From the NCBI GenBank assembly GCA_038248895.1, contig JBBRWZ010000002.1:9847-73846 (forward strand): a stretch of 64,000 nucleotides of DNA. The letters are read 5' to 3'. A program made the position numbers and the translations under genes. The notes beneath the pieces were generated by a model. The model worked only from the letters and a program-made list of their open reading frames with translations, made no database searches and had not been told where the DNA came from. Shown one piece after another: positions 1 through 64,000 of the stretch; the stretch's first letter is position 1; every line of letters begins with the position of its first letter. This DNA comes from Candidatus Limnocylindria bacterium (GTDB lineage Bacteria > Chloroflexota > Limnocylindria > QHBO01).

Positions 1-1944
1 CGGCTGCGAACCGAGCGGCTGCCGGCGACCTTCGACCCCCTCGAGAGCGACACGCAGTTCGCCGAGTACACCGTCAGCCGCGGCGATGCCGTCGCCGCCA
101 TGGCCCGCGCCGACCTTGTCGTGGAGGGCACGTATCGGGTCGGCCACCAGGAGCAGCTCTACATCGAGAACCAGGCGATGATCGCCGTGCCGGGGGCGAA
201 CGGCGGCGTCACCGTCCACGGCTCGCTGCAGTGCCCGTACTACATCCACAAGGCCATGAAGCGGGCGCTCGACATTGGCGACGAGCTCGCGGTCGTGGTG
301 CAGGCGGAGACCGGCGGCGGCTTCGGCGGCAAGGAGGAATACCCGAGCATCATCGCCCTCCATGCCGCCCTGCTGGCACTGAAGTGTCACAAGCCGGTCC
401 GGATGATCTACGACCGCCACGAGGACATCAGCGCCACCACCAAGCGCCATCCGGCGCAGGTCCGCTATCGGTCCGGGATCGATGCGGCGGGCAACCTGGT
501 GGCACAGGAGATCGAGGTGATCATGGACGGCGGGGCGTACTGCACGCTGACCCCGGTCGTGCTCTCGCGTGGCGTGCTGCATGCCGGCGGCCCGTATCGG
601 TGCGACGACGTGCGCATCACCGGGCGTGCCATGGCCACCAACACCCCGCCCAACGGCGCCTTCCGCGGTTTCGGCGCTCCGCAGACCGAGTTCGCGGCGG
701 AGATGCAGGTCAACCGGATTGCCGAGGCGCTGGACGTGAGCCCGCTCGACCTGCGCCGCCGCTGGGTGTACCGCGAGGGTGACACGACCCCGACGGGACA
801 GGTGCTGCATGAATCGGTGGCCGGCATCGACGTCCTCGAGGCGGCCGCCGAGGCGGCGACCTTCGACCGCTCGCTGGCGCAGACGCGCGCCATGCGCGAG
901 GCCCGGACCGATGGCGCCCGCCAGGCGTCCGGCATCGGCCTGGCGCTCGCCTGGCACGGAGCCGGCTTCACGGGCAGCGGCGAGGCCCGGATGGGGTCGG
1001 TCGCCTCCGTGGAGCTGACCGCCGAGGGCCGGATCCGAATCCTCACCGCGTCAACGGAGATGGGTCAGGGGACGAAGACGATCTTCCCGCAGCTCGTCGC
1101 CGAGGCGCTCGGCGTCGAGATCGATGCGGTCGAGCTGGCGCCGCAGGACACGTCGATTGTTCCCGACTCCGGCCCGACCGTGGCATCGCGCACCGCGATG
1201 GTCGTCGGCGGGCTCATCATCCACGCCGCCCGCAAGCTGCGCGCCCAGGTGGAGTCGTCCACCGGGCGCCCATTCCCCGACGCCTACCGCGAGGCGGGAC
1301 CGCTGCGCGTGGACGAGCGGTTCACGCCGTACCCCGGCGAGCCGTTCGACGACAAGAGATACACCGGCGACGCATACCCGGCCTTCGGGTGGGCGGCGTG
1401 CGTCGTGCGGGTCGACGTGGACCTCGACACGGGCGAGGTGGCGGTCCGCGACTGCGTCGCCGCCGATGACCTCGGCCGCGCCATCCATCCCGTTCTCGCC
1501 GAGGGCCAGGTGGAGGGCGGCACGCTCCAGGCGATCGGATACGCGACGATCGAGGAGATGAAGCTCGTCGACGGTCGCTACCTCAACGACCGGCTGGCGA
1601 CGTACCTCATCCCCACCGCCCTCGACGCCCCGCACATCCGCTCCATCCTCGTCGAGGCGCCCTACTCCGGCGCCCCGCACGGCGCCAAGGGCATCGGTGA
1701 GCTGCCGATGGACGTCGGCGCGCCCGCGGTGGTCGCCGCCATCCACGATGCGACCGGGGTCTGGATCCACGATCTGCCGGCGACGCCCGAGCGGATCCTC
1801 GCGGCCCTCACCGGGGGCGATGCCCCGCAGCCACCGGGCATCTCGATGGAAGAGCCACCGCGCGATGCCGCTCCGCTGGAGGACCTGCCGCGAGGCGGGG
1901 ACGAGATTCCGCTCCGCGCGCCGGCGCCGGAGGCTGATTCATGA
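1..1944 (+). CDS. Xanthine dehydrogenase / aldehyde oxidase family molybdopterin-binding large subunit (5' end outside window)
   Basis: Frame 1 is open from nt 1 (33 sense codons before the first ATG at 100), so the gene starts upstream of the window. The translation carries segments typical of XDH/CO-DH large subunits (GGGFGGKE, FRGFGAPQ, STEMGQGTKT, GIGELPM). Its stop overlaps the next start (ATGA, 1941-1944). Confidence 0.9.
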   Translation, partial: RLRTERLPATFDPLESDTQFAEYTVSRGDAVAAMARADLVVEGTYRVGHQEQLYIENQAMIAVPGANGGVTVHGSLQCPYYIHKAMKRALDIGDELAVVVQAETGGGFGGKEEYPSIIALHAALLALKCHKPVRMIYDRHEDISATTKRHPAQVRYRSGIDAAGNLVAQEIEVIMDGGAYCTLTPVVLSRGVLHAGGPYRCDDVRITGRAMATNTPPNGAFRGFGAPQTEFAAEMQVNRIAEALDVSPLDLRRRWVYREGDTTPTGQVLHESVAGIDVLEAAAEAATFDRSLAQTRAMREARTDGARQASGIGLALAWHGAGFTGSGEARMGSVASVELTAEGRIRILTASTEMGQGTKTIFPQLVAEALGVEIDAVELAPQDTSIVPDSGPTVASRTAMVVGGLIIHAARKLRAQVESSTGRPFPDAYREAGPLRVDERFTPYPGEPFDDKRYTGDAYPAFGWAACVVRVDVDLDTGEVAVRDCVAADDLGRAIHPVLAEGQVEGGTLQAIGYATIEEMKLVDGRYLNDRLATYLIPTALDAPHIRSILVEAPYSGAPHGAKGIGELPMDVGAPAVVAAIHDATGVWIHDLPATPERILAALTGGDAPQPPGISMEEPPRDAAPLEDLPRGGDEIPLRAPAPEADS

Positions 1945-2417
1945 GCTTCGCCTTCACCGTCAACGGCGCCCCGGTCGAGGTCGAGGCGGCGGGCAGCCGC
2001 CGCCTCCTTGACGTCCTGCGCGAGGACCTGGGCCTGACCGGGACGAAGGAGGGCTGCGGCGAGGGCGAGTGTGGCGCCTGCAGCGTGCTCCTCGATGGCG
2101 CTGTGGTTGACGCGTGCCTGGTACCGGTCAGCCAGGCGGAGGGCACGGCGCTGCGGACGGTCGAGGGCCTGGCGCCGGACGGGACGCTCGACGCGCTCCA
2201 GGCCGCGTTCCTGGAGGCCGGCGGGGCACAGTGCGGGATCTGCACCCCGGGGATGCTCATGGCCGGCACTGCATTCCTGGCCAGTGGCGTCGAGCCGACC
2301 GATGAGCACATCCGCGAGGCGATCGCCGGCAACCTCTGCCGCTGCACCGGCTACACGAAGATCATCGACGCGATCGCGCTCGCCGCGGAGCGCGGCGCCG
2401 GGCGACGCGACCCATGA
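1941..2417 (+). CDS. [2Fe-2S]-binding small subunit of the XDH/CO-DH family
   Basis: 158 aa. Cysteine clusters CGEGECGACSV, CGICTPG and CRCTGY match the two [2Fe-2S] sites of CoxS-type subunits. ATGA overlaps occur at both ends. Confidence 0.93.
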   Translation: MSFAFTVNGAPVEVEAAGSRRLLDVLREDLGLTGTKEGCGEGECGACSVLLDGAVVDACLVPVSQAEGTALRTVEGLAPDGTLDALQAAFLEAGGAQCGICTPGMLMAGTAFLASGVEPTDEHIREAIAGNLCRCTGYTKIIDAIALAAERGAGRRDP

Positions 2418-3277
2418 CCGCCATCGAGCCGCCACTCACCGCGCCCGGCTCGCTCGCCGATGCGTTCGCGCTCCTCGCCGAGGACCGCTGGCGGCCGATC
2501 GCCGGCGGGACGGACCTGATGGTCCAGCTGACCGGCGAGATCGGCCCGCCCCCCGACCGCCTGCTCGACCTCTGGGCGGTCGACGAGCTGCGGGGCATCG
2601 AGCACGACGGCTCGGCGCTCATCCTGGGCGCGTTGACCACCTACACCGATCTCCGCCGCTCACCCGTCGTCGCCGAGTTCCTGCCCGCCCTCGCCGAGGC
2701 CGCCGCCACCATCGGTGCGGCGCAGATCCAGAATCGAGGCACCATGGGGGGCAATATCGCCAACGCCTCTCCGGCAGGCGACACGCTGCCCATCTGGCTC
2801 GTCACCGACGCCGAGATCGTGGTCGCCTCGCTGCGCGGCGAGCGCTCCGTGCCGGCGGCCGAGTTCTGGCCGGCGTACCGGCGCACGGCGCTCGCCGACG
2901 ATGAGCTCGTCATCCGCGTCCGCGTCCCGCTGCCGGCGAATCGGCAGCTCCGCTTCCGCAAGGTCGGCACACGGCGTGCGCAGGCGATCAGCAAGGTCGT
3001 GATGGCGCTCGCCTGGCAGGCAACTGCAACCCAGCCGACGACGTGGACCGATGTGCGCGTGGCGCTCGGCTCGATGGCCGCCACCCCGGTGCGCGCCCTG
3101 GCCACCGAGGCCGTGCTCGCGGGCGCGACGATCGATGCGTCCATCGCCGATCAGGCCGTCGCCGCCCTCGCCGCGGAGCTGACGCCCATCGATGACGTGC
3201 GCTCCACGGCCGCCTATCGGAGCCTGGTCGCGGGGCGGGTGCTGCATCGGCTGATCAGGGACGAGGGCGGTTGGTGA
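2414..3277 (+). CDS. FAD-binding subunit of the XDH/CO-DH family (CoxM/XdhA-like)
   Basis: 287 aa. Carries FAD-binding-domain motifs of molybdopterin dehydrogenases (IAGGTDLMVQL, RNRGTMGGNIANASPAGD). Third gene of an overlapping L-S-M operon. Confidence 0.9.
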   Translation: MTAIEPPLTAPGSLADAFALLAEDRWRPIAGGTDLMVQLTGEIGPPPDRLLDLWAVDELRGIEHDGSALILGALTTYTDLRRSPVVAEFLPALAEAAATIGAAQIQNRGTMGGNIANASPAGDTLPIWLVTDAEIVVASLRGERSVPAAEFWPAYRRTALADDELVIRVRVPLPANRQLRFRKVGTRRAQAISKVVMALAWQATATQPTTWTDVRVALGSMAATPVRALATEAVLAGATIDASIADQAVAALAAELTPIDDVRSTAAYRSLVAGRVLHRLIRDEGGW

Positions 3278-3894
3278 GCCCGATCCGGCGGCCGGAGCGC
3301 GCCGAGGTGTCGGTCTTCTCGTCTCAGGCGGCCTTTATCGCGTGGATGGAGGAGCATCACGCCGCGATCCCCGAGCTCTGGGTCGGCTACTACCGCAAGG
3401 CGACCGGCAAGACATCCGTCACCTACCCCGAGGCGGTCGACGTTGGGCTCATGTTCGGCTGGATTGACGGCCTCACCTTTCGCGTCGACGACGAGGTGCA
3501 TACCAATCGCTTCACCCCGCGCCGCCGTGGGAGCACGTGGAGCACCGCCAACGTCAACCGCATGGCGGAGCTCGTGGCCGCCGGCGACGCGCGGCCGGCC
3601 GGGATCGCCGCCTTCGAGGCGCGCACCGCGGACAACACCGGCATCTACTCGTACGAGACGGCGCCGCGCGAGCTCCCCGCGGCCGAGGCAGCCAAGGTCC
3701 GCGCCAATGGTGCCGCGTGGGCGTTCTGGCAGGCGCAGACCGCCGGCTATCGGCGCGTCGCCACCCACTGGGTGCTGTCCGCCAAGCGGCCGGAGACGCG
3801 CCAGCGGCGGCTCGCAACCCTCATCGAGGACTGCGCCGCGGAACGCTGGATGAAGCAGTACGCCTATGGCCGCGCTCGCGACAAGCGTTCCTGA
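3271..3894 (+). CDS. YdeI/OmpD-associated family protein (function unknown)
   Basis: 207 aa. The N-terminal half resembles the YdeI family (FSSQAAFIAWMEEHH, ELWVGYYRK, GWIDG, TPRRRGSTWS). The start is TTG 3271 or GTG 3274; the latter forms a GTGA overlap with the upstream stop. Confidence 0.7.
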   Translation: MVSPIRRPERAEVSVFSSQAAFIAWMEEHHAAIPELWVGYYRKATGKTSVTYPEAVDVGLMFGWIDGLTFRVDDEVHTNRFTPRRRGSTWSTANVNRMAELVAAGDARPAGIAAFEARTADNTGIYSYETAPRELPAAEAAKVRANGAAWAFWQAQTAGYRRVATHWVLSAKRPETRQRRLATLIEDCAAERWMKQYAYGRARDKRS

Positions 3895-3912
3895 CCGCCC
3901 CGTGGAACGGCT

Positions 3913-4419
3913 ATGCTCCGCCGGCAAACGCCGACCACAGCGGAGAGCGCAGTGAATTGGATCCAGTTCGTGGTGCAGTGGGTGCACGTGCTGCTGGGCA
4001 TCACGTGGTTCGGCTACACCATCGCGATGTACTACCTGGTGGGCCCGGCAATCGCGGAGATGCCCGCTGACGGACAGCGGATGCTCAACGCTCGCCTGGG
4101 GGACATCGGCGAGCGCGTCTTTCCCATTGTCGGCGGGCTCGTCCTGCTGCTGGGCATCGTCCGCGGCACACTCCTCGGCCACATCCAGTCGCTGGACGCG
4201 CTGACATCCGCGTACGGCATCACGTGGGTCGTCGCGCTGGTCGCCACCATTGCGCTCTTCGTCACCGGCGCTCGGCTCATCGGTCCGGCGTTCGCGCAGA
4301 TGCGCACCGCGACTGACATCGGTGCCGCCAACGCGCGGCTGCGGTACCTCGGTCGCATCGACCTCGCGCTGTTCGGCGTCGTCTTCACCTGCATGGTGCT
4401 GATGCGCTTCGGCCTGTAG
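3913..4419 (+). CDS. Small integral membrane protein, unknown function (about 4 TM helices)
   Basis: Has GC3-rich codons and four hydrophobic segments. The first helix carries WVHVLLGITWFGY (H-x3-G-x2-W-x-G). An alternative start is GTG 3952, preceded by GGAG (3942-3945) with a 6-nt spacer. Confidence 0.6.
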   Translation: MLRRQTPTTAESAVNWIQFVVQWVHVLLGITWFGYTIAMYYLVGPAIAEMPADGQRMLNARLGDIGERVFPIVGGLVLLLGIVRGTLLGHIQSLDALTSAYGITWVVALVATIALFVTGARLIGPAFAQMRTATDIGAANARLRYLGRIDLALFGVVFTCMVLMRFGL

Positions 4420-4449
4420 CCGCGCAGCGCCACGCGGCACAATGGACGC

Positions 4450-6033
4450 ATGACCGAAACGCCTCCCGGAGTCACGCTCACCGCCCAGGCCGACCACGTC
4501 GACGAGGTGCTCACGCCGGAGGCGCTCTCCTTCGTGGCGCAGCTCCATCGGTCCTTCGCGCCCAGGCGGCGTCGCCTGCTGGAAGATCGTGCCCGGCGGC
4601 AGGCGCGCCTCGATGCCGGCGAGCTGCCCGACTTCCTGCCGAACCCCATCGAGAGCCGCGATCCGGAGTGGCGCGTCGCCGCCGCGCCAGCCGACTTCGA
4701 CGACCGCCGGGTCGAGATCACCGGTCCGGCCGAGCCGAAGATGATGATCAACGCGCTGAACTCCGGCGCATCGGTCTTCATGTGCGACTTCGAGGACGCC
4801 CTCTCCCCCACCTGGGCCAACATCGTCACCGGTCACTGGGCCGTGAGCCGTGCCGTGCGGCGCGAGCTCAGCCACGAGACCGAAGCGAAGGCCTACACGC
4901 TCAACGCCGAGATCGCGACGCTCTGCATCCGACCGCGCGGCTGGCATCTGCCGGAAGCGCATGTGCTCGTGGACGGCGAGCCGATCAGCGCCAGCATCTT
5001 CGACTTCGGCATCTGGTTCTTCCACAACGCCGCCGAGCTGCTGGCCCGCGGCAGTGGCCCGTACCTCTACCTGCCGAAGCTGGAGAGCCACCTCGAGGCA
5101 GAGCTCTGGAACGAGGTCTTCGTCGCCGCGCAGCAGGCCCTCGACGTGCCGCAGGGCTCGGTGCGCGCCACCGTGCTCATCGAGACGATCCTCGCCGCGT
5201 TCGAGATGGACGAGATCCTGTACGAGCTGCGCGACCACGCGGCGGGGTTGAACGCCGGACGCTGGGACTACATCTTCAGCATGATCAAGAAGTTCCGCGG
5301 CCGCGACGACAAGGTGCTCCCGGACCGCGCGCTGGTGACGATGAGGGTCCCCTTCATGCGCGCCTACACCGAGCTGCTTGTCCAGACCTGCCACCGTCGC
5401 GGCGCGCACGCGATCGGCGGCATGGCGGCGTTCATCCCCTCACGCCGCGACGCCGACGCGAACGAGCGCGCCCTGGCCGCGGTACGCGACGACAAGGAGC
5501 GCGAGTCGCGTGACGGCTTCGATGGCACCTGGGTCGCGCACCCGGACCTCGTGCCGCTGGCGCGCGAGGTGTTCGACCGCGTCCTCGCGGAGCGGCCGAA
5601 CCAGAAGGACCGCCTCCGGCCCGAAGTCGCGGTCACCGCGACCGAGCTGCTCGACACGCACATCCCCGGTGCTCGCGTCAGCGAGGCTGGCGTGCGGGCC
5701 AACATCTCGGTTGGGCTCGCGTATCTGGCCTCGTGGCTCAGCGGCAACGGGGCGGCCGCCATCAACAACCTGATGGAGGACGCCGCCACGGCCGAGATCA
5801 GCCGCTCCCAGCTCTGGCAGTGGCGCGTCAACCGCACGTTGCTCGACGATGGGGCGGCGTTCACGGCGGACCGATACGCAGCAGTCCGCGACGAGGAGCT
5901 CGCCACGCTCCGGTCGACCACCCCCGACGCCCCGTGGGATGCTGCCGCTGCGCTCCTCGACGATCTCGTCCTGTCCGCCGAGTTCGCCGAGTTCCTCACC
6001 CTGGGCGCGTACGAGAGCCTTCTCTCCGCCTGA
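4450..6033 (+). CDS. aceB: Malate synthase A
   Basis: 527 aa, with end-to-end resemblance to malate synthase A ([63 protein letters not shown]). Confidence 0.93.
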
Positions 6034-6085
6034 CGGGGTGGCCGCCCCGTTGGCCCATGCCCGCAACGTCGCCACGCCGCCACGA

Positions 6086-6267
6086 CGTTCGATAAATCGA
6101 ACGAAATGCGCCGCTGGCGGATCGGAGGCTGGATTTGACCGATATATCGAACACGGGTGAGCGTGAGGTGCGCCGGCGCGTGGGTCTCACGCTCACGGGC
6201 GACCGATACATCGAACGAATCGAACGCGCCGGGGCCTTCGTGGGCGGATCGTTCGATATATCGGCGC
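6086..6267. promoter_or_regulatory. Nested dyad-symmetric array: four AT-rich 14-bp palindromes (consensus TTCGATATATCGAA) around an 11-bp perfect inverted repeat
   Basis: The four sites are TTCGATAAATCGAA 6088-6101, ACCGATATATCGAA 6138-6151, ACCGATACATCGAA 6202-6215 and TTCGATATATCGGC 6252-6265. The inverted repeat is GTGAGCGTGAG 6157-6167 / CTCACGCTCAC 6186-6196. All elements are symmetric about 6176/6177. The region is locally AT-rich within a GC-rich genome and lies in the 407-nt gap between aceB and the zinc-ribbon gene. Confidence 0.55.
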
Positions 6268-6440
6268 CATGCGGGCGGATCCTGTCGAAATTGACAGGCG
6301 ACGCCCGGCGATGCATGTGGTACGCTCACGCCACAACGCCCGGAAAGCCGGGCTATAGCACGCGGCACAACGACACTCCTCTCAACGGATTCGGCGAGAC
6401 AGGATCGCTGGAGCCGCTCGAGTCAAGGAGTGTTTTTCAC

Positions 6441-6785
6441 TTGTACACCTATACCGATAAGACCCTGACGTGCGTCGACTGTAACCAGGAGTTCACGTTC
6501 ACCGCGACGGACCAGCAGTTCTACGCAGACCGTCAGTTCAGCGAGCCGCGCCGGTGCGCGGCGTGCCGCGCCGCCAAGAAGGCTGCGCGTGGCGAGACCG
6601 GCGGCAGCTACAGCAGCGGCGGCGGCGGTGGGTACCGCAGCGGCGGCGGCGGGGGCGGCTACGGCGGCCAGCGCGAGATGTTCAGCGCGACGTGCGACAA
6701 CTGCGGCCGCGAGGCCCAGGTGCCGTTCCGGCCCAGCGGCTCCAAGCCGGTCTACTGCGCGGACTGCTTCGCCACGCGGCGCTAG
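6441..6785 (+). CDS. Double zinc-ribbon protein (CxxC...CxxC, Gly/Tyr/Arg-rich linker, CxxC-x17-CxxC)
   Basis: Start is TTG 6441, preceded by AAGGAG (6425-6430) with a 10-nt spacer. First module is CVDC-x24-CAAC. The linker is GGSYSSGGGGGYRSGGGGGGYGG. Second module is CDNC-x17-CADC. The tracked ORF from 6135 runs through the AT-rich palindromes and is treated as a spurious extension. Confidence 0.75.
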   Translation: MYTYTDKTLTCVDCNQEFTFTATDQQFYADRQFSEPRRCAACRAAKKAARGETGGSYSSGGGGGYRSGGGGGGYGGQREMFSATCDNCGREAQVPFRPSGSKPVYCADCFATRR

Positions 6786-6811
6786 CCTTCCCGCTTTCCG
6801 CGGAAACCGAT

Positions 6812-6845
6812 ACGAAGCCCGGCGGGTCCGCCCGCCGGGCTTCGT
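6812..6845. terminator. Bidirectional intrinsic-terminator-like hairpin between convergent genes
   Basis: Perfect 15-bp stem ACGAAGCCCGGCGGG / CCCGCCGGGCTTCGT with loop TCCG. It starts 27 nt after the zinc-ribbon stop and ends 1 nt before the stop of the minus-strand gene. On the minus strand it is followed by TATCGGTTTCC. Confidence 0.7.
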
Positions 6846-6846
6846 G

Positions 6847-7242
6847 CTATGCGTCGGCCGCCGACCCCGTCGGTTGGCGCTCTTCCCAGGGGCTCGCCCA
6901 TGGATAGCGGCGGCTCGTCGCCTCGAGGACCTGCAGTAGCTCCGCGCGTGCCGCGTCGAGTGCCGATTGAATCCGCCGCAGCTCGTCCGGATCCACGTCG
7001 CTGCGCGCCTCCTCCGCCTTGATCGCACCGGCGACGCGCCGGTAGGCCTGGATGCCGTCATTCGCCGAACGTGTGATCTGGTTCGTCGCCTCGCGCAGCA
7101 GCCGCATCCGCTCCGCCTCCACCTGCTCGGTGGCGAGCTGGCGGTCGAGCGCCTGGTTCAGCTCGTCGATGTGTGCCGTGGCGCGCTGCAGGACGCGAAG
7201 GTCCGATGTTCGACGGCCGAGGCGCGTGGTTGGAGGATTCAC
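6847..7242 (-). CDS. Hypothetical protein, predicted coiled coil
   Basis: 131 aa. The GTG start at 7242 is preceded by AGGAG (7253-7249) with a 6-nt spacer, and the gene ends at the strong hairpin. The sequence is heptad-like and rich in E/R/A/L/Q. I recognise no family. Confidence 0.6.
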   Translation of the reverse strand: MNPPTTRLGRRTSDLRVLQRATAHIDELNQALDRQLATEQVEAERMRLLREATNQITRSANDGIQAYRRVAGAIKAEEARSDVDPDELRRIQSALDAARAELLQVLEATSRRYPWASPWEERQPTGSAADA

Positions 7243-7324
7243 TCAGCTCTCCTGGGGTCGCGACAGCCGGTCGGCACGCACGACGGGGCGCGCATTATAC
7301 CCCCAATCGGGGCGCCAGGGTCGG

Positions 7325-8137
7325 CTAACCGCCTGAGGACTCGGCCGGGGCGATGTACTCCAGCCCGGTTCCCTGCTCGGGGTCGAGCCGCAGCGTCGAG
7401 CCCTCGACGCGCGCGCTGAAGCCGCCGTCGACGACGTCGGTCACCGTCCCCTCCGCGGACATCGGCGCGCCCGAGGGACACGGCGCGAGGATGACGGTCA
7501 CGCCGGTGGCGACGACGACACCGTCTTGCAGCGACCAGCTGCCGCTGAACGAGGCACATGGCGCAGCACCGCCGAACGAGCCGTCGTCGCTGAACGAGAG
7601 CGTGGCGCGATCAAAGTCGTTGGCGGACATGGCGGTGTCGCCCCGGATGACCGTCGAGAGCTGCCAGACGGTCCCGACCAGTGGCGCGTCGCCGCCCGGC
7701 GGCTGCGGTTCGAAGGCGAGGCGTACGCCATCGGCGGCGAGGATGAGCCGCGCCCCGTCGCGCACCGCACGCGTGACGGCGCCGAGCGCGGTGAGATAGT
7801 CCGTCTCGAGCGTCATCCGCGCTCGCTCGCAGGCCATCTCGGTCGATCCGAGGCCGGTGAACGCGGCGTGGTCGGCACCGATCTCCACCGAGCCGAAGTA
7901 GCCGTTGCACCCGGCGTTGCCGGTGACATCGGCGCCGTCGATCGTCAGCGTCACGGCGGACCCATCGGGGATGGTCAGCGGTTCGCCGCGCGCCGTGCCC
8001 TCGACCAGGCGCCACGTGCCGTCGATCGGTGCGCCGGACGGGAGCAGCGAACAGGCGCCGATGAAGATGAGGACCGACAGGGCGCCAGCGCGATGCATGC
8101 GGGGTGGACGCCGTCGACTTCCCGGCGGTTCCGTCAC
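7325..8137 (-). CDS. Tandem META-domain (HslJ-like) lipoprotein
   Basis: Lipobox LIFIGAC, followed by two repeats of the META pattern (W.L....G.......TL...DG...G.AGCN.Y.G). GTG 8137 forms a GTGA overlap with the upstream stop. An alternative start is ATG 8098 (MHRAGALSVLIFIGAC). Confidence 0.8.
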   Translation of the reverse strand: MTEPPGSRRRPPRMHRAGALSVLIFIGACSLLPSGAPIDGTWRLVEGTARGEPLTIPDGSAVTLTIDGADVTGNAGCNGYFGSVEIGADHAAFTGLGSTEMACERARMTLETDYLTALGAVTRAVRDGARLILAADGVRLAFEPQPPGGDAPLVGTVWQLSTVIRGDTAMSANDFDRATLSFSDDGSFGGAAPCASFSGSWSLQDGVVVATGVTVILAPCPSGAPMSAEGTVTDVVDGGFSARVEGSTLRLDPEQGTGLEYIAPAESSGG

Positions 8138-9519
8138 GGGCCGAGGCGCCGCTCGAGAAAGCGTCCGCGGGGCGCCCGTTCATCGGTGCCGAGCTCGCGA
8201 CCGCGCAGGACGACTCGCTCGGGCCGACCGGCGAGCCGCATGCCCTCGTATGGCGTGTAGTCGCTGGTATGGTGCAGATCGGCCTGGCGCAAGGTGCGAT
8301 GCGACGCCGGGTCAAGCACGACGAGGTCGGCGTCGAGGCCCACCTCGATCTTCCCCTTGGCGGCGAGGCCGAAGAGCCTGGACGGCGCCTCGGCCAGCAC
8401 CTCCACCAGCCGTTCCATCGAGATCCGACCGGCGGCCACCCCGGTCGACCACACCACGCTCAGCAGCGTCTCGATCCCCGGCCCGCCGTTGCTGATCTCG
8501 GGGAACGGCGGGGCTGGAATCGCCTTCTCGACGGCGACCCGATCGGGCACGTGGTCGGACGCGACCACATCCAGCGTGCCGTCCCGCAGGCCCGCCCACA
8601 GGGCGTCGACATCGGTCTGCGCGCGCAGCGGAGGTGAGATGACCCGTTTGATCACCTCTGCCTCATCCGGGTCGTCATACAGCGCATCGGTCAGCGTGAG
8701 GTACTGCGGGCACGTCTCCGCGTACACCGGCTCACCACGTGCCTTGGCCTCGGCGACCGCCTCCAGCGACTGCTCGCAGCTGAGATGCACGACGTACACG
8801 GCCGCCTCGGCGCGACGAGCCAGCTCGATGGCGTGGCGCGTTGCCGCCGCCTCCGCCTCGGGGGGGCGCGTGAGCATGTGATGACGGCAGCCCGTCTCGC
8901 CCCGCGCGAGCGCCGTGGCGACCAGGCCGTCGACCTGGGCGGGGTCCTCGCAATGGAGCTGCAGCATCCCGCCGTGACGCGCGGCAACGCGCATCACCCG
9001 CTCCAGCCGCTCGTCGGGCAGCCGGAAGTCGTAGACCATGAACGCCTTGAACGTGGGCACGCCGCGCTCGATCAGCTCGGGGAGCTCTTCCTCCGCGCGA
9101 CGCTGTTGACCGGTGACCACCGCCGAGAGGCCAACGTCCACCGCCGACTGACCCGCGGATCGCTCCCGGAACTCGTCCAGCCCGGCCAGCAGCGAGGCAG
9201 CGCCCGCGTCGCTGATCCCGGTGCCGGGGTTGTTGAAGCTCAGGACGGTCGTGGTGCCGCCAACGGCGGCCGCCACCGTGTCGCGCAGGAAGCGGGACGG
9301 CGCCTCCGGCGTCGGCAGGCGCAGATGGGTATGGACGTCGATGACGCCGGGAAGGATGAGCCGGTCGGTCGCGTCGATGGTGCGAACGGCACCCCGGGCC
9401 GCGAGGCCGTGACCGATGGCGACGATCTGCTCGCCACGGATGGCGACGTCGGCGCGCCGCGCCCCCGCCGCCGTCACGACAGTGCCGCCGGTGACGACGA
9501 GGTCGTACGGCTCCGTCAC
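8134..9519 (-). CDS. D-hydantoinase/dihydropyrimidinase-family cyclic amidohydrolase (candidate allantoinase in this context)
   Basis: 461 aa. Carries VIDVHTHL (metal His pair), TFKAFMVY (carbamylated-Lys region), YVVHLSC, ETCPQYL and ASDH. By eye the alignment fits the hydantoinase type better than the AllB type. Confidence 0.88.
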   Translation of the reverse strand: MTEPYDLVVTGGTVVTAAGARRADVAIRGEQIVAIGHGLAARGAVRTIDATDRLILPGVIDVHTHLRLPTPEAPSRFLRDTVAAAVGGTTTVLSFNNPGTGISDAGAASLLAGLDEFRERSAGQSAVDVGLSAVVTGQQRRAEEELPELIERGVPTFKAFMVYDFRLPDERLERVMRVAARHGGMLQLHCEDPAQVDGLVATALARGETGCRHHMLTRPPEAEAAATRHAIELARRAEAAVYVVHLSCEQSLEAVAEAKARGEPVYAETCPQYLTLTDALYDDPDEAEVIKRVISPPLRAQTDVDALWAGLRDGTLDVVASDHVPDRVAVEKAIPAPPFPEISNGGPGIETLLSVVWSTGVAAGRISMERLVEVLAEAPSRLFGLAAKGKIEVGLDADLVVLDPASHRTLRQADLHHTSDYTPYEGMRLAGRPERVVLRGRELGTDERAPRGRFLERRLGP

Positions 9520-10643
9520 GGCGCGGGTCGGATGTGGTCGCGCCGCACCCCGGCGACGTCGACCACGCCGAGGATGGCGAGGGCCCGCCGAAGCTCGTCG
9601 CCGATGATCTCGAAGGCGCGATCCGCGCCCGCCTCCCCGGCTGCCGCGAGCGCATAGAGGAACGGCCGTGCGGTGAACACCGCCCGGGCTCCCAGCACGA
9701 GTGCCACGGCGACGTCGCTCCCCCGCCGCACCCCACCGTCGGCGTAGACCTCTGCTCGCCCCTCGGTCGCGTCGACGATCTCCCCGAGCACCTCGGGGGC
9801 CGTCACGGTCCCGTCGAGCTGCCGCCCGCCGTGATTCGACACCCAGATGGCGCGAGCGCCGTGCTGAATCGCGCGATCCACGTCAAGGGGCGACAGAATC
9901 CCCTTCAGCACGAGCGGCAGCGAGGTCCAGCCGGCGATGGTCGCGACGTCCTGCCAGCGCAGCGGGGGCTTGCGATCGAGGTAGGCGACGAACGTGTCGT
10001 CCCCGCCGGCCGCATCGGGCGGAAGGTGCGCCTGGACCGATGCCGGGATGGAGAACCGGGTTCGCAGGTCGCGCTCACGGTACCCTGCGACCGGCAGGTC
10101 GACAGTGAGCACCACGGCACCGAAGCCAGCCGCCTCCGCTCGCTCGACGAGCTCACGTGCGAACGCGAGGTCGTGCTCGACGTACAGCTGGAACCAGCGC
10201 GGCGCGCCCGTGTCGCCGGCGGCGGCGCCCACCTCCTCGATCGAACGCGTCGATGCCGTGCTGAGGACGAACGGCGCGCCGGCCCGGGCGGCCGCGCGCG
10301 CCAGTGCCAGCTCGCCGTCCGGGTGGGCCATCCCCTGCAGCGCTGCCGGCGCAACGCCGATCGGCAGCGCCGCCGAGGCACCGAGCAGGCTCGTCGTCAG
10401 CTCGGGATGGCGCGCTCCGGCGAGGACGCGCGGCACGAGCCGCCAGCGCGACCATGACGCGAGATTATCGGCCAGGCTTCGCTCGTCGCCGGCACCCGAG
10501 GCGTAGTAGCCGTATGCCGTCGGCGCCAGCCGCTCCCGCGCGAGCGATTCGAAGTCGTGGAGGTTGAAGACGTCATCGAGTGACGCCGGAACATCGGGGA
10601 CGGCGAAACCGAATGGCGATCGCCTCGCCTGCTTGCGAGCCAT
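9516..10643 (-). CDS. FMN-dependent alpha-hydroxy-acid oxidase/dehydrogenase (glycolate oxidase / LldD family)
   Basis: 375 aa. Has the SNHGGRQLD motif and a TIM-barrel FMN-dehydrogenase pattern throughout. It shares a 4-nt overlap with the downstream amidohydrolase. Confidence 0.9.
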   Translation of the reverse strand: MARKQARRSPFGFAVPDVPASLDDVFNLHDFESLARERLAPTAYGYYASGAGDERSLADNLASWSRWRLVPRVLAGARHPELTTSLLGASAALPIGVAPAALQGMAHPDGELALARAAARAGAPFVLSTASTRSIEEVGAAAGDTGAPRWFQLYVEHDLAFARELVERAEAAGFGAVVLTVDLPVAGYRERDLRTRFSIPASVQAHLPPDAAGGDDTFVAYLDRKPPLRWQDVATIAGWTSLPLVLKGILSPLDVDRAIQHGARAIWVSNHGGRQLDGTVTAPEVLGEIVDATEGRAEVYADGGVRRGSDVAVALVLGARAVFTARPFLYALAAAGEAGADRAFEIIGDELRRALAILGVVDVAGVRRDHIRPAP

Positions 10644-10718
10644 GCGGCGCAGTCTGCCACGCGCGGCGTTCCGGGTCAGCGGGCGCTGCCGCGCCGCGGC
10701 GCATGCCGGGCCGTGATC

Positions 10719-10955
10719 TCAGCGCGGCCCACCGTCGGAGTGGATCTCGTAGCGGCGGTCGGTGGCGGGAGCCGCTCCCTTGCCGTCGGCCATGGCGCGT
10801 CCGATCGCATCCGCATCGTGCCCGCGTCGATCGGCCACGGCGACGGCGACGACGATGGCCGCCACCACGATGCCGATCGCTGCCAGCGGATGGACGACCT
10901 GGACGACGATCAGGACGATGCCTGCGACGATGATCGCCGCGATGAGCCAGAGCAT
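10719..10955 (-). CDS. Small membrane protein (2 TM), unknown function
   Basis: ATG 10955 is preceded by GGAGG (10967-10963) with a 7-nt spacer. The product begins MLWLIAAIIVAGIVLIVVQVV...IGIVVAAIVVAVAVA, followed by a polar tail. Confidence 0.55.
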   Translation of the reverse strand: MLWLIAAIIVAGIVLIVVQVVHPLAAIGIVVAAIVVAVAVADRRGHDADAIGRAMADGKGAAPATDRRYEIHSDGGPR

Positions 10956-11006
10956 GTGCGGACCTCCCCTGCGTCGCGCGAGCATGCTCCGCAACCGGAC
11001 CGGTGT

Positions 11007-11417
11007 CTAGCCCGCGCTGATCTCGATCGGCTGGGCACCCTCCCACAGGACGCGGCGCCCCATCTCGGCGAGCTGCTCGTGTCCGCTCGTGATGGTGGCG
11101 AAGTGATTGCCGGGCAGCGGACCCATCTTCGAGCTGAAGGCGCAGGCGCCGTACGGGAAGAGGATCTCGCATTCGCTCAGCTCGCCGGTATAGATGAGCA
11201 GCTGGCCGGGAGCAGGATGCGCGGTCTGGTTCTCGTACCCCACGTCCGGCCGGCGGTCGCCGAACGGAATCCAGGTCGACTCGCCGCTCCAGCGGCAGTG
11301 GATGAGCCGCGAGCTGAGGGGCAGCCAGCTGCGAAGGGCCGCCCGCGTGCGCGGGGCGGCCTCTTCCCAGGAGGCGGTATAGACGAGGTCACACACGCGG
11401 ATCGTGATGTCAGGCAT
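11007..11417 (-). CDS. DUF3830-like (cyclophilin-fold) protein, unknown function
   Basis: 136 aa. Size and sequence pattern (…LIHCRWSGESTW…, …LLIYTGELSECEILFPYG…) recall the DUF3830 family. This assignment is from memory and was not searched. Confidence 0.55.
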   Translation of the reverse strand: MPDITIRVCDLVYTASWEEAAPRTRAALRSWLPLSSRLIHCRWSGESTWIPFGDRRPDVGYENQTAHPAPGQLLIYTGELSECEILFPYGACAFSSKMGPLPGNHFATITSGHEQLAEMGRRVLWEGAQPIEISAG

Positions 11418-12009
11418 GCGGGTCAGGATACGGTGCCACGTCGGTGGCTCGGAACGCGGCGCCGTGGCCGGGGACGATGATGTCAGCCACCGCCATGACG
11501 CGACGGCGGCTCAGTGCGAGCAGCTCGGAGTCCACCGCGAATGGGTCCTCGGCGGGGCCGCTGACATCCCACCACAGGTGCGTCAGCGCGACGACGCCGA
11601 GGGCCGTCCCGGCGAGCGTCGTGATGTCCTCCCTGGTGTGGCCGGGCGTGCGGATGAGACGGATCGCCGGCGTCAGCTCGTGGCCCTCGGCGTCGCGATC
11701 GGTCCAGTTGAAGCCCTGGTAGATCGCCCAGTGGTCGTGGACGCGGGCACCGGGGAAGAGCGCCACGTTCATCGTGTGGTCGGGGTGGTGGTGGCTGAGG
11801 ATCACGTCGGTCACCGCGTCGGGCTCCAGGCCCAGGGCACGCAAGGGGTCGAGGATGTCCGCCTGGCGGTGCGCCATGCCGGGGTCGACGACCGCGACGA
11901 CGTCACCGGAGCGGAGCAGGCTGCAGCTGCTCACCACGCCGGGTGGCGTGAGCGAGCCCTCGAGAAGCACGTCCAGACGGGCGTCGCGGGCCGTGGGCGC
12001 ATCGGTCAT
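11410..12009 (-). CDS. MBL-fold metallo-hydrolase
   Basis: 199 aa. Has the HxHxDH motif (LSHHHPDH), later His/Asp ligands (TPGHT, VPGHG), and an 8-nt overlap with the downstream gene. Confidence 0.85.
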   Translation of the reverse strand: MTDAPTARDARLDVLLEGSLTPPGVVSSCSLLRSGDVVAVVDPGMAHRQADILDPLRALGLEPDAVTDVILSHHHPDHTMNVALFPGARVHDHWAIYQGFNWTDRDAEGHELTPAIRLIRTPGHTREDITTLAGTALGVVALTHLWWDVSGPAEDPFAVDSELLALSRRRVMAVADIIVPGHGAAFRATDVAPYPDPHA

Positions 12010-12032
12010 GATGCGGAGCCTAGCAGGAGCGA

Positions 12033-12383
12033 ATGAGCATGGCCGCCGCGCGACCCACCATCAGCACGCACGTCCTCGACACCGAGCGCGGGATCCCCGC
12101 CCGCGGCCTTGCGGTTGCCGTCTTCCGCATCACCGATGACGGCGGCTCTGAGCTCATCACCGAGGTCGACACCGATGGCGACGGACGGGTGGCCGACCTT
12201 CTCGACGGCGACGAGCTCGAGGTCGCCGACTACCAGATCCTGTTCGACGTCGCCTCGTACCGCGGGGAGGACTCGTTCTTTCAGGGTTGCGCCGTCGGGA
12301 TCCGGATCGACGATCCGGATCGCTCCTACCACGTTCCGCTCCTGCTCGCGCCCTTTGGCCTGACGACGTACCGGGGCAGCTGA
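12033..12383 (+). CDS. uraH: 5-hydroxyisourate hydrolase (transthyretin-like)
   Basis: About 115 aa. Carries ISTHVLD, YHVPLLL and the C-terminal YRGS signature of HIUases. The likely true start is ATG 12039, 9 nt after AGGAG at 12025-12029. Confidence 0.92.
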   Translation: MSMAAARPTISTHVLDTERGIPARGLAVAVFRITDDGGSELITEVDTDGDGRVADLLDGDELEVADYQILFDVASYRGEDSFFQGCAVGIRIDDPDRSYHVPLLLAPFGLTTYRGS

Positions 12384-12391
12384 CCGAGGTC

Positions 12392-13447
12392 GTGACCGTC
12401 CCCGCACCCATCATCACGGTTCGGGATCTCGAGCCGGACGACCACGACTGGGCCGATGCCCTCATCGCCGCCCACCAGGGATCGCGGATGACAGCCCGTC
12501 TCGGCGAGCTGCTCGATCCGCTGCTGCTGCCCGGCCTCGTCGCCGAGGTCGACGGCGCGCGGGTGGGGCTGATGACGGTCCACGAGTCGCCGGATGCCGG
12601 GCTGGAGGTGCTGACGCTCCACGCGTCGCCGCGCGGCACCGGAGCCGGGAGCGTCCTGCTCGAGACCGCCCTCCAGGTCGCCGGCGCATCGGGGCATCCA
12701 CGGCTGTGGCTGGTGACGACCAACGACAACGTGGACGCCATCGGCTTCTACCTGCGTCACGGGCTGCGCGTGGCGGCCGTGCACGCCGGCGCGGTGGACG
12801 CGGACCGCGCCCTGAAGCCGGAGATTCCGGCCGCGAACCCCGACAACGGGCTGCCGATTCGCGACCTCGTCGAGCTGGAGCGGGCCGTCACCGGTGTCGA
12901 CGATGTCCTGCCACGGGTCGCATTGCCCGCGATCGAGGATCTCGACGCCCTGCCGCCGGAAGCATTCGCCCACGAGATGGCGCCCCTGTTCGAGGGCGCG
13001 CCCCGCTTCCTCGCCCACCTCGCCACCGCGCGACCCTTCGGCTCCGACGCCGATCTCCTCAGCGTGGCGGCCCGCGTCGCGCGCGAGCTGACAGACGCGG
13101 AGGCGCGCGAGCTCGTCGATGCGCACCCACGGATCGGCGCCGCGCCGGTGACCGTGTCGCCACTCAGCCATGCCGAGCAGGGCTACGACGCCGATGACCC
13201 GTACGCGGACCGCGAGGCCGCGCGGGTCACCGAGGAGCTGAGCTGGCTCAACGAGGCGTATGAGCGCGTGCATGGCTTCCGCTACGCGGTCTTCGTCGCG
13301 GGCCGTTCCCGCGCTGACATCGTGCCGCTCCTCGAAGTGGGGCTGCGCAACGAGACTGATGCCGAGCTGCGGCGCGGCGTCGACGAGTGCATCGACATCG
13401 CCGCCGACCGCCTGGCCCGGTTGCGCGGTCGTGGTGCCGCCGCCTGA
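12392..13447 (+). CDS. uraD: GNAT acetyltransferase domain fused to OHCU decarboxylase
   Basis: The N-terminal ~185 aa carry GNAT motifs (PRGTGAGSVLLE, NDNVDAIGFYLRHGLR). The C-terminal ~165 aa are OHCU-decarboxylase-like (MAPLFEGAP, LVDAHPRIGA, YERVHGFRYAVFVAGRS). The start is taken as GTG 12392, just after the uraH stop. The tracked ATG 12287 would overlap uraH out of frame. Confidence 0.8.
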   Translation: MTVPAPIITVRDLEPDDHDWADALIAAHQGSRMTARLGELLDPLLLPGLVAEVDGARVGLMTVHESPDAGLEVLTLHASPRGTGAGSVLLETALQVAGASGHPRLWLVTTNDNVDAIGFYLRHGLRVAAVHAGAVDADRALKPEIPAANPDNGLPIRDLVELERAVTGVDDVLPRVALPAIEDLDALPPEAFAHEMAPLFEGAPRFLAHLATARPFGSDADLLSVAARVARELTDAEARELVDAHPRIGAAPVTVSPLSHAEQGYDADDPYADREAARVTEELSWLNEAYERVHGFRYAVFVAGRSRADIVPLLEVGLRNETDAELRRGVDECIDIAADRLARLRGRGAAA

Positions 13448-13649
13448 CACCGGACCGTGCCGTGCATCGGCCCGAGGTGTCATGGCCCGGCGACCAACCA
13501 GGCGCTCAACCCACTCGGTGCCGCCCGTGGGTCACGAGGACACCCATTTTAGCCCCATCACGCACCGTTCGGGCGCCAGGATGGGGGTTGCGCCCGCCAT
13601 CGGTTGCGCAGCGCCAACGGCTGCGCGGACGTGACGTAGGATCGGTCGC

Positions 13650-14579
13650 ATGCAGCACGAGATCGAGTACGGAAAGGCGGACGTCAGGGTCTACCGGACG
13701 CATGCCGCGCCGCTGACCGGTGTGACCCAAATCCCGGAGTCTCCCTTCGCGGGGCGCGACAACATCCTCACCGCCGCCGAGATCGAGGTTGTCGTGCACG
13801 GCGACGAGTTCTGGCCGGCCTACGAGCACGGCGACAACCGGAACGTCGTCGCCACCGACACGATGAAGAACTTCATCCACGCCGCCTCGCTGCGTGCCGA
13901 GGCGCGGACGCTGGAAGGGTGGCTGCACGAGGTCGGGAGCGCCTTTCTGGAGACCTACCCGCGAATGGCGTCGCTGACGGTCCTCGGTCGCGACCTCCCG
14001 TTCCCCGCGGCGGTGGTGCCGGCGGCCGACGGTGACGGCTTCACCGCCTCCGATCGCCTCTTCGCCCGGGATCGCGGCGAGCACGGAACGGCACGCCTCG
14101 AGCTCGAGCGCGAAGCGGCGGGCGACGCACGGATCACCGATCTCGCCTGCGGCCGCACCGGTCTCCAGCTCATCAAGGTCACCGGCTCCGCGTTCGCCGA
14201 CTTCGCCCGTGACGAGCACACGACGCTGCCCGAGCGGCCGGACCGCCCCCTCTACATCTGGGCCGATATCGGCTGGCGCTACACCGATGCGTCCGACGCC
14301 CTGGGCCGAGATGCCGCCCGCTACGTGGCCGCCGAGCAAGTGTCGGACCTCGCCGCGACCGTCTTCCACGAGTTCGTGTCGCTCTCCATCCAGCACCTCG
14401 TCCACGAGATAGGCAACCGGATGCTCGAGCGCTGGCCGCAGCTGGCCGAGGTCAGCTTCGATGCCCAGAACCGGCTGTGGGACGAGGTTGCGACATCGGA
14501 CGACGATCCCGCGGTGCGCACCTACGCCGATCCTCGGCCGCCATTCGGGCACATCGGCCTGGTGCTGCGGCGCGACTGA
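13650..14579 (+). CDS. Urate oxidase (cofactor-independent uricase)
   Basis: 309 aa. Has the YGKADVRVYR N-terminus, VVATDTMKNFIH, and a tunnelling-fold duplication typical of uricase. AGGA lies 8 nt upstream of the ATG. Confidence 0.92.
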   Translation: MQHEIEYGKADVRVYRTHAAPLTGVTQIPESPFAGRDNILTAAEIEVVVHGDEFWPAYEHGDNRNVVATDTMKNFIHAASLRAEARTLEGWLHEVGSAFLETYPRMASLTVLGRDLPFPAAVVPAADGDGFTASDRLFARDRGEHGTARLELEREAAGDARITDLACGRTGLQLIKVTGSAFADFARDEHTTLPERPDRPLYIWADIGWRYTDASDALGRDAARYVAAEQVSDLAATVFHEFVSLSIQHLVHEIGNRMLERWPQLAEVSFDAQNRLWDEVATSDDDPAVRTYADPRPPFGHIGLVLRRD

Positions 14580-14583
14580 CGCG

Positions 14584-15048
14584 TCAGCGTCCCAGGCGGA
14601 GGCGCATCCGCGGCAGGGTCCGCCCCTCCTCGGCGGCCGATGGCGTGCGGGCGATCTCGACGGCGCCCATCTGCTCGTAGAACGGCTGAGCATGGGGGTC
14701 GGCGTCCCACAGGAGGGCGCGAGCATGGTGCGAGTGGGCCACGTCCACCGCATGCTCGAACAGCACTCCCCCCCACCCTGCCCCAATGTGGTCCGGCTCG
14801 ACCCACAGATCCTCCAGCTCGGCCTCGTCACCCTGCGCCGACACGCGATGCCAGCCCACGATCGAGCCACCCACCTCGAGCACGTGCACCTCGTCGCGCT
14901 CGATCTCGACCGGCGTCAGCACCAGCATCGGCGCCACGCGCTCGAGGAAGGCGGCGTCGTACGGCCAGTGCGCCTTGGACCGATGCGCCAGGGCACGGAG
15001 CTCGTCCGCCTCGACGGGACGGGCCGGACGGATTCGGTGCTCAGTCAC
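14584..15048 (-). CDS. GNAT family N-acetyltransferase
   Basis: 154 aa. Carries LWVEPDHIGAGWGGVLFEHA and PHAQPFYEQMG (GNAT motifs A/B). Convergent with uricase across a 4-nt gap. Confidence 0.85.
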   Translation of the reverse strand: MTEHRIRPARPVEADELRALAHRSKAHWPYDAAFLERVAPMLVLTPVEIERDEVHVLEVGGSIVGWHRVSAQGDEAELEDLWVEPDHIGAGWGGVLFEHAVDVAHSHHARALLWDADPHAQPFYEQMGAVEIARTPSAAEEGRTLPRMRLRLGR

Positions 15049-15210
15049 CGTCGTCGGGGCCGAGCATGCTCGGCCCGTCGATCGCGGGGCAGCGATTCAG
15101 CCGCATCACGTTGTGCGAGGCGCGCCCGGGGTTCGACGAGGCGCCGACAACGGCCCACGTTCGGAACGACTGGAGGATGTGTCTCGCCACCGCCAGGTCG
15201 CTCCAGTCCG

Positions 15211-15789
15211 TCACCGGCCGCGTGCCAGCTCCTGGAGGGCGGCCTTGATACGCGTGTCGAGCTCACCATCGGTGCCGGCGACCGCGCCAGCGGCCCGGCG
15301 GGCCTCGGTGGCGGTGTAGCCCAGGGACTCGAGGGCCGCGACGATGTCCGAATCGGTCGTCCCCGGCGCCCCGCCCGCGGCGATCCCGGCCGCATGCACC
15401 TTCTCCTGCAGCTCGAGGATGATCCGCTGCGCGGTCTTGCGTCCAACGCCGCTCACCGAGGTGAAGAGGTCAACGTCGTCACCGATGATGCCCAGCTGGA
15501 GCTTCGTCACCGGGTGGGCGCTCACGATCGCCAGCGCGAGCCGCGGCCCCACCTGGCTGACGGTCATGAGCAGCTCGAAGAAGGCCAGCTCCTCGGTGGT
15601 CGCGAAGCCGAACAGCGCCTGCTGCTCCTCGCGGACGAGGTGGTGGGTGTAGACGTGCGCCTCGCGCTGGGCGTGCAGCTTTCCGAGCAGCGCGGGACCG
15701 GCCACGACGCGGTAGCCGACGCCACCCACCTCGACGAGCGCATGGTCGAGACCGATGTGCACCACCGTCCCACGCAGCGATCCGATCAC
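15211..15789 (-). CDS. ruvA: Holliday junction DNA helicase subunit RuvA
   Basis: 192 aa. Begins MIGSLRGTV, and carries GVGYRV, the HhH motif region (VSGVGRKTAQRIILEL) and a C-terminal domain III. Confidence 0.95.
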   Translation of the reverse strand: MIGSLRGTVVHIGLDHALVEVGGVGYRVVAGPALLGKLHAQREAHVYTHHLVREEQQALFGFATTEELAFFELLMTVSQVGPRLALAIVSAHPVTKLQLGIIGDDVDLFTSVSGVGRKTAQRIILELQEKVHAAGIAAGGAPGTTDSDIVAALESLGYTATEARRAAGAVAGTDGELDTRIKAALQELARGR

Positions 15790-16280
15790 CGGGCGACGGC
15801 CCGGGCGGTCGCGACGCTGCGATACGCCACCCCGATCGCCGCCGCCAGCGCATCGGTGGCGTCATCGGGCACGCCGCGAAGGTTGACGTTGAGCAGCCGC
15901 TCCACCATCTCCGCCACCTGCCGCTTGTCCGCGTTGCCGCTGCCGCAGACCGCCATCTTGATCTCGTTCGGCGTCGGCTCGTCGATGGGCAGGTGTGCCT
16001 CGGCGGCCGCGAGCAATGCCACTCCGCGTGCCTGCCCCACGGTCATGGCGGTCTGCACGTTGCGCTGGAAGAAGAGGCGCTCCACCGCGACAACGTCCGG
16101 TCGATGCTCGGCGACGAGCGCGCGCAGCGCGCGATGCAGCTCGACGAGGCGGGCAGCATCGGTCTGGTCGGACGGAGTGCGCACCACACCCGCATCGACC
16201 ATGCGCAGCCGGCCGCCTTCGAGCGCCATGACCCCGTAGCCGCAGATGGCCGTACCTGGGTCGATGCCGAGCGCGATCAC
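15786..16280 (-). CDS. ruvC: Crossover junction endodeoxyribonuclease RuvC
   Basis: 164 aa. Carries LGIDPG, VERLFFQRN and GSGNADKRQV. It has a 4-nt overlap with ruvA. Confidence 0.95.
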   Translation of the reverse strand: MIALGIDPGTAICGYGVMALEGGRLRMVDAGVVRTPSDQTDAARLVELHRALRALVAEHRPDVVAVERLFFQRNVQTAMTVGQARGVALLAAAEAHLPIDEPTPNEIKMAVCGSGNADKRQVAEMVERLLNVNLRGVPDDATDALAAAIGVAYRSVATARAVAR

Positions 16281-16305
16281 GCCGCCATCCTAGGCGCTGC
16301 GCGCG

Positions 16306-17064
16306 TCAGACGACGGAGGCTTCGAGCGCCTCCAGCAGCTCGGCGGTGATGTCGAAGTTGGCGTAGACGTGCTGGACGTCGTCGAGGTCCTCGAGGCGCT
16401 CGACGAAGTTGAGAACCGCCCGGGCGGTCTTCTCGTCGGCGAGCTCGACCTTCGTCGTCGGCTCCATGCTGAGCTCGGCCGAGTCGGCCTCGTAGCCGGC
16501 GGCGGCGAGCGTGCTGCGCACCCGCTCGAGCGCGGTCGGATCGGTGTAGACGACGACGGCGCCCGCGTCAGGCGTGTCGACGTCGGCCGCCCCGGCGTCG
16601 ATGGCGGTGAGGCTCAGCTCGTCAGGATCGCGTCCGTCGAGCGGAATGCTGATCACGCCCCGGTGCTCGAACTGCCACGCCACCGGGGCCAGCGAGCCGC
16701 CGGCCTTGTTGAAGGCGCTGCGGATGTCCGACGCGGTGCGATTTCGGTTGTCGGTCATGGCCGCGACGATGATGGCGACATTGCTGGGGCCGATACCCTC
16801 GTACGTGATCTCCTCGTACTGCTCCGCGTCGGCACCGCTGCCGCCGGCACGCTCGATGGCACGCTTGATGTTGTCGGCGGGCATGGAATTGGTCTTCGCG
16901 GTGTCCACCGCCATGCGGAGCCGGTAGTTGGCGTCCACGTCGCCGCCGCCCTGGCGCGCAGCGGTGATGATCTCGCGGGTCAGCTTCGTGAACAGCGCGC
17001 CGCGCTTGGCGTCGTTCGCGCCCTTCTGTCGCTTGATCTGCGACCACTTGCTGTGGCCGGACAT
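16306..17064 (-). CDS. yebC: YebC/PmpR family DNA-binding transcriptional regulator
   Basis: 252 aa. Has the MSGHSKWSQIKRQKG N-terminus and conserved family blocks throughout. Confidence 0.95.
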   Translation of the reverse strand: MSGHSKWSQIKRQKGANDAKRGALFTKLTREIITAARQGGGDVDANYRLRMAVDTAKTNSMPADNIKRAIERAGGSGADAEQYEEITYEGIGPSNVAIIVAAMTDNRNRTASDIRSAFNKAGGSLAPVAWQFEHRGVISIPLDGRDPDELSLTAIDAGAADVDTPDAGAVVVYTDPTALERVRSTLAAAGYEADSAELSMEPTTKVELADEKTARAVLNFVERLEDLDDVQHVYANFDITAELLEALEASVV

Positions 17065-17181
17065 GAACCCTCCAGGTGCTGGTACGGAGCGGGAGCGTTC
17101 ATTCTAGCAACGGTCCCCGGATGCTCCCACCCGCGGCCGGGAACGTGCACGATAATGATCGTCCATCTCCGAGGAGCATCG

Positions 17182-19257
17182 ATGCCGCCGACCACCCCCG
17201 ACAAGATCAGGAACGTCGCCCTCATCTCCCACGGTGGCGCCGGCAAGACGAGTCTCGCCGAGGCGATGCTCTTCGATGCCGGCGCGATCGGCCGCCTGGG
17301 GAGCGTGGACGCCGGCACCGCCACGCTCGACCACGACCCGGATGAGCAGAAGCGGAAGCAGAGCATCAATCTCGCGGTCGCCTCGCTCGACCACCAGGGA
17401 ACGCGGATCACGATCATCGACGCGCCCGGCTACGCCGACTACGCGTCGGACGTCGTCCAGGCCTTGGCCGCCGTCGACGCGGCGATCGTGCTGGTGGACG
17501 CGAGCGCCGGCGTGGAGGTCGGCACCGAGGAGGTGTGGCGCATGGCTGACGAGCGCCACCTGCCGCGGTTCGTGTTCGTCAACAAGATGGACCGCGACAA
17601 CGCCAACTACGACGGCGTGCTCGAGCAGCTGAAGGCGAAGTTCGGCCCCAAGATTGCCCCGGTCTACCTCCCGATCGGCGCCGCCGACACGTTCCGCGGC
17701 TACGTTGATGTCATCGAGGAGCATGCCTCGATCTACGAGAACGGCATACCGAAGGAGGTCCCCATCCCGCCGGAGCTCGAGGGGATCGAGCACTCCCGGC
17801 GCGACGCGCTCGTCGAGGCCGCGGCCGAGGCGTCCGACGAGCTGATGGAGAAGTACCTCGAGGGGCAGCCATTCACCGACGCCGAGATCGAGGCGGCGCT
17901 GCACAAGGGGACGCGGGAGGGCAGCGTCGTGCCGGTCTTCGTCGGCAGCGCGCTGAAGAACATCGGCGTCCGCGAGCTGCTGAGCATGATCGTCAAGCAC
18001 ATCCCCTCGCCCGCCGAGCTCGGCGCGCGCGAGACCGCCGACGGTGGCCGCGTCGAGCCGGACCCGTCGGCACCGTTCGTGGCCCAGGTCTTCAAGACCG
18101 CCGCAGACCCCTTCGTGGGACGGCTCACCTATCTCCGTGTCTATGCCGGAACGCTCTCCGGCCAGGGCCACCTGTGGAACGTGAACCGCAAGACGGACGA
18201 GCGCTTCGGCAACCTGCTCGGCCTGCTCGGCAAGGACCAGGAGACGCTCCCCGCCATCGGTCCGGGCGCCATCGCCGCCCTCGCCAAGCTGACGAGCACG
18301 CACACCGGCGACACGCTCGTCGGGGACAAGGCGCAGACGACGCAGATGCCGCCACTCGTCTTTCCCAACCCCACGCTCCAGGTCGCCGTCGAACCGGAGT
18401 CGAAGGCGGACCTGGACAAGCTCGGCCAGGCCCTGCACCGCCTCGAGGAGGAGGAGCCGGCGATCAGGATTCACCGTGAGGAGGGCACCGGCGAGACGAT
18501 CCTGACCGCCATGGGCGACTCCCAGGTGGACGTCATCGTCGACCGTCTCAAGCGCAAGTTCGGCGCATCGGTCCGTACCGCAACCCCGCGGGTCCCCTAT
18601 CGCGAGACGATCCGCAGCTCCGCGCGGATCGACAACAAGTTCAAGCGCCAGACCGGTGGCCACGGCCAGTATGGCCACGTGGTGGTCGAGTTCGAGTCGG
18701 CCGAGATGGGGACCGGCTTCGACTTCGGAAACCGCATCGTCGGTGGTGTCGTCCCGCGCCAGTACATCCCCGCGGTCGAGAAGGGCCTCGCCGAGGCGAT
18801 GGCCGAGGGCGTGCTCGCGGGCTATCCGGTCGTGGACCTCAAGGCGACCCTCGTCGACGGCTCGTACCATCCCGTCGACAGCTCCGAGATGGCCTTCAAG
18901 ATCGCCGCCTCACAGGCGCTCAAGCGCGCCTTCGAGCAGGCGGACCCGGTGCTCCTCGAGCCGGTCCTCGAGGTCGAGGTCATCGTCCCCGACGAGTACA
19001 TGGGGGACGTCATGGGGCAGCTCACCGCAAAGCGTGGTCACGTGCTGGGGATGGACTCGGATGGCGGTCTGCAGCATCTCCGCGCCCACGTGCCGCAGGC
19101 CGAGATGTTCCATTACGCCACCGAGCTGCGCAGCATCACCCAGGGACGCGGCCGCTTCACGTGGCGCGTCGACCACTATGCCGAGGTGCCGCACCAGATC
19201 GCGGAGAAGGTCATCGCCGAGCACGCGGGATCCGACGGGACGAGCGACCGGCACTGA
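17182..19257 (+). CDS. Elongation factor G paralogue (EF-G2-like translational GTPase), not in an str operon
   Basis: ATG 17182 is preceded by GAGGAG (17171-17176). G motifs are AHGGAGKTS-like (ISHGGAGKTS), DAPGYADY and NKMD. Domains II-V are recognisable. The tracked ORF from 16369 is a spurious antisense extension over yebC. Confidence 0.9.
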   Translation: MPPTTPDKIRNVALISHGGAGKTSLAEAMLFDAGAIGRLGSVDAGTATLDHDPDEQKRKQSINLAVASLDHQGTRITIIDAPGYADYASDVVQALAAVDAAIVLVDASAGVEVGTEEVWRMADERHLPRFVFVNKMDRDNANYDGVLEQLKAKFGPKIAPVYLPIGAADTFRGYVDVIEEHASIYENGIPKEVPIPPELEGIEHSRRDALVEAAAEASDELMEKYLEGQPFTDAEIEAALHKGTREGSVVPVFVGSALKNIGVRELLSMIVKHIPSPAELGARETADGGRVEPDPSAPFVAQVFKTAADPFVGRLTYLRVYAGTLSGQGHLWNVNRKTDERFGNLLGLLGKDQETLPAIGPGAIAALAKLTSTHTGDTLVGDKAQTTQMPPLVFPNPTLQVAVEPESKADLDKLGQALHRLEEEEPAIRIHREEGTGETILTAMGDSQVDVIVDRLKRKFGASVRTATPRVPYRETIRSSARIDNKFKRQTGGHGQYGHVVVEFESAEMGTGFDFGNRIVGGVVPRQYIPAVEKGLAEAMAEGVLAGYPVVDLKATLVDGSYHPVDSSEMAFKIAASQALKRAFEQADPVLLEPVLEVEVIVPDEYMGDVMGQLTAKRGHVLGMDSDGGLQHLRAHVPQAEMFHYATELRSITQGRGRFTWRVDHYAEVPHQIAEKVIAEHAGSDGTSDRH

Positions 19258-19448
19258 CCCGGCGACCCATCACCGGTTCGGCGCCCGACGACGTGGTGTA
19301 GCGGCCTTCCGCTGATGGACCAGCGCCGGCGGAGCGTGGCGCACGCCGCTGCGGTCACGTCACGCAACCCCATCGCCGACGCATCGGCGATACGGCGCGC
19401 GGCAACCGGCCCATGCGCATTTCCGACCGTCCGTCAGCGGCACCGACC

Positions 19449-20723
19449 TCAGCCGGCGTCGACCGCGGCGAGAGCGCGCTTCCCGCGACGCAGGATGAGC
19501 CAGCGGCCGTGGAGCAGCCGCGCGGCGTCGGGCGCTGCCTCTCCGTCCGTCACGCGCTCGTTGTTGACGTACGCGCCGCCATCCGCCACGGTCCGGCGCG
19601 CCTGCCCGCGGCTCGGCGCCAGCGCAGTCGCCACGAGGAGATCGATCACCGACGGCAGCGGGGCCGATACCGAAGTGCGCGGCAGGTCGGCCACCGCCGC
19701 CTCGAGCGTCCCCGCGTCGATGCTCGTGAGGTCGCCGCTGCCGAACAGCGCCTCGCTGGCCGCGATGGCCGCCTCCGCAGCCGCGTCACCGTGGACGAGC
19801 GCCGTCAGCTCGGTGGCGAGCACGCGCTGCGCCACGCGTCGCTCCGGCGCCGCGGCGATGCCACGTTCGAGATCCTCGATCTCGGCGCGCGGTCGAAAGC
19901 TGAAGGCCCGCAGCAGCGGGCCGACGTCGGCATCGGCCTGGTTGAGGAAGTACTGGTAGAACGCGTACGGCGACGTCATCTCGGGGTCGAGCCAGAGCGT
20001 CGACCCGGCGGTCTTGCCGTACTTCGTCCCGTCGGCCTTGGTGATGAGCGGCGTGGCGAGCGCATGCGCCTCGGCACCCTCCACGCGCCGAATGAGGTCG
20101 ACGCCGGCGGTGAGGTTGCCCCACTGGTCTGAGCCGCCGGTCTGGAGGACGCAGCCGTGGCGCCGGTAGAGCTCGAGGAAGTCGTTGGCCTGCAGGATCT
20201 GGTACGTGAACTCGGTGAAGCTGATCCCCGCCTCCAGCCGCGTCGCGACCACCTCCTTGGCGATCATGCGGCTCACGGTGAAGTGCTTGCCGATGTCGCG
20301 CAGGAAGACGAGCACCGGCATCGGTCCGGTCCAGTCGAGGTTGTTGGCCAGCACGGCGGAGTTGTCCCCGTCGAAGCGCAGCACGCCCGCCACCTGGGCG
20401 CGAATCCGATCCACCCAGCCGTGCACGACGGCCTCGTCGTTGAGCGCCCGCTCCTCGGACTTGCCGGACGGATCGCCGACGAGCCCCGTCGCGCCGCCCA
20501 CCAGGCCGATCACACGGTGGCCGGCATCCTGGAAGCGCCGCAGCAGAACCAGCTGGACGAGGTTGCCGAACTGCAGCGAGGGAGCCGTCGGATCGAAGCC
20601 GCAGTAGAGGGTGACCGGCCCGGCATCGATCCGCGCGCGGAGCGCATCGAGATCGGTGGCATCGGCCACCATCCCGCGCCATGCGAGATCGTCAAGAAGA
20701 TGCGAGCGCGGTGCGGGGTCCAT
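19449..20723 (-). CDS. tyrS: Tyrosyl-tRNA synthetase (atypical HIGH motif)
   Basis: 424 aa. Carries [15 protein letters not shown] at the HIGH position, a KMSKS equivalent (KYGKT), and a C-terminal S4-like domain. Confidence 0.92.
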
Positions 20724-20769
20724 GGGCGCAGCGAGTATACGGCGACGACCGTGCTACCCTTCCGCCCGC

Positions 20770-23571
20770 ATGTCCCGTCGCCCGCCTCCCGGCACCCGAT
20801 CCGCGCGCGGCCCGGCGCCGCGCGGCCCCCGTCCGGCGGTGCGACGCCCGGTGCGGCATGGCATCGCTCTCCTTCCGGCCATCGTCATGTCTGTCTTCGG
20901 GATCCTCGCGGTGGCGCTCTTCGCCGGCGGGATGATGGTCTACGCGCGCTACACCGCCGACCTGCCGAACGTGGCCGAGCTCGAGAACTTCGATCTGGCG
21001 CAGGGATCCACGGTCGTCTCCGCCGACGGCGTGGAGCTGGCGACGTTCGCCATCGAGGACCGTCGCAACCTGGCCTTCGACGAGATCCCCGAGATCCTGC
21101 GCGACGCGCAGGTGGCTGCCGAGGATCGAACGTTCTGGACCAACCCGTGCGTCGACTTCCGCGGCATCGTCCGCGCCTTCGTGCAGAACGTCACCAGCGG
21201 CAGCACGGTGTCGGGCGCGTCGACGATCTGCCAGCAGCTGGTCCGTGCCCGCCTCTTCGACGCCGAGCTCATGGCGGACCCGAGTCGCGAGGTGGAGCGC
21301 AAGGTCAAGGAGGCGGTGCTCGCGCTCCGCGTCGCCGACGCCTACCCGGGCCAGGCGGGCAAGGAGCAGATCCTCACCATGTACCTCAACCAGTTCTACT
21401 ACGGCAACAATGCCTACGGCGTCTGGGCGGCGGCCCACGCCTACTTCGCCAAGGACATCACGATCGACGACGAGGCGAATCGCCTCTCCGTGAGCGAGGC
21501 GGCGCTGCTGGCCGGCCTGGTGCGCTCGCCATCGCGGCTCGACCCGACGAAGGAGGCGGTGGAGCAGCCCGGCCCGAATGGCAGCAGCATCCTGGTCGTC
21601 CCAGATGACGCGCAGGCGATCAAGGTGCGCGGCTTCGTGCTCGACAACATGCTCGCCTCCGGCTACATCACGCAGGCGGAGCACGATGCGGCACAGGCGG
21701 AGCAGGTCGTGCTGGCTCCGCCCGCGGACGATCGGTTCAAGGCACCCCACTTCGTCTACGCCGTTCGCCGCGCCGCCGCCGACCTGCTCGGCGGCGAGCA
21801 GCCGCTCGACTCGGAGGGGCTGAAGATCGTCACCACGCTCGACTATGACGGGTACCAGGTGCCGGCCCAGAAATGGGCCATGGTGGCGTACGACATGGAC
21901 CGGCTCAGCAACGAGGAGCTGGCCGCGAAGTACGGCGAGGCCGCCCTGAGCTGGATCGGCCAGCTCCAGGGCCGCAACATCAACAACGCCGCCCTGGTGA
22001 GCCTCAACTACCGCACCGGGGCGGTGATCGCCTACGTCGGCAGCGCGAACTACTACGGCGAGGCGACGCCTGAGCACCAGCCGAATTTCGACGTCGTGGG
22101 GCAGGCGTATCGCCAGTCCGGCTCCGCCTTCAAGCCGATCACCTACGCCACCGGCTTCGAGCGCGGCGTCCTGACGCCGTCGACGATGCTCATGGACGTG
22201 CAGACCGAGATCGTCCCGGGCACCGGCTTCGCGCCGCCCAATGCCGATGAGCGTCAGCGTGGCCCGGTGCGTGTGCGGGACGCCCTCAAATACTCGATGA
22301 ACATCCCCATCGCCAAGGCGCAGCAGCTGATCGGTACCGAGAACGTGGTGGCACAGGCTGAACGCCTGGGGCTCAACTGGGACCCGCAGCAGGATCCGAA
22401 CGTCCCGTCGCTGACGCTCGGCACGATCGGCGTCCATCAGCTCGACCTCGCCGGCGCGTACGGCGCCATTGCCAACGGCGGCATCTACCGTGCGCCCTAC
22501 CTCATCGAGCGGATCGAGGACAGCAGCGGCAACGTCATCTACGACCATGCCACCGATGCGCCGGACCCGCAGCAGGTCCTCTCGCCGCAGTCCGCCTACC
22601 TCGTCACCGACATCCTGGCCGACAACACCGATCCGGCGAACAACGCGATCTGGGGCGAGCGGTTCCAGCTTCCCGGCCCGGACGGGACGCGGCGGCCGGC
22701 AACGCTGAAGACGGGCACCACCAACGACTTCAAGGACCTCCAGGCCTTTGGCTACCTTGCCGCCGACGCGGATCAGTCGCTACCCGACGGGGCCGTTGTC
22801 ACCGGTATGTGGGTCGGCAACAGTGACTTCTCCGCCATCAAGGATGTCTTCGCCGCCGATGGGCCGACCTACATCTGGCACGACTACATGGCCGAGGTGG
22901 CGGAGCTGAACCAGCTGCCGGTGCGGGACTTCCCTCGTCCGGACGGCATCGTCGAGGCCGATGTCGACGCGATCAGCGGCCAGCTTCCCGGCGACCACAC
23001 CGTGAGCACGGTGCACGAGGTCTACGCCAGCGGCAACGTGCCGACGCAGCAGGACCCGCTGCATCGCGAGCTGCGAACCGAGGCGGAGACGGGCAAGATC
23101 TGGCAGGACGGCTGCGGCGACTTCGCGACGCTTCCGCCGTCCGGCTCGCCCGATCCGAGCGCCTCGCCGCCGCCGCCGCAGGCGGAGGAGAAGGTCTACC
23201 TCGACCTCTCCAACGTCGAGGACGCGCAGGAGACGTGGGCCGCGTCCAACGACGCGTGGATCGAGCGCTACCGCGGCAACGAGAGCTCGATCGATCGCAG
23301 CCCGCTCGGCCGCCTCGATGCGCCGCTCGCGCCGTCCGAGACCTGCACGCCGGGCGAGGTGCCGACCTCGACCCCGTCGCCCACGCCGAGCCCCACGCCG
23401 AGCCCGACACCGACCGCATCGCCCACACCGACGCCGGCGCCCGTCACACCGCCCCCCGCCACGCCGCTCCCAACGCCCGCCACCCCGACGCCGCTGCCTC
23501 CGCCGCCGACCCCGACACCGAGCCCCACGCCGAGCCCCACGCCGAGCCCCACGCCGGCGCCGCTCACCTGA
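20770..23571 (+). CDS. Class A penicillin-binding protein (bifunctional glycosyltransferase/transpeptidase) with Pro/Thr/Ser-rich C-terminal tail
   Basis: Start ATG 20770 gives a basic tail plus a TM helix. GT51 motifs are EDRTFWTN and GASTICQQL. Transpeptidase motifs are SGSAFKP (SxxK), YSMN (SxN) and KTGTT. Confidence 0.9.
23361..23568 (+). repeat. Low-complexity Pro/Thr/Ser-coding tract, including three perfect tandem copies of AGCCCCACGCCG (23521-23556)
   Basis: Read directly from the sequence. It encodes ...[24 protein letters not shown]...[21 protein letters not shown] at the C-terminus of the PBP. Confidence 0.9.
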
Positions 23572-23575
23572 TCGC

Positions 23576-26005
23576 TCAGAGCTCGGCGACGGTGGTCCCG
23601 TCGCCGCCCTCCTCGCGGCGCCCGGTCCGGCTGCCACGAACGCGGGGATGCTCCGCCAACCGGTCGCGGATGGCTCGCCGCAGCGCGCCGGTTCCGGCGC
23701 CATGGATGATGCGAACCTCGTCGAGACCGGCCAGCAGCACCTCGTCGAGATAGCTGTCCAGCTGCTCGAGGGCAGCCTCGACGCGCTCACCGCGCAGATC
23801 GAGCTGCGGCGAAATCCGTTCCGCCGCGCGTCGGCGCAGCTCGTCGGCCGCGAGATCGCGGGGCGCGGGTCCGCCCACCGGCTCGTCGACGACCTCGACG
23901 TCGTCGGACGGCACGACGATGCGCATCCCCTCCGTCTCGAGGGTGACGCGCCCGGTCCGCCCGCTGATCTCGGCAACGCGGCCGACGCTACCGAGCGTCC
24001 GGCTGCGACCCCAGAGGCCGACCCGCGGCTGCGTGGCTCCGCCGGGCTCCGCGGTGGGTTCCACGGCCATTCCGCTGTCCGCAGCCGCGGCGGCGGTCGC
24101 GCTCCTGGCTCGCTCGGTGCGGCGGGCCAGGTCGTCGAGCGCCGTTCCCGCGCCGCCGCGCGGTCGACCGCGGCCGAGGTTGCGCTGGCGCGTCACTTCG
24201 CGTCGGATGTCGGCAACCTCGCGCTCGGCGTGGGCGAGCATCTCATCGGCACTGCGCCGAGCTTCGGCGAGCATCGCCGTTGCTTCGGCGCGAGCACGGG
24301 TGACGCCGGTCCGGGCGCGGTCGCGCTCCGTTTGCGCCGCCGCCTCGGCGCCACGCGCGCGTTCCAGCGCCTCGGTGCGTGCCGCCTCGGCCTCCTCGAT
24401 GCGCGCCAGCGTCGCCTCCATGCTCGCCGCCTCGGCCGAGATCCTTGACCGGGCGTCGTCAAGAATCGCGGACGGCAGGCCCAGCCGCTCAGCGATCGCG
24501 AACGCCTGGCTCTTCCCGGGCAGCCCGATCGTCAGTCGGTACGTGGGGCGCAGCGTGCGGACGTCGAACTCGACGGCGGCATTCGTGACGCCCGGATGTG
24601 TTTCGGCGAACGACTTGAGCTCGGCGTAGTGGGTCGTGGCGACCACCCAGGCGCCACGGTCGAGCAGGTGGGCGACCACCGCCATCGCCAACCCCGATCC
24701 CTCGGCCGGGTCTGTGCCGGCACCCACCTCATCGAGGAGGACCAGCGAGCCGGCGTCGGCGGCATCGACGAAGCGGACGACGTTGCGGAGGTGGCTGGAG
24801 AAGGTGGAGAGTGACTGGGCGATGCTCTGCTCGTCGCCGATGTCGGCCATCACCCGGCCGAAGACCGGCAGCCGCGCACCGGCCGCCGCGGGTACGCGCA
24901 GGCCCGCCTGGTGCATGAGCGACAGCAGGCCCAGCGTCTTCAGGCTCACGGTCTTGCCGCCGGTGTTCGGACCGGTCACGACGATCGCCCGGTAGCCGAA
25001 ACGGTCGCCGAGGCGGACGTCGATCGGCACCGCCGCGTCGCCGAGGAGTGGGTGTCGCGCCGACAGCAGCTCCGCCGCGTCGGTGGCCGGATCAGGTCGG
25101 ACGGCATCCTGCTGGCGCGCCAACCGCGCGCGGGCCATCCACAGGTCGGCGCGGGCCAATGCGTCCAGCGCATCGCCGATCGCCGCCGCTTGCCCCTCCA
25201 CCGCACGCGACAATTCGTCAAGGACGCGCTCCACCTCACGCTCCTCGTCGAGCAGAGCCTGGGTCCACGTGTTGTTGAGCTCGACCACGCCGATCGGCTC
25301 GATGAACAGCGTCGCGCCGGAGGCGCTCTGGTCATGGACGATCCCCTTTACGCGGCCCTTCGCCTCGGCGCGGATGGGGATGACATACCGATTGGCGCGC
25401 ACCGTGACGATCGGCTCGCCCACGAGACCCTGCAGCTCGGTCGAGCGCAGCATCGCGTTCAGCCGCTCGCGGACCCGGCCCTGCGCGGTCCGCAGCCGGC
25501 GGCGGATGGCTCCCAGCTCGGCCGAGGCCCCGTCGAGCACGGCACCGCCGTCGTCAACGCTGCGTTCGATTCGCTCGCGGAGCACGGGGATGTCGCGCAG
25601 CGCGGCGGCCAGCTCGACGAGGTGCCGTCCACGCCAGCCGGCGAGGCGACCCCCCAGCGCCCCCGCCGCCCGCAGCGTCTCGGCGACGTCGAGCAGCTCA
25701 CCGGTCGTGAGACGACCCCCGCGCCGGGCACGCCCGAGCGGCCCGCGGACGTCGCGGGCGCCGCCGATGCTCGCCTGCGCCTGCTCTTCGATGAGGCGCA
25801 CCGCCTCATCCGTCTGCTCCTGCAGCAGCGCGACATGGGCAGCGTCCGCCAGCGGCAGCGTCTCGGCGGCCAGCTCCTGCGATGGCGCGAACGAGGTCAG
25901 GGCAGCCAACTGCTCGACGATGGCATCGAACTCGAGCGCGCGCCGGGTCGCCGCGGCAGCGGCCGCGCCCGGCTCGATCTCAGCGGGAGACGTGGGGGTC
26001 GCCAT
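23576..26005 (-). CDS. mutS2: Endonuclease MutS2 (MutS domain + C-terminal Smr domain)
   Basis: Start ATG 26005 (MATPTSPAEIE...). Walker A is GPNTGGKTV. The C-terminus has an Smr domain (LDLRGERVEAAL...IIHGAGTGALR). The tracked extension to 26203 overlaps mpg and is rejected. Confidence 0.92.
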   Translation of the reverse strand: MATPTSPAEIEPGAAAAAATRRALEFDAIVEQLAALTSFAPSQELAAETLPLADAAHVALLQEQTDEAVRLIEEQAQASIGGARDVRGPLGRARRGGRLTTGELLDVAETLRAAGALGGRLAGWRGRHLVELAAALRDIPVLRERIERSVDDGGAVLDGASAELGAIRRRLRTAQGRVRERLNAMLRSTELQGLVGEPIVTVRANRYVIPIRAEAKGRVKGIVHDQSASGATLFIEPIGVVELNNTWTQALLDEEREVERVLDELSRAVEGQAAAIGDALDALARADLWMARARLARQQDAVRPDPATDAAELLSARHPLLGDAAVPIDVRLGDRFGYRAIVVTGPNTGGKTVSLKTLGLLSLMHQAGLRVPAAAGARLPVFGRVMADIGDEQSIAQSLSTFSSHLRNVVRFVDAADAGSLVLLDEVGAGTDPAEGSGLAMAVVAHLLDRGAWVVATTHYAELKSFAETHPGVTNAAVEFDVRTLRPTYRLTIGLPGKSQAFAIAERLGLPSAILDDARSRISAEAASMEATLARIEEAEAARTEALERARGAEAAAQTERDRARTGVTRARAEATAMLAEARRSADEMLAHAEREVADIRREVTRQRNLGRGRPRGGAGTALDDLARRTERARSATAAAAADSGMAVEPTAEPGGATQPRVGLWGRSRTLGSVGRVAEISGRTGRVTLETEGMRIVVPSDDVEVVDEPVGGPAPRDLAADELRRRAAERISPQLDLRGERVEAALEQLDSYLDEVLLAGLDEVRIIHGAGTGALRRAIRDRLAEHPRVRGSRTGRREEGGDGTTVAEL

Positions 26006-26600
26006 CGATCCACATCCGATACGGGCGAGCAGCCCAATCCCCGGCGTAGGCGACACCGATGCGCGGGCCGGTCCGGATCGGTCCGGTCGGCTCCGCGGCC
26101 GGCTCGATCCCGACCGGGGATGCGAGGAGATCGAGACCGTCGTGCTGCTGATCGAGACCGAACGCGCGGCCGAGGTTGCCCGGACCGGCCGCGAGCCGGA
26201 CATCTGCGACCGCGTCGCCGCGCCGGCGCCGTGCCAGCTCGACGCCGTCGTCGACGCTGGCCGCGCGCAACAGGACTGCCTCCGGCTTCGTGCCGGGTCC
26301 GGTGACGACGTTCGCGCACCAGTGGATCCCGTACACCAGGTAGACGTAGAGGTGGCCGGGCGGGCCGAACATCACCCCGTTCCTCGTCGTGCGGCCGCGG
26401 GAGGAGTGTGCGGCTGCGTCCTCCGGACCCTCGTACGCCTCCACTTCCACGATCGTCCCCGCCACGCGCCCCTCGGGCGTCTCGTGGACGAGGCGAGCGC
26501 CGAGGAGGGCATGCGCCACATGGAGCGCCGGCCGGTCGAACCAGGCACGATCGTCGACGTGCGCGCTCCGCAGCGGAGGCGCACTGCCGCCGGCGATCAC
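25980..26600 (-). CDS. mpg: DNA-3-methyladenine glycosylase (Mpg/AAG family)
   Basis: Carries family blocks VEVEAYEGPEDAAAHS, GPPGHLYVYLVYGIHWCANVV and GPGNLGRAFG. Start GTG 26600 forms a GTGA overlap with the cvpA stop. The 3' end overlaps the mutS2 start by 26 nt. Confidence 0.88.
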   Translation of the reverse strand: MIAGGSAPPLRSAHVDDRAWFDRPALHVAHALLGARLVHETPEGRVAGTIVEVEAYEGPEDAAAHSSRGRTTRNGVMFGPPGHLYVYLVYGIHWCANVVTGPGTKPEAVLLRAASVDDGVELARRRRGDAVADVRLAAGPGNLGRAFGLDQQHDGLDLLASPVGIEPAAEPTGPIRTGPRIGVAYAGDWAARPYRMWIDGDPHVSR

Positions 26601-27175
26601 GGCCAGTGGAGGAAGCGCGCGATCTCTTCGGGAACGAACGGCCGGACGACGAAGCCCACCGTCGGGATGATGGTCGAGCGGAAGAAGTCGACAAGGACCG
26701 AGCCGTTGAGAGCGTCGTAGTAGCCGCGCAGCCATCCGACCTGGCTCGAGATCAGGCCCTCGCCCTCGACGTTGCCACGGAAGAGCGAGTCGAAGACGAT
26801 GAGCTGCAGGAGGATGAACGTCGCTGCGAAGAGCACGCCCAGGATGGCGCCGGCGATCTCGTCCAGCTGCTTCACGATCGGCAGGCGCGTCGTTCGGTAG
26901 AAGGCACGGACGATGAACCAGCCGGCGATGGTGAGGCCGATGAAGAGGACGATGAAGATGTAGAACTCGCGCAGCTCGGGCGTGAACGCCTTCCAGAAAC
27001 CGAGCAGATCGGTCATCGGTCCCTTCAGCTGGGACGCCACGATGAATGCCACCACGACCGCCAGCCAGCTGAAGAGGTAGCGGATCGCGCCCTGGGTGAA
27101 GCCGGCGAACGCGCCGCCGGCCAGGGCCACGATGATCAGCAGGTCGATGAAGTTCAGCTCGCCGAGGATCTCCAC
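26597..27175 (-). CDS. cvpA: CvpA family membrane protein
   Basis: 192 aa with 4 TM helices. The N-terminus (NFIDLLIIVALAGGAFAGFTQG) is typical of the colicin V production protein family. Confidence 0.85.
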   Translation of the reverse strand: MEILGELNFIDLLIIVALAGGAFAGFTQGAIRYLFSWLAVVVAFIVASQLKGPMTDLLGFWKAFTPELREFYIFIVLFIGLTIAGWFIVRAFYRTTRLPIVKQLDEIAGAILGVLFAATFILLQLIVFDSLFRGNVEGEGLISSQVGWLRGYYDALNGSVLVDFFRSTIIPTVGFVVRPFVPEEIARFLHWP

Positions 27176-27272
27176 GTGGTGCTCTCCGGGTGCGGGTGGC
27201 GCCGATCCTCAGCGGATGGGCGCGCGACAGCGTAACAGGCGTCTCGATCGCCGGACAAGGTAGCCGTACGTC

Positions 27273-29705
27273 CTACCGGATCTCCGCCCCGAGATGGTGC
27301 CGCAGCGAGCCGCGCACCTTGTTCAGCGCCTTCTCGATGGCCTTCTCGTCGCCGCTCGTCGCTGGCTGAAAGCGCAGCGCCACCGCGTACGAGACGCGCC
27401 CGTCCCCCACCTGCGGGCCGCGGTACGCGTCGAAGAGGCGCGCCTCCACGAGCGTCGGACCGGCCGCGCTGCGCACGATGCGCAGCAGGTCGCCAACCGG
27501 CGTATCGTCGGTCACCACCACGGCCACGTCACGGTCGACCGGCTGGGCGGCGGGCACCGGCCGGGGTGTGCGTTCCACCGCGAGCGCCAGGAGGTGCGGC
27601 AGGTCGATGGCGGCGAGGACGGGACGGCCGGCCAGCCCCCACGCCGCGGCGATGGTGGGATGCACCTCGCCGACGCTGCCGTAATCGGTGCCGGCAGCGT
27701 CCACCAGGCGGCCGGCACGGCCGGGATGCAGGTGGGCGTGGCGCTCCGACGCCGCCTCGGCACGGTACCAGGGGGGTGGCGCGCCCAGCGACGCGTGGAG
27801 CGCATCGATGACGCCCTTCACGTCGGCCACGTCAGCCTCCCGATCCGCGACGTCCAGCGCGCGCGGCATGCCGGCGCCATGCAGGCCGATCACGACGTGC
27901 CACAGCTCCCCACGCCCGGTCCCGGCGGACTCGACGCCGGGGCGCGTCCAGCCGGGCCGGTAGGCGTACGTCTTCCCGATCTCGAAGAGCCGTGCGCCGG
28001 CTCGGCGCTGGCGTGCGTTCTCGGCCAGCGCGCCGAGCATCGACGGGTAGAGCGCCGGTCGCAGCAACGTGTGCGACTCGCTGACCGGGTTGGCGACGTG
28101 CACCACCTCGGGGTCGTCGGGCTCGTACCCGCTCCGTCGCAGCTCCTCGCGTCCGATCAGGGCGTGCGTGACGACCTCGTCGAGCCCGAGCCCGGTCAGC
28201 GTGCGGCGCACCTGCTGGCGACCCGCCGTGGGATCACGGCGAAATGGCGGCAGGGCGGGACTCGGCAGCCGCCCGGGGATGCGGTCGTAGCCGTGGGCTC
28301 GCGCGACCTCCTCGGCGACGTCCTCCGGTCCGGTGGCGTCGAGACGCCAGGGCGGAACCGTCACGTCCACGAGGCCGTCCACCACCGACGCCACGTCGAA
28401 GCCGAGCGGCCGCAGCAGGGCGGTCACCGCGGCGGCGTCGAAGTTGATGCCGATGAGCCGCCCAAGGCGCGCCAGGTCGACCCGCACGACGCGGGGCACC
28501 GGCGGCGTCGGGTCGGAGTCGACGATCCCGGCCGCGACGCGTGCGCCGCTCAGCTGCTGCAGCAGGTGCGCCGCGCGGTCAGCCGCCAGCCGTGGCAGCT
28601 CACCGCCGATGCCCTTCTCGTGCCGCATGCTCGCCTCGGAGCGGAGTCCCAGGCGCCGGGCGGTGTTGCGCACCGTCGGACCGTGGAAGACGGCCGACTC
28701 GAGGATGACCGTGGTGGTCGCGTCGCCGACCTCGGTCGCGGCACCGCCCATGATGCCGGCGATGCCGATCGCGTGATCGCGGTCGGCGATGACGAGCATC
28801 CGCTCGTCGAGGATGCGGTCCGCATGGTCGATGGTCTCCAGCCGCTCACCGGGGAAGGCGCGGCGGACGACGATCTCGCCACCCGGCACGGCGCTCGCGT
28901 CATACGCGTGCTGCGGCTGCCCGAGCTCGTGCATCACGTAGTTCGTGACGTCGACCACGACGCTGATCGGCCGCATCCCCGCCGCGACCAGACGGCGCTG
29001 CATCCAATCCGGCGACGGTCCGTTCGATACCCCCGCGAGCCAGCGCGCGGTGAATCGCGGGCACAGCAACGGCTCGTCGATACGCAGTGACACGTACGAC
29101 GCGGCGGGCTCGTCAGACTCCACGACCTCGACGGCCGGCCAGCGCACCGTGCCGCGGGTCAGCGCCGCGACCTCACGTGCGAGCCCGACCATCGACAGGG
29201 CATCGCCGCGGTTCGGCTTGACGTCCACGTCGAGCACCGCCTCCCCGAACAGCCGCCGCAGGTCGGCGCCGAGCTCGTGCTCCGCGCCGGTGCCGAGGAT
29301 GTGGATGCCATCGGCGTCGCTGCCGAGACCGAGCTCCACCGCGCTGCACAGCATCCCGTCGCTGACGACGCCGCGGATCTTGCTGCGGTCGATGCGGCGA
29401 TCGCCGGGCAGAACCGCGCCGACGCGCGCCACCGGGACCAGCTGCCCCACGGCAAGGTTCTGCGCCCCGCAGACGATCGCGACCGGCTCGCCGGCGCCGA
29501 TGTCGACGCTCGTCAGCCACAGGCTGTCCGCATTCGGATGGCGATCGACCGTGAGCATTCGCCCGACGACGACATCGGTCCAGTCGGCTCCGGTGATCTC
29601 GATGCCGGACACCTCCATCCCACGCAGCGTCAGCTGCTCGGCGAGGTCCTCGAGGGACATCGGGATGTCGACGTACTCACGCAGCCAGGAGATCGGCACC
29701 CGCAT
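27273..29705 (-). CDS. pheT: Phenylalanyl-tRNA synthetase beta subunit
   Basis: 810 aa. Begins MRVPISWLREY, and has a tRNA-binding domain, B3/4, B5 and FDX-ACB domains in the canonical order. Confidence 0.95.
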   Translation of the reverse strand: MRVPISWLREYVDIPMSLEDLAEQLTLRGMEVSGIEITGADWTDVVVGRMLTVDRHPNADSLWLTSVDIGAGEPVAIVCGAQNLAVGQLVPVARVGAVLPGDRRIDRSKIRGVVSDGMLCSAVELGLGSDADGIHILGTGAEHELGADLRRLFGEAVLDVDVKPNRGDALSMVGLAREVAALTRGTVRWPAVEVVESDEPAASYVSLRIDEPLLCPRFTARWLAGVSNGPSPDWMQRRLVAAGMRPISVVVDVTNYVMHELGQPQHAYDASAVPGGEIVVRRAFPGERLETIDHADRILDERMLVIADRDHAIGIAGIMGGAATEVGDATTTVILESAVFHGPTVRNTARRLGLRSEASMRHEKGIGGELPRLAADRAAHLLQQLSGARVAAGIVDSDPTPPVPRVVRVDLARLGRLIGINFDAAAVTALLRPLGFDVASVVDGLVDVTVPPWRLDATGPEDVAEEVARAHGYDRIPGRLPSPALPPFRRDPTAGRQQVRRTLTGLGLDEVVTHALIGREELRRSGYEPDDPEVVHVANPVSESHTLLRPALYPSMLGALAENARQRRAGARLFEIGKTYAYRPGWTRPGVESAGTGRGELWHVVIGLHGAGMPRALDVADREADVADVKGVIDALHASLGAPPPWYRAEAASERHAHLHPGRAGRLVDAAGTDYGSVGEVHPTIAAAWGLAGRPVLAAIDLPHLLALAVERTPRPVPAAQPVDRDVAVVVTDDTPVGDLLRIVRSAAGPTLVEARLFDAYRGPQVGDGRVSYAVALRFQPATSGDEKAIEKALNKVRGSLRHHLGAEIR

Positions 29706-29707
29706 CG

Positions 29708-30787
29708 TCAGCGCCCGCCTGCGAACTGCTCGAGGAACCGCAGGTCGGCCGCCATGAGGAGCCGCAGGTCGGGAAGCTCGTGCCGCAGCATCGTGAGCCG
29801 ATCGAGGCCCATCCCGAACGCGTAGCCCTGGTACCGATCCGGATCGAGACCACCGGCGCGCAGCACGTGCGGATGCACCATGCCGGCGCCCAGGATCGTC
29901 ATCCAGCCGCTCTGCCGACAGGCCGGGCAGCCCGCGCCGCCGCAGACGAGACAGCCGATGTCAAAGGCGACCGATGGCTCGGTGAACGGGTAGTAGCCGG
30001 GCCGGAACCGGGTCCGCGTGTCGCGGCCGTAGAGGGCACGCGCGAACTCCTCGAGCATCCCCTTGAGGTCGGCGAGCGAGGTCGCCTCATCGACGACGAG
30101 CCCCTCGATCTGCCAGAACTCGAAGCTGTGGCTGGCGTCGACCGCCTCGTGGCGAAAGCAGCGTCCGGGCATGATCACCCGGATCGGCGGCTCGAGCGCA
30201 CGCATGGCGCGCACCTGCACCGGGCTGGTGTGCGTCCGCAGGACCGTCCCATCCAGCGCGGGGACCGGCGGGTCGCTGCCCGGCTCCGCGACGTACAGGG
30301 TGTCCCACAGGTCACGCGACGGATGGTCCGGCGGGATGTTCAGGGCTTCGAAGTTCATGGCATCGGTCTCGATCTCCGGTCCCTCGAACACCTCGAAGCC
30401 GAAGGCGTGGAAGATCTCGCGGAAATCACGCTCGACCGCCATCAGCGGGTGGAGGTGGCCGACGTTCATCGGCCGCCCGGGCGCCGTCATGTCGATGCGC
30501 TCCGCCGCGAGCCGCCGCTCGAGCGCGTAGCCGGCCACCGCCTCCAGCCTGGCGGCGATCCCCGCCTCGATCTCGGCGCGCACCGCGTTCGCCTGCTGCC
30601 CCAGCGCGGGACGCTCCTCCGGCGGCACCGAGCTGAGCCGCCGCAGCAGCGCCGTGAGCAGTCCTGAGCGGCCGAGCAGATCGGCGCGGACCTCGTCGAT
30701 CGCCGCGGCGTCGGCCGCGCCGTCGATGGCGGTGCGGGCCTCGTCACGGAGGCTGGTCAGCTGGCTGCCAAGGTCATCGGTCGTCAT
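29708..30787 (-). CDS. pheS: Phenylalanyl-tRNA synthetase alpha subunit
   Basis: 359 aa with class II motifs (HPLM, FRHEAVDASHSFEFWQIEG, GLDRLTML). It sits immediately upstream of pheT with a 2-nt gap. Confidence 0.95.
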   Translation of the reverse strand: MTTDDLGSQLTSLRDEARTAIDGAADAAAIDEVRADLLGRSGLLTALLRRLSSVPPEERPALGQQANAVRAEIEAGIAARLEAVAGYALERRLAAERIDMTAPGRPMNVGHLHPLMAVERDFREIFHAFGFEVFEGPEIETDAMNFEALNIPPDHPSRDLWDTLYVAEPGSDPPVPALDGTVLRTHTSPVQVRAMRALEPPIRVIMPGRCFRHEAVDASHSFEFWQIEGLVVDEATSLADLKGMLEEFARALYGRDTRTRFRPGYYPFTEPSVAFDIGCLVCGGAGCPACRQSGWMTILGAGMVHPHVLRAGGLDPDRYQGYAFGMGLDRLTMLRHELPDLRLLMAADLRFLEQFAGGR

Positions 30788-30810
30788 CGGTCAATCCGCA
30801 TCATCGGTCC

Positions 30811-30849
30811 AAAGCGAACGGCCCCGCTCCGAAAACCGGAGCAGGGCCG
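30811..30849 (-). terminator. Terminator/attenuator-like hairpin between rplT and pheS
   Basis: The minus-strand RNA reads CGGCCCuGCUCCG-GUUUU-CGGAGCgGGGCCG (12 bp, one mismatch), followed by UUCGCUUUGG. It lies 24 nt upstream of the pheS start. Confidence 0.45.
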
Positions 30850-30876
30850 TGGGTGCCGGCGCGACGCAGGCGCCGG

Positions 30877-31236
30877 CTAGCCGGTAAAGGAGGCCTTTGA
30901 CTGGGCGACGAGCGCCTCGAAGGCGGCGGGCTCGCGAATCGCGAGGTCGGAGAGGATCTTCCGGTCGACCTCGACGCCCGCGGCCTTCAGCCCGGCGATG
31001 AAGCGCCCGTAGGGCAGCCCGTGCTGCCGCGTCGCGGCGTTGATGCGCTGGATCCAGAGCCGGCGCATGTCACGCTTCCGGTCGCGACGGTCGCGGTACG
31101 CATAGACGAGCGCGTGGAACAGTGCCTCGCGCGCCGGGCGGACCAGCTTGGAGCGGGTGCCACGACGACCCTCCGCCTGCTTCAGGAGGCGCTTGTGGCG
31201 CTTGTGGGCGGCGACGCCGCGCTTGACTCGTGCCAT
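30877..31236 (-). CDS. rplT: 50S ribosomal protein L20
   Basis: 119 aa. Begins [19 protein letters not shown] and is conserved along the full length. Confidence 0.97.
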
Positions 31237-31248
31237 GGGTGCTCGTGC

Positions 31249-31446
31249 CTACTCGTACGGCATGAGGCGCTTCAGCTGCGCCTCGTGCGTCTTGCTGACG
31301 ATCGCCTTGCCCGCGTAGCGACGCGTGCGGCGGCTCGACTTGATCTCCAGGTGATGGCCGCGCCACGCCTTGGGACGGACCCACTTGCCGGAGCCGGTCT
31401 TCTTGAAGCGCTTGGCCGTTCCCTTGTGGGTCTTGATCTTCGGCAC
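31249..31446 (-). CDS. rpmI: 50S ribosomal protein L35
   Basis: 65 aa, beginning MPKIKTHKGTAKRFKKTGSGK. Confidence 0.95.
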   Translation of the reverse strand: MPKIKTHKGTAKRFKKTGSGKWVRPKAWRGHHLEIKSSRRTRRYAGKAIVSKTHEAQLKRLMPYE

Positions 31447-31451
31447 GTTAC

Positions 31452-32132
31452 CTATCCCTGCTCTGCCGGTGCCTGGCTCGCCTCGGGCACCGGCTGCTCC
31501 GCTGCCGCTGCCGGCTCCGGTGCCTGTCCCTTGGCCGCGACCGCGGCGCCGATGGTGTTGTCATCCGATGCGGACGGGGCGCTGTCCGCGTCCTCGCCGC
31601 TCTCGCTCTTCTTCTCGGCCCGCTTGTCGAGCGGCGCCATGACGATGTACATGTTCCGACCCTCCATCAGCGGCTGGCGCTCGACGGTGCCGTGCTCGGC
31701 GAGGATCTCCCCCGCCTTGAGGAGCAGGTCGCGCCCCAGCTGTGGATGGGTCATCTCCCGGCCGCGGAACTGGACGTTGACCTTGACCCGGTCGCCCTCG
31801 TCGAGGAACTCACCGGCGCGGCGCGTCTTGGTCCTGAGGTCGTTGACGTCGATCTTGACCCGGAGCCGGATCTCCTTGAACGTCTGTGACTTCTGCTTCT
31901 TCTTCTGCTCGCGCTCGCGCTTCTGCAGCTCGTACTTGTACTGGCCGTAGTCGAGGATGCGGCAGACGGGTGGGACCGCGGTGGGCGCCACCTCGACGAG
32001 GTCGAGCCCCTTCTCCTGGGCCAGGGCATACGCCTCGGGGGTCGGCATCACGCCGAGCTGCTGGCCTTGATCATCGATCACCCGCACCTCTCGGATACGG
32101 ATCATCTCGTTGAGCCGGAGATCCCGTGCTAT
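31452..32132 (-). CDS. infC: Translation initiation factor IF-3 (probable non-canonical ATA start)
   Basis: IF-3 N- and C-domains are recognisable (IREVRVIDDQGQQLGV, KEIRLRVKIDVNDL), with an acidic/Ala-Pro-rich C-terminal tail. The first ATG (32105) would truncate the conserved N-terminus. In-frame ATA 32132-32130 lies 10 nt after AAGGAG (32148-32143) and restores ...LRLNEMIRIREVRV. Confidence 0.88.
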   Translation of the reverse strand: MARDLRLNEMIRIREVRVIDDQGQQLGVMPTPEAYALAQEKGLDLVEVAPTAVPPVCRILDYGQYKYELQKREREQKKKQKSQTFKEIRLRVKIDVNDLRTKTRRAGEFLDEGDRVKVNVQFRGREMTHPQLGRDLLLKAGEILAEHGTVERQPLMEGRNMYIVMAPLDKRAEKKSESGEDADSAPSASDDNTIGAAVAAKGQAPEPAAAAEQPVPEASQAPAEQG

Positions 32133-32148
32133 TGCTCTACCACTCCTT

Positions 32149-32184
32149 CAACAAACGAGCCACCAGCCCTCAGGGACGGGTGGC
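32149..32184 (-). terminator. Terminator/attenuator-like hairpin directly upstream of the infC Shine-Dalgarno
   Basis: The minus-strand RNA reads GCCACC-cgu-CCC-uga-GGG-cu-GGUGGC, followed by UCGUUUGUUG and then AAGGAG. It sits 67 nt after the VOC-gene stop. Confidence 0.45.
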
Positions 32185-32250
32185 CCACAGATAGCGCGAA
32201 ACGCCGGAGGATGGTACCCGATGCGCCTCGCGCGGTCAACGCAACGACAC

Positions 32251-32616
32251 TCACCGCGGCCAGTCGTAGAAGATCGCGACCTGGCGTCCGTCGGGGTCCG
32301 CGACGCGGAAGGACCGACTCCCCTCCCAGCGGTCGCCGGATGGCGCTGCCACGAGCGCGAACCCGCGCCGCGCCAGCTCCTGGGCCCACGCGTCGACCTC
32401 GCCGGCGGTATCGACCTTGAAACCGATCTGGATGCCGTCCCTCGTCGCCTGCGCGGCACGGCGCAGCGAAAGCTCGAAGCCGTTCAGCTCGAGGTCGGCA
32501 CCGCCGTCGTCGGCGGCGAGGGTGCGGAACCCGAAGGCGGAGGCGTAAAACTCGGCGCACGCCGCGGGGTTCGTCGATCGTAGCGCCAGCTGGCCGATGG
32601 CGCGCATCTTCCTCAT
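32251..32616 (-). CDS. VOC (glyoxalase/bleomycin-resistance/dioxygenase) family protein
   Basis: About 121 aa. Begins MRKMRAIGQLALRSTNPAACAEFYASAFGF, with a paired beta-alpha-beta-beta-beta pattern and ...FRVADPDGRQVAIF. Inserted between thrS and infC. Confidence 0.8.
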   Translation of the reverse strand: MRKMRAIGQLALRSTNPAACAEFYASAFGFRTLAADDGGADLELNGFELSLRRAAQATRDGIQIGFKVDTAGEVDAWAQELARRGFALVAAPSGDRWEGSRSFRVADPDGRQVAIFYDWPR

Positions 32617-32695
32617 GGCCCGTCGACCGCGCTCGCCAGCCTGCAGCTCTCCGCTCGCAGCGACGGCCGCGAGTCCATCCACGCGTGCGACCTCA

Positions 32696-32831
32696 CTGGT
32701 CGGTATTGGGTACGCAATGGCCTGAACCGACCTTCGGGGTCGACATCAGCACCCAAAGCGGACCCATCCTCGCCGATACCGACCGGCCAGGCCGATCCAG
32801 GACCCTGAGGCACCGATACCGACCTGCCAGG
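32696..32831. repeat. Three copies of a GGTCGGTAT/ATACCGACC element in the thrS-VOC spacer (two direct 20-mers plus one inverted copy)
   Basis: The direct copies are GCCGATACCGACCGGCCAGG (32772-32791) and ACCGATACCGACCTGCCAGG (32812-32831), an 18/20 match. The inverted copy is CTGGTCGGTAT (32696-32706). Confidence 0.7.
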
Positions 32832-32896
32832 TTGCCTGAGCCGCGGGAGGCGCAACCTCGCGCCCAATTCCTCACGCCGCAGCGCAGGGCCACCGC

Positions 32897-34717
32897 TCAC
32901 GCGCCCGAGCCGCTCCCGTCGTCGAATGGCCACAGCTCGCGCGCGGCATTGCGCGCAACGAGGCCGGCCACGAACGCGTCGAGCGGCACGCCCTGCTCCT
33001 GCTCCCCGGTACGCAGGCGCGGCGAGACGGCACGCGCGTCGCGATCGCGGTCGCCGACGACGACCATCACCGGGACGCGCTGCTCCTGGGCGTCGCGGAG
33101 CTTCGCCTGCATCCGTTCGGACCGATCATCGACCTCGGCGCGCAGGCCCGCCGCGGCAAGCGCGTCGCGCACCTCGCCGGCATAGTCGAGGTGGCGGTCC
33201 GCGATCGGCACCACCGTGACCTGGGTCGGCGCCAGCCAGAACGGAAATGCGCCGGCGAAGTGCTCGACGAGGATGCCGGTGAAGCGCTCGAACGAGCCGT
33301 AGATCGCGTAGTGCACGACGGCGGGCCGCTCGAACCCACCGTCCGCGGTCCGATACTCGAGGTCGAAGCGCTGCGGCAGCTGGTAGTCGAGCTGCACCGT
33401 GGCCATCTGCCACTCGCGGCCGAGGGCGTCCTCGATGAAGATGTCGATCTTGGGTGCGTAGAAGGCCCCGCCGCCGGGATCGACGGTGAACTCGATGCCG
33501 GAGGAGCGCAGTGCCTCGCCGAGCTTGCCTTCGGCAGCGTCCCAGAACTCATCGGTGCCGAGGCGCTTCTCTGGGCGCGTGGCAAGCTTGAACGAGGGCT
33601 CGAAGCCGAATGGCGCGTACTGGCGACGGACGAGCGTCAGCGCCAGGTTGATCTCGTCGATCACCTGGTCGTCGCGACAGAGGACGTGGGAGTCGTCCTG
33701 GACGAGCTGCCTGACCCGGAAGAGGCCGGCCAGGGCGCCGGTTCGCTCCTTGCGATACAGCTGCGAATAGTCGGCGAGCCGCATCGGCAGATCGCGGTAC
33801 GAGCGTGCCCGCGTGCGGTAGATGAGCATCGTCTCGGGACAGTTCATCGGCTTGAGTCCGGAGACGTGGTCCGAGTCGTCGAGGACGAACATGTTGTCCT
33901 GGTAGTTGCCCCAATGGCCGGACGTCTCCCAGAGCTCCCTGCGGACGACCGCGGGCGTCCGCACCTCGTCGAAACCGCCGCTGGCACGCACGTCGCGCGA
34001 CCACGCCTCGAGGACGCGCCAGAGCCGCATTCCCTTCGGATGCCAGAACGGCGCCGCCGGCGACTCGGGATGGAAGCTGAAGAGGTCCAGGTCGCGACCG
34101 AGCTTGCGATGGTCGCGCTTCTTCGCCTCCTCGACCCGCCACAGGTACTGGTCCAGCTCCTCCTGCGTGTTCCACGCCGTCCCGTAGATGCGCTGCAGCA
34201 TCGGTCGGTGCTCGTCGCCCCGCCAGTAGGCGCCCGCGACGTTGAGCAGCTTGAACGCGCCGAGCTCGCCGGTCGACGCGAGATGCCCGCCGCGGCACAG
34301 ATCCTCGAATGTGCCGTGGCGGTAGAAGCTGACCGTCGGCCCAGCGCCCTCAGGCAGCTCGTTGACGATCTCGACCTTGTACGGCTGGCCCCGCTCGGTG
34401 AGCAGCGCCACCGCCTCGGCCCGCGGCAGATCCTGCGAGTGCTCGAATTCGAGGCCGGCCGCCTGCTGCTCGCGCATCTTGGCCTCGATCGTCTCGAGGT
34501 CGGCGGGCGCGAGCGGCCGCGGCAGGTCGAGGTCGTAGTAGAAGCCGTCCCGAATGGCGGGGCCGATGCCCAGCTTGGCGGCCGGGAAGAGCTCCACAAC
34601 GGCGGCGGCCATCATGTGCGCCGCGCTGTGCCGCATCGCGCTCAGCGGGTCCGCCGCCGGACCCGCGTCCAGCAGCTCGCTCGCCTCGGATCTGGTCTCG
34701 TCGCTGTCGATCACCAT
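32897..34717 (-). CDS. thrS: Threonyl-tRNA synthetase lacking the N-terminal TGS domain
   Basis: Start ATG 34717 gives 606 aa. The alignment begins at the second additional/editing domain (MRHSAAHMMAAAV..., GPAIRDGFYYDLDL). It is followed by the class II core (KRDHRKLG, FRVRQLVQDDSH) and the anticodon-binding domain. The ORF cannot extend more than 41 codons upstream. Confidence 0.92.
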   Translation of the reverse strand: MVIDSDETRSEASELLDAGPAADPLSAMRHSAAHMMAAAVVELFPAAKLGIGPAIRDGFYYDLDLPRPLAPADLETIEAKMREQQAAGLEFEHSQDLPRAEAVALLTERGQPYKVEIVNELPEGAGPTVSFYRHGTFEDLCRGGHLASTGELGAFKLLNVAGAYWRGDEHRPMLQRIYGTAWNTQEELDQYLWRVEEAKKRDHRKLGRDLDLFSFHPESPAAPFWHPKGMRLWRVLEAWSRDVRASGGFDEVRTPAVVRRELWETSGHWGNYQDNMFVLDDSDHVSGLKPMNCPETMLIYRTRARSYRDLPMRLADYSQLYRKERTGALAGLFRVRQLVQDDSHVLCRDDQVIDEINLALTLVRRQYAPFGFEPSFKLATRPEKRLGTDEFWDAAEGKLGEALRSSGIEFTVDPGGGAFYAPKIDIFIEDALGREWQMATVQLDYQLPQRFDLEYRTADGGFERPAVVHYAIYGSFERFTGILVEHFAGAFPFWLAPTQVTVVPIADRHLDYAGEVRDALAAAGLRAEVDDRSERMQAKLRDAQEQRVPVMVVVGDRDRDARAVSPRLRTGEQEQGVPLDAFVAGLVARNAARELWPFDDGSGSGA

Positions 34718-34873
34718 GGGTCCGCAAGCGTACCGCGTCGGCGCCGCGCGCGGGGGCTTGACTCTCCGGCCGCCCGAGCGTTCAGACTCGCCGGCGATGG
34801 ACGAGCTGCCGCGGATCGGTCGCATCGCCAAGCTGTGCACGCCTGGGCGGAGACGGCGCCGTTGACGCCGGCC

Positions 34874-35374
34874 TCAGAGCGTCTTGAACTGCTCGAACGG
34901 CTGCCGGCAATCGGCGCAGTGGTGGATGCTGCGGCACAGCGTCGGGCCGAAGGCATTTTCCATGGTGGTGTTGCGTGACCCGCAGTACGGACATGGCGCG
35001 GCGGCAAGGACGAGGAGCTCGTCAAGCCCGGAGACCGATGGCGCCGCCACCGGCGGCGCGAAGCCGCTCGCGCGCAGCCGGTCGCGACCGGCGGCGCTGA
35101 TCCGGTCGCTCGTCCATGGCGGATCGAACGTCACCACCACCTCGACCCGCGGCGCCAGTGCCAGCGCGCCGACCCGCTCCCCGATCTGCTGCCGCATCAC
35201 CTCGATGGCGGGGCAGCCCACGAAGGTTGGAAGCAAATCGACGTGGACGCGCTCCGCGTCGACGTCGACCGCGCCGATGACGCCGAGATCGACCACCGAG
35301 ATGGCAGGGATCTCAGGGTCTGGGATCCCGGCCAGCGCGTCCCAGACGCGTTGCTCGGCCGCCGCGATCACCAC
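34874..35374 (-). CDS. paaD: 1,2-phenylacetyl-CoA epoxidase subunit PaaD (DUF59 + C-terminal Cys4)
   Basis: 166 aa. Carries IPDPEIPAISVVDLGV and TFVGCPA, with a C-terminal CPYCGS...CADCRQPFE. Confidence 0.88.
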   Translation of the reverse strand: MVIAAAEQRVWDALAGIPDPEIPAISVVDLGVIGAVDVDAERVHVDLLPTFVGCPAIEVMRQQIGERVGALALAPRVEVVVTFDPPWTSDRISAAGRDRLRASGFAPPVAAPSVSGLDELLVLAAAPCPYCGSRNTTMENAFGPTLCRSIHHCADCRQPFEQFKTL

Positions 35375-36132
35375 GTCGCACCCACCTCGGAACGCGACAC
35401 CATCGTCATCTCACCGTGGAGCCACGCCCAATCCGCCCCGTGTGACGAGCGTGCGTCGGGTGGCGGCGTCGGACTCGGGACCGCGAGCCGTCGCGATTCG
35501 AGCGGTCCGGTGATCGCCTCAAGCCACCGCTCGCGGATCGTGCGCATCGGCTCGGGGAGGATGCCCGCGCCCACCAGAACGTCCTCGGCGGCTAGCGGCG
35601 CGAGGACGCTGGCGGCGTCTGCGGCGAGTCGCGCGAAGGCTGCCTCGAGCCGCTCGCGGGTCGCGTCGTCCCCCTCGGCGAGGCGGCGCACCCAGGCATC
35701 GACGTGCATCAGGTGGTACCGCTCCTCGCGACGCATCTTGGCCGCGAGCTGGGCGAGGGGTGCATGGGACGACCGGGCGAGCGCCTCGAGCCGTGCCGCG
35801 TCGGCGGTCTCGTACAGGTAGCGACGGGCCATCGTGAAGGCCCAATCGGTCCGCGGGTGGTCGAGCAGGCGGGCGTGGCGATAGGCGTCCGGCTCGCGGC
35901 CGTAGGCGATGGCGTCCGCATCGGTCCCGGTTAGCTCGGCGAGCAGGCCATAGAGCGCAGCGGCGTGGCCGATCTCATCCTGGCTGATGGAGCTCATCGC
36001 CACGTCCTCCTCGAGCATCGGCGCGATGCCGGTCCACTCGGAGTCCCAGTAGCCGATGACGAGCTCGTCATCGGCCAGCGCCAGCAGCAGCTCGCCGAGC
36101 GCGTCGCGCGTCGCCGCGTCGAGCTCGCTCAC
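35368..36132 (-). CDS. paaC: 1,2-phenylacetyl-CoA epoxidase subunit PaaC
   Basis: 254 aa with PaaC-like blocks (LALADDELVIGYWDSEW, SISQDEIGHAAALY). It overlaps both neighbours. Confidence 0.88.
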   Translation of the reverse strand: MSELDAATRDALGELLLALADDELVIGYWDSEWTGIAPMLEEDVAMSSISQDEIGHAAALYGLLAELTGTDADAIAYGREPDAYRHARLLDHPRTDWAFTMARRYLYETADAARLEALARSSHAPLAQLAAKMRREERYHLMHVDAWVRRLAEGDDATRERLEAAFARLAADAASVLAPLAAEDVLVGAGILPEPMRTIRERWLEAITGPLESRRLAVPSPTPPPDARSSHGADWAWLHGEMTMVSRSEVGATW

Positions 36133-36437
36133 GGTTCGTCGGCGCGCGTCACGCGTGCCTTCGCCGCCTCGAGCTTGTGCTTGATGATGTACCCGCCCGG
36201 CCGCTTGAACGACCGATCGAACGGTGGCTGCAGCAGGTCCGGATCGTCGAGCTCGGCGATCGCGTCGCGCGGCACGACCCAGATGCGATGGCTCTCCTGC
36301 CGGCGACCGTAGAACTCGCGGGCATAGTGCACGGCCAGCTCGGCATCGGGTGCGTTGACACTCCCGCCGTGGACCATCGGGTCCCCCTCCGACTCCTGGC
36401 GGAACACTTCCCAGATGCGTTCGCCGCGGTCGCTCAC
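36129..36437 (-). CDS. paaB: 1,2-phenylacetyl-CoA epoxidase subunit PaaB
   Basis: Start GTG 36437, 10 nt after the paaA stop. The product (WEVFRQ...HGGSVNAPDAELAVHYAREFYGRR...IWVV) matches the ~95-aa PaaB family. The tracked ATG 36506 would overlap paaA. Confidence 0.85.
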   Translation of the reverse strand: MSDRGERIWEVFRQESEGDPMVHGGSVNAPDAELAVHYAREFYGRRQESHRIWVVPRDAIAELDDPDLLQPPFDRSFKRPGGYIIKHKLEAAKARVTRADEP

Positions 36438-36447
36438 GCCGTGCGCG

Positions 36448-37407
36448 TCAGGCGGCCGCGGCCGCGCCACCGAGTAGCGCATCACGCACCCACTGGGTGG
36501 CAGCAAAGTTCACCCGTCGGAACTCGAGACGCTCCTGGGACGCGGGCCCGTGGCCGGTGACGACCGCCTTCAGCTCGCTCCAGTCCGGCTCGGTGTACCG
36601 CCATCGGCCTGTCGCATCGTCGTCCTGGAGCGCATCGTCCGGAAGGCTGAGGCCCAGCTCGCGAATCCGGGGCACGTAGATCGAGAGGAACTCCTGCCGC
36701 AGCTGCTCGTTGCCCTTGGCCTTGATCCGCCAGTGAAGATCCTTGTCGCGGGCCGGGTCGGTGGGCGGGCCGTGCATCTGCATCAGCGGACCCCACCAAC
36801 GATCGAGCGCCTCCTGGACGAGTGCGCGCTGCCCATCGGTCCCGTTCATGAGCGTCAGCACCACGTCGCGCCCGTGCATGATGTGGACCGATTCTTCCCA
36901 GCAGATCTTCTTCATGGTGCGCGCGTACGGCGCGTAGGACGAGTCGCGCAGCGCCTGCTGGCTCACGATCGCGGCCGCGTCGACGAGCCACGCGATGATG
37001 CCCACATCGGCCCATGACCGGGTGGGGTAATGGAAGACGTTGTGGAACTTCGTCCGGCCGGCGAGCAGGTCGGCGAGCATCGCCGAACGTGACTTGCCGA
37101 GATCCTCCGCGACGCGGTAGAGCAGCTGGGCGTGACCCACCTCGTCCTGGATCTTGCTCGTCAGCGCCAGCTTGCGGCGCAGGTTTGGGGCACGCAGCAG
37201 CCAGTCACGCTCCGGCAGGACGCCCATCAGCTCGCTGTTGGCATGCATCTCCACGAACTTGAGCACCGCCGCGCGGTACTCGTCGGGCATCCAGTCGTCC
37301 GCCTCGACCTTGCCGCCACTCCCGACATGGGCGTAGAACGCGTCCGCGTCGCCGGGGCCGTACGGCGCGGGTCCGGAGAGCGGCTGGATCGTGTCGCTGT
37401 CGTCCAT
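36448..37407 (-). CDS. paaA: 1,2-phenylacetyl-CoA epoxidase catalytic subunit PaaA (di-iron)
   Basis: About 319 aa from ATG 37407. Ferritin-like di-iron motifs are present (QDEVGHAQLLY, EESVHIMHG). Confidence 0.9.
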   Translation of the reverse strand: MDDSDTIQPLSGPAPYGPGDADAFYAHVGSGGKVEADDWMPDEYRAAVLKFVEMHANSELMGVLPERDWLLRAPNLRRKLALTSKIQDEVGHAQLLYRVAEDLGKSRSAMLADLLAGRTKFHNVFHYPTRSWADVGIIAWLVDAAAIVSQQALRDSSYAPYARTMKKICWEESVHIMHGRDVVLTLMNGTDGQRALVQEALDRWWGPLMQMHGPPTDPARDKDLHWRIKAKGNEQLRQEFLSIYVPRIRELGLSLPDDALQDDDATGRWRYTEPDWSELKAVVTGHGPASQERLEFRRVNFAATQWVRDALLGGAAAAA

Positions 37408-37468
37408 GAGGCGTCCCACGATACTGCAAGACCGATACGCGAGCCACCGCACGCGGCTCTGGAACCGA

Positions 37469-37711
37469 TCAGTCGTGCGGAGCGCGCTTCAGCGGCCGAT
37501 GCCAGCGCCGGTACGCCTCGGCGGCGGTGCAGCCCACGTCGAGGACGTCACCATCCGTGCGCACGTCGGGACGCGGAACGTAGAGGTCGACGGGCACCGC
37601 GCTCGAGGTCCGCACCAGCAGGTAGTCCGCGAAGACCGCGTCGACGGTGCCGATCCGGCGGCGTCCACTGCCCGTGACCGGCGCGCCAACGCGCGCTTCG
37701 CCATCGCTCAT
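37469..37711 (-). CDS. Small hypothetical protein (PRC-barrel/DUF2171-like, tentative)
   Basis: 80 aa. Its ATGA overlap with the upstream lipid-kinase stop supports translation. The pattern G.V..V..DYLLV......VDLYVP recalls small PRC-barrel proteins. The family assignment is weak. Confidence 0.5.
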   Translation of the reverse strand: MSDGEARVGAPVTGSGRRRIGTVDAVFADYLLVRTSSAVPVDLYVPRPDVRTDGDVLDVGCTAAEAYRRWHRPLKRAPHD

Positions 37712-38628
37712 CCATGCACCGTACCCGATGCCCGCGGCGCGGCGACGGCCACGGCCACCGCGCCCGGCTCAACGGTCACTTCCAGCGGCACCGCCCCGAA
37801 CGGCTCACCGTCGAGGTGAATGAGGGCCGCGTCGCCATCGATGTGCAGCTTGCTGAACGGAGCCACCGACACCGCCGGGTGACCGATATGGCGTCCGCGG
37901 TAGAGGCCGGGCAGCTGGCGCAGGGCGGCGAGCTTCGCGATGTCCCCGACCACGCACAGGTCCAACTGCGCGTCGTCGAGGCGCGACGCCGGGCTGATGC
38001 GCATGCCGCCGCCGTACCACGGGCCGTTGGCGAAGGCCGCGAAGAGCACCGGGCCATCGATGCGCCGGTCGTCGTCGAGGGTCATGCGCAGTGTCGCATT
38101 GCGCCCGCGCCGCAGCTCGTCGAGCGTGGTCAGCAGGTAACCGGCGCGGCCCCGCTGCCACCAGCCGCGCGCCACAGCCATGCGCGCCGCGATGGCGGCG
38201 TCGAACCCAACCCCGCCCGCGACGAGGAATCGCCGCTCGCGACCATCGGAGCACGCGAGGCCGGCGTCGATGACGCGCACTGCGCCGCGCAGGGCGACCG
38301 CCAGGGCGGCGACCGGTTCGCGCGGCAGGCCCAGGGCGCGTGCCAGGTCGTTGCCGTTACCGCCCGGCACGATCCCGAGCACGGGTGGAGTGGCGACGCC
38401 GCGCAGGCCGTTGGCCGCAGCCTGCACCGTGCCCTCGCCCCCGACCACGATCAGCCGCTCCACGCCCCGCGCGGCGGCCTCGTGCGCGATGCGCTCGGTG
38501 TCGGCAGCCGACGCTCCCGATGTCAGGCTGCCCCCGGCGTCGGCCACCGCGGCCCGCAGCCGCGCGGCGGCGCGTTCCGCACGGCCCGACCCGGCGGTTG
38601 GATTGACGACGACCAGGAAGCGGTCCAT
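37708..38628 (-). CDS. Diacylglycerol kinase-family lipid kinase (YegS/DagK-like)
   Basis: Start ATG 38628 (MDRFLVVVNPTAGSG). Carries GGEGTV (a GGDGT variant) and PGGNGNDLARALG. Confidence 0.88.
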   Translation of the reverse strand: MDRFLVVVNPTAGSGRAERAAARLRAAVADAGGSLTSGASAADTERIAHEAAARGVERLIVVGGEGTVQAAANGLRGVATPPVLGIVPGGNGNDLARALGLPREPVAALAVALRGAVRVIDAGLACSDGRERRFLVAGGVGFDAAIAARMAVARGWWQRGRAGYLLTTLDELRRGRNATLRMTLDDDRRIDGPVLFAAFANGPWYGGGMRISPASRLDDAQLDLCVVGDIAKLAALRQLPGLYRGRHIGHPAVSVAPFSKLHIDGDAALIHLDGEPFGAVPLEVTVEPGAVAVAVAAPRASGTVHG

Positions 38629-38678
38629 TGCGCGACCGATTCTGCGTTCTGCTGTCAACGCCGTATCCTGTTGGACCG

Positions 38679-39572
38679 ATGACGACGCTGCTCCGCCGCG
38701 CTCTTCGCGGCGCCGCCTGGGCCGTCGCGCTGCTCGCGGGCGTGGTTCTCGTCCAGGTCGTCCGGCTCCGTGGCGTCCGGCTCCTGCCCGGCTACCCCGG
38801 CTTCTGGATCAGCCACACCGTCCTGCCGTCGCGCGGCGCGCCCAGCGGTGACGCGCTGCGGTTTGTCGTCTTCGGCGATTCGACGACCGTTGGCGTCGGC
38901 GTCGACCGTCCCGAGGACTCGCTCCCCCATCGACTCGCCTGGCACATCGCCGATGCCTCGGGATTGCCGGTGCGCGTGATCAGCTTCGGCTGGGCTGGAG
39001 CGCGCATGCACGCGGTCCCGACCGATCAGATCCCACGCGCCATGCGTCCGCGCGACGCCGGCGCGGCGTCGTGGCTCGCCACCGCCGACATTGTCGCCAT
39101 CGTGGTTGGCGCCAACGACGCCACGCACCGCACGCGGCCCGCGGCGTTCCGGCGCGATCTCCGCGCCTCTTTGGCGGCGATTCGCGACGCGGTTCCGGCA
39201 GCGGACGTGGTCGTCGCCGGCATTCCGCGCCTGCGCGGCGTCCTCCGCCATCTCGAGCCACTGATCACGCTGGCCGATATCGGAGCGGCACCGTTGCGTC
39301 GCGTCCAGCGCCGCGAAGCGGCGCGAGCGGGAGTCACGTTCGCGGACCTGGCGCGCGACCTCCTCCCGCGCCTCATCGGGCGGGTGGATCGTCGAACAGC
39401 GCTCGCGTCCGACCGCTTCCATCCCGGACCGGCGGTCTACGCCGCCTGGGCGGAGGTCATTGCCGATGCGCTGCGCGCAGCAGACGTGGCTACGATGCGA
39501 CCTCGGGCGGCGGCACCTGGAGCATCGGCATTGCTCGTTCCTGACCCTCCCAGCGACGGAAGCGACGACTGA
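38679..39572 (+). CDS. Membrane-anchored SGNH/GDSL hydrolase
   Basis: Has an N-terminal TM helix (AAWAVALLAGVVLVQVV) and SGNH blocks I (VVFGDSTTVG), III (VGANDATH) and V (SDRFHPG). Its 3' end overlaps the convergent glycosyltransferase by 83 nt. Confidence 0.85.
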   Translation: MTTLLRRALRGAAWAVALLAGVVLVQVVRLRGVRLLPGYPGFWISHTVLPSRGAPSGDALRFVVFGDSTTVGVGVDRPEDSLPHRLAWHIADASGLPVRVISFGWAGARMHAVPTDQIPRAMRPRDAGAASWLATADIVAIVVGANDATHRTRPAAFRRDLRASLAAIRDAVPAADVVVAGIPRLRGVLRHLEPLITLADIGAAPLRRVQRREAARAGVTFADLARDLLPRLIGRVDRRTALASDRFHPGPAVYAAWAEVIADALRAADVATMRPRAAAPGASALLVPDPPSDGSDD

Positions 39573-41460
39573 GGCCGGCCAGGTCGGACCGAAGCAGATC
39601 GGTCAGCCGGACGCGCTCGATGCCGGCGACGGCATAGTCGCCCACGAAGATGGCGCGCGCCAGGTCTCCAGCGGCGGGGTCCTGCCCGCTCGCGAACTCG
39701 AACGCGTAGTGAAGCTCACCGGTCGGCGCCTCACGCACCGAGCGGACGGTGGCCCACAGCGAGATGGGGCGCTCGGCGAGCCCGAACGTGACGAGATGTC
39801 GGTCGCGCTCGGCGAGGCGTTCCCGCGTGGCGAGGAGCGTTCCCCCCACCGACACGTCCTGGATGCCGGCCGCGACCCCGTCGACCGAGCCGGGGACGTC
39901 GACGGCGAAGCGGACGCCCGCCCGCCGCTCACCGGCAAAGCGCAGCGAGCGCACGCGACGGATGGCGAGCCAGACGAGGCCCGCGTTGATCGTCAGCCAG
40001 CCGAACGCGCCCCACGCCGCCCACGGCTCGCGATACGTGATCGGCAACACACCGAGCCGAGCGAGGGCGAAGACGACGGCGGCGACGAACGACAGGGCAA
40101 GCACCGCGCGCAGGGGAGCCGGCGCCGGCACGCGACCGCGCGCATCGCCGGTTCGACCCTTGGGCGTGACCTCGAAGCGCGGCACGCGGCTGGTGAGAAG
40201 GGTCAGCGTGGCGCGCAGGTTGGGCGCCATCCGCACCAGCTCGAAGAGCACGGAGAGGACCGGGCGGTAAGCGCCGCGACCGAGCCGGTACAGCGCCAGC
40301 TGCTGCAGCCCGTACGTGGCACCGAAGGCGAGCGCGAAGGTGCGGCCATCGGCCAGGATCGGGATCTGGCCGGTGAGCAGGACCGCGATCGGCAGCAGCA
40401 GGAAGCCCAGCGTCCGCCAGGCATCGAACCACCCGAGCAGCGTCGACGCGTACGCGAGCCGCTGGGACAGCGACAGGCCATCGACGGTGAGCGGGTTCTC
40501 CGTCTTCAGCACCTGCATCGCTCCCGTCCCCCATCGGTTTCGCTGCAGCTGGTACTGGGCCGCATCGTCGGCAGCCAGACCACGCGCCAGGACCTCGTTG
40601 TGGTAGACGCTGCGCCATCCGGCGCGATGCAGGCGGATCGTGGTGTGGATGTCCTCGGTGATCGTCTCCACCGCACAGCCGCCGACGTCGCGCAGCGCGC
40701 GCGTCCGCACCACCGCATTGGTCCCGCACCAGAACGCGGCATTCCAGCGGTTCTTCCCCGGCTGGATGAGCCGATAGAAGAGCGTCTGCTCGTGGAACTG
40801 CTCGCCGAACGTCCGCCCCGAGCCGTGCTCGAAGCTGCTGATGTTGTAAAACTCCTGCGGCGTCTGGACGACGGCCAGATGCGGGTCGCGGAAGTAGCCC
40901 ATCGTGTTGCGCAGGAAGTCGGGACGAGCGACGTGGTCGGCATCGAGGATGGCGAGCAGGTCAGTCCGGACGTGGCCAAGGGCGTGGTTGACGTTGCCGG
41001 CCTTGGCGTGCTCGTGCGTTGGGCGGGCCAGGTAGTGAGCGCCCAGCTCCGCGGCCATGCGGCGCACCTCCGGCCGATCCCCGTCATCGAGGACCCATGT
41101 CTCGTGCGCGGGCTCGAGCGCCACCGCCGCGGCCACGGTCGGCAGCAGCACCTCGCGCCCTTCGTTGTAGGTCGGGATGAGCACCGCCACGCTGTGGTTC
41201 GGATCAGGCTCGAGCAGCGGTGGACGACGGTCGACGTCCCACAGGCTAAAGGTGAACAGCGCCAGCCCCAGCACAGCGTGCACTTCGAGGAAGAGCATGG
41301 GCACGGACAGGTACCACGCGGACAGGTTGAGGGTCGCCAGCGCGCGCCACGCCAGGTAGGCCACGCTGACGGCGACGGCGACGATGGCCACCAGGCGCGT
41401 CAGGGCCACCGCGTCCAGCGGCTCACGGCGCGGAAGGCCCAGGGAGCGGAGATCGATCAC
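39490..41460 (-). CDS. BcsA-like processive family-2 glycosyltransferase with C-terminal PilZ (c-di-GMP-binding) domain
   Basis: GT2 motifs are VLIPTYNE, VLDDGD, ILDADHV, VQTPQEF, ITEDIHTT and Q-R-N-R-W (QxxRW). Multiple TM helices are present. PilZ motifs are RRAGVR (RxxxR) and DVSVGG (DxSxxG). The start is taken as GTG 41460; the only upstream start is ATG 41622, whose 54 extra codons look non-coding. Confidence 0.88.
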   Translation of the reverse strand: MIDLRSLGLPRREPLDAVALTRLVAIVAVAVSVAYLAWRALATLNLSAWYLSVPMLFLEVHAVLGLALFTFSLWDVDRRPPLLEPDPNHSVAVLIPTYNEGREVLLPTVAAAVALEPAHETWVLDDGDRPEVRRMAAELGAHYLARPTHEHAKAGNVNHALGHVRTDLLAILDADHVARPDFLRNTMGYFRDPHLAVVQTPQEFYNISSFEHGSGRTFGEQFHEQTLFYRLIQPGKNRWNAAFWCGTNAVVRTRALRDVGGCAVETITEDIHTTIRLHRAGWRSVYHNEVLARGLAADDAAQYQLQRNRWGTGAMQVLKTENPLTVDGLSLSQRLAYASTLLGWFDAWRTLGFLLLPIAVLLTGQIPILADGRTFALAFGATYGLQQLALYRLGRGAYRPVLSVLFELVRMAPNLRATLTLLTSRVPRFEVTPKGRTGDARGRVPAPAPLRAVLALSFVAAVVFALARLGVLPITYREPWAAWGAFGWLTINAGLVWLAIRRVRSLRFAGERRAGVRFAVDVPGSVDGVAAGIQDVSVGGTLLATRERLAERDRHLVTFGLAERPISLWATVRSVREAPTGELHYAFEFASGQDPAAGDLARAIFVGDYAVAGIERVRLTDLLRSDLAGLSRRFRRWEGQERAMPMLQVPPPEVAS

Positions 41461-41684
41461 GCCGGTTATTGAGCCGCGCCACGGGTCATGCGGCGATGAC
41501 CCGAATCTCCCATCCGACGGCGGTACCACCGCGCATAGGACCGAAGGTGGTGCGTCGAGACACCGACTCGGCGCGTGAGCCTTGCCGAGGACCGCCCGGC
41601 TCTGGCATCCTGACTCCCTCACGCGGGAGGGCGTGTCCTCGCCTCCCCACGGTTCCCACCGCGTGCCTTGTGTGGAGCGTGCCT

Positions 41685-42953
41685 GTGCGGCGTCCGATGC
41701 TGGTCCTCGTCGCCCTGGCCCTGGCCGTCGGCCTGGCCGGGCAGGCGACGCCTGCGCGGGGCGCGGAGGTCGCGGTCAACGTCGCGATCATCGTCGGTCC
41801 CGTCGGGGCGGAGCTGACGCCGGTCTACATCGACATCGCCGAGGCCGCCGCAGCAGCCGCGGAGGCGCACGGAGCGACCGTCCGCCGCGCCTATTCGCCG
41901 GATGCCACGGCCGACAATGTTCTCGCGGCCGTCGACGGTGCGAACATCGTGGTCTACCTGGGCCACGGCGTGGGAACGCCGAACCCGTACAGCGATCACC
42001 CGAATCCGGCCACCACCAACGGCTGGGGCCTGAACGGGCCGGGGCGTCGGGGCGATCACGCCGACTCGTGGCAGGACGGCAGCCTCGCGTACTACGGCGA
42101 GGCATGGATCGCGGCCCACGCGCACCCCGCGCCGGGGTGGGTGATGATCTACTCGAATGCCTGCTACGCCGCCGGCGCCAGCGAGCAGTGGATCGGCCCC
42201 GCGACTGAGGCGGAAGCGGCCACGCGAGTCACCGCCTACAGCCACGTGCCGCTCGCCGAGCTCGGGGCCAGCGCCTACTTCGCCGTCGACTTCTTCAAGG
42301 GCGCCGCCCACATCATCGAGCGGATCCTGGCGACGCCCGACGCGACGTACGGACAGATCTTCGCCGGTGAGGCGACGTTCACGCCAGATGCGCTGACGAT
42401 GCTGGCCGACACGAAGGGCGGCGCGTCACAAGTCTGGCTGCACCGCTCCGCATACTTCGACGGCCGGCTCGACTACTGGTACGCCTTCGCCGGCGACCCG
42501 AGCGCCACGCCGTCGGCAACGATGCTCGCGGGCGTCGCGATCGGCGCGGCGCCCGGCAGCGGGCAGGTGAGCGGCGCCATCAACGGTCGCGCCTCCAGCT
42601 ACGCCGGCACCCCAGGATGGGAGGGCCGCCCGACCGTGGCGCTGCCCATCGCGGAGGGTATCGCGCCATCGGCGACGGAGCCGCCGACCGTGCTGGTCTG
42701 CGCGGATCGGTGCGCCGAGCTGCCGGTCGTCGACTCGTGCCCGTGCTACGCCGGCACGCCCGACGCTCGAGTGGCGAACCTCTCGCTCAGCGCGTGGGAG
42801 CTCATCTCGGACAAGCCGCTGGAGGAGGGGCTCATCGCGGTCAGCGTGATCCTCGATGGCTCCACGGAGACGCCTCCGGCACCGATGGCTGACAGCTCGC
42901 CCGAGGCTGGCCCGGCGACCCACCGCATCCCATTGGCCGACGCACCCTACTGA
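41685..42953 (+). CDS. Secreted two-domain protein: N-terminal putative His/Cys-dyad (clan CD caspase-fold-like) domain + C-terminal RlpA/expansin-type DPBB-like domain
   Basis: GTG 41685 lies 7 nt after GGAG (41674-41677) and gives the signal peptide VRRPMLVLVALALAVGLAGQATPARG/AE. Strand-loop motifs are IVVYLGHG (His codon 41964-41966) and VMIYSNACYAAG (Cys codon 42162-42164). The C-terminal GRASSYAG...VLVCADRCAELPVVDSCPC...ANLSLSAWELIS...GLIAVSV resembles RlpA-type double-psi beta barrels. Confidence 0.65.
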   Translation: MRRPMLVLVALALAVGLAGQATPARGAEVAVNVAIIVGPVGAELTPVYIDIAEAAAAAAEAHGATVRRAYSPDATADNVLAAVDGANIVVYLGHGVGTPNPYSDHPNPATTNGWGLNGPGRRGDHADSWQDGSLAYYGEAWIAAHAHPAPGWVMIYSNACYAAGASEQWIGPATEAEAATRVTAYSHVPLAELGASAYFAVDFFKGAAHIIERILATPDATYGQIFAGEATFTPDALTMLADTKGGASQVWLHRSAYFDGRLDYWYAFAGDPSATPSATMLAGVAIGAAPGSGQVSGAINGRASSYAGTPGWEGRPTVALPIAEGIAPSATEPPTVLVCADRCAELPVVDSCPCYAGTPDARVANLSLSAWELISDKPLEEGLIAVSVILDGSTETPPAPMADSSPEAGPATHRIPLADAPY

Positions 42954-42983
42954 GCCTTCGGCCGCCGGCCGGATCGGTGGCGA

Positions 42984-44510
42984 TCAGACGACGTTGACGC
43001 GCGCCTCGTGATAGCCGCGCGCACCATCCGGCGCGGGATCGGTGACACGCGCCTCCTGCAGCATCCCCTTGCCGTCGGTGGCGCGGACGCGCAGCGTGTG
43101 GGAGCCGCGCTCGGCCTGCCAGCGGTAGATCCACTGCACCCAGGTCTCGTCGCTGATGGCCGGGCCGAGCCCGGCTGCCTGCCAGGCACCCTCGTCGACC
43201 TGGACCTCGACGCCGGAGATGCCACGAGTCGGCGCCCACGCCACGCCCGCGACCGCCACCTCGCCGGCGGGCACGGATCCGCCGCGCGGCACATCGATGC
43301 GTGACTGGAGCAGGATCGGCCCGTTCTTCGCCCAGCCGAGCGGGATCCAGTAGCCGTCGAACGCGTCGAGCGTGGTGAGCTCGATGTTCGTCAGCCATTT
43401 CGTCGCCGATACGTAGCCGTACAGACCCGGCACGATGAGCCGCGCCGGGAAGCCGTGATCGGCGTTGAGTGGCTCGTCGTTCATGCCGACCGCGACCAGT
43501 GCACCGGCGCCCGCGTCATTGAGCCAGAGGGTCGGGAAGCCAGCCGTCCACCCGTCGAACGAACGGCCCACGAGCTGTGATGCACCGGGCTTGACGCCCG
43601 CTTCGTCGAGCAGCGCACGGAGGGGCACGCCGGTCCACTTTGCGTTGCCGACGAGATCGCCCCCGACGCGGTTGCTGACGCAGGCGATGGTGACGTAACG
43701 CTCCTCGAGCGGCCGCGCCAACAGCTCGTCGTAGGTGAGCGTCAGCTCGCGGTCGACCATCCCGTCGATGGTGAGGCTCCAGGTCGACGCGTCGAGGCGG
43801 GGCACGAGCAGCTTGGTGTCGATGCGGTAGAAGTTCTCGGTGGGGACCACCAGCGGTGAAACGCCCTGCGCCGTGATCGTGGGCGTCGGCAGCGGCTTGG
43901 CCGGCATCGTCGGCTCCGGGAGCACGACGGGCAATGACCGGCCGGACGCCGCGGGCTTGCGTTCGAGGAGATAGCGGCCCACCCCGCCACCGACCAGCGC
44001 GAGGGCCCCGAGGCCCACGGCGGTGCCGAGGAACTGGCGCCGGCCCCAGGCCGGCATCTCCGCCACGGGCCGTGCGGCGACGCCTCCCCGGCCGATGAGT
44101 CGGCGCAGCGTCCAGGCGCCGCTGCCGCCGACAACGAGCGCGGTCGCACCGGCCAGAATTGGATCCACCAGCGGGTCGCGCAGGCTGGTGACGGCGGCAG
44201 CGGCAGCGACCATGGCAATTCCGATTGCCCCGATCCGCCAGTCGCGCCGCGCGAAGAGGCCGAGCAAGGCAGCGAGCACCAGCGCCACCGCCGCCACGAA
44301 GAGGTTCAGCACGAGCTTGTCCGCGTCGCCGAACAGGTCAACGACGAACTGCTTGGCGCCCGGAGGCTGCAGGTCGATCACCAGCGCCCCGATCGCGGTG
44401 ATGAGCGACGGCGCGTTGTCGATGAGACCCGCGACCAGCTCGGACAGGCCCAGCCCGATGCCGCCGGCAACGAGGCCGGCAATGACGCCACGAGTGCGAC
44501 TCGCCTGCAT
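42984..44510 (-). CDS. Membrane-tethered molybdopterin-dependent oxidoreductase (sulfite oxidase / YedY-MsrP family)
   Basis: Start ATG 44510 gives 508 aa. About 4 N-terminal TM helices are followed by an internal twin-arginine-like segment (WGRRQFLGTAVGLGALALVGG). The Mo-domain carries YRIDT, TIACVSNRVGG and KWTGVPL, followed by an Ig-like dimerisation domain. Confidence 0.87.
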   Translation of the reverse strand: MQASRTRGVIAGLVAGGIGLGLSELVAGLIDNAPSLITAIGALVIDLQPPGAKQFVVDLFGDADKLVLNLFVAAVALVLAALLGLFARRDWRIGAIGIAMVAAAAAVTSLRDPLVDPILAGATALVVGGSGAWTLRRLIGRGGVAARPVAEMPAWGRRQFLGTAVGLGALALVGGGVGRYLLERKPAASGRSLPVVLPEPTMPAKPLPTPTITAQGVSPLVVPTENFYRIDTKLLVPRLDASTWSLTIDGMVDRELTLTYDELLARPLEERYVTIACVSNRVGGDLVGNAKWTGVPLRALLDEAGVKPGASQLVGRSFDGWTAGFPTLWLNDAGAGALVAVGMNDEPLNADHGFPARLIVPGLYGYVSATKWLTNIELTTLDAFDGYWIPLGWAKNGPILLQSRIDVPRGGSVPAGEVAVAGVAWAPTRGISGVEVQVDEGAWQAAGLGPAISDETWVQWIYRWQAERGSHTLRVRATDGKGMLQEARVTDPAPDGARGYHEARVNVV

Positions 44511-44587
44511 GCGCTCAGTCAATCGGATTGGCGTGACGAATGTGTGACGGGGCGGCGCGGGCGGTCTGCGCTCACCGCCCGCCGAGC

Positions 44588-44998
44588 CTAGTCCGCCTCG
44601 TTGGGCTCGAGGGCGAGCGCCGCCGAGTTGATGCAGTAGCGCAGCCCTGTCGGCTGGTCCGCCGCATCGTCGAACACGTGACCCAGATGGCCACCACAGC
44701 TGGCGCAGGTCACCTCGGTGCGCGTCATGAACAGCGTGCGATCGGTGTGGGTCTCCACGGCACCGTCGGCCGCCGGCTGGTAGAACGACGGCCAGCCGGT
44801 GCCGGACTCGAATTTCGTGCCGGCATCGAAGAGCTTGGCACCGCAGCCGGCGCATCGGTATGAGCCATCCGCATGCTCGTTCCAGAAGCGACCGCTGAAC
44901 GGTCGCTCGGTGCCCTTCTCACGCAGCACGCGGTACTGTTCGGGGGTGAGCTCCGCGCGCCACTCGGCGTCGGAGCGGTCCAGTTTCTGACGTGTCAT
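44588..44998 (-). CDS. msrB: Peptide-methionine (R)-S-oxide reductase MsrB
   Basis: Carries the CAGCGAKLF / [12 protein letters not shown] zinc CxxC pairs and GTGWPSF. The start is ATG 44998 (alternative 45016). Confidence 0.93.
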
Positions 44999-45052
44999 GG
45001 TGCGAGCGTACGGCATATCCGTGACAGACCGATGACGCCGTACCATCGGACG

Positions 45053-45847
45053 ATGCGCCGCCAGCTCCTGCCGTCCACCCTCCTCCGCGCCTGCGTCCTA
45101 ATGCTCAGCGTCGCGACGGCCTGCACGCTGCCGCCGATCACGACGCCGACGCCGCGCCCCACACCCACGGTCGCGCCGACGCCGAACCCAACCGCCACGC
45201 CGACGCCGACGGCACCGACACCCAGCCCCACCCCCGACCTCGGCGCGGTGCCCGCCTTCGACGCCGGGGCCACCGTGGCGACCATGACGGACGGCCTCCG
45301 CATCCGCCGTCTTCCCGGCGTCGACCGCTCGATTCTCGTGCAGCGCCTGCCCGCCGGCACGCGGCTCGAGGTCGTGCTCGGGCCATTGCCCGTCGACGGC
45401 CTCGGCTGGTATCTCGTCCGCGACATCGACGACGCGGACCCATCGTTCGGCGAGGGCTGGATCGCCGCCGGCTTCGATCCGGAGCCGTTCATCGCGGCCA
45501 CCGGCGATGGATCAACGGGGAGCTACGTCAGCTCATTCGCGCACGCCGGCGACGCCGAGTTCGGACCGCTGGCGGTGCCCGACGACCAGGTGGCAATCCG
45601 CTGGGCGGCCATCGACCCGGACGGCGTGGGCTGTGTCTTCGCGCTCGACCTGCGGACCGGAAGCGGTGACCCCGTGCCGGCAATCCGTGCCGCCGTTGGC
45701 AACGGGCCGACGCCCGGCGTCCTCGGCAGCGACTACTTCACTGACCAGCCGGCGTTGCGGGGCCAGCTGTTCGCCACCGTGCGGAGTGACTGCGCATGGG
45801 CGATCACGGTGGTCCGCGTTCTGCCGTCACCCAGCGGCTCACCATGA
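45053..45847 (+). CDS. Lipoprotein with Pro/Thr-rich linker and SH3b-like domain
   Basis: ATG 45053. The signal/lipobox is [24 protein letters not shown]. The linker is [31 protein letters not shown]. The SH3-like segment is GLRIRRLPG...[21 protein letters not shown]. Confidence 0.7.
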
Positions 45848-45879
45848 CGCGCGGCCGAGGTGATCCCGGAGAACCGCGG

Positions 45880-45895
45880 CGTGGCACCCGCCACG
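45880..45895. terminator. Short hairpin between convergent genes
   Basis: CGTGGC-ACCC-GCCACG (6-bp stem), followed by TTCAGTTGAGG on the plus strand. It abuts the DUF3090 stop. Support is weak. Confidence 0.3.
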
Positions 45896-45896
45896 T

Positions 45897-46427
45897 TCAG
45901 TTGAGGTGGCTGTTCATGCGAGGGCAGAGGTGGCCACGCTCATCGATCGCCTGGTCGCAGAAGGGGCACGTTGGGCGTCCCGCGGCGACGAGGTCGCTGG
46001 CGCGTCGCACGAAGTCGCGGGCTGGCCCCATCGGCAGGCTGACGCGGAACACGTCCGGACCATCGGGCATGTCATCGGCGACCTCCACGTAGTCGCCCGA
46101 CTCGCTCACCGGCTGAGCCTCCAGGACGATGCGCCCGGCGTCGGCATCCCACGCGAGCGCCATGACGCCGGCGCGGAACGCCTCGACCAGCGGCTCGTCG
46201 AGCGGGTCGTCATCCCGGGCTGGCGGTGCGGCTGCGTCGTCGTCGAGCGCGCTGACGAGGTCGTCCATGCGCGCGGCGAGCGCCGCCACCTGCGTCTTCT
46301 CTACGATGAGGCTCACGATGGCCGCGCCCTGGCGTGCCTGGAGGTAGAAGGTGCGATCCCCGGGCGCGCCGATGGTGCCGGCGATGAAGCGATCCGGGTC
46401 CGTGAAGCGGAAGAGTCTGCGGGCCAT
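45897..46427 (-). CDS. DUF3090 family protein
   Basis: Begins MARRLFRFTDPDRFIAGTIGAPGDRTFYLQA and ends ...GRPTCPFCDQAIDERGHLCPRMNSH, matching the DUF3090 pattern as I remember it. An alternative start is 46436. Confidence 0.8.
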   Translation of the reverse strand: MARRLFRFTDPDRFIAGTIGAPGDRTFYLQARQGAAIVSLIVEKTQVAALAARMDDLVSALDDDAAAPPARDDDPLDEPLVEAFRAGVMALAWDADAGRIVLEAQPVSESGDYVEVADDMPDGPDVFRVSLPMGPARDFVRRASDLVAAGRPTCPFCDQAIDERGHLCPRMNSHLN

Positions 46428-46571
46428 GCGCCCCATCCTACCCAGTCGTGTCGCGCCTGACACGGGGACGGGATCGGAGATGTGCCCGATCCCCGATCCC
46501 GCTTCCCGATCTACGAGCCGGGCTTCGCCGTCCTTGCTCCGGCGATGTGCCCGCCCGGCTCGATCGAGGGC

Positions 46572-46601
46572 AGCGTACGCCGTGGTGGCGACGCCTGTCA
46601 A
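46572..46601 (-). promoter_or_regulatory. Sigma-70-like promoter candidate upstream of the DUF3090 gene
   Basis: On the minus strand, TTGACA (46601-46596) is followed by an 18-nt spacer and TACGCT (46577-46572). The -35 is part of the inverted repeat GTCAA-N7-TTGAC. Confidence 0.4.
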
Positions 46602-46653
46602 CGGGTATTTGACTGAACCGGCGAACCGCGTGGCGCACCGGCCCCAACCAGGG

Positions 46654-47952
46654 TCAGGCCAGGGTGAGGGCGCGGCTCGAGAGCTCGTAGGCGCCGCGAT
46701 GGTCGCCGGCAGCGGCGCGGAGATCCGCCCACTCGCGGAGCACCTCGCGGAGGCGCCCGTCGAGCTGCGCGTCGCGTGCCACGTCGGACGCGATCGCGAA
46801 CCGGTCCTCGGCGGCGGCGAGGTCGCCGTCGTCGCGGAGGATGCGGGCCTCCGTCAGCGTCGCGGCCAGCTCGACCAGCCGGTTGCCGCTCGCGCGGGCG
46901 CGCACGATGGCGGCTGCCGCCAGCGACCGGGCAGCAGTGGGGTCGCCGCCGCGGAAGGCCACCTGCGCCTCCGTCTCCAGGATGGCGGCCAGGATCCGCT
47001 CGTCGCCGGCCTGCTCTGCCTGGCGATGCGCCGCGGCCGCGTACTCGCGCGCCCGATCCATGTCTCCGGCCGCGAGATAGGCAAGCGCGAGATCATTTTC
47101 GATGGAGGCCGATTCGAGCTCGGAGCCGGCCGCGCGGAAGAGGCCGAGTGCCTGCGTCCCACTCCGGATGGCCGCCTCCAGGTCGCCTGTCTCACGGTAG
47201 GTGATGGCGAGGTTGAAGAGGTACGTCGCGCGGCGTCGATCGTCGAGGTCGCCGGCGAAGCCGCGCGCCTCCTCGAGGTAGCGGAGGGCGCGCTCGTGAT
47301 CGCCGGAGCGTGACTCGACCGCGGAGATGGCGGTGAGCAGGCGCATCTCGAACTCGGGCTCGACGAGGAGTCCGGCACGCACGCCGTCGAGCAGCGCGGT
47401 CAGCATGGTGCGCGCCTCCGCCTCCGCATCCGACTGGTAGAGGCCATAGGCGAGCCAGTAGCGGGCCAGCGCGGCGTCTTCTGCACGACCGATCTCCTCG
47501 TAGCGGCGCGCCGCCTCGGAGGCGGCCAGCACCGCTTCGCGGCCACGACCCAGGCGTGCCTCCGCCTCAGCCACGCCACGCAGCAGGTCGGCGCGGCCGG
47601 CGTCCTCCCCGGCGACAGCGAGCAGCGCGCGGTAGCCGTCGGCCGCGACCTGCCACTCGCCGGCGGCGAGCTGCAGGTCCACCTCGAGCCGGCTCCACGC
47701 GGGATGCCGCTCGTCGATGAAGTGTGATGCGGGCAGTCCGAGGCGCTCGCAGAGGTAGCGCAGCGCAACCATGCTCGGCCGGGCGATCCCCGTCTCGAGC
47801 GCGCTGACGTACGCCTTGGTATATCGATCGCCGGCCAGCTGCTGCTGTGTCAGGCCGACGCGATGGCGCGCCTCCCTGATGCGAGCACCGATCCGGTGGG
47901 CGAGCGCCACGTCCTGTTCCGTCGCTCGCGCGACCGATTTCGTCCTCGGCAT
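46654..47952 (-). CDS. XRE-family HTH transcriptional regulator with large TPR-repeat domain
   Basis: 432 aa. The N-terminal HTH is IREARHRVGLTQQQLAGDRYTKAYVSALETGIARPSMVALRYLCERLGL. The remaining ~350 aa consist of repeated Ala/Leu/Arg-rich TPR-like helical pairs. Confidence 0.88.
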   Translation of the reverse strand: MPRTKSVARATEQDVALAHRIGARIREARHRVGLTQQQLAGDRYTKAYVSALETGIARPSMVALRYLCERLGLPASHFIDERHPAWSRLEVDLQLAAGEWQVAADGYRALLAVAGEDAGRADLLRGVAEAEARLGRGREAVLAASEAARRYEEIGRAEDAALARYWLAYGLYQSDAEAEARTMLTALLDGVRAGLLVEPEFEMRLLTAISAVESRSGDHERALRYLEEARGFAGDLDDRRRATYLFNLAITYRETGDLEAAIRSGTQALGLFRAAGSELESASIENDLALAYLAAGDMDRAREYAAAAHRQAEQAGDERILAAILETEAQVAFRGGDPTAARSLAAAAIVRARASGNRLVELAATLTEARILRDDGDLAAAEDRFAIASDVARDAQLDGRLREVLREWADLRAAAGDHRGAYELSSRALTLA

Positions 47953-47960
47953 GCACGGGA

Positions 47961-47990
47961 GTGTACACCGCGCGGCAAGTCAATCTTGAC
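47961..47990. promoter_or_regulatory. Two palindromes in the regulator/small-ORF divergent spacer: GTGTACAC and GTCAA-TC-TTGAC
   Basis: GTGTACAC occupies 47961-47968 and GTCAATCTTGAC occupies 47979-47990. On the minus strand, TACACT (47965-47960) ends 7 nt before the regulator ATG. Confidence 0.4.
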
Positions 47991-48124
47991 GGGAGGCAAC
48001 ACCAAACGTACGGGGTGATGAGGGCGGGCTTGGTACTGTCGACCCATTGTTCCCGGGGACCGATGGCGCGAGCGTGGGAGTCCAAGCCACCCGACGGGGG
48101 TGGCACGTACGACGGAGACCTGCA

Positions 48125-48244
48125 ATGCGCGCATCCCGGATCCTTCGATCCATCCTGCTCGCGGGCACGGTTGCCGCGGTCGGCCTCATGTCGATCGCCT
48201 CCTCGGTCCTGGGCGTTACCACCGGAGGCGGCTTCCCTCACTGA
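48125..48244 (+). CDS. 39-aa small exported peptide candidate (signal-peptide-like N-terminus, polar C-terminal tail)
   Basis: ATG 48125 lies 7 nt after GGAG (48114-48117). About 80% of third codon positions are G/C, like neighbouring genes. The product is MRASRILRSILLAGTVAAVGLMSIASSVLGVTTGGGFPH. A strong hairpin follows 30 nt downstream. Confidence 0.5.
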   Translation: MRASRILRSILLAGTVAAVGLMSIASSVLGVTTGGGFPH

Positions 48245-48274
48245 GGCACCGCACACCGATCCCGCACCCTAGCC

Positions 48275-48300
48275 GAAGCCACGCCGCCCAGCGTGGCTTC
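48275..48300. terminator. Bidirectional terminator-like hairpin between the small ORF and ligD
   Basis: Perfect 10-bp stem GAAGCCACGC / GCGTGGCTTC with loop CGCCCA, followed by TTCCTC on the plus strand. It lies 23 nt from the ligD stop. Confidence 0.65.
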
Positions 48301-48323
48301 TTCCTCGTCCGGGAGTCGGCAGG

Positions 48324-50987
48324 TCAGATGCTGGGCAGCTCCTGCTCGCGTGTCAGCACCGCGGCGAACAGGTCCCCGGTCTCGGCGAGGCGTGCCGGCA
48401 GGGTGCGAATGGTCCAGCGGTCGGGGCGCAGCGCGGGGTCGTCGAGCTCGTCCCAGCGAATCGGTGCCGACACCGGAGCGCCGGCAGCCGGCCGCGGCGA
48501 GTACGGAGCGACCAGCGTCTTGTTGATCGCGTTCTGCGTGAAGTCAAGCCGGGCGCGTCCACGCCGCGCCCGCTTCGCCCACTCCCAGCTCACGAGATCC
48601 GGGACGATTGCCCCCACCGCGCGGCTGAGCCCCTCCACCCAGTCCCGCGTCTCGTCGAAGGCATAGCGCGGCGCGATCGGCACCCAGACCTGGATCCCCC
48701 GCTTGCCGGTCACCTTGGGCACGCCCACGACGCCGAGGTGGTCGAGCGCCGTGCGGTACAGCCGCGCGAGGGCGAGCACCTCCTCCCAGGTGGTGGCGTC
48801 ACCGGGGTCGATGTCGATGAGGGCGTACGTCGGGCGATCGGGCGCATCGATCCGACTCGTCCACGGATGCAGCTCGATGGCAGCCTCCTGCGCCAGCCAG
48901 GCGAGCGTCGCCGGCTCGGTGACGACCACGTAGTCCTTCGGACCCTCGTCGTGATGCACGTAGCGCCAGCGGTCGACCCAGGCGGGGGCGTGGGCGGGCA
49001 GGTCCTTCTGCCAGAACCCCTTCGCATCGGTTCCGTTCGGGAAGCGCTGCACGGTGGTCCCGCGTCCGGCCAGGTATGGCACCAGGGTGGGACCGATGGT
49101 CGCGTGGTAGCGCAGCAGGTCACGCTTCGTCACCGGCTCCTCGCCGGGGCGTGCCGGTGCCAAGACCTTGTCGAGATTGGTGACCCGCACCTCGCGCCCG
49201 GCGATCAGCCATGGCCCATCGCGGTTCATGGCGTCGAGAGCTCCGATCGCCGCACCGAGTGCATCAGCCGCGTCGTGTGCCGTGGGGACGCTACCCCGCG
49301 ACGAGGACCGCGACGGGCGACGGGCGGCCCGTGCCGCAGCACGGACGGCCGCGCCGGAATCCACCGCCGTCTCGCGCCGCACCGCGCGCGCCGCATTCCC
49401 GATCTCGAGACCCTTGTAGGCAGCCTGCCGCAGCAGCCCGTCGCTCGTCCACTCGGCGAACTCGACCCGGATGACGAGCCGCGGCTCGACCCAGTGCGCT
49501 CCCTTCAACCGCGGGACCGGGTCCAGCGGCGGCTCGTCGCACGCCAGCGTGTCGAGGCGCTCCCGGAGCATGCGGCGGGTGCGCGTGTCGATTCCCGAGC
49601 CGACCTGGCCGGCGTGCACCAGCCGATCGCCGTCGTGGACAGCCAGGATGAGCGAGCCGAGCTCACGATGCGTCCCCTGCCCCGCCAGCCAGCCGGCGAT
49701 CACCACCTCCTGCTCGCGCCGCAGCTTGATCTTGAGCCAGCTCTTCGAGCGGCGCCCCGGCTCGTAGCGCGAGCTGCGCAGCTTCGCCACCACCCCCTCC
49801 AGCTCCTGCTCGCGTGCCGCGTCGACGAACGCCTCGCCGTCCGCGATCACGTGCGACCCGAAGCGGACCATGGGATGGTCGCGCAGGACCGACCGGAGAA
49901 GCCGCTTGCGGTGCTCGAGCGGAACGTCGAGCAACGAACGACCGTCGTGATGCAGCAGGTCGAAGACCTGGTAGACGATGGGAATCCCGGCCCGCTCCGC
50001 GTTCGACGCCCGCGGGTGGTCACCGGCTGACCCGGGCCCGTGGAGCCCGCGCAGGCCGGACACGTCCTGCAGCAGGCTGAAGCTCGGGCGACCCCGGTCA
50101 TCGACCGCGATCACCTCCCCGTCCACGATCGCATCGCGGGCGGTGATCCACCCCCGGGCCTCCGCCAGCGTGGGAAAGTAGCGGGCGGCATCCTGGCGGT
50201 TGCGTGTCCAGAGGCGGATGTCGTTGCCATGCACCACCGCCTCGACCCGGTAGCCGTCCCACTTGACCTCGTACAGCCAATCGGGATGGCTGAACGGCCC
50301 GCTGCCGAGCGTCGCCTTCATCGGCTGGACGAATTCGGGCAGCAGCTCCGCACGCGCGCGTGCCAGGTCGATCTCCGCCTCGGCTGCCGGCGCGTTGGCG
50401 TCCCAGCGCGCCGGCTCGCCGGCCTGCACCTCGGGGTTGGTGCGACCGGATTTGACCGACGTCGGGTGCGCCTCCGCATTCCAGCCCGCGACCGCGGACT
50501 CGTCGCGCTTGTGGATGAGCAGCCACTTCTCGCGGTCGTCGGCGTCGCCGTGCCGGCCGCTCGTGCGCAGAATGGTGAAGCGCCCCGTGAGCCGCTCCCC
50601 GTGGAGGCGAAACTTGATCTCGCCCTTCCGCAGGGCTGCCGCCGGGTCGGGGGTCTCCTCCTCCGGCTCCCACGTTCCCCAGTCCCAGACGATGACGTCG
50701 CCGGCACCGTATTCCCCGCGACCGATGCTGCCCTCGAAATCGAGATACTCGATCGGGTGGTCCTCGGTCCGCATGGCCAGCCGCTTCTCATCGGGGTCGA
50801 CGGTCGGCCCCTTTGGCACGGCCCAGCTGACGAGCACGCCACCGATCTCGAGCCTGAAGTCGTAATGCAGTGCCGTCGCCCGGTGGCGCTGCACCGTGAA
50901 GCGGCGGCCGTCGCCGGCCGACTCCGCCCCCGACGGCTCTGCTGTTCGCGCGAAGTCACGCTTGGACCGATAGACCTCGAGCGGCAT
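48324..50987 (-). CDS. ligD: Multidomain ATP-dependent DNA ligase LigD (phosphoesterase-ligase-polymerase order)
   Basis: 887 aa. The PE domain carries RFTVQRHRATALHYDFRLE. The ligase adenylation motif is EVKWDGYR. The C-terminal primase-polymerase domain carries TKRDLLRYHATIGPTLVPYL and FDLDP-like IDIDP. Confidence 0.93.
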   Translation of the reverse strand: MPLEVYRSKRDFARTAEPSGAESAGDGRRFTVQRHRATALHYDFRLEIGGVLVSWAVPKGPTVDPDEKRLAMRTEDHPIEYLDFEGSIGRGEYGAGDVIVWDWGTWEPEEETPDPAAALRKGEIKFRLHGERLTGRFTILRTSGRHGDADDREKWLLIHKRDESAVAGWNAEAHPTSVKSGRTNPEVQAGEPARWDANAPAAEAEIDLARARAELLPEFVQPMKATLGSGPFSHPDWLYEVKWDGYRVEAVVHGNDIRLWTRNRQDAARYFPTLAEARGWITARDAIVDGEVIAVDDRGRPSFSLLQDVSGLRGLHGPGSAGDHPRASNAERAGIPIVYQVFDLLHHDGRSLLDVPLEHRKRLLRSVLRDHPMVRFGSHVIADGEAFVDAAREQELEGVVAKLRSSRYEPGRRSKSWLKIKLRREQEVVIAGWLAGQGTHRELGSLILAVHDGDRLVHAGQVGSGIDTRTRRMLRERLDTLACDEPPLDPVPRLKGAHWVEPRLVIRVEFAEWTSDGLLRQAAYKGLEIGNAARAVRRETAVDSGAAVRAAARAARRPSRSSSRGSVPTAHDAADALGAAIGALDAMNRDGPWLIAGREVRVTNLDKVLAPARPGEEPVTKRDLLRYHATIGPTLVPYLAGRGTTVQRFPNGTDAKGFWQKDLPAHAPAWVDRWRYVHHDEGPKDYVVVTEPATLAWLAQEAAIELHPWTSRIDAPDRPTYALIDIDPGDATTWEEVLALARLYRTALDHLGVVGVPKVTGKRGIQVWVPIAPRYAFDETRDWVEGLSRAVGAIVPDLVSWEWAKRARRGRARLDFTQNAINKTLVAPYSPRPAAGAPVSAPIRWDELDDPALRPDRWTIRTLPARLAETGDLFAAVLTREQELPSI

Positions 50988-51082
50988 CGGTCAGGCAGGG
51001 ATCACGGCTGCGGGGCGCCGGCGGAGCTGCATGCCCCTACGATAGCGGCGCCCATGCCAGCGACACGCCCGCGCCGCCACTG

Positions 51083-51679
51083 ATGGAGATCGAGGAGCTG
51101 CTCGCCGACCCGATGGCGCAGCTCGCTGCGTGGGTCGCCGACGCGCGGCACGCCGGCAGTCGGTTGCCCGAGGCTTTTGCCCTCGCCACCGCCAGCCCCG
51201 ACGGCGCGCCATCGGTGCGCATGCTCCTCGCGCGGGGCATGGATCGTCGCGGCATCGCCTTCTTCACGAACCGGGAGAGTCGGAAGGGCCTCGAGCTCGC
51301 GGCGAACCCGCGTGGCGCCGCGACGTTCCACTGGCCGGAGCTGGAGCGCCAGGCTCGCGTGGCAGGCGGAGTGCAGGTGCTCGACGACGTGGAATCGAGC
51401 GCCTACTTCGCGACTCGCCCGCGCGGCAGCCGGATCTCGGCCTGGGCGTCCGCCCAGGGCGCACCGATCCCCGACCGACGCGCGCTGGAGACGAGCTGGT
51501 CGGCCACCGAAGCGCGCTTCCCCGGCGACGAGATCCCACTCCCGCCCTTCTGGGGTGGCTACCGCCTCCTGCCGGAGACGGTTGAGTTCTGGCAGGGGCG
51601 GCCAAGCCGCCTCCACGATCGCATCGAGTACGAGCGCACCACCGGCGACGCGTGGCGGCGGCGGCGGTTGCAGCCGTGA
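51083..51679 (+). CDS. pdxH: Pyridoxamine 5'-phosphate oxidase
   Basis: 198 aa. Carries RMLLARGMDRRGIAFFTN, ESRKG, FWGGYRL, EFWQGRPSRLHDR and a C-terminal RLQP-type ending. Confidence 0.93.
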   Translation: MEIEELLADPMAQLAAWVADARHAGSRLPEAFALATASPDGAPSVRMLLARGMDRRGIAFFTNRESRKGLELAANPRGAATFHWPELERQARVAGGVQVLDDVESSAYFATRPRGSRISAWASAQGAPIPDRRALETSWSATEARFPGDEIPLPPFWGGYRLLPETVEFWQGRPSRLHDRIEYERTTGDAWRRRRLQP

Positions 51680-52572
51680 GCGGCCACGTCATCGTCGTCG
51701 GCTCCATCAACGTCGACTTCGTGGTGCGTGCCGATCGTCTGCCGCGCCCCGGCGAGACGGTGAGCGGCGGTCGCCTCGAGGTGCATCGGGGCGGCAAGGG
51801 TGCCAACCAGGCCGTGGCCGCGGCACGCGCCGGCGCGAAGGTCGCATTCGTCGGCGCGGCGGGCAGGGATGCGTACGGCGACGCGGCGATCGGGGCGCTC
51901 CGCGATGAGGGCATCGACGTCAGCGGCATCCGCCGCACGGGCACGCCGACCGGCGCGGCGATCATCGCCGTCGGGCCGCGCGGCGAGAACCAGATCGTCG
52001 TCGCGCCCGGTGCCAATGCCGATGTCGACGTCGCCCAGCTCACCGACGAGCTGCTCCATGGCGCGACGGTGCTGCTCACCGGCTTCGAGGTACCGCCCCT
52101 GGTCGTCCTCGGCGCGGCGAAGCGCGGCACGGACGCGGGGTTGCAGGTCATCGTCAACCCCGCACCCGCGCGACCCCTGCCGGGCGAGCTCCTCGCGCTC
52201 GACCTGATCCTCACGCCGAACGAGCACGAGCTGATCGTCGCCATCGGCAACGACGACCCCGCCGCGGCGCTCACCGAGCTCGGGGGCCGCACCGCCGGCC
52301 CCGTGATCGTGACCCAGGGCGCTGCCGGCGCCCTGCTCGCCGCGAACGGACGGCGGCAGCGGTTCGACGGTCGCCCGGCGCACGATGTCGTCGACACGAC
52401 CGGCGCCGGTGACGCGTTCAACGGGGTGCTGGCCGCATGGCTGGCGCGCGGCGCCACGCTCGACGAGGCGATCGCGGCCGCGAATGTCGCCGGTTCGCTC
52501 GCCATCGGGCAGCCGGGTGCGCAGGATGGGATGCCGGACCGCGCAGCGATCGAGGCCGCCCTCGGCGACTAG
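51676..52572 (+). CDS. rbsK: Ribokinase (PfkB family)
   Basis: GTG 51676 forms a GTGA overlap with the pdxH stop. Carries VVGSINVDF, GGKGANQAVAAARAG and DTTGAGDAFNG. Confidence 0.87.
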   Translation: MSGHVIVVGSINVDFVVRADRLPRPGETVSGGRLEVHRGGKGANQAVAAARAGAKVAFVGAAGRDAYGDAAIGALRDEGIDVSGIRRTGTPTGAAIIAVGPRGENQIVVAPGANADVDVAQLTDELLHGATVLLTGFEVPPLVVLGAAKRGTDAGLQVIVNPAPARPLPGELLALDLILTPNEHELIVAIGNDDPAAALTELGGRTAGPVIVTQGAAGALLAANGRRQRFDGRPAHDVVDTTGAGDAFNGVLAAWLARGATLDEAIAAANVAGSLAIGQPGAQDGMPDRAAIEAALGD

Positions 52573-52629
52573 TGCCAATCAGTCGCATGCCATAGCATCG
52601 GGGGTGGCACCGCGAAAAGGACAGCATCC

Positions 52630-53514
52630 GTGACACTCCCCAACGATTCCAATCCCAAGCTGGCGCAGTACGCCCACCCCGAGCGGCTCGTCACCACCGA
52701 CTGGCTCGCCGAGCACCTCGACGACGCCGGCCTGGCCGTGGTCGAGTCGGACGAGGACATCCTCCTCTACGAGACCGGCCACATCCCGGGCGCGGTCAAG
52801 GTCGATTGGCACACCGAGCTCAACGACCCCGTCACCCGCGACTACCTGGATGGTGAGCGGTTTGCGGCGCTCATGCGCGACAAGGGCATCGGCCGCGACA
52901 CGACCGTCGTCTTCTACGGCGACAAGAGCAACTGGTGGGCGGCGTATGCGCTCTGGGTCTTCAGCCTCTTCGGCCATCCCGACGTGCGCCTCCTCGACGG
53001 CGGTCGCGCGAAGTGGGAGGCGGAGGGACGACCGATGACGACCGATCGGGCCAATCGGCCGGCCGCGGACTACCCGGTCGTCGAGCGTCAGGATGCGGCC
53101 ATCCGCGCCTTCCGCGACGACGTGCTCGCCCACCTCGGCCGGCCGCTCATCGACGTCCGCTCCCCCGACGAGTACGCGGGACGGCTGCTCCACATGGCGA
53201 ATTACCCGCAGGAAGGTGCGCTGCGCGGCGGCCATATCCCCGGCGCGAAGAGCGTCCCGTGGGCGAAGGCCGCCAACGAGGACGGCACCTTCAAATCGCG
53301 CGACGAGCTCGCGGCGCTGTACGAGGGCGATGCCGAGCTCGATGCCGGCGACGACGTGGTCGTCTACTGCCGCATCGGCGAACGATCGAGCCACACCTGG
53401 TTCGCGCTGACTCACCTCCTTGGCTACGAGCAGGTCCGCAACTACGACGGATCGTGGACCGAGTGGGGCAACAGCGTGCGGGTCCCGATCGAGCGGGACG
53501 CCGAACCGGCGTGA
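52630..53514 (+). CDS. Thiosulfate/3-mercaptopyruvate sulfurtransferase (tandem rhodanese domains)
   Basis: 294 aa with two rhodanese domains. The active-site loop is [14 protein letters not shown]. Confidence 0.9.
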
Positions 53515-53948
53515 CCCAGCTCGACCTGCCGGAGGCGCTCGCCGAGATCGTCGACACCTTCGCCACCTCGCCCCCGCGCGACCGCCTCGAGCTCCTGCTC
53601 GAGTACGCGCAGATGCTGCCGGCGATGCCGGAGCGCTACGCGGCGCATCGGGAGCTGCTCGAGGCGGTGCCCGAGTGCCAATCGCCACTGTTCGTGGCGA
53701 GCGAGGTGGACGCGGAGGGCCGAGTCCACCTCTTCATGGACGCCCCGCCGGAAGCGCCGACGACGCGGGGCTTCGCGGGCATCTTTCACATCGGTCTCGA
53801 CGGCGCGACCGCCGCGCAGGTGCTCGCGGTGCCAGCCGAGGTGACGACCCGGATGGCGCTCGCCGAGGTCGTCAGCCCGCTCCGCATGCGCGGCGCGTCG
53901 GCACTGCTCGGTCGTGTCCAGCGCCAGGTCCGGGACGCTTCCGCCTGA
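53511..53948 (+). CDS. SufE-like sulfur acceptor protein
   Basis: GTG 53511 forms a GTGA overlap with the rhodanese stop. 145 aa, with a SufE pattern that includes the conserved Cys in [10 protein letters not shown]. Confidence 0.85.
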
Positions 53949-54022
53949 CCGATGCCGCCGACCGCGCGGTGATGCACCGATCCGCATGCATTGCACTCGC
54001 GCCGCCATCCCCGGATCAGGCG

Positions 54023-56869
54023 TCACCACTCGACGAGCTTCCAGATCTCCGGCTGCATGGTGCTCGGCTCGCCGATCTCCGCGAAGAGGGTCACCGCGCG
54101 GCGGAGCTCCTCCATCGCCTCGGCGTCGCGTCCGGCGGCACGGAGCAGATCGGCAAGGTTGTTCCGCAGCGCCGCCTCGCGATGCAGATCGCCGCGTGCC
54201 GCGCAGAGGCGCAGTGCCGCGGCAGTGAGCTCGATCGCCGGCCCCACCGATCCGGCCTCGCGCTCGACGAGGGCGAGGTTGTTCAACGCGGCGATGCGGG
54301 CCGGTCCTGATGGAGGTGCGACGTCGAGTGCCACGCGCAGGTGGTCCCGCGCCGCATCGAGATTCCCGGCGGCACGCTCGGCCATGGCGAGGACGTTGTG
54401 GGCCTGGGCAAGGACGTCGGTGGCCCCGGCCTCGGTCGCGGCCTGCGCCGCCGCGGCGGCCAATGCGCGGGCGACACCGGCATCTCCGCGTCGCAGGCCA
54501 ATGAGGGCACGGTCGGCGAGAATCGAGCCGCGTTCGGCGTGGTCGCCCATCTCGAGCGACGCCAGCGCCGCACCCAGGTGCGCGTCGGCGACGAGCCACG
54601 CCCCGCGACGGAGGTGGACGTCCCCAAGCCGCCGCTCCAGGCGTGCCAGGTCGCGGCCGGCGGCGCGGGCGGACGCCGCCTCGTACGTCGCGACCGCCGC
54701 CGCGTAGCGGCCGAGCCGGGTCTGGAGCTCACCGATCCGCTCGCGGATTCGGCGCGGGTCACCGGGCTCGAGGGCGAGCGCCGCCTCGTAGTGCTCGAGG
54801 GCCTCGACATTGGCGAAGAGCCGTTCCGCCTCGGCAGCGGCCACGAGCAGCTGGTCGACCGCCCGCTCGTCGTCGCCCGCCTCGCGGAAGTGGGTGGCAA
54901 CGACCCCCGCCATCGACCGCGCCCCGCGCCGCCGGACGACGCCGGCGAGGGCCTCTGCCACCCGACGGTGGAGCAGCCGGCCGCGGCCGGGACCGATCGC
55001 GGCGACGACCACGTCGCGCGTCGTCTCGTGGTCGACGTCATACGAGGCATCGGACGCGGACGCGCGCAGCAGGCCGCGCGCCACGAGCTCGTCGAGCGCC
55101 GTTGCGACCTCCTCGCTGCTACGTCCGCTGACAGCGCGAACCAGGTCCGGCTCGAATGGCTGACCGATGATCGCCGCGGCGTCGAGGACCTGGCGCGCCG
55201 GTGGCGACGCCTCCTCGATGCGGGCGCGTACGAGGTCGGCAAGATCGCCCGGCACGCCCTCCAGCAGCGCCCCCCCGCCTGCGAGGTCGCCGTGCCTGAT
55301 GCGGCCAAGGTACGAGGCGACGATCGCCGGATTGCCGCCACTGCGTGCCATGAGCTGCGTCGCGAGATCGCCACCGTCGTCACCCAGCGGCCCTGCGGCG
55401 ACGAGGCGCCGGACGCCGTCCGCGGAGAGCGGCGCGAGGCGAAGCTCGACGAGCGATTCGACGCGTGCCGCCGCCCGTCGCAGCGGCGCGAGGCGCCGGG
55501 CCCCGGGATCGTCGGAGCGGGCCAGGAGGACAATCGCGAGGCATCGGTCCGGGAGCCGGCGCACCACGTAGGCGAGGACCGCCAGCGAGGCGTCGTCGAC
55601 CCACTGCGCATCGTCGACGAGGACTCCCCCGCCGGCGCCGACGGCGCGTTCGACTGCCTTGGCGAGGCCGGCGATGAACTGCACCGATCCGGCCTCATCG
55701 GTCCCGATGGCGGCGGCGGTACCACCGGGGAGGAGACGCTCGGCGGCACGGTCCGCGGCATCGACGGGCGCGGTCCCTGCAGCCTCGGGACGACTCGCGC
55801 TGAGCAGCTCGGCGACGAGGGCGAAGGGAAGCGTCCGCTCCCCCGGGTGTGCGCGGAGAGCGCGGAACGTGAGGCCGGATGCCGTCAGCGCCGCGCCGAG
55901 CTCGGCAGCGAAGCGCGTCCGTCCGATCCCGGCGGGACCCTCGATTACGACGAGGCGGCCCGCCGTGCTCGCCGTCCGGCAGGCGTCGACCGCCAGGCGC
56001 AGCGCAGCGCCGCGCTCCACGAGCGGCAGTCGATCGGCCGGAGGCGCGGCGATCGGGACCGTCGCCCCAGTCGGGATCGGCATTGACTGCCGGTCACCGG
56101 CGGCAATCCGTTCGTAGAGCTGCGTCGTCTCGGGCAGCGGCTCGACCCCGAGCTCATCGGCGAGCACCCGGACGCACGAGCGGTACTGTCGCATCGCCTC
56201 ACTGCGCTCGCCGCGCAGGGTGTGCAGCTCCATCAGCCGCCGGTGGGCCGGTTCGTGGAGCGGATCGAGGGCCACCCAGCGACGCGCATGCTCGAGCAGC
56301 ACGGTCCCGCCGTCACGGGCCGACGGATCGGGGCGTGACAGCCGATCGAGCAGCTGCGCGAGCGTCGCCTGGCGAGTCTCGGCCACCGACGCCAGCCAAT
56401 CGTCGAACTCGGGACTGTCGCGGAGGCCGAAGCCGGCGAGCAGCGGACCGCGATGCAGCGCTGCGGCGCGCTCCAGGCGTCGGCGGCACGACGGGCAGGG
56501 TGGGCCGGGATCGGCATGCCGTGCGACCTGGTCGAGGAGCCGATCCACCTCCCGGACGTCAACGTGCACCCCGAGGCCGTCGACAGCGAGAAGGCGCCCG
56601 CTCGCCGCCGGCCACGCCCCGCCCAGCCCCGCGCGCGTCACCGACAGCGTCCGACGCAGCGCGGACCCGGCGTGCACGTCGTCGAGCTCCGGCCAGAGCA
56701 GCGTCTGCACCTGGTCACGCGACTGCGGCCCGGCGCCGAGCGCGAGCACGGCGAGGAGCGCAACCGCCTTCCGGGTATCGAACTGGACGGGTGTCCCGTC
56801 GAGGTCCACGAGGGGCGTCCCGAGCAGCCGCAGCCGAAGGTCCGGAACGTGGACGCGGTTGCTGGTCAT
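54023..56869 (-). CDS. SARP/AfsR-like regulator: winged-helix + BTAD + P-loop NTPase (degenerate Walker A) + C-terminal TPR
   Basis: Start ATG 56869 gives 948 aa. The N-terminal OmpR-type DNA-binding region is LRLRLLGTPLVDLDG...LLWPE. The BTAD region is HEPAHRRLMELHTLRGERSEAMRQYRSCVRVLADELGVEP. The NTPase P-loop is GPAGIGRT. The C-terminus carries TPR repeats. Confidence 0.88.
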   Translation of the reverse strand: MTSNRVHVPDLRLRLLGTPLVDLDGTPVQFDTRKAVALLAVLALGAGPQSRDQVQTLLWPELDDVHAGSALRRTLSVTRAGLGGAWPAASGRLLAVDGLGVHVDVREVDRLLDQVARHADPGPPCPSCRRRLERAAALHRGPLLAGFGLRDSPEFDDWLASVAETRQATLAQLLDRLSRPDPSARDGGTVLLEHARRWVALDPLHEPAHRRLMELHTLRGERSEAMRQYRSCVRVLADELGVEPLPETTQLYERIAAGDRQSMPIPTGATVPIAAPPADRLPLVERGAALRLAVDACRTASTAGRLVVIEGPAGIGRTRFAAELGAALTASGLTFRALRAHPGERTLPFALVAELLSASRPEAAGTAPVDAADRAAERLLPGGTAAAIGTDEAGSVQFIAGLAKAVERAVGAGGGVLVDDAQWVDDASLAVLAYVVRRLPDRCLAIVLLARSDDPGARRLAPLRRAAARVESLVELRLAPLSADGVRRLVAAGPLGDDGGDLATQLMARSGGNPAIVASYLGRIRHGDLAGGGALLEGVPGDLADLVRARIEEASPPARQVLDAAAIIGQPFEPDLVRAVSGRSSEEVATALDELVARGLLRASASDASYDVDHETTRDVVVAAIGPGRGRLLHRRVAEALAGVVRRRGARSMAGVVATHFREAGDDERAVDQLLVAAAEAERLFANVEALEHYEAALALEPGDPRRIRERIGELQTRLGRYAAAVATYEAASARAAGRDLARLERRLGDVHLRRGAWLVADAHLGAALASLEMGDHAERGSILADRALIGLRRGDAGVARALAAAAAQAATEAGATDVLAQAHNVLAMAERAAGNLDAARDHLRVALDVAPPSGPARIAALNNLALVEREAGSVGPAIELTAAALRLCAARGDLHREAALRNNLADLLRAAGRDAEAMEELRRAVTLFAEIGEPSTMQPEIWKLVEW

Positions 56870-56959
56870 GATCACCAACAGCGTGGCGGATCGGTTCGCG
56901 CTCCGCAATTGACCGATCATCGGAGACCGTAACGATCACCGAACGCCGCACCGCGTAGC

Positions 56960-58207
56960 ATGCTGCGGGTGACCTCCCTACCGCAGCGAACGACCCCGTC
57001 GCGCCGCGGCGCCCCGCTCGTGCTGAGCCTCGCCCTGATCGGCGTCCTCCTGGGGGTCGGCTCGGTGGCGGTCCTGTGGGCCACCGCAACGGACCAGGTG
57101 CCCGGACTGCTCCTTTATCTCGCCGTCTTCGGAGTCCTGCTCGTCACGTACCCGCTGCTGGGAGCGCTCATTGCCGTGCGCCGTCCGGCGGAGCCGTTCG
57201 GATGGATCTTTCTCGCCGTCGGGCTGGGCCTTGGCATCAGCGTCTTCGGCAGCGCCTACCTCGAGCTGTCGTTCGCGACGCCGCGACCGCTGCCGCTGGC
57301 CGCATGGTTCGGCTGGTTCCCAGAGTGGCTCTCGGTGGCGTCGATCATCGGCGGCATCGTCTCGCTGCTGCTCCTCTACCCGACCGGCCGTCTTCCGTCC
57401 CCCGGATGGCGCCGCTTCGCCATCGCCGGCGCCGTCGTCATCACGATCCAGACCATTGCCACCGCGCTGGCGGTCGAGGTCGTCGGCACCAAGCCGCACC
57501 TGGCGGCGAGCCCGATGCTTGCCCTTCCGGAATCGGTCCGCGCCGTCGCCGACGTCGCCGCCGCCATCGGGACCCCGGCCATCTTCGTCATCGCGATCGC
57601 CAGCCTCGTGGCGATCTGGCGCCGCTTCCGCCGCTCGAGCGGCGTGGAGCGTCAACAGCTGAAGTGGCTCGCGTGGGTGGCGATCCCCATGGTCATCGGC
57701 TTCCTCGTCGCGCCGCCGTATCCGATTGCCGGCTGGGACGTGGTCGCCTCCATCGGCTGGGCGGTGGGGATCATCGGTCTGGCGGCAATTCCGCTGGTCA
57801 CCACGATCGCGATCCTGCGGCACGGGCTGTGGGAGATCGACACCATCATCAATCGAACGCTCGTCTACGGCGCCCTCAGCGCGGTGCTGGCCGCGATGTA
57901 CGCTGCCACCGTGCTGGCGCTGCAGGGTCTCCTCGACCAGGTCGCGCCGGACGACACGCTCGCGGTCGCGGCGTCGACGCTCCTCGTGGTCGCTGCCTTC
58001 GGACCTGTTCGGCGACGGATCCAGCATGCCGTTGACCGACGCTTCTATCGGTCCCGGTACGACGCCGGCCGGGTCATCGCGGCGTTCAGCGCCCAGCTGC
58101 GCGACGACCTCGACCCCGATGCGGTGGCTTCGCTGACGCTGCGCACCGCGCGACAGACGGTGCAGCCGCGCAGCACGAGCCTCTGGCTGCGCCCCACTGA
58201 CCGATGA
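56960..58207 (+). CDS. Polytopic membrane protein resembling the N-terminal sensor module of actinobacterial-type histidine kinases, but without kinase domains (paralogue 1)
   Basis: 415 aa with about 8-10 TM helices. Conserved blocks are LLYPTGRLPSPGWRR, GVERQQLKW, AILRHGLWEIDTIINRTLVYG and FGPVRRRIQHAVDRRFYRSRYDA...TVQPRSTSLWLRP. It ends 4 aa after WLRP. Confidence 0.75.
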   Translation: MLRVTSLPQRTTPSRRGAPLVLSLALIGVLLGVGSVAVLWATATDQVPGLLLYLAVFGVLLVTYPLLGALIAVRRPAEPFGWIFLAVGLGLGISVFGSAYLELSFATPRPLPLAAWFGWFPEWLSVASIIGGIVSLLLLYPTGRLPSPGWRRFAIAGAVVITIQTIATALAVEVVGTKPHLAASPMLALPESVRAVADVAAAIGTPAIFVIAIASLVAIWRRFRRSSGVERQQLKWLAWVAIPMVIGFLVAPPYPIAGWDVVASIGWAVGIIGLAAIPLVTTIAILRHGLWEIDTIINRTLVYGALSAVLAAMYAATVLALQGLLDQVAPDDTLAVAASTLLVVAAFGPVRRRIQHAVDRRFYRSRYDAGRVIAAFSAQLRDDLDPDAVASLTLRTARQTVQPRSTSLWLRPTDR

Positions 58208-59400
58208 GACATCTCGATGATCGGAGCGCGCGCATTGCCGGCCGGGTCGCCCTCGTCGCCTGTCTCGGGCTCGCCGTGCCAGCGGTCGGGTTCCTCTTCG
58301 TGCCACCCCGTGCAGGGGCCCCGGGCGCGGAGGTCACAGCGTTCCAGGCGATCGCCGACGGGACCCTGGTGCTCCTGACGCCGACGATGGGTTACCTCAT
58401 CCTCCTCCGACAGCCACACAGCCGGATCGGATGGTTGTTCATCGCCTTTCCCGGACTCCTCGCCCTCGGGTTCATGGGCGATGGCCTGGCGCGCCACCTG
58501 CCCGCCTCGCCGGCGCTGGGACTCGTGACGACGCTCCTGGCCGCCTTGAGCAACGCGTGGTTCCTGACCATCTTCATGCTTGTCCTTCTCTTCCCCACCG
58601 GGCAGCTCACGCACCCACGCTGGCGTCGGCTGCTCGTTGTGCTGGTCGTCCAGGTGATTGCGCTTGGCGCCATCCAGGTCGTCAGCGTCCTCCCCTACCC
58701 CGACCTCCCCGATCTGCGGAATCCCATCGCGGTCCCCGCGTGGCGGGAAACGCTCGACGTCCTGAACGCGGTGGTCGGCCTCTCCTTCGTTCCCACCGCC
58801 ATCGCCGCGATCGCGCAGCTGGCGGGACGCATGCGCGTAGCGCGCGGGGTCGAGCGCCAGCAGCTCAAGTGGTTCGTCCTCGCCGCGAGCGTCAGCGCCG
58901 GGCTGCTCGCCGCGGCGGCGCTGACGATCCCGGTCCCATCGATTTCCAACATCCTCTGGCCACTCGCGCTCACATCGCTCCTCCTCCTCCCCGTGACCAC
59001 GGCATTCGCGATTCTCCGTCACGGCCTCTTCGACATCGACCTCGTCATCAACCGCACCCTCGTCTACGGCTCGCTCTCGGTGATGCTGGCGGCGACGTAC
59101 AGCGCGGCGGTGCTCGTCCTTTCACTCCTGGTCACGCCGCTCACCGGGAACAGCCAGGTCGCCGTCGCCGTGGCGACGCTCGTCACGGTCGCGCTCTTCG
59201 GTCCGCTGCGGCGTCGCGTACAGGCGGGTGTCGACCGACGCTTCTACCGGTCCCGCTACGACGCCGCCCGCGTCGTGGCGCGCTTCGGCAGCCGATTGCG
59301 CGATGAGGTGGAACTCGACATGGTGGCCGGAACACTTATCGGCGCCGTCAGCGAGACGGTGCAACCAACATCGGTCCGGGTTTGGCTGCGGCCGTCGTAA
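58204..59400 (+). CDS. Paralogous kinase-less sensor-like membrane protein (paralogue 2)
   Basis: 398 aa, sharing an ATGA overlap with paralogue 1. It has the same blocks (LLFPTGQLTHPRWRR, GVERQQLKW, AILRHGLFDIDLVINRTLVYG, FGPLRRRVQAGVDRRFYRSRYDA...TVQPTSVRVWLRPS). Confidence 0.75.
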   Translation: MRHLDDRSARIAGRVALVACLGLAVPAVGFLFVPPRAGAPGAEVTAFQAIADGTLVLLTPTMGYLILLRQPHSRIGWLFIAFPGLLALGFMGDGLARHLPASPALGLVTTLLAALSNAWFLTIFMLVLLFPTGQLTHPRWRRLLVVLVVQVIALGAIQVVSVLPYPDLPDLRNPIAVPAWRETLDVLNAVVGLSFVPTAIAAIAQLAGRMRVARGVERQQLKWFVLAASVSAGLLAAAALTIPVPSISNILWPLALTSLLLLPVTTAFAILRHGLFDIDLVINRTLVYGSLSVMLAATYSAAVLVLSLLVTPLTGNSQVAVAVATLVTVALFGPLRRRVQAGVDRRFYRSRYDAARVVARFGSRLRDEVELDMVAGTLIGAVSETVQPTSVRVWLRPS

Positions 59401-59484
59401 CGATCCGGGAACGCCCAGCGCCTACAACGGTCTCGACAGGACCGATGACGTGCTCATCAGCAACGCCGCCCTGACACGGAGACC

Positions 59485-59994
59485 ATGATGCCCAGGGTTA
59501 CCCGTTTCCTCGCTCTCCTCCTGGCCGCCGCCGTCATGACGGCCTGCAGCGCCGCCGGTGCCACCGCCAGCCCGACCGCTACCGCCGTCGAGAGCACATC
59601 GGCCGCCAGCGGCGATACCATTACCGTCACCGGCCGCGACTATGCATTCGACGGCCTACCGGACACCGTACCGGTGGGGACGCAGCTCGCCTTCACGAAC
59701 GCGTCGACCGACGAGGTGCACCTCCTGGTGGTGGTCCGCAAGAACGACGACGTGTCGCGAACGCTCGAGGACCTGTTGAAGAACGGGACCGAGGAGGAGC
59801 AGCAGACGATGACGACCGAAGCCGGCGAGCTCGAGGCGATGCCCGGGGGCGACGCCGACGGCACGATCACCCTCGATGAGCCGGGTGAGTACCTGGCCCT
59901 GTGTCCGATCCCGGTAGGCTCGATGGCCTCGCCGGACGAGACCGCCGTGCCCCACTTCATGAAGGGCATGTACCAGTCCTTCACGGTCGAGTAG
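59485..59994 (+). CDS. Lipoprotein with cupredoxin-like domain (putative)
   Basis: The lipobox is LLLAAAVMTAC. The pattern TITVTGRDYAFDG...VPVGTQLAFTNASTDEVHLLVV...PGEYLALCPIP...HFMKGMYQSFTV resembles small blue-copper/cupredoxin-like proteins (H...C...H...M). GGAG sits at 59478-59481. The start is ATG 59485 or 59488. Confidence 0.6.
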   Translation: MMPRVTRFLALLLAAAVMTACSAAGATASPTATAVESTSAASGDTITVTGRDYAFDGLPDTVPVGTQLAFTNASTDEVHLLVVVRKNDDVSRTLEDLLKNGTEEEQQTMTTEAGELEAMPGGDADGTITLDEPGEYLALCPIPVGSMASPDETAVPHFMKGMYQSFTVE

Positions 59995-60035
59995 ACGGTG
60001 ACGGGCGGCGCGCGCGAGCAGGGATCGCGACGGTG

Positions 60036-61613
60036 ATGGTGCTCGGACAGGTCTGGCGACGCGTTGCCAACCGCCGCGTCGCGGATGCCGGGGCGCCGCT
60101 CGAGGCCATCGTCGAAGCCCCGCTCGAGGCTGCGCCGGCGGTCGAGATCCCGGAGAAGGATCCCCTGCTCCCGTATCTCGCCGCCGCGTCGGGGCCGGTG
60201 GACCTCGAGACCCTCGCCCTCGACACCCCGGCCGTCGCCCGGCTGCGCGCGGCCGGGGTCCGGCTCGTGGTGCCACTGGTGAGCTCCGGCGAACTGATCG
60301 GGACCCTCAACCTGGGACCGCGACTCTCGGAGCAGGACTACTCCTCGGACGACCGGCGCCTCCTCGACTCGCTCGCCGCGCAGGCGGCGCCGGCCCTGCG
60401 CGTGGCGCAGCTCGTGCGGCAGCAGGAGGCGGAGGCGCGCGAGCGACAGCGGATCGAGCAGGAGCTCCAGGTGGCGCAGCTCATCCAGCAGCACTTCCTC
60501 CCCGTCGATCTCCCCCAGCCGAGCGGCTGGAGCGTCGAGGCCTTCTACCGGCCGGCGCGCGCCGTCGGCGGCGACTTCTACGACGTCGTCGAGCGCCCCG
60601 ACGGGACGCTCGCCTTTGCCGTCGGGGACGTGACGGACAAGGGCGTTCCCGCGGCGATGGTCATGGCCGCCACGCGATCGTTGCTTCGTGCCGCGGGCGA
60701 GTCGCTGCGTGACCCCGGGGCGATCCTCGCCCAGGTCAACACGCTCCTCCACGGCGACATCCCGTCGCGGATGTTCGTCACCTGCCTCTATGGGATCCTC
60801 GACCCGCGGACCGGCGAGCTGCGCTTTGCCAACGCGGGACACAACCTGCCGTTCCTCCGCGGCGCTGATGGCACCGTCGAGCTGCGCGCCACGGGGATGC
60901 CGCTCGGCCTCCTGCCGGGGATGCGCTACGACGAGACGCGGGCGCGGATGGAGCCCGGCACGCAGCTGCTGCTGCACAGCGACGGCATCGCCGAGGCGCA
61001 CGATCCCGCCCGTCAGATGTTCGGCATCCCGCGCCTGGAGCAGGTGGTCGATGGCGCAGCCGAGCGGCGCGGCGGCCTCATCGGTGCCGTTCTCGCCGAG
61101 CTCGAGCAGTTCACGGGACCGGGCTGGGAGCAGGAGGACGACATCACGCTCGTCGCGCTCAGCTGGGACGGGTCGCAGCCGGCGACGGTCCTGCTCGAGA
61201 CCGAGATCCCGTCAGCGCCGGGCAACGAACGCCGCGCGATGCGCGCGGTCGCCGATGCCGTCGCCGGCGCCGGCCTCACGAAGCCGCAGCTCGACAGGCT
61301 CGGCACCGCCGTCGCCGAGGCGACGATGAACGCCATCGAGCACGGCAACCACAACAATCCGGAGTTGGCAATCTCGCTGCGGGTCTTCCGCGACGGCGAC
61401 GTCCTCACCGTGCAGATCGTCGACGTCGGCGGGCCCGACAGCATCCCGATCACCGAGACGCCCGACATCGAGGCGAAGCTGCGCGGCGAGCAGAAGCCAC
61501 GCGGCTGGGGGCTGTTCCTGATCCAGCAGCTCGTGGACGGGATGCGCGAGACGACCATCGACGGCCGTCACGCGGTGGAGCTCATCGTGCGCATCGCGAG
61601 GGAGCCGGCATGA
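60036..61613 (+). CDS. Fusion protein: partial GAF-like region + PP2C (SpoIIE/RsbU-type) phosphatase + RsbW/SpoIIAB-type HATPase kinase domain
   Basis: PP2C motifs are GGDFYD, VGDVTDKGVPAA, HSDGI and DDITLVAL. The C-terminal GHKL N-box is EATMNAIEHGN and the G-box is RGWGLFLIQQLVD. The start is ATG 60036 (GTG 60033 is possible). The tracked start 59901 overlaps the upstream gene and is Arg-rich junk. Confidence 0.88.
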   Translation: MVLGQVWRRVANRRVADAGAPLEAIVEAPLEAAPAVEIPEKDPLLPYLAAASGPVDLETLALDTPAVARLRAAGVRLVVPLVSSGELIGTLNLGPRLSEQDYSSDDRRLLDSLAAQAAPALRVAQLVRQQEAEARERQRIEQELQVAQLIQQHFLPVDLPQPSGWSVEAFYRPARAVGGDFYDVVERPDGTLAFAVGDVTDKGVPAAMVMAATRSLLRAAGESLRDPGAILAQVNTLLHGDIPSRMFVTCLYGILDPRTGELRFANAGHNLPFLRGADGTVELRATGMPLGLLPGMRYDETRARMEPGTQLLLHSDGIAEAHDPARQMFGIPRLEQVVDGAAERRGGLIGAVLAELEQFTGPGWEQEDDITLVALSWDGSQPATVLLETEIPSAPGNERRAMRAVADAVAGAGLTKPQLDRLGTAVAEATMNAIEHGNHNNPELAISLRVFRDGDVLTVQIVDVGGPDSIPITETPDIEAKLRGEQKPRGWGLFLIQQLVDGMRETTIDGRHAVELIVRIAREPA

Positions 61614-61990
61614 CCGATCCAACGACCGATCCGACGACCGCGCAGGTGGCCGCTCCCTTCCGCGCCACGCTGCGGGCCGGCACCGCCCTCGACGTCCTCG
61701 ACCTCAGCGGGGAGCTCGACGGCGCCGCCGCCGAGGCACTCACCAGCGCATTCGACGCGTCCCGCGCGCCGGTAGTGCTGCTGAACTTCGAGCGCGTTGG
61801 CTACATGAACAGCACCGGCATCGCGATCGTTGTCGAGCTCCTGGCCCGCGCGCAGGCCGACGGGCGGCGGATCGCCGCCTGCAACCTCTCCGCGCACTAC
61901 CTCCAGATCTTCGAGATCACCCGGCTCTCCGACTTCATCACCATCCACCCGAACGAGGCAGCAGCGCTGGCCGCATCTGCGGCGAGCTGA
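61610..61990 (+). CDS. STAS-domain anti-sigma-factor antagonist-like protein 1
   Basis: 126 aa, sharing an ATGA overlap with the upstream fusion gene. Carries LDLSGELDG and the phosphorylatable loop GYMNSTGIA. Confidence 0.88.
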   Translation: MTDPTTDPTTAQVAAPFRATLRAGTALDVLDLSGELDGAAAEALTSAFDASRAPVVLLNFERVGYMNSTGIAIVVELLARAQADGRRIAACNLSAHYLQIFEITRLSDFITIHPNEAAALAASAAS

Positions 61991-62003
61991 GGAGACCACG
62001 ATC

Positions 62004-62336
62004 ATGGACGTCCGCCACCCTACCGATCGCGTCAGCATCATCGACATCTCCGGCGAGCTGACCGGAGCGAGCGAGGACGCGCTCATGGACGCGTACCGGC
62101 TCGCGAGCCGTCCCGGGACGCGGGCCATCGCCCTGAACTTCGCGGACCTCGACTACATGAACAGCACCGGCATCGGTCTCCTCGTCACACTCCTCGTCCG
62201 GGCGAATCGCCAGCGCGAGCGGCTCCTCGCCTACGGCCTCACCGAGCATTACCGCGAGATCTTCTCGCTCACCCGGCTCGACGAGGCGATCAGCATCGTC
62301 GAGAGCGAGGCTGACGTCCTCGCCGCGGCCGCCTGA
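62004..62336 (+). CDS. STAS-domain anti-sigma-factor antagonist-like protein 2
   Basis: ATG 62004 lies 9 nt after GAGGAG (61989-61994). 110 aa. Carries IDISGELTG and DYMNSTGIG. Confidence 0.88.
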   Translation: MDVRHPTDRVSIIDISGELTGASEDALMDAYRLASRPGTRAIALNFADLDYMNSTGIGLLVTLLVRANRQRERLLAYGLTEHYREIFSLTRLDEAISIVESEADVLAAAA

Positions 62337-62374
62337 CCGATGCCATCGCGGATCATCTGTCCCACACCGTCCGC

Positions 62375-63811
62375 GTGACGCCCGGCAATCACCTCGACGC
62401 CGTCGTCGTCGGTGCCGGCCCGAACGGGCTCGCCGCTGCGATCGCGCTCCAGCGCGCCGGACGGCAGGTCCACGTCATCGAGGCGGACGAGCGCATCGGT
62501 GGCGGCTGCCGGACGGCCGACCTGACACTCCCCGGCTTTCATCACGACGTCTGCAGCGCGGTCCACCCGCTCGGCCGCAGCTCCCCCTTCTTCGCTTCCC
62601 TGCCCCTCGAGCGCCACGGCCTGCACTGGATCGAGTCGCCGGTCGAGATGGCGCACCCGCTCGACGGTGGACGCGCCGCGCTCGTCCTGCGCGATGTCGA
62701 CGCCACCGCCAATGGCCTCGGCCGGGACGCCGGGCGCTACCGGGCCCTGGTCGGCCAGCCATCACGGGCATGGGCCACCATCGCGCGCGACCTGCTGGGC
62801 CCGCTCCGCCCGTTCCGTGCCCTGCGGCACCCGCTGACATCGGTGGGCCTCGCGGCCCGCGGCATCCTCCCCACCGCGGCCCTGGTACGGGCATTCCGCA
62901 CCGAGGAGGCGCGCGCCATCCTGGCCGGCGTCAGCGCGCATTCGATGCTGCCGCTCGACGCCCTTGCGACGGGGATGTTCGGAACGACCCTGCTCGCGAG
63001 CGCCCATGCCGTCGGCTGGCCGATCCCCGCCGGTGGCAGCCAGGCGATCGTCGATGCGCTCGCTGCACACCTCGTGGAGCTCGGCGGCTCGATCGAAACC
63101 GGGATGCGGATCGAGCGCATGGGGCAACTGCCCTCTCACCGTGCCGCGTTGCTCGACGTCACGCCACGCCAGCTCCTCGCCATCGCCGGCGACCGCATCC
63201 GCGGGGCGTATGCGGCACAGCTGCGCCGCTTCCGCTACGGGCCGGGTGTCTTCAAGCTCGACCTCGCCCTCGACGGCCCGGTGCCGTGGACGAACCCGCG
63301 CGTCGGCGACGCGATCACCGTCCACGTCGGCGGCACGTACGAGGAGATCGCCACCTCGGAACACGCGGTCCACCGCGGCCGCGTCAGCGACCGTCCCTTC
63401 GTGCTGGTCGCCCAGCCGTCGCGCTTCGACCCGACGCGGGCGCCGGCCGGGAAGCACACGCTGTGGGCGTACTGTCACGTACCGCCGGGCGCGGAGACCG
63501 ACATGACGGAGCCGATCCTGCGCCAGATCGAGCGCTTCGCGCCGGGCTTCAGGGATTTGATCATCGGTCGCCACGCCATCGGTCCGGCCGCCATGGAGGC
63601 GTACAACGCGAATTATGTCGGCGGCGACATCAACGGCGGCCTCCAGTCGCTCGCCCAGTTCGTGACCCGCCCCGCCGTCCGCCTCGACCCGTACTCGACC
63701 CCGGATCCGGGGATCTTCATCTGCTCCTCGTCGACCCCGCCGGGCGGTGGCGTTCATGGGCTGTGCGGCGCGCACGCCGCCGCGAGCGCGCTGCGTGATG
63801 TGCTCGCCTGA
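62375..63811 (+). CDS. NAD(P)/FAD-dependent oxidoreductase of the phytoene desaturase (CrtI/CrtD-like) family
   Basis: GTG start. 478 aa. The dinucleotide-binding motif is VVVGAGPNGLAAAIAL...VIEADERIGGG. The C-terminus carries GGGVHG, typical of this family. Confidence 0.87.
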   Translation: MTPGNHLDAVVVGAGPNGLAAAIALQRAGRQVHVIEADERIGGGCRTADLTLPGFHHDVCSAVHPLGRSSPFFASLPLERHGLHWIESPVEMAHPLDGGRAALVLRDVDATANGLGRDAGRYRALVGQPSRAWATIARDLLGPLRPFRALRHPLTSVGLAARGILPTAALVRAFRTEEARAILAGVSAHSMLPLDALATGMFGTTLLASAHAVGWPIPAGGSQAIVDALAAHLVELGGSIETGMRIERMGQLPSHRAALLDVTPRQLLAIAGDRIRGAYAAQLRRFRYGPGVFKLDLALDGPVPWTNPRVGDAITVHVGGTYEEIATSEHAVHRGRVSDRPFVLVAQPSRFDPTRAPAGKHTLWAYCHVPPGAETDMTEPILRQIERFAPGFRDLIIGRHAIGPAAMEAYNANYVGGDINGGLQSLAQFVTRPAVRLDPYSTPDPGIFICSSSTPPGGGVHGLCGAHAAASALRDVLA

Positions 63812-63862
63812 CGGCCGCCGTGCCGTAACGATTGCGGGACGCGCCATCGCCACCATCGGTCC

Positions 63863-64000
63863 ATGAGCAGTCGCATGGAGCCGACACCGATGCAGTCCGA
63901 ACCGTCCGCACCTCCCGAGACGCCCGCCGGTCGCCGCCGCGATACCGATGCTTGGGCACGACCTATCACGCGGCTGCACGTCGCCGCACGGACCGATGGC
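63863..64000 (+). CDS. Possible start of a CDS running off the window (unknown product)
   Basis: From ATG 63863, 46 sense codons stay open to the window end (MSSRMEPTPMQSEPSAPPETPAGRRRDTDAWARPITRLHVAARTDG). There is no clear SD and no family is recognised. Confidence 0.3.
   Translation, partial: MSSRMEPTPMQSEPSAPPETPAGRRRDTDAWARPITRLHVAARTDG

What the first reader, a model, noticed from the sequence alone, without database searches (positions are those of the whole stretch)
54023..63811. Sigma-less sensory cluster: SARP/NTPase/TPR regulator divergent from two kinase-less sensor membranes, a cupredoxin-like lipoprotein, a PP2C::RsbW fusion, two STAS proteins and a flavoprotein
Seen in sequence:
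- A 948-aa SARP-type regulator is divergent (90-nt spacer) from seven same-strand genes. Those genes are joined by 4-nt overlaps (58204, 61610) or gaps of 85 nt or less.
- The seven genes are two paralogous polytopic membrane proteins, a lipoprotein with an H...C...H...M pattern, a PP2C phosphatase fused to an RsbW-type kinase domain, two STAS proteins and a CrtI-like flavoprotein.

Established: PP2C + RsbW-type kinase + STAS constitutes a partner-switching module. Its classical output is an alternative sigma factor bound by the kinase.

No sigma factor, histidine kinase or response regulator is encoded anywhere in this 10-kb block.

Inference: this is an envelope-signal (possibly redox/copper) pathway. 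Stand-alone sensor modules would feed a partner switch with a non-sigma output, possibly the SARP regulator or the flavoprotein. I do not recognise this combination as a described system.
Basis: partly seen in the sequence, partly recalled or inferred. Interest (0 to 1): 0.65.

Follow-up and report, generated by a model that had tools for sequence, protein, structure and literature searches.

The report
Conserved SARP-controlled multi-sensor partner-switch cassette
The block is one copy of an apparently undescribed signalling gene cassette shared by Actinomycetota and Chloroflexota, in which arrays of stand-alone membrane proteins, a fused phosphatase/kinase, two STAS proteins and two enzyme-like proteins all sit behind one conserved promoter box that has the geometry of a SARP activator site.

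Summary

- **Conservation.** The same gene set recurs in about 25 loci from Actinomycetota and Chloroflexota. It comprises an AfsR-type SARP, 1-11 tandem 10-helix membrane paralogues (MEM), a GAF-remnant::PP2C::RsbW-type kinase, two STAS proteins, a DUF1990-like protein (X) and usually the flavoprotein.
- **Promoter box (new).** CGTAACGAT-N4-GGACG occurs three times in the 64-kb window, each time before a cassette gene. It is two 11-bp-spaced repeats 8-9 bp from a -10 hexamer, which is the published SARP geometry. Start codons commonly fall at the predicted transcription start.
- **Orphan MEM genes** elsewhere carry the same box.
- **Split GAF domain.** MEM proteins end in the first helix and strand of a GAF domain, and the phosphatase starts with the remainder. 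Rare natural fusions are contiguous. An AlphaFold model did not confirm docking.
- **No sigma factor** is encoded in any annotated copy.
- **The cupredoxin lipoprotein** is unique to this window, so a copper or redox signal is unsupported.

Signal, physical coupling and output remain inferred.

The parts
54023..56869 (-). AfsR-type 'large SARP' regulator (winged-helix region + BTAD + NOD/AAA_16 + TPR), 948 aa from ATG 56869. The open frame extends to 56920.
   Evidence: Pfam BTAD 2e-19, AAA_16 3e-12, TPR_12 1e-11. Full-length orthologues (E 1e-120 to 1e-219) lie divergent to the MEM array in most related loci. The conserved motif DTRKA..ALLA...LLWP...ALRRTLS is in the DNA-binding region. The Walker A motif is GPAGIGRT, against GxxGxGK[TS] in 25 of 25 orthologues.
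56928..56961 (+). Promoter P1: box CGTAACGATcaccGAACG (56928-56945) plus a -10-like TAGCAT (56956-56961). The predicted start is about 56968.
   Evidence: The 9-mer occurs 3 times in the window against 0.14 expected. Box geometry and the -10 hexamer are conserved over 91 instances. The same box lies in the SARP-MEM spacer of L002, L004, L030, L071, L082 and L084.
56960..58207 (+). MEM1, a 10-helix membrane protein. It has a variable membrane core, a conserved cytoplasmic face and a C-terminal GAF-N fragment (helix 384-400 and QP..SLWLRP). The likely true start is GTG 56969.
   Evidence: More than 3,678 homologues, almost all stand-alone and about 400 aa. Family size is 13,185 clusters at E<=1e-30. 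AlphaFold2 model pLDDT 84, pTM 0.75. No significant PDB fold match. Conservation profile.
58204..59400 (+). MEM2, a paralogue of MEM1 (35-37% identity) with the same C-terminal DRRFYRSRYDA...VWLRPS tail.
59396..59428 (+). Promoter P2: box CGTAACGATccggGAACG (59396-59413, overlapping the MEM2 stop codon) plus a -10-like TACAAC (59423-59428). The leader to the lipoprotein ATG is about 50 nt.
   Evidence: The homologous box lies directly before the phosphatase-kinase gene, or the accessory gene preceding it, in 27 instances.
59485..59994 (+). Cupredoxin-like lipoprotein. It is an accessory gene specific to this window.
   Evidence: phmmer against PDB 6KOL 'Blue (Type 1) copper domain protein', E=6.4e-7, with His and Cys aligned. 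The signal peptide and the Cys of LAAAVMTAC are read from the sequence. It is absent from all 26 related loci.
60036..61613 (+). PP2CK: an N-terminal basic helix and linker, a GAF remnant (GAF profile positions about 41 to the end), a long linker helix, a PP2C/SpoIIE phosphatase and an RsbW-type HATPase_c_2 kinase. It is 525 aa (alternative start GTG 60033).
   Evidence: Pfam. Orthologues are 60-73% identical across phyla and are 520-545 aa. The metal-binding Asp motifs (GGDFYD, GDVTDKG, HSDG, EDDIT) and the kinase N- and G-boxes (EATMNAIEHGN, DVGG, GWGL) are read from the sequence.
61610..61990 (+). STAS1, an anti-sigma-antagonist-type protein with the phosphorylation motif YMNSTGI.
   Evidence: Pfam STAS 4.7e-12 and TIGR00377 1e-15. 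The Ser is invariant in 23 of 23 orthologues.
62004..62336 (+). STAS2, a second and distinct STAS orthologue group, also with YMNSTGI.
   Evidence: Pfam STAS 1.6e-10. The Ser is invariant in 25 of 25 orthologues.
62375..63811 (+). FAD-dependent oxidoreductase (amine-oxidase / CrtI-CrtO-like superfamily). It is a conserved cassette member.
   Evidence: Pfam and NCBIfam. Orthologues score E 1e-140 to 1e-209 in 16 of 26 loci, most of the rest being truncated contigs. It is absent next to the Kribbella cassettes.
63824..63856 (+). Promoter P3: box CGTAACGATtgcgGGACG (63824-63841) plus a -10-like CACCAT (63851-63856). The ATG of X lies at offset 39, the predicted start, so the mRNA is predicted to be leaderless.
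   Evidence: Homologous boxes precede X in L004, L006, L016 and L083.
63863..64000 (+). 5' end of X, a DUF1990-like protein of about 240 aa that is conserved in the cassette. It is cut off by the window end.
   Evidence: The N-terminal RDTDAWARPITRLHVAA matches the N-terminus of X orthologues. X is present, sometimes duplicated, in 19 of 26 loci. DUF1990 matches weakly in 9 of 15 orthologues, best 1e-7.

Best explanation
This is one copy of a conserved, self-contained signalling cassette. The proposed mechanism has four steps.

1. The AfsR-type SARP/NOD/TPR protein activates three promoters in the window: before MEM1, before the lipoprotein/phosphatase-kinase operon, and before X. It would do so by binding a two-repeat box (CGTAACGAT-N4-GGACG) that takes the place of the -35 element. 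In related loci many of these transcripts are predicted to be leaderless.

2. The MEM paralogues are interchangeable input modules. Their membrane core varies, while their cytoplasmic loops and C-terminal tail are conserved. The tail corresponds to the first helix and strand of a GAF domain.

3. The MEM proteins act on the GAF remnant at the N-terminus of the bifunctional PP2C phosphatase / RsbW-type kinase, possibly by completing that domain in trans. Through the long linker helix this would shift the balance between dephosphorylation and phosphorylation of the invariant serine of the two STAS proteins.

4. The unphosphorylated STAS proteins then act on a non-sigma target encoded in the cassette. 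The most likely target is the NOD/TPR part of the SARP, which would close an autoregulatory loop. The alternative target is the X/flavoprotein pair.

Shown: gene content, conservation, domain boundaries, the box, its geometry and its distribution.

Inferred: that the SARP binds the box, that MEM proteins touch the phosphatase-kinase, the nature of the signal, and the STAS target.
For: - Cassette conservation across two phyla, seen from both the MEM side and the phosphatase side.
- The core proteins are far better conserved than the sensors: PP2CK 60-73% identity against about 40% for MEM.
- MEM copy number varies from 1 to 11 per array.
- MEM cytoplasmic loops and tail have entropy 0.6-1.3 bits, against 2.2-3.2 bits for the helices and outer loops.
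- PP2CK alone matches GAF profiles only from position about 41. The natural fusion L037 and the in-silico junction of the MEM1 tail with the PP2CK N-terminus match positions 1-133 of 133, and the score rises from 32.8 to 42.3 bits.
- MEM and PP2CK map colinearly on the PrsK profile, at positions 96-347 and 405-471.
- Both STAS groups keep the phosphorylatable Ser. The catalytic motifs of both enzymatic domains are present.
- Box statistics: 3 in the window against 0.14 expected; 94 against 5 in a reversed-sequence control, with 79 of 94 directly upstream of cassette genes, including orphan MEM genes.
- Box geometry: repeats 11 bp apart; a -10 hexamer at fixed distance (A at position 2 in 76 of 91, T at position 6 in 61 of 91); start codon at offset 39-42 in 42 of 82. 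This is the published SARP geometry (PMC10936776).
- No sigma gene appears in the annotated copies.
- Published precedents: GAF-linker-PPM regulation (PMC12143880); dual kinase/phosphatase plus STAS with a non-sigma target (PMC8256260); AfsR activity modulated through its NOD and TPR domains (PMC10936776).
Against: - The AlphaFold2 model of a natural fusion fragment did not place the MEM tail strand into the GAF sheet. The tail had pLDDT below 50 and was modelled as helices plus coil. In the MEM1 model the last 15 residues are disordered.
- Stand-alone PP2CK proteins carry their own conserved N-terminal basic helix, which might replace the missing GAF piece.
- No tool here tests protein-protein or protein-DNA contacts.
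- The window's SARP has Arg instead of the Walker A Lys.
- The flavoprotein is missing next to the Kribbella cassettes.
- Many partner-switch modules in actinobacteria act on sigma factors encoded elsewhere (my own knowledge).
- MEM outer loops are short, so nothing indicates what is sensed.
Confidence: 0.5

Rival explanations
1. This is a classical partner switch whose sigma factor is encoded elsewhere. The kinase domain of PP2CK would sequester an alternative sigma factor and the STAS proteins would release it. The SARP would merely control expression of the module.
For: The kinase domain is of the RsbW/SpoIIAB type (NCBIfam spIIAB 7e-8, RsbW 2e-4). The STAS proteins match the anti-sigma-antagonist superfamily. 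Orphan modules acting on distant sigma factors are common in actinobacteria (my own knowledge). An ECF sigma gene lies next to one orphan MEM gene, in L019.
Against: No sigma gene lies in or next to the cassette in the window or in L002, L083 or L084. Seven other families are co-conserved. Fused phosphatase-kinase proteins such as SypE act through STAS on non-sigma targets (PMC8256260). The box spacing does not fit a sigma -35/-10 pair: 21 nt from CGTAAC to the -10 hexamer.
Confidence: 0.2
2. The cassette is mainly a membrane-associated enzymatic or transport pathway. X and the flavoprotein, perhaps together with the MEM proteins, would make or modify a hydrophobic compound such as an isoprenoid, carotenoid-like molecule or quinone. 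The partner switch would regulate an enzyme rather than transcription, and the MEM proteins would not be sensors for the phosphatase.
For: X and the flavoprotein are adjacent and overlap by 4 nt in L083. The flavoprotein is CrtI/CrtO-like. SRPBCC lipid-binding proteins are frequent accessory genes. A partner-switch-like module is reported to regulate a glycosyltransferase in Anabaena (PMC13555669, abstract).
Against: MEM proteins resemble the input part of sensor kinases and end in a GAF fragment. Natural MEM-GAF-PAS-PP2C fusions exist. MEM conservation is concentrated on the cytoplasmic face, not in a membrane-embedded site. The flavoprotein is dispensable in Kribbella.
Confidence: 0.2
3. The MEM tail is only an evolutionary leftover of a gene fission. 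MEM proteins and PP2CK are co-regulated but do not form a split GAF domain, and coupling, if any, runs through other surfaces or other proteins.
For: AlphaFold2 did not dock the tail. PP2CK has its own conserved N-terminal helix. Eleven orphan MEM genes lie with no cassette component within about 10 kb on either side.
Against: The tail is among the most conserved parts of a family that is otherwise about 40% identical: F362, R364, Y367, P403 and W409 are invariant in 116 sequences. A GAF domain lacking its first helix and central strand is unlikely to be stable alone (my own knowledge of the GAF fold). Orphan MEM genes keep both the tail and the box.
Confidence: 0.25

Closest known systems
RsbU/RsbV/RsbW and SpoIIE/SpoIIAA/SpoIIAB partner-switching modules
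   Same: A PP2C phosphatase, an RsbW-type serine kinase and a STAS substrate with a conserved phosphoserine motif.
   Different: Phosphatase and kinase are fused. There are two STAS proteins. No sigma factor is encoded nearby. The input comes from membrane proteins and a GAF remnant rather than from RsbT or the stressosome.
Fused phosphatase-kinase regulators: SypE/SypA (Vibrio fischeri), Rv1364c (M. tuberculosis), OsaC (S. coelicolor)
   Same: Both activities sit in one protein that acts on STAS partners. SypA acts on an unknown non-sigma target (PMC8256260). Rv1364c and OsaC carry PAS/GAF inputs joined to the PPM domain by a helical linker (PMC12143880).
   Different: The domain order and the input differ. 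Here the input is a truncated GAF, with no REC or PAS domain. The tight association with MEM arrays, a SARP, X and a flavoprotein is not reported for any of them.
AfsR (S. coelicolor), a large SARP with NOD and TPR domains
   Same: The same SARP+NOD+TPR architecture. The target box consists of direct repeats 11 bp apart overlapping the -35 region, about 8 bp from the -10 hexamer (PMC10936776). AfsR activity is modulated through its NOD and TPR domains and by Ser/Thr phosphorylation (PMC10936776).
   Different: The box sequence differs. The regulon is a signalling cassette rather than afsS or antibiotic genes. The family extends to Chloroflexota. The window copy has a Walker A Lys-to-Arg change.
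PrsK / HisKA_7TM-type membrane sensor histidine kinases
   Same: The MEM proteins align with the membrane part, and the PP2CK N-terminus aligns with the GAF part, of the PrsK profile in colinear order. A few MEM homologues carry PF16927.
   Different: There is no HisKA or HATPase_c kinase core. The polypeptide is cut inside the GAF domain, and the output is a PP2C/kinase on a separate protein. All scores are far below the family cut-offs.
Stressosome (RsbR paralogues, RsbS, RsbT)
   Same: The logic is similar: several paralogous sensors with variable sensing parts and a conserved docking part feed one PP2C-based partner switch (comparison from my own knowledge).
   Different: The sensors here are integral membrane proteins without STAS domains. 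No RsbS or RsbT homologues are present. This is an analogy only.

Membership tests
Partner-switching module (RsbU/V/W type) | PP2C (SpoIIE/PPM) phosphatase domain with metal-binding aspartates | tested here: met
   PF07228 2.2e-49, full length. GGDFYD, GDVTDKG, HSDG and EDDIT are read in the sequence.
Partner-switching module (RsbU/V/W type) | RsbW/SpoIIAB-type serine kinase (HATPase_c_2) with N- and G-boxes | tested here: met
   PF13581 2.5e-18. NCBIfam spIIAB 7e-8, below its cut-off. Motifs are read in the sequence.
Partner-switching module (RsbU/V/W type) | STAS antagonist with a conserved phosphorylatable serine | tested here: met
   PF01740 in both proteins. The Ser of Y-[IM]-N-S-x-G-I is invariant in 23 of 23 and 25 of 25 orthologues.
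Partner-switching module (RsbU/V/W type) | A cognate sigma factor bound by the kinase, usually encoded alongside | tested here: not met
   No Sigma70 domain appears in the block or its neighbours or in the annotated loci L002, L083 and L084. A sigma factor encoded elsewhere cannot be excluded with these tools.
Large SARP (AfsR type) | OmpR-type winged-helix region plus BTAD (the SARP domain) | tested here: inconclusive
   BTAD 2e-19. The N-terminal region has the conserved motif DTRKA..ALLA..LLWP..ALRRTLS. Pfam Trans_reg_C was not reported at E<=0.01.
Large SARP (AfsR type) | NOD/STAND NTPase and TPR sensor domains | tested here: met
   AAA_16 3e-12 and TPR_12 1e-11. The Walker A motif is GPAGIGRT, a Lys-to-Arg change, unlike 25 of 25 orthologues.
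Large SARP (AfsR type) | Target promoters with direct repeats 11 or 22 bp apart, the 3' repeat about 8 bp from the -10 hexamer | tested here: met
   Box geometry over 91 instances compared with PMC10936776. Binding by this SARP is inferred and was not tested.
GAF domain | A complete domain covering the whole profile on one polypeptide | tested here: not met
   PP2CK matches profile positions 41-129, 48-133 and 90-135 only. The full profile (1-133) is matched only by the natural fusion L037 or by joining the MEM1 tail to PP2CK. The Foldseek hits of the fusion model are GAF domains, but they are weak and partial.
Sensor histidine kinase (PrsK / HisKA_7TM) | HisKA and HATPase_c transmitter after the membrane and GAF input | tested here: not met
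   No HisKA or HATPase_c in the MEM proteins. The TIGR02916 match covers the membrane part only, at 22.7 bits against a cut-off of 300.
Cupredoxin (type-1 copper protein) | His...Cys...His...Met ligand set on a cupredoxin fold | tested here: inconclusive
   6KOL E=6.4e-7 with the first His and the Cys aligned. A downstream His and Met exist (PHFMKGM), but in an unusually long loop outside the alignment. No structure was modelled.
DUF1990 (PF09348) | A Pfam profile match above threshold | tested here: inconclusive
   9 of 15 X orthologues match, best E 1.1e-7. A precomputed 'weak' hit is recorded in L083. Only 46 residues of X lie inside the window.
Known anti-phage defence systems | A match to PADLOC models | tested here: not met
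   There are no hits apart from a Rossmann-only match of the flavoprotein.

The most novel reading that the evidence does not exclude
A signalling domain is split between genes as a design principle. Thousands of stand-alone membrane receptors would each carry only the first helix and strand of a GAF domain. They would compete to complete, in trans, the GAF remnant of a single phosphatase/kinase. An expandable array of receptors (1-11 per locus, plus orphans in the same regulon) would thus converge on one partner switch, whose output is an AfsR-type SARP instead of a sigma factor.
Probability: 0.3. Interest if true: 0.85.

Novelty: new variant of a known kind. Interest (0 to 1): 0.68.

Why it matters
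- **A large uncharacterised family gains a context.** The MEM family has 13,185 clusters at 50% identity at E<=1e-30 and about 45,000 at E<=1e-3. It has no Pfam model and no structural relative. The cassette gives it a functional setting and a co-regulated partner set.
- **The role of large SARPs widens.** They would extend from antibiotic regulation in Streptomyces to a conserved signalling regulon that also occurs in Chloroflexota, with a sequence-defined operator that can be tested directly.
- **A model for non-sigma partner switching.** The cassette offers a tractable case of a partner switch without a sigma factor.
- **A possible split sensory domain.** If confirmed, it would show a sensory domain divided between a receptor gene and a transducer gene.
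- **Practical use.** The box gives a simple way to define the regulon in any genome.

Tried and rejected
- **AlphaFold2 of a natural fusion fragment** (P0246, with an alignment of tails and N-termini). The MEM tail was not docked into the GAF sheet and had low confidence, so the split-GAF idea is neither confirmed nor refuted. No prediction jobs remained for a window chimera.
- **Foldseek of the MEM1 model against the PDB.** Only generic helix-bundle hits appeared (E>0.02, TM 0.2-0.36 normalised to the query). No relation to GPCRs or rhodopsins is claimed.
- **Sequence profiles of MEM and X against the PDB.** Nothing was found.
- **PADLOC.** No defence-system match.
- **Rfam at E<=1 over 53000-64000.** Nothing, so the box is not a known RNA family.
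- **Sigma-70 promoter and terminator consensus scan.** Nothing.
- **Reading the box as an ECF or other sigma -35/-10 pair.** Rejected: no conserved element lies 16-19 nt upstream, and the distance to the -10 hexamer is 21 nt.
- **Reading the downstream conserved block as a Shine-Dalgarno site.** Considered, and true for a few loci (AAGGAG). However, the conserved A at position 2 and T at position 6, and start codons at the predicted transcription start, favour a -10 hexamer.
- **Repeat search in the 90-nt spacer.** Uninformative on its own.
- **Recovering the rest of the source contig.** This failed: only a 4-kb Logan contig was returned for MEM1, and the PP2CK protein was not on record. Cluster look-up gave no names, so the organism is unidentified.
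- **Whole-protein MAFFT of MEM plus PP2CK proteins.** It misaligned and was replaced by trimmed sequences.
- **Apparent long MEM hits.** P0002 and P0004 are merged calls of adjacent paralogues, not domain fusions.
- **Looking for a constant partner next to orphan MEM genes.** The neighbours are heterogeneous.
- **In-frame stop between the last MEM gene and PP2CK.** A single in-frame stop separates them in four loci. This is not above the one-in-three chance expectation and was not pursued.

Full report
**1. What is in the window**

- a 948-aa SARP-type regulator with BTAD, AAA_16 and TPR domains (54023-56869, minus strand);
- two paralogous membrane proteins, MEM1 (56960-58207) and MEM2 (58204-59400);
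- a lipoprotein (59485-59994);
- a SpoIIE/PP2C::HATPase_c_2 fusion, called PP2CK here (60036-61613);
- two STAS proteins (61610-61990 and 62004-62336);
- an amine-oxidase/CrtI-like flavoprotein (62375-63811).

The lipoprotein matches the blue-copper protein 6KOL (E=6e-7) with one His and the Cys ligand aligned. The upstream neighbours are a PfkB kinase, a rhodanese, LigD and an HTH-TPR protein. They are unrelated to the block and include no sigma factor.

**2. The block is a conserved cassette**

MEM1 has more than 3,678 homologues. Nearly all are stand-alone proteins of about 400 aa, and the best non-self match is only 40-45% identical.
- A 1.88-Mb metagenomic contig shows the same layout: a divergent BTAD-AAA_16-TPR gene, eight tandem MEM genes, an SRPBCC gene, GAF-SpoIIE-HATPase_c_2, and two STAS genes.
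- A scan of species-representative genomes with a MEM profile returned 80 loci.
- I annotated these loci with the window's proteins. Among the 26 loci that hold a PP2CK orthologue, 96% hold MEM genes (1-11 copies), 81% hold each STAS type, 73% hold X (described below), 69% hold the SARP and 62% hold the flavoprotein. Most absences are at contig ends. The Kribbella loci do lack the flavoprotein.
- The loci come from Rubrobacteraceae, Solirubrobacterales, Nocardioidaceae (Nocardioides, Kribbella, Marmoricola), Limnocylindria, Chloroflexia, Thermomicrobiales and Ktedonobacteraceae.
- Starting instead from PP2CK orthologues gives the same cassette.
- PP2CK is 60-73% identical across these phyla and is almost always 520-545 aa. 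A conserved core therefore combines with diversified MEM proteins.
- The cupredoxin lipoprotein occurs in none of the 26 loci. Its position is empty or holds an SRPBCC protein.

**3. A ninth gene**

Between STAS2 and the flavoprotein, almost every locus has a conserved gene of about 240 aa, X, which is sometimes duplicated. X has no strong Pfam match, but 9 of 15 orthologues hit DUF1990 weakly. In the window X lies after the flavoprotein. An ATG at 63863 opens a frame whose product (…RDTDAWARPITRLHVAA…) matches the X N-terminus and runs off the window end.

**4. The MEM proteins**

- The AlphaFold2 model of MEM1 (116-sequence alignment, pLDDT 84, pTM 0.75) has ten membrane helices, a long cytoplasmic helix, a short helix at 386-400 and a disordered last 15 residues.
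- The model has no significant PDB fold match, and the family has no sequence relative in the PDB.
- Conservation is concentrated on the predicted cytoplasmic loops (FPxGRLPSPRWR, RFRRxRGxERQQLKW, ILRHxLYDIDxxINRTLVY), on helix 10 and on the tail DRRFYRSRYDA…QP…SLWLR. Entropy there is 0.6-1.3 bits, against 2.2-3.2 bits for helices 1-8 and the outer loops.
- The family is very large: 13,185 clusters at 50% identity at E<=1e-30. Of the best 150 hits, 145 are stand-alone proteins of about 380-470 aa.

**5. A GAF domain divided between two genes**

- PP2CK alone matches the three Pfam GAF profiles only from position about 41-48 to the end. Only about 30 residues (a basic helix and an Ala/Glu-rich linker) lie upstream of the match.
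- NCBIfam's PrsK profile aligns MEM1 to positions 96-347 and PP2CK to positions 405-471, which is a colinear order.
- A Rubrobacter locus (L037) encodes a natural MEM-GAF-PAS-PP2C fusion. Its junction matches the GAF profiles end to end.
- Joining the MEM1 tail to the PP2CK N-terminus in silico has the same effect. The PF01590 match becomes 1-133 of 133 and the score rises from 32.8 to 42.3 bits.
- Such fusions are rare.
- The MEM tail therefore corresponds to the first helix and strand of a GAF domain, and PP2CK carries the remainder.

Whether the two pieces reassemble is not shown. In an AlphaFold2 model of a fusion fragment the remnant is confident (pLDDT above 90) and has a 50-residue linker helix. 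The tail, however, is not placed in the sheet. The model's Foldseek hits are partial GAF domains. The linker helix fits the published general model of GAF/PAS-linker-PPM regulation (PMC12143880).

**6. The switch itself**

Both enzymatic domains of PP2CK keep their catalytic motifs. STAS1 and STAS2 form two distinct orthologue groups, and both have an invariant Ser in Y-[IM]-N-S-x-G-I. Fused phosphatase-kinase proteins acting on STAS partners are already known: SypE/SypA, with a non-sigma target (PMC8256260), and Rv1364c and OsaC (PMC12143880). This part of the cassette is therefore not new in kind.

**7. A conserved promoter box**

- The 9-mer CGTAACGAT occurs exactly three times in the 64-kb window, at 56928, 59396 and 63824. 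All three are on the plus strand and all precede a cassette gene. Chance expectation is 0.14, and no shuffle out of 100 reached three.
- The same motif lies in the SARP-MEM spacer and directly before PP2CK, or before the accessory gene that precedes it, in loci of both phyla.
- With up to two mismatches to CGTAACGAT-N4-GGACG there are 94 boxes in 1.23 Mb, against 5 in a reversed-sequence control. Of these, 79 lie directly upstream of cassette genes: MEM 45, PP2CK 27, X 5, the lipoprotein 1 and the SARP 1. The MEM group includes many orphan MEM genes far from any cassette.
- The box is two direct repeats with an 11-bp period (GTAACG and GGGACG).
- At offsets 27-32 a hexamer shows T in 47 of 91, A in 76 of 91 at position 2, and T in 61 of 91 at position 6, in DNA of 67% G+C. 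This is a -10 element 8-9 bp after the 3' repeat.
- The first long-ORF start codon falls at offsets 39-42 in 42 of 82 cases, and at exactly 39 in 24. This is where transcription should start, which predicts leaderless mRNAs.
- The geometry is the one published for SARP promoters and for the afs box of AfsR (PMC10936776).
- No Rfam family matches the region.

I infer that the neighbouring SARP binds the box. Its DNA-binding region carries a conserved motif across the orthologues. In the window this gives three transcription units:
- MEM1-MEM2, with MEM1 probably starting at GTG 56969;
- lipoprotein-PP2CK-STAS1-STAS2-flavoprotein;
- X.

**8. Interpretation**

Shown:
- a cassette of seven protein families plus a cis-element, conserved across two phyla;
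- the domain boundaries;
- intact catalytic and phosphorylation motifs;
- no sigma factor gene encoded in the cassette.

Inferred:
- the SARP drives the regulon;
- the MEM proteins are inputs that act on the PP2CK N-terminus;
- the STAS proteins act on a non-sigma target, either the SARP's NOD/TPR part or the X/flavoprotein pair.

AfsR is known to be controlled through its NOD and TPR domains and by Ser/Thr phosphorylation (PMC10936776), so a SARP is a plausible end point. The signal is unknown. The copper/redox idea depends on a gene that is unique to this window.

The rivals all remain open:
- a sigma factor encoded elsewhere;
- a mainly enzymatic role for X, the flavoprotein and the MEM proteins;
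- co-regulation of MEM and PP2CK without physical coupling.

**9. Novelty**

Searches of the paper library for the combination found no description, and neither PADLOC nor NCBIfam names it. The individual families are known. The architecture, the box and the divided GAF domain appear to be new. I rate it a new variant of a known kind (partner switching under a SARP), with interest 0.68.

Noticed in passing
window 55825-55848 (-), Walker A motif of the SARP: The NOD Walker A motif reads GPAGIGRT, with Arg in place of the canonical Lys. All 25 orthologues examined have GxxGxGK[TS]. ATP handling by this copy may be altered.
   Followed up: partly
window 56956-56971: The annotated ATG of MEM1 (56960) overlaps the predicted -10 hexamer TAGCAT. 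An in-frame GTG at 56969 sits at the predicted transcription start, at offset 41 like the other boxes. This suggests a leaderless mRNA and a protein three residues shorter.
   Followed up: partly
L021 9782, L023 9761, L039 9764, L048 9809, L049 9764, L078 8311, L079 9956 and others: Orphan MEM genes with no other cassette gene within 10 kb still carry the box directly upstream. They appear to belong to the same regulon. Their other neighbours are heterogeneous: a chaperonin, hydrolases, an ion channel, a LuxR-type STAND regulator and, in L019, an ECF sigma factor.
   Followed up: partly
L004 2442-2446, L047 14596-14600, L071 11032-11036, L082 12213-12217; protein P0245: In four loci the last MEM gene and PP2CK are in the same frame, separated by one stop codon and about four codons. 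P0245 is a called protein that reads through such a junction. This could be chance, since the expectation is one in three, or a trace of the gene fission.
   Followed up: partly
PP2CK residues 1-20 (window 60036-60095) and orthologues: Stand-alone PP2CK proteins share a basic N-terminal helix (consensus MTALTQALRRVIRRRER) followed by an Ala/Glu/Pro-rich linker. The helix is missing from the tight natural fusions (L037, P0246). It might be a docking or membrane-contact element that replaces the covalent link.
   Followed up: no
L020 11408-12760 (-), L051 8260-9519 (-), L068 5139-7565 (+): Other PP2C proteins lie beside MEM genes in Rubrobacteraceae loci. Two are SnoaL-like::SpoIIE proteins divergent from a MEM gene, and one is a CHASE::SpoIIE::HATPase_c_2 protein.
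   Followed up: partly
L046 4155-5685, L047 17012-18590, L062 16181-17699, L075 1081-2628, L042 804-2344: X is duplicated in tandem in several cassettes. In L083 and L016 an extra X copy, together with a small gene of about 135 aa and its own box, sits inside the MEM array.
   Followed up: no
L084 4725-4743: Two boxes lie back to back (CGTTACG a CGTAACG) between divergent MEM genes, forming a palindromic double promoter.
   Followed up: no
window 46654-47979 (-) and 48324-50990 (-): An HTH_3::TPR regulator and a full-length LigD (phosphoesterase, ligase and primase-polymerase domains) lie upstream of the cassette. A PfkB kinase (51586-52572) and a double-rhodanese protein (52573-53514) follow them. 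None recurs in related loci.
   Followed up: no
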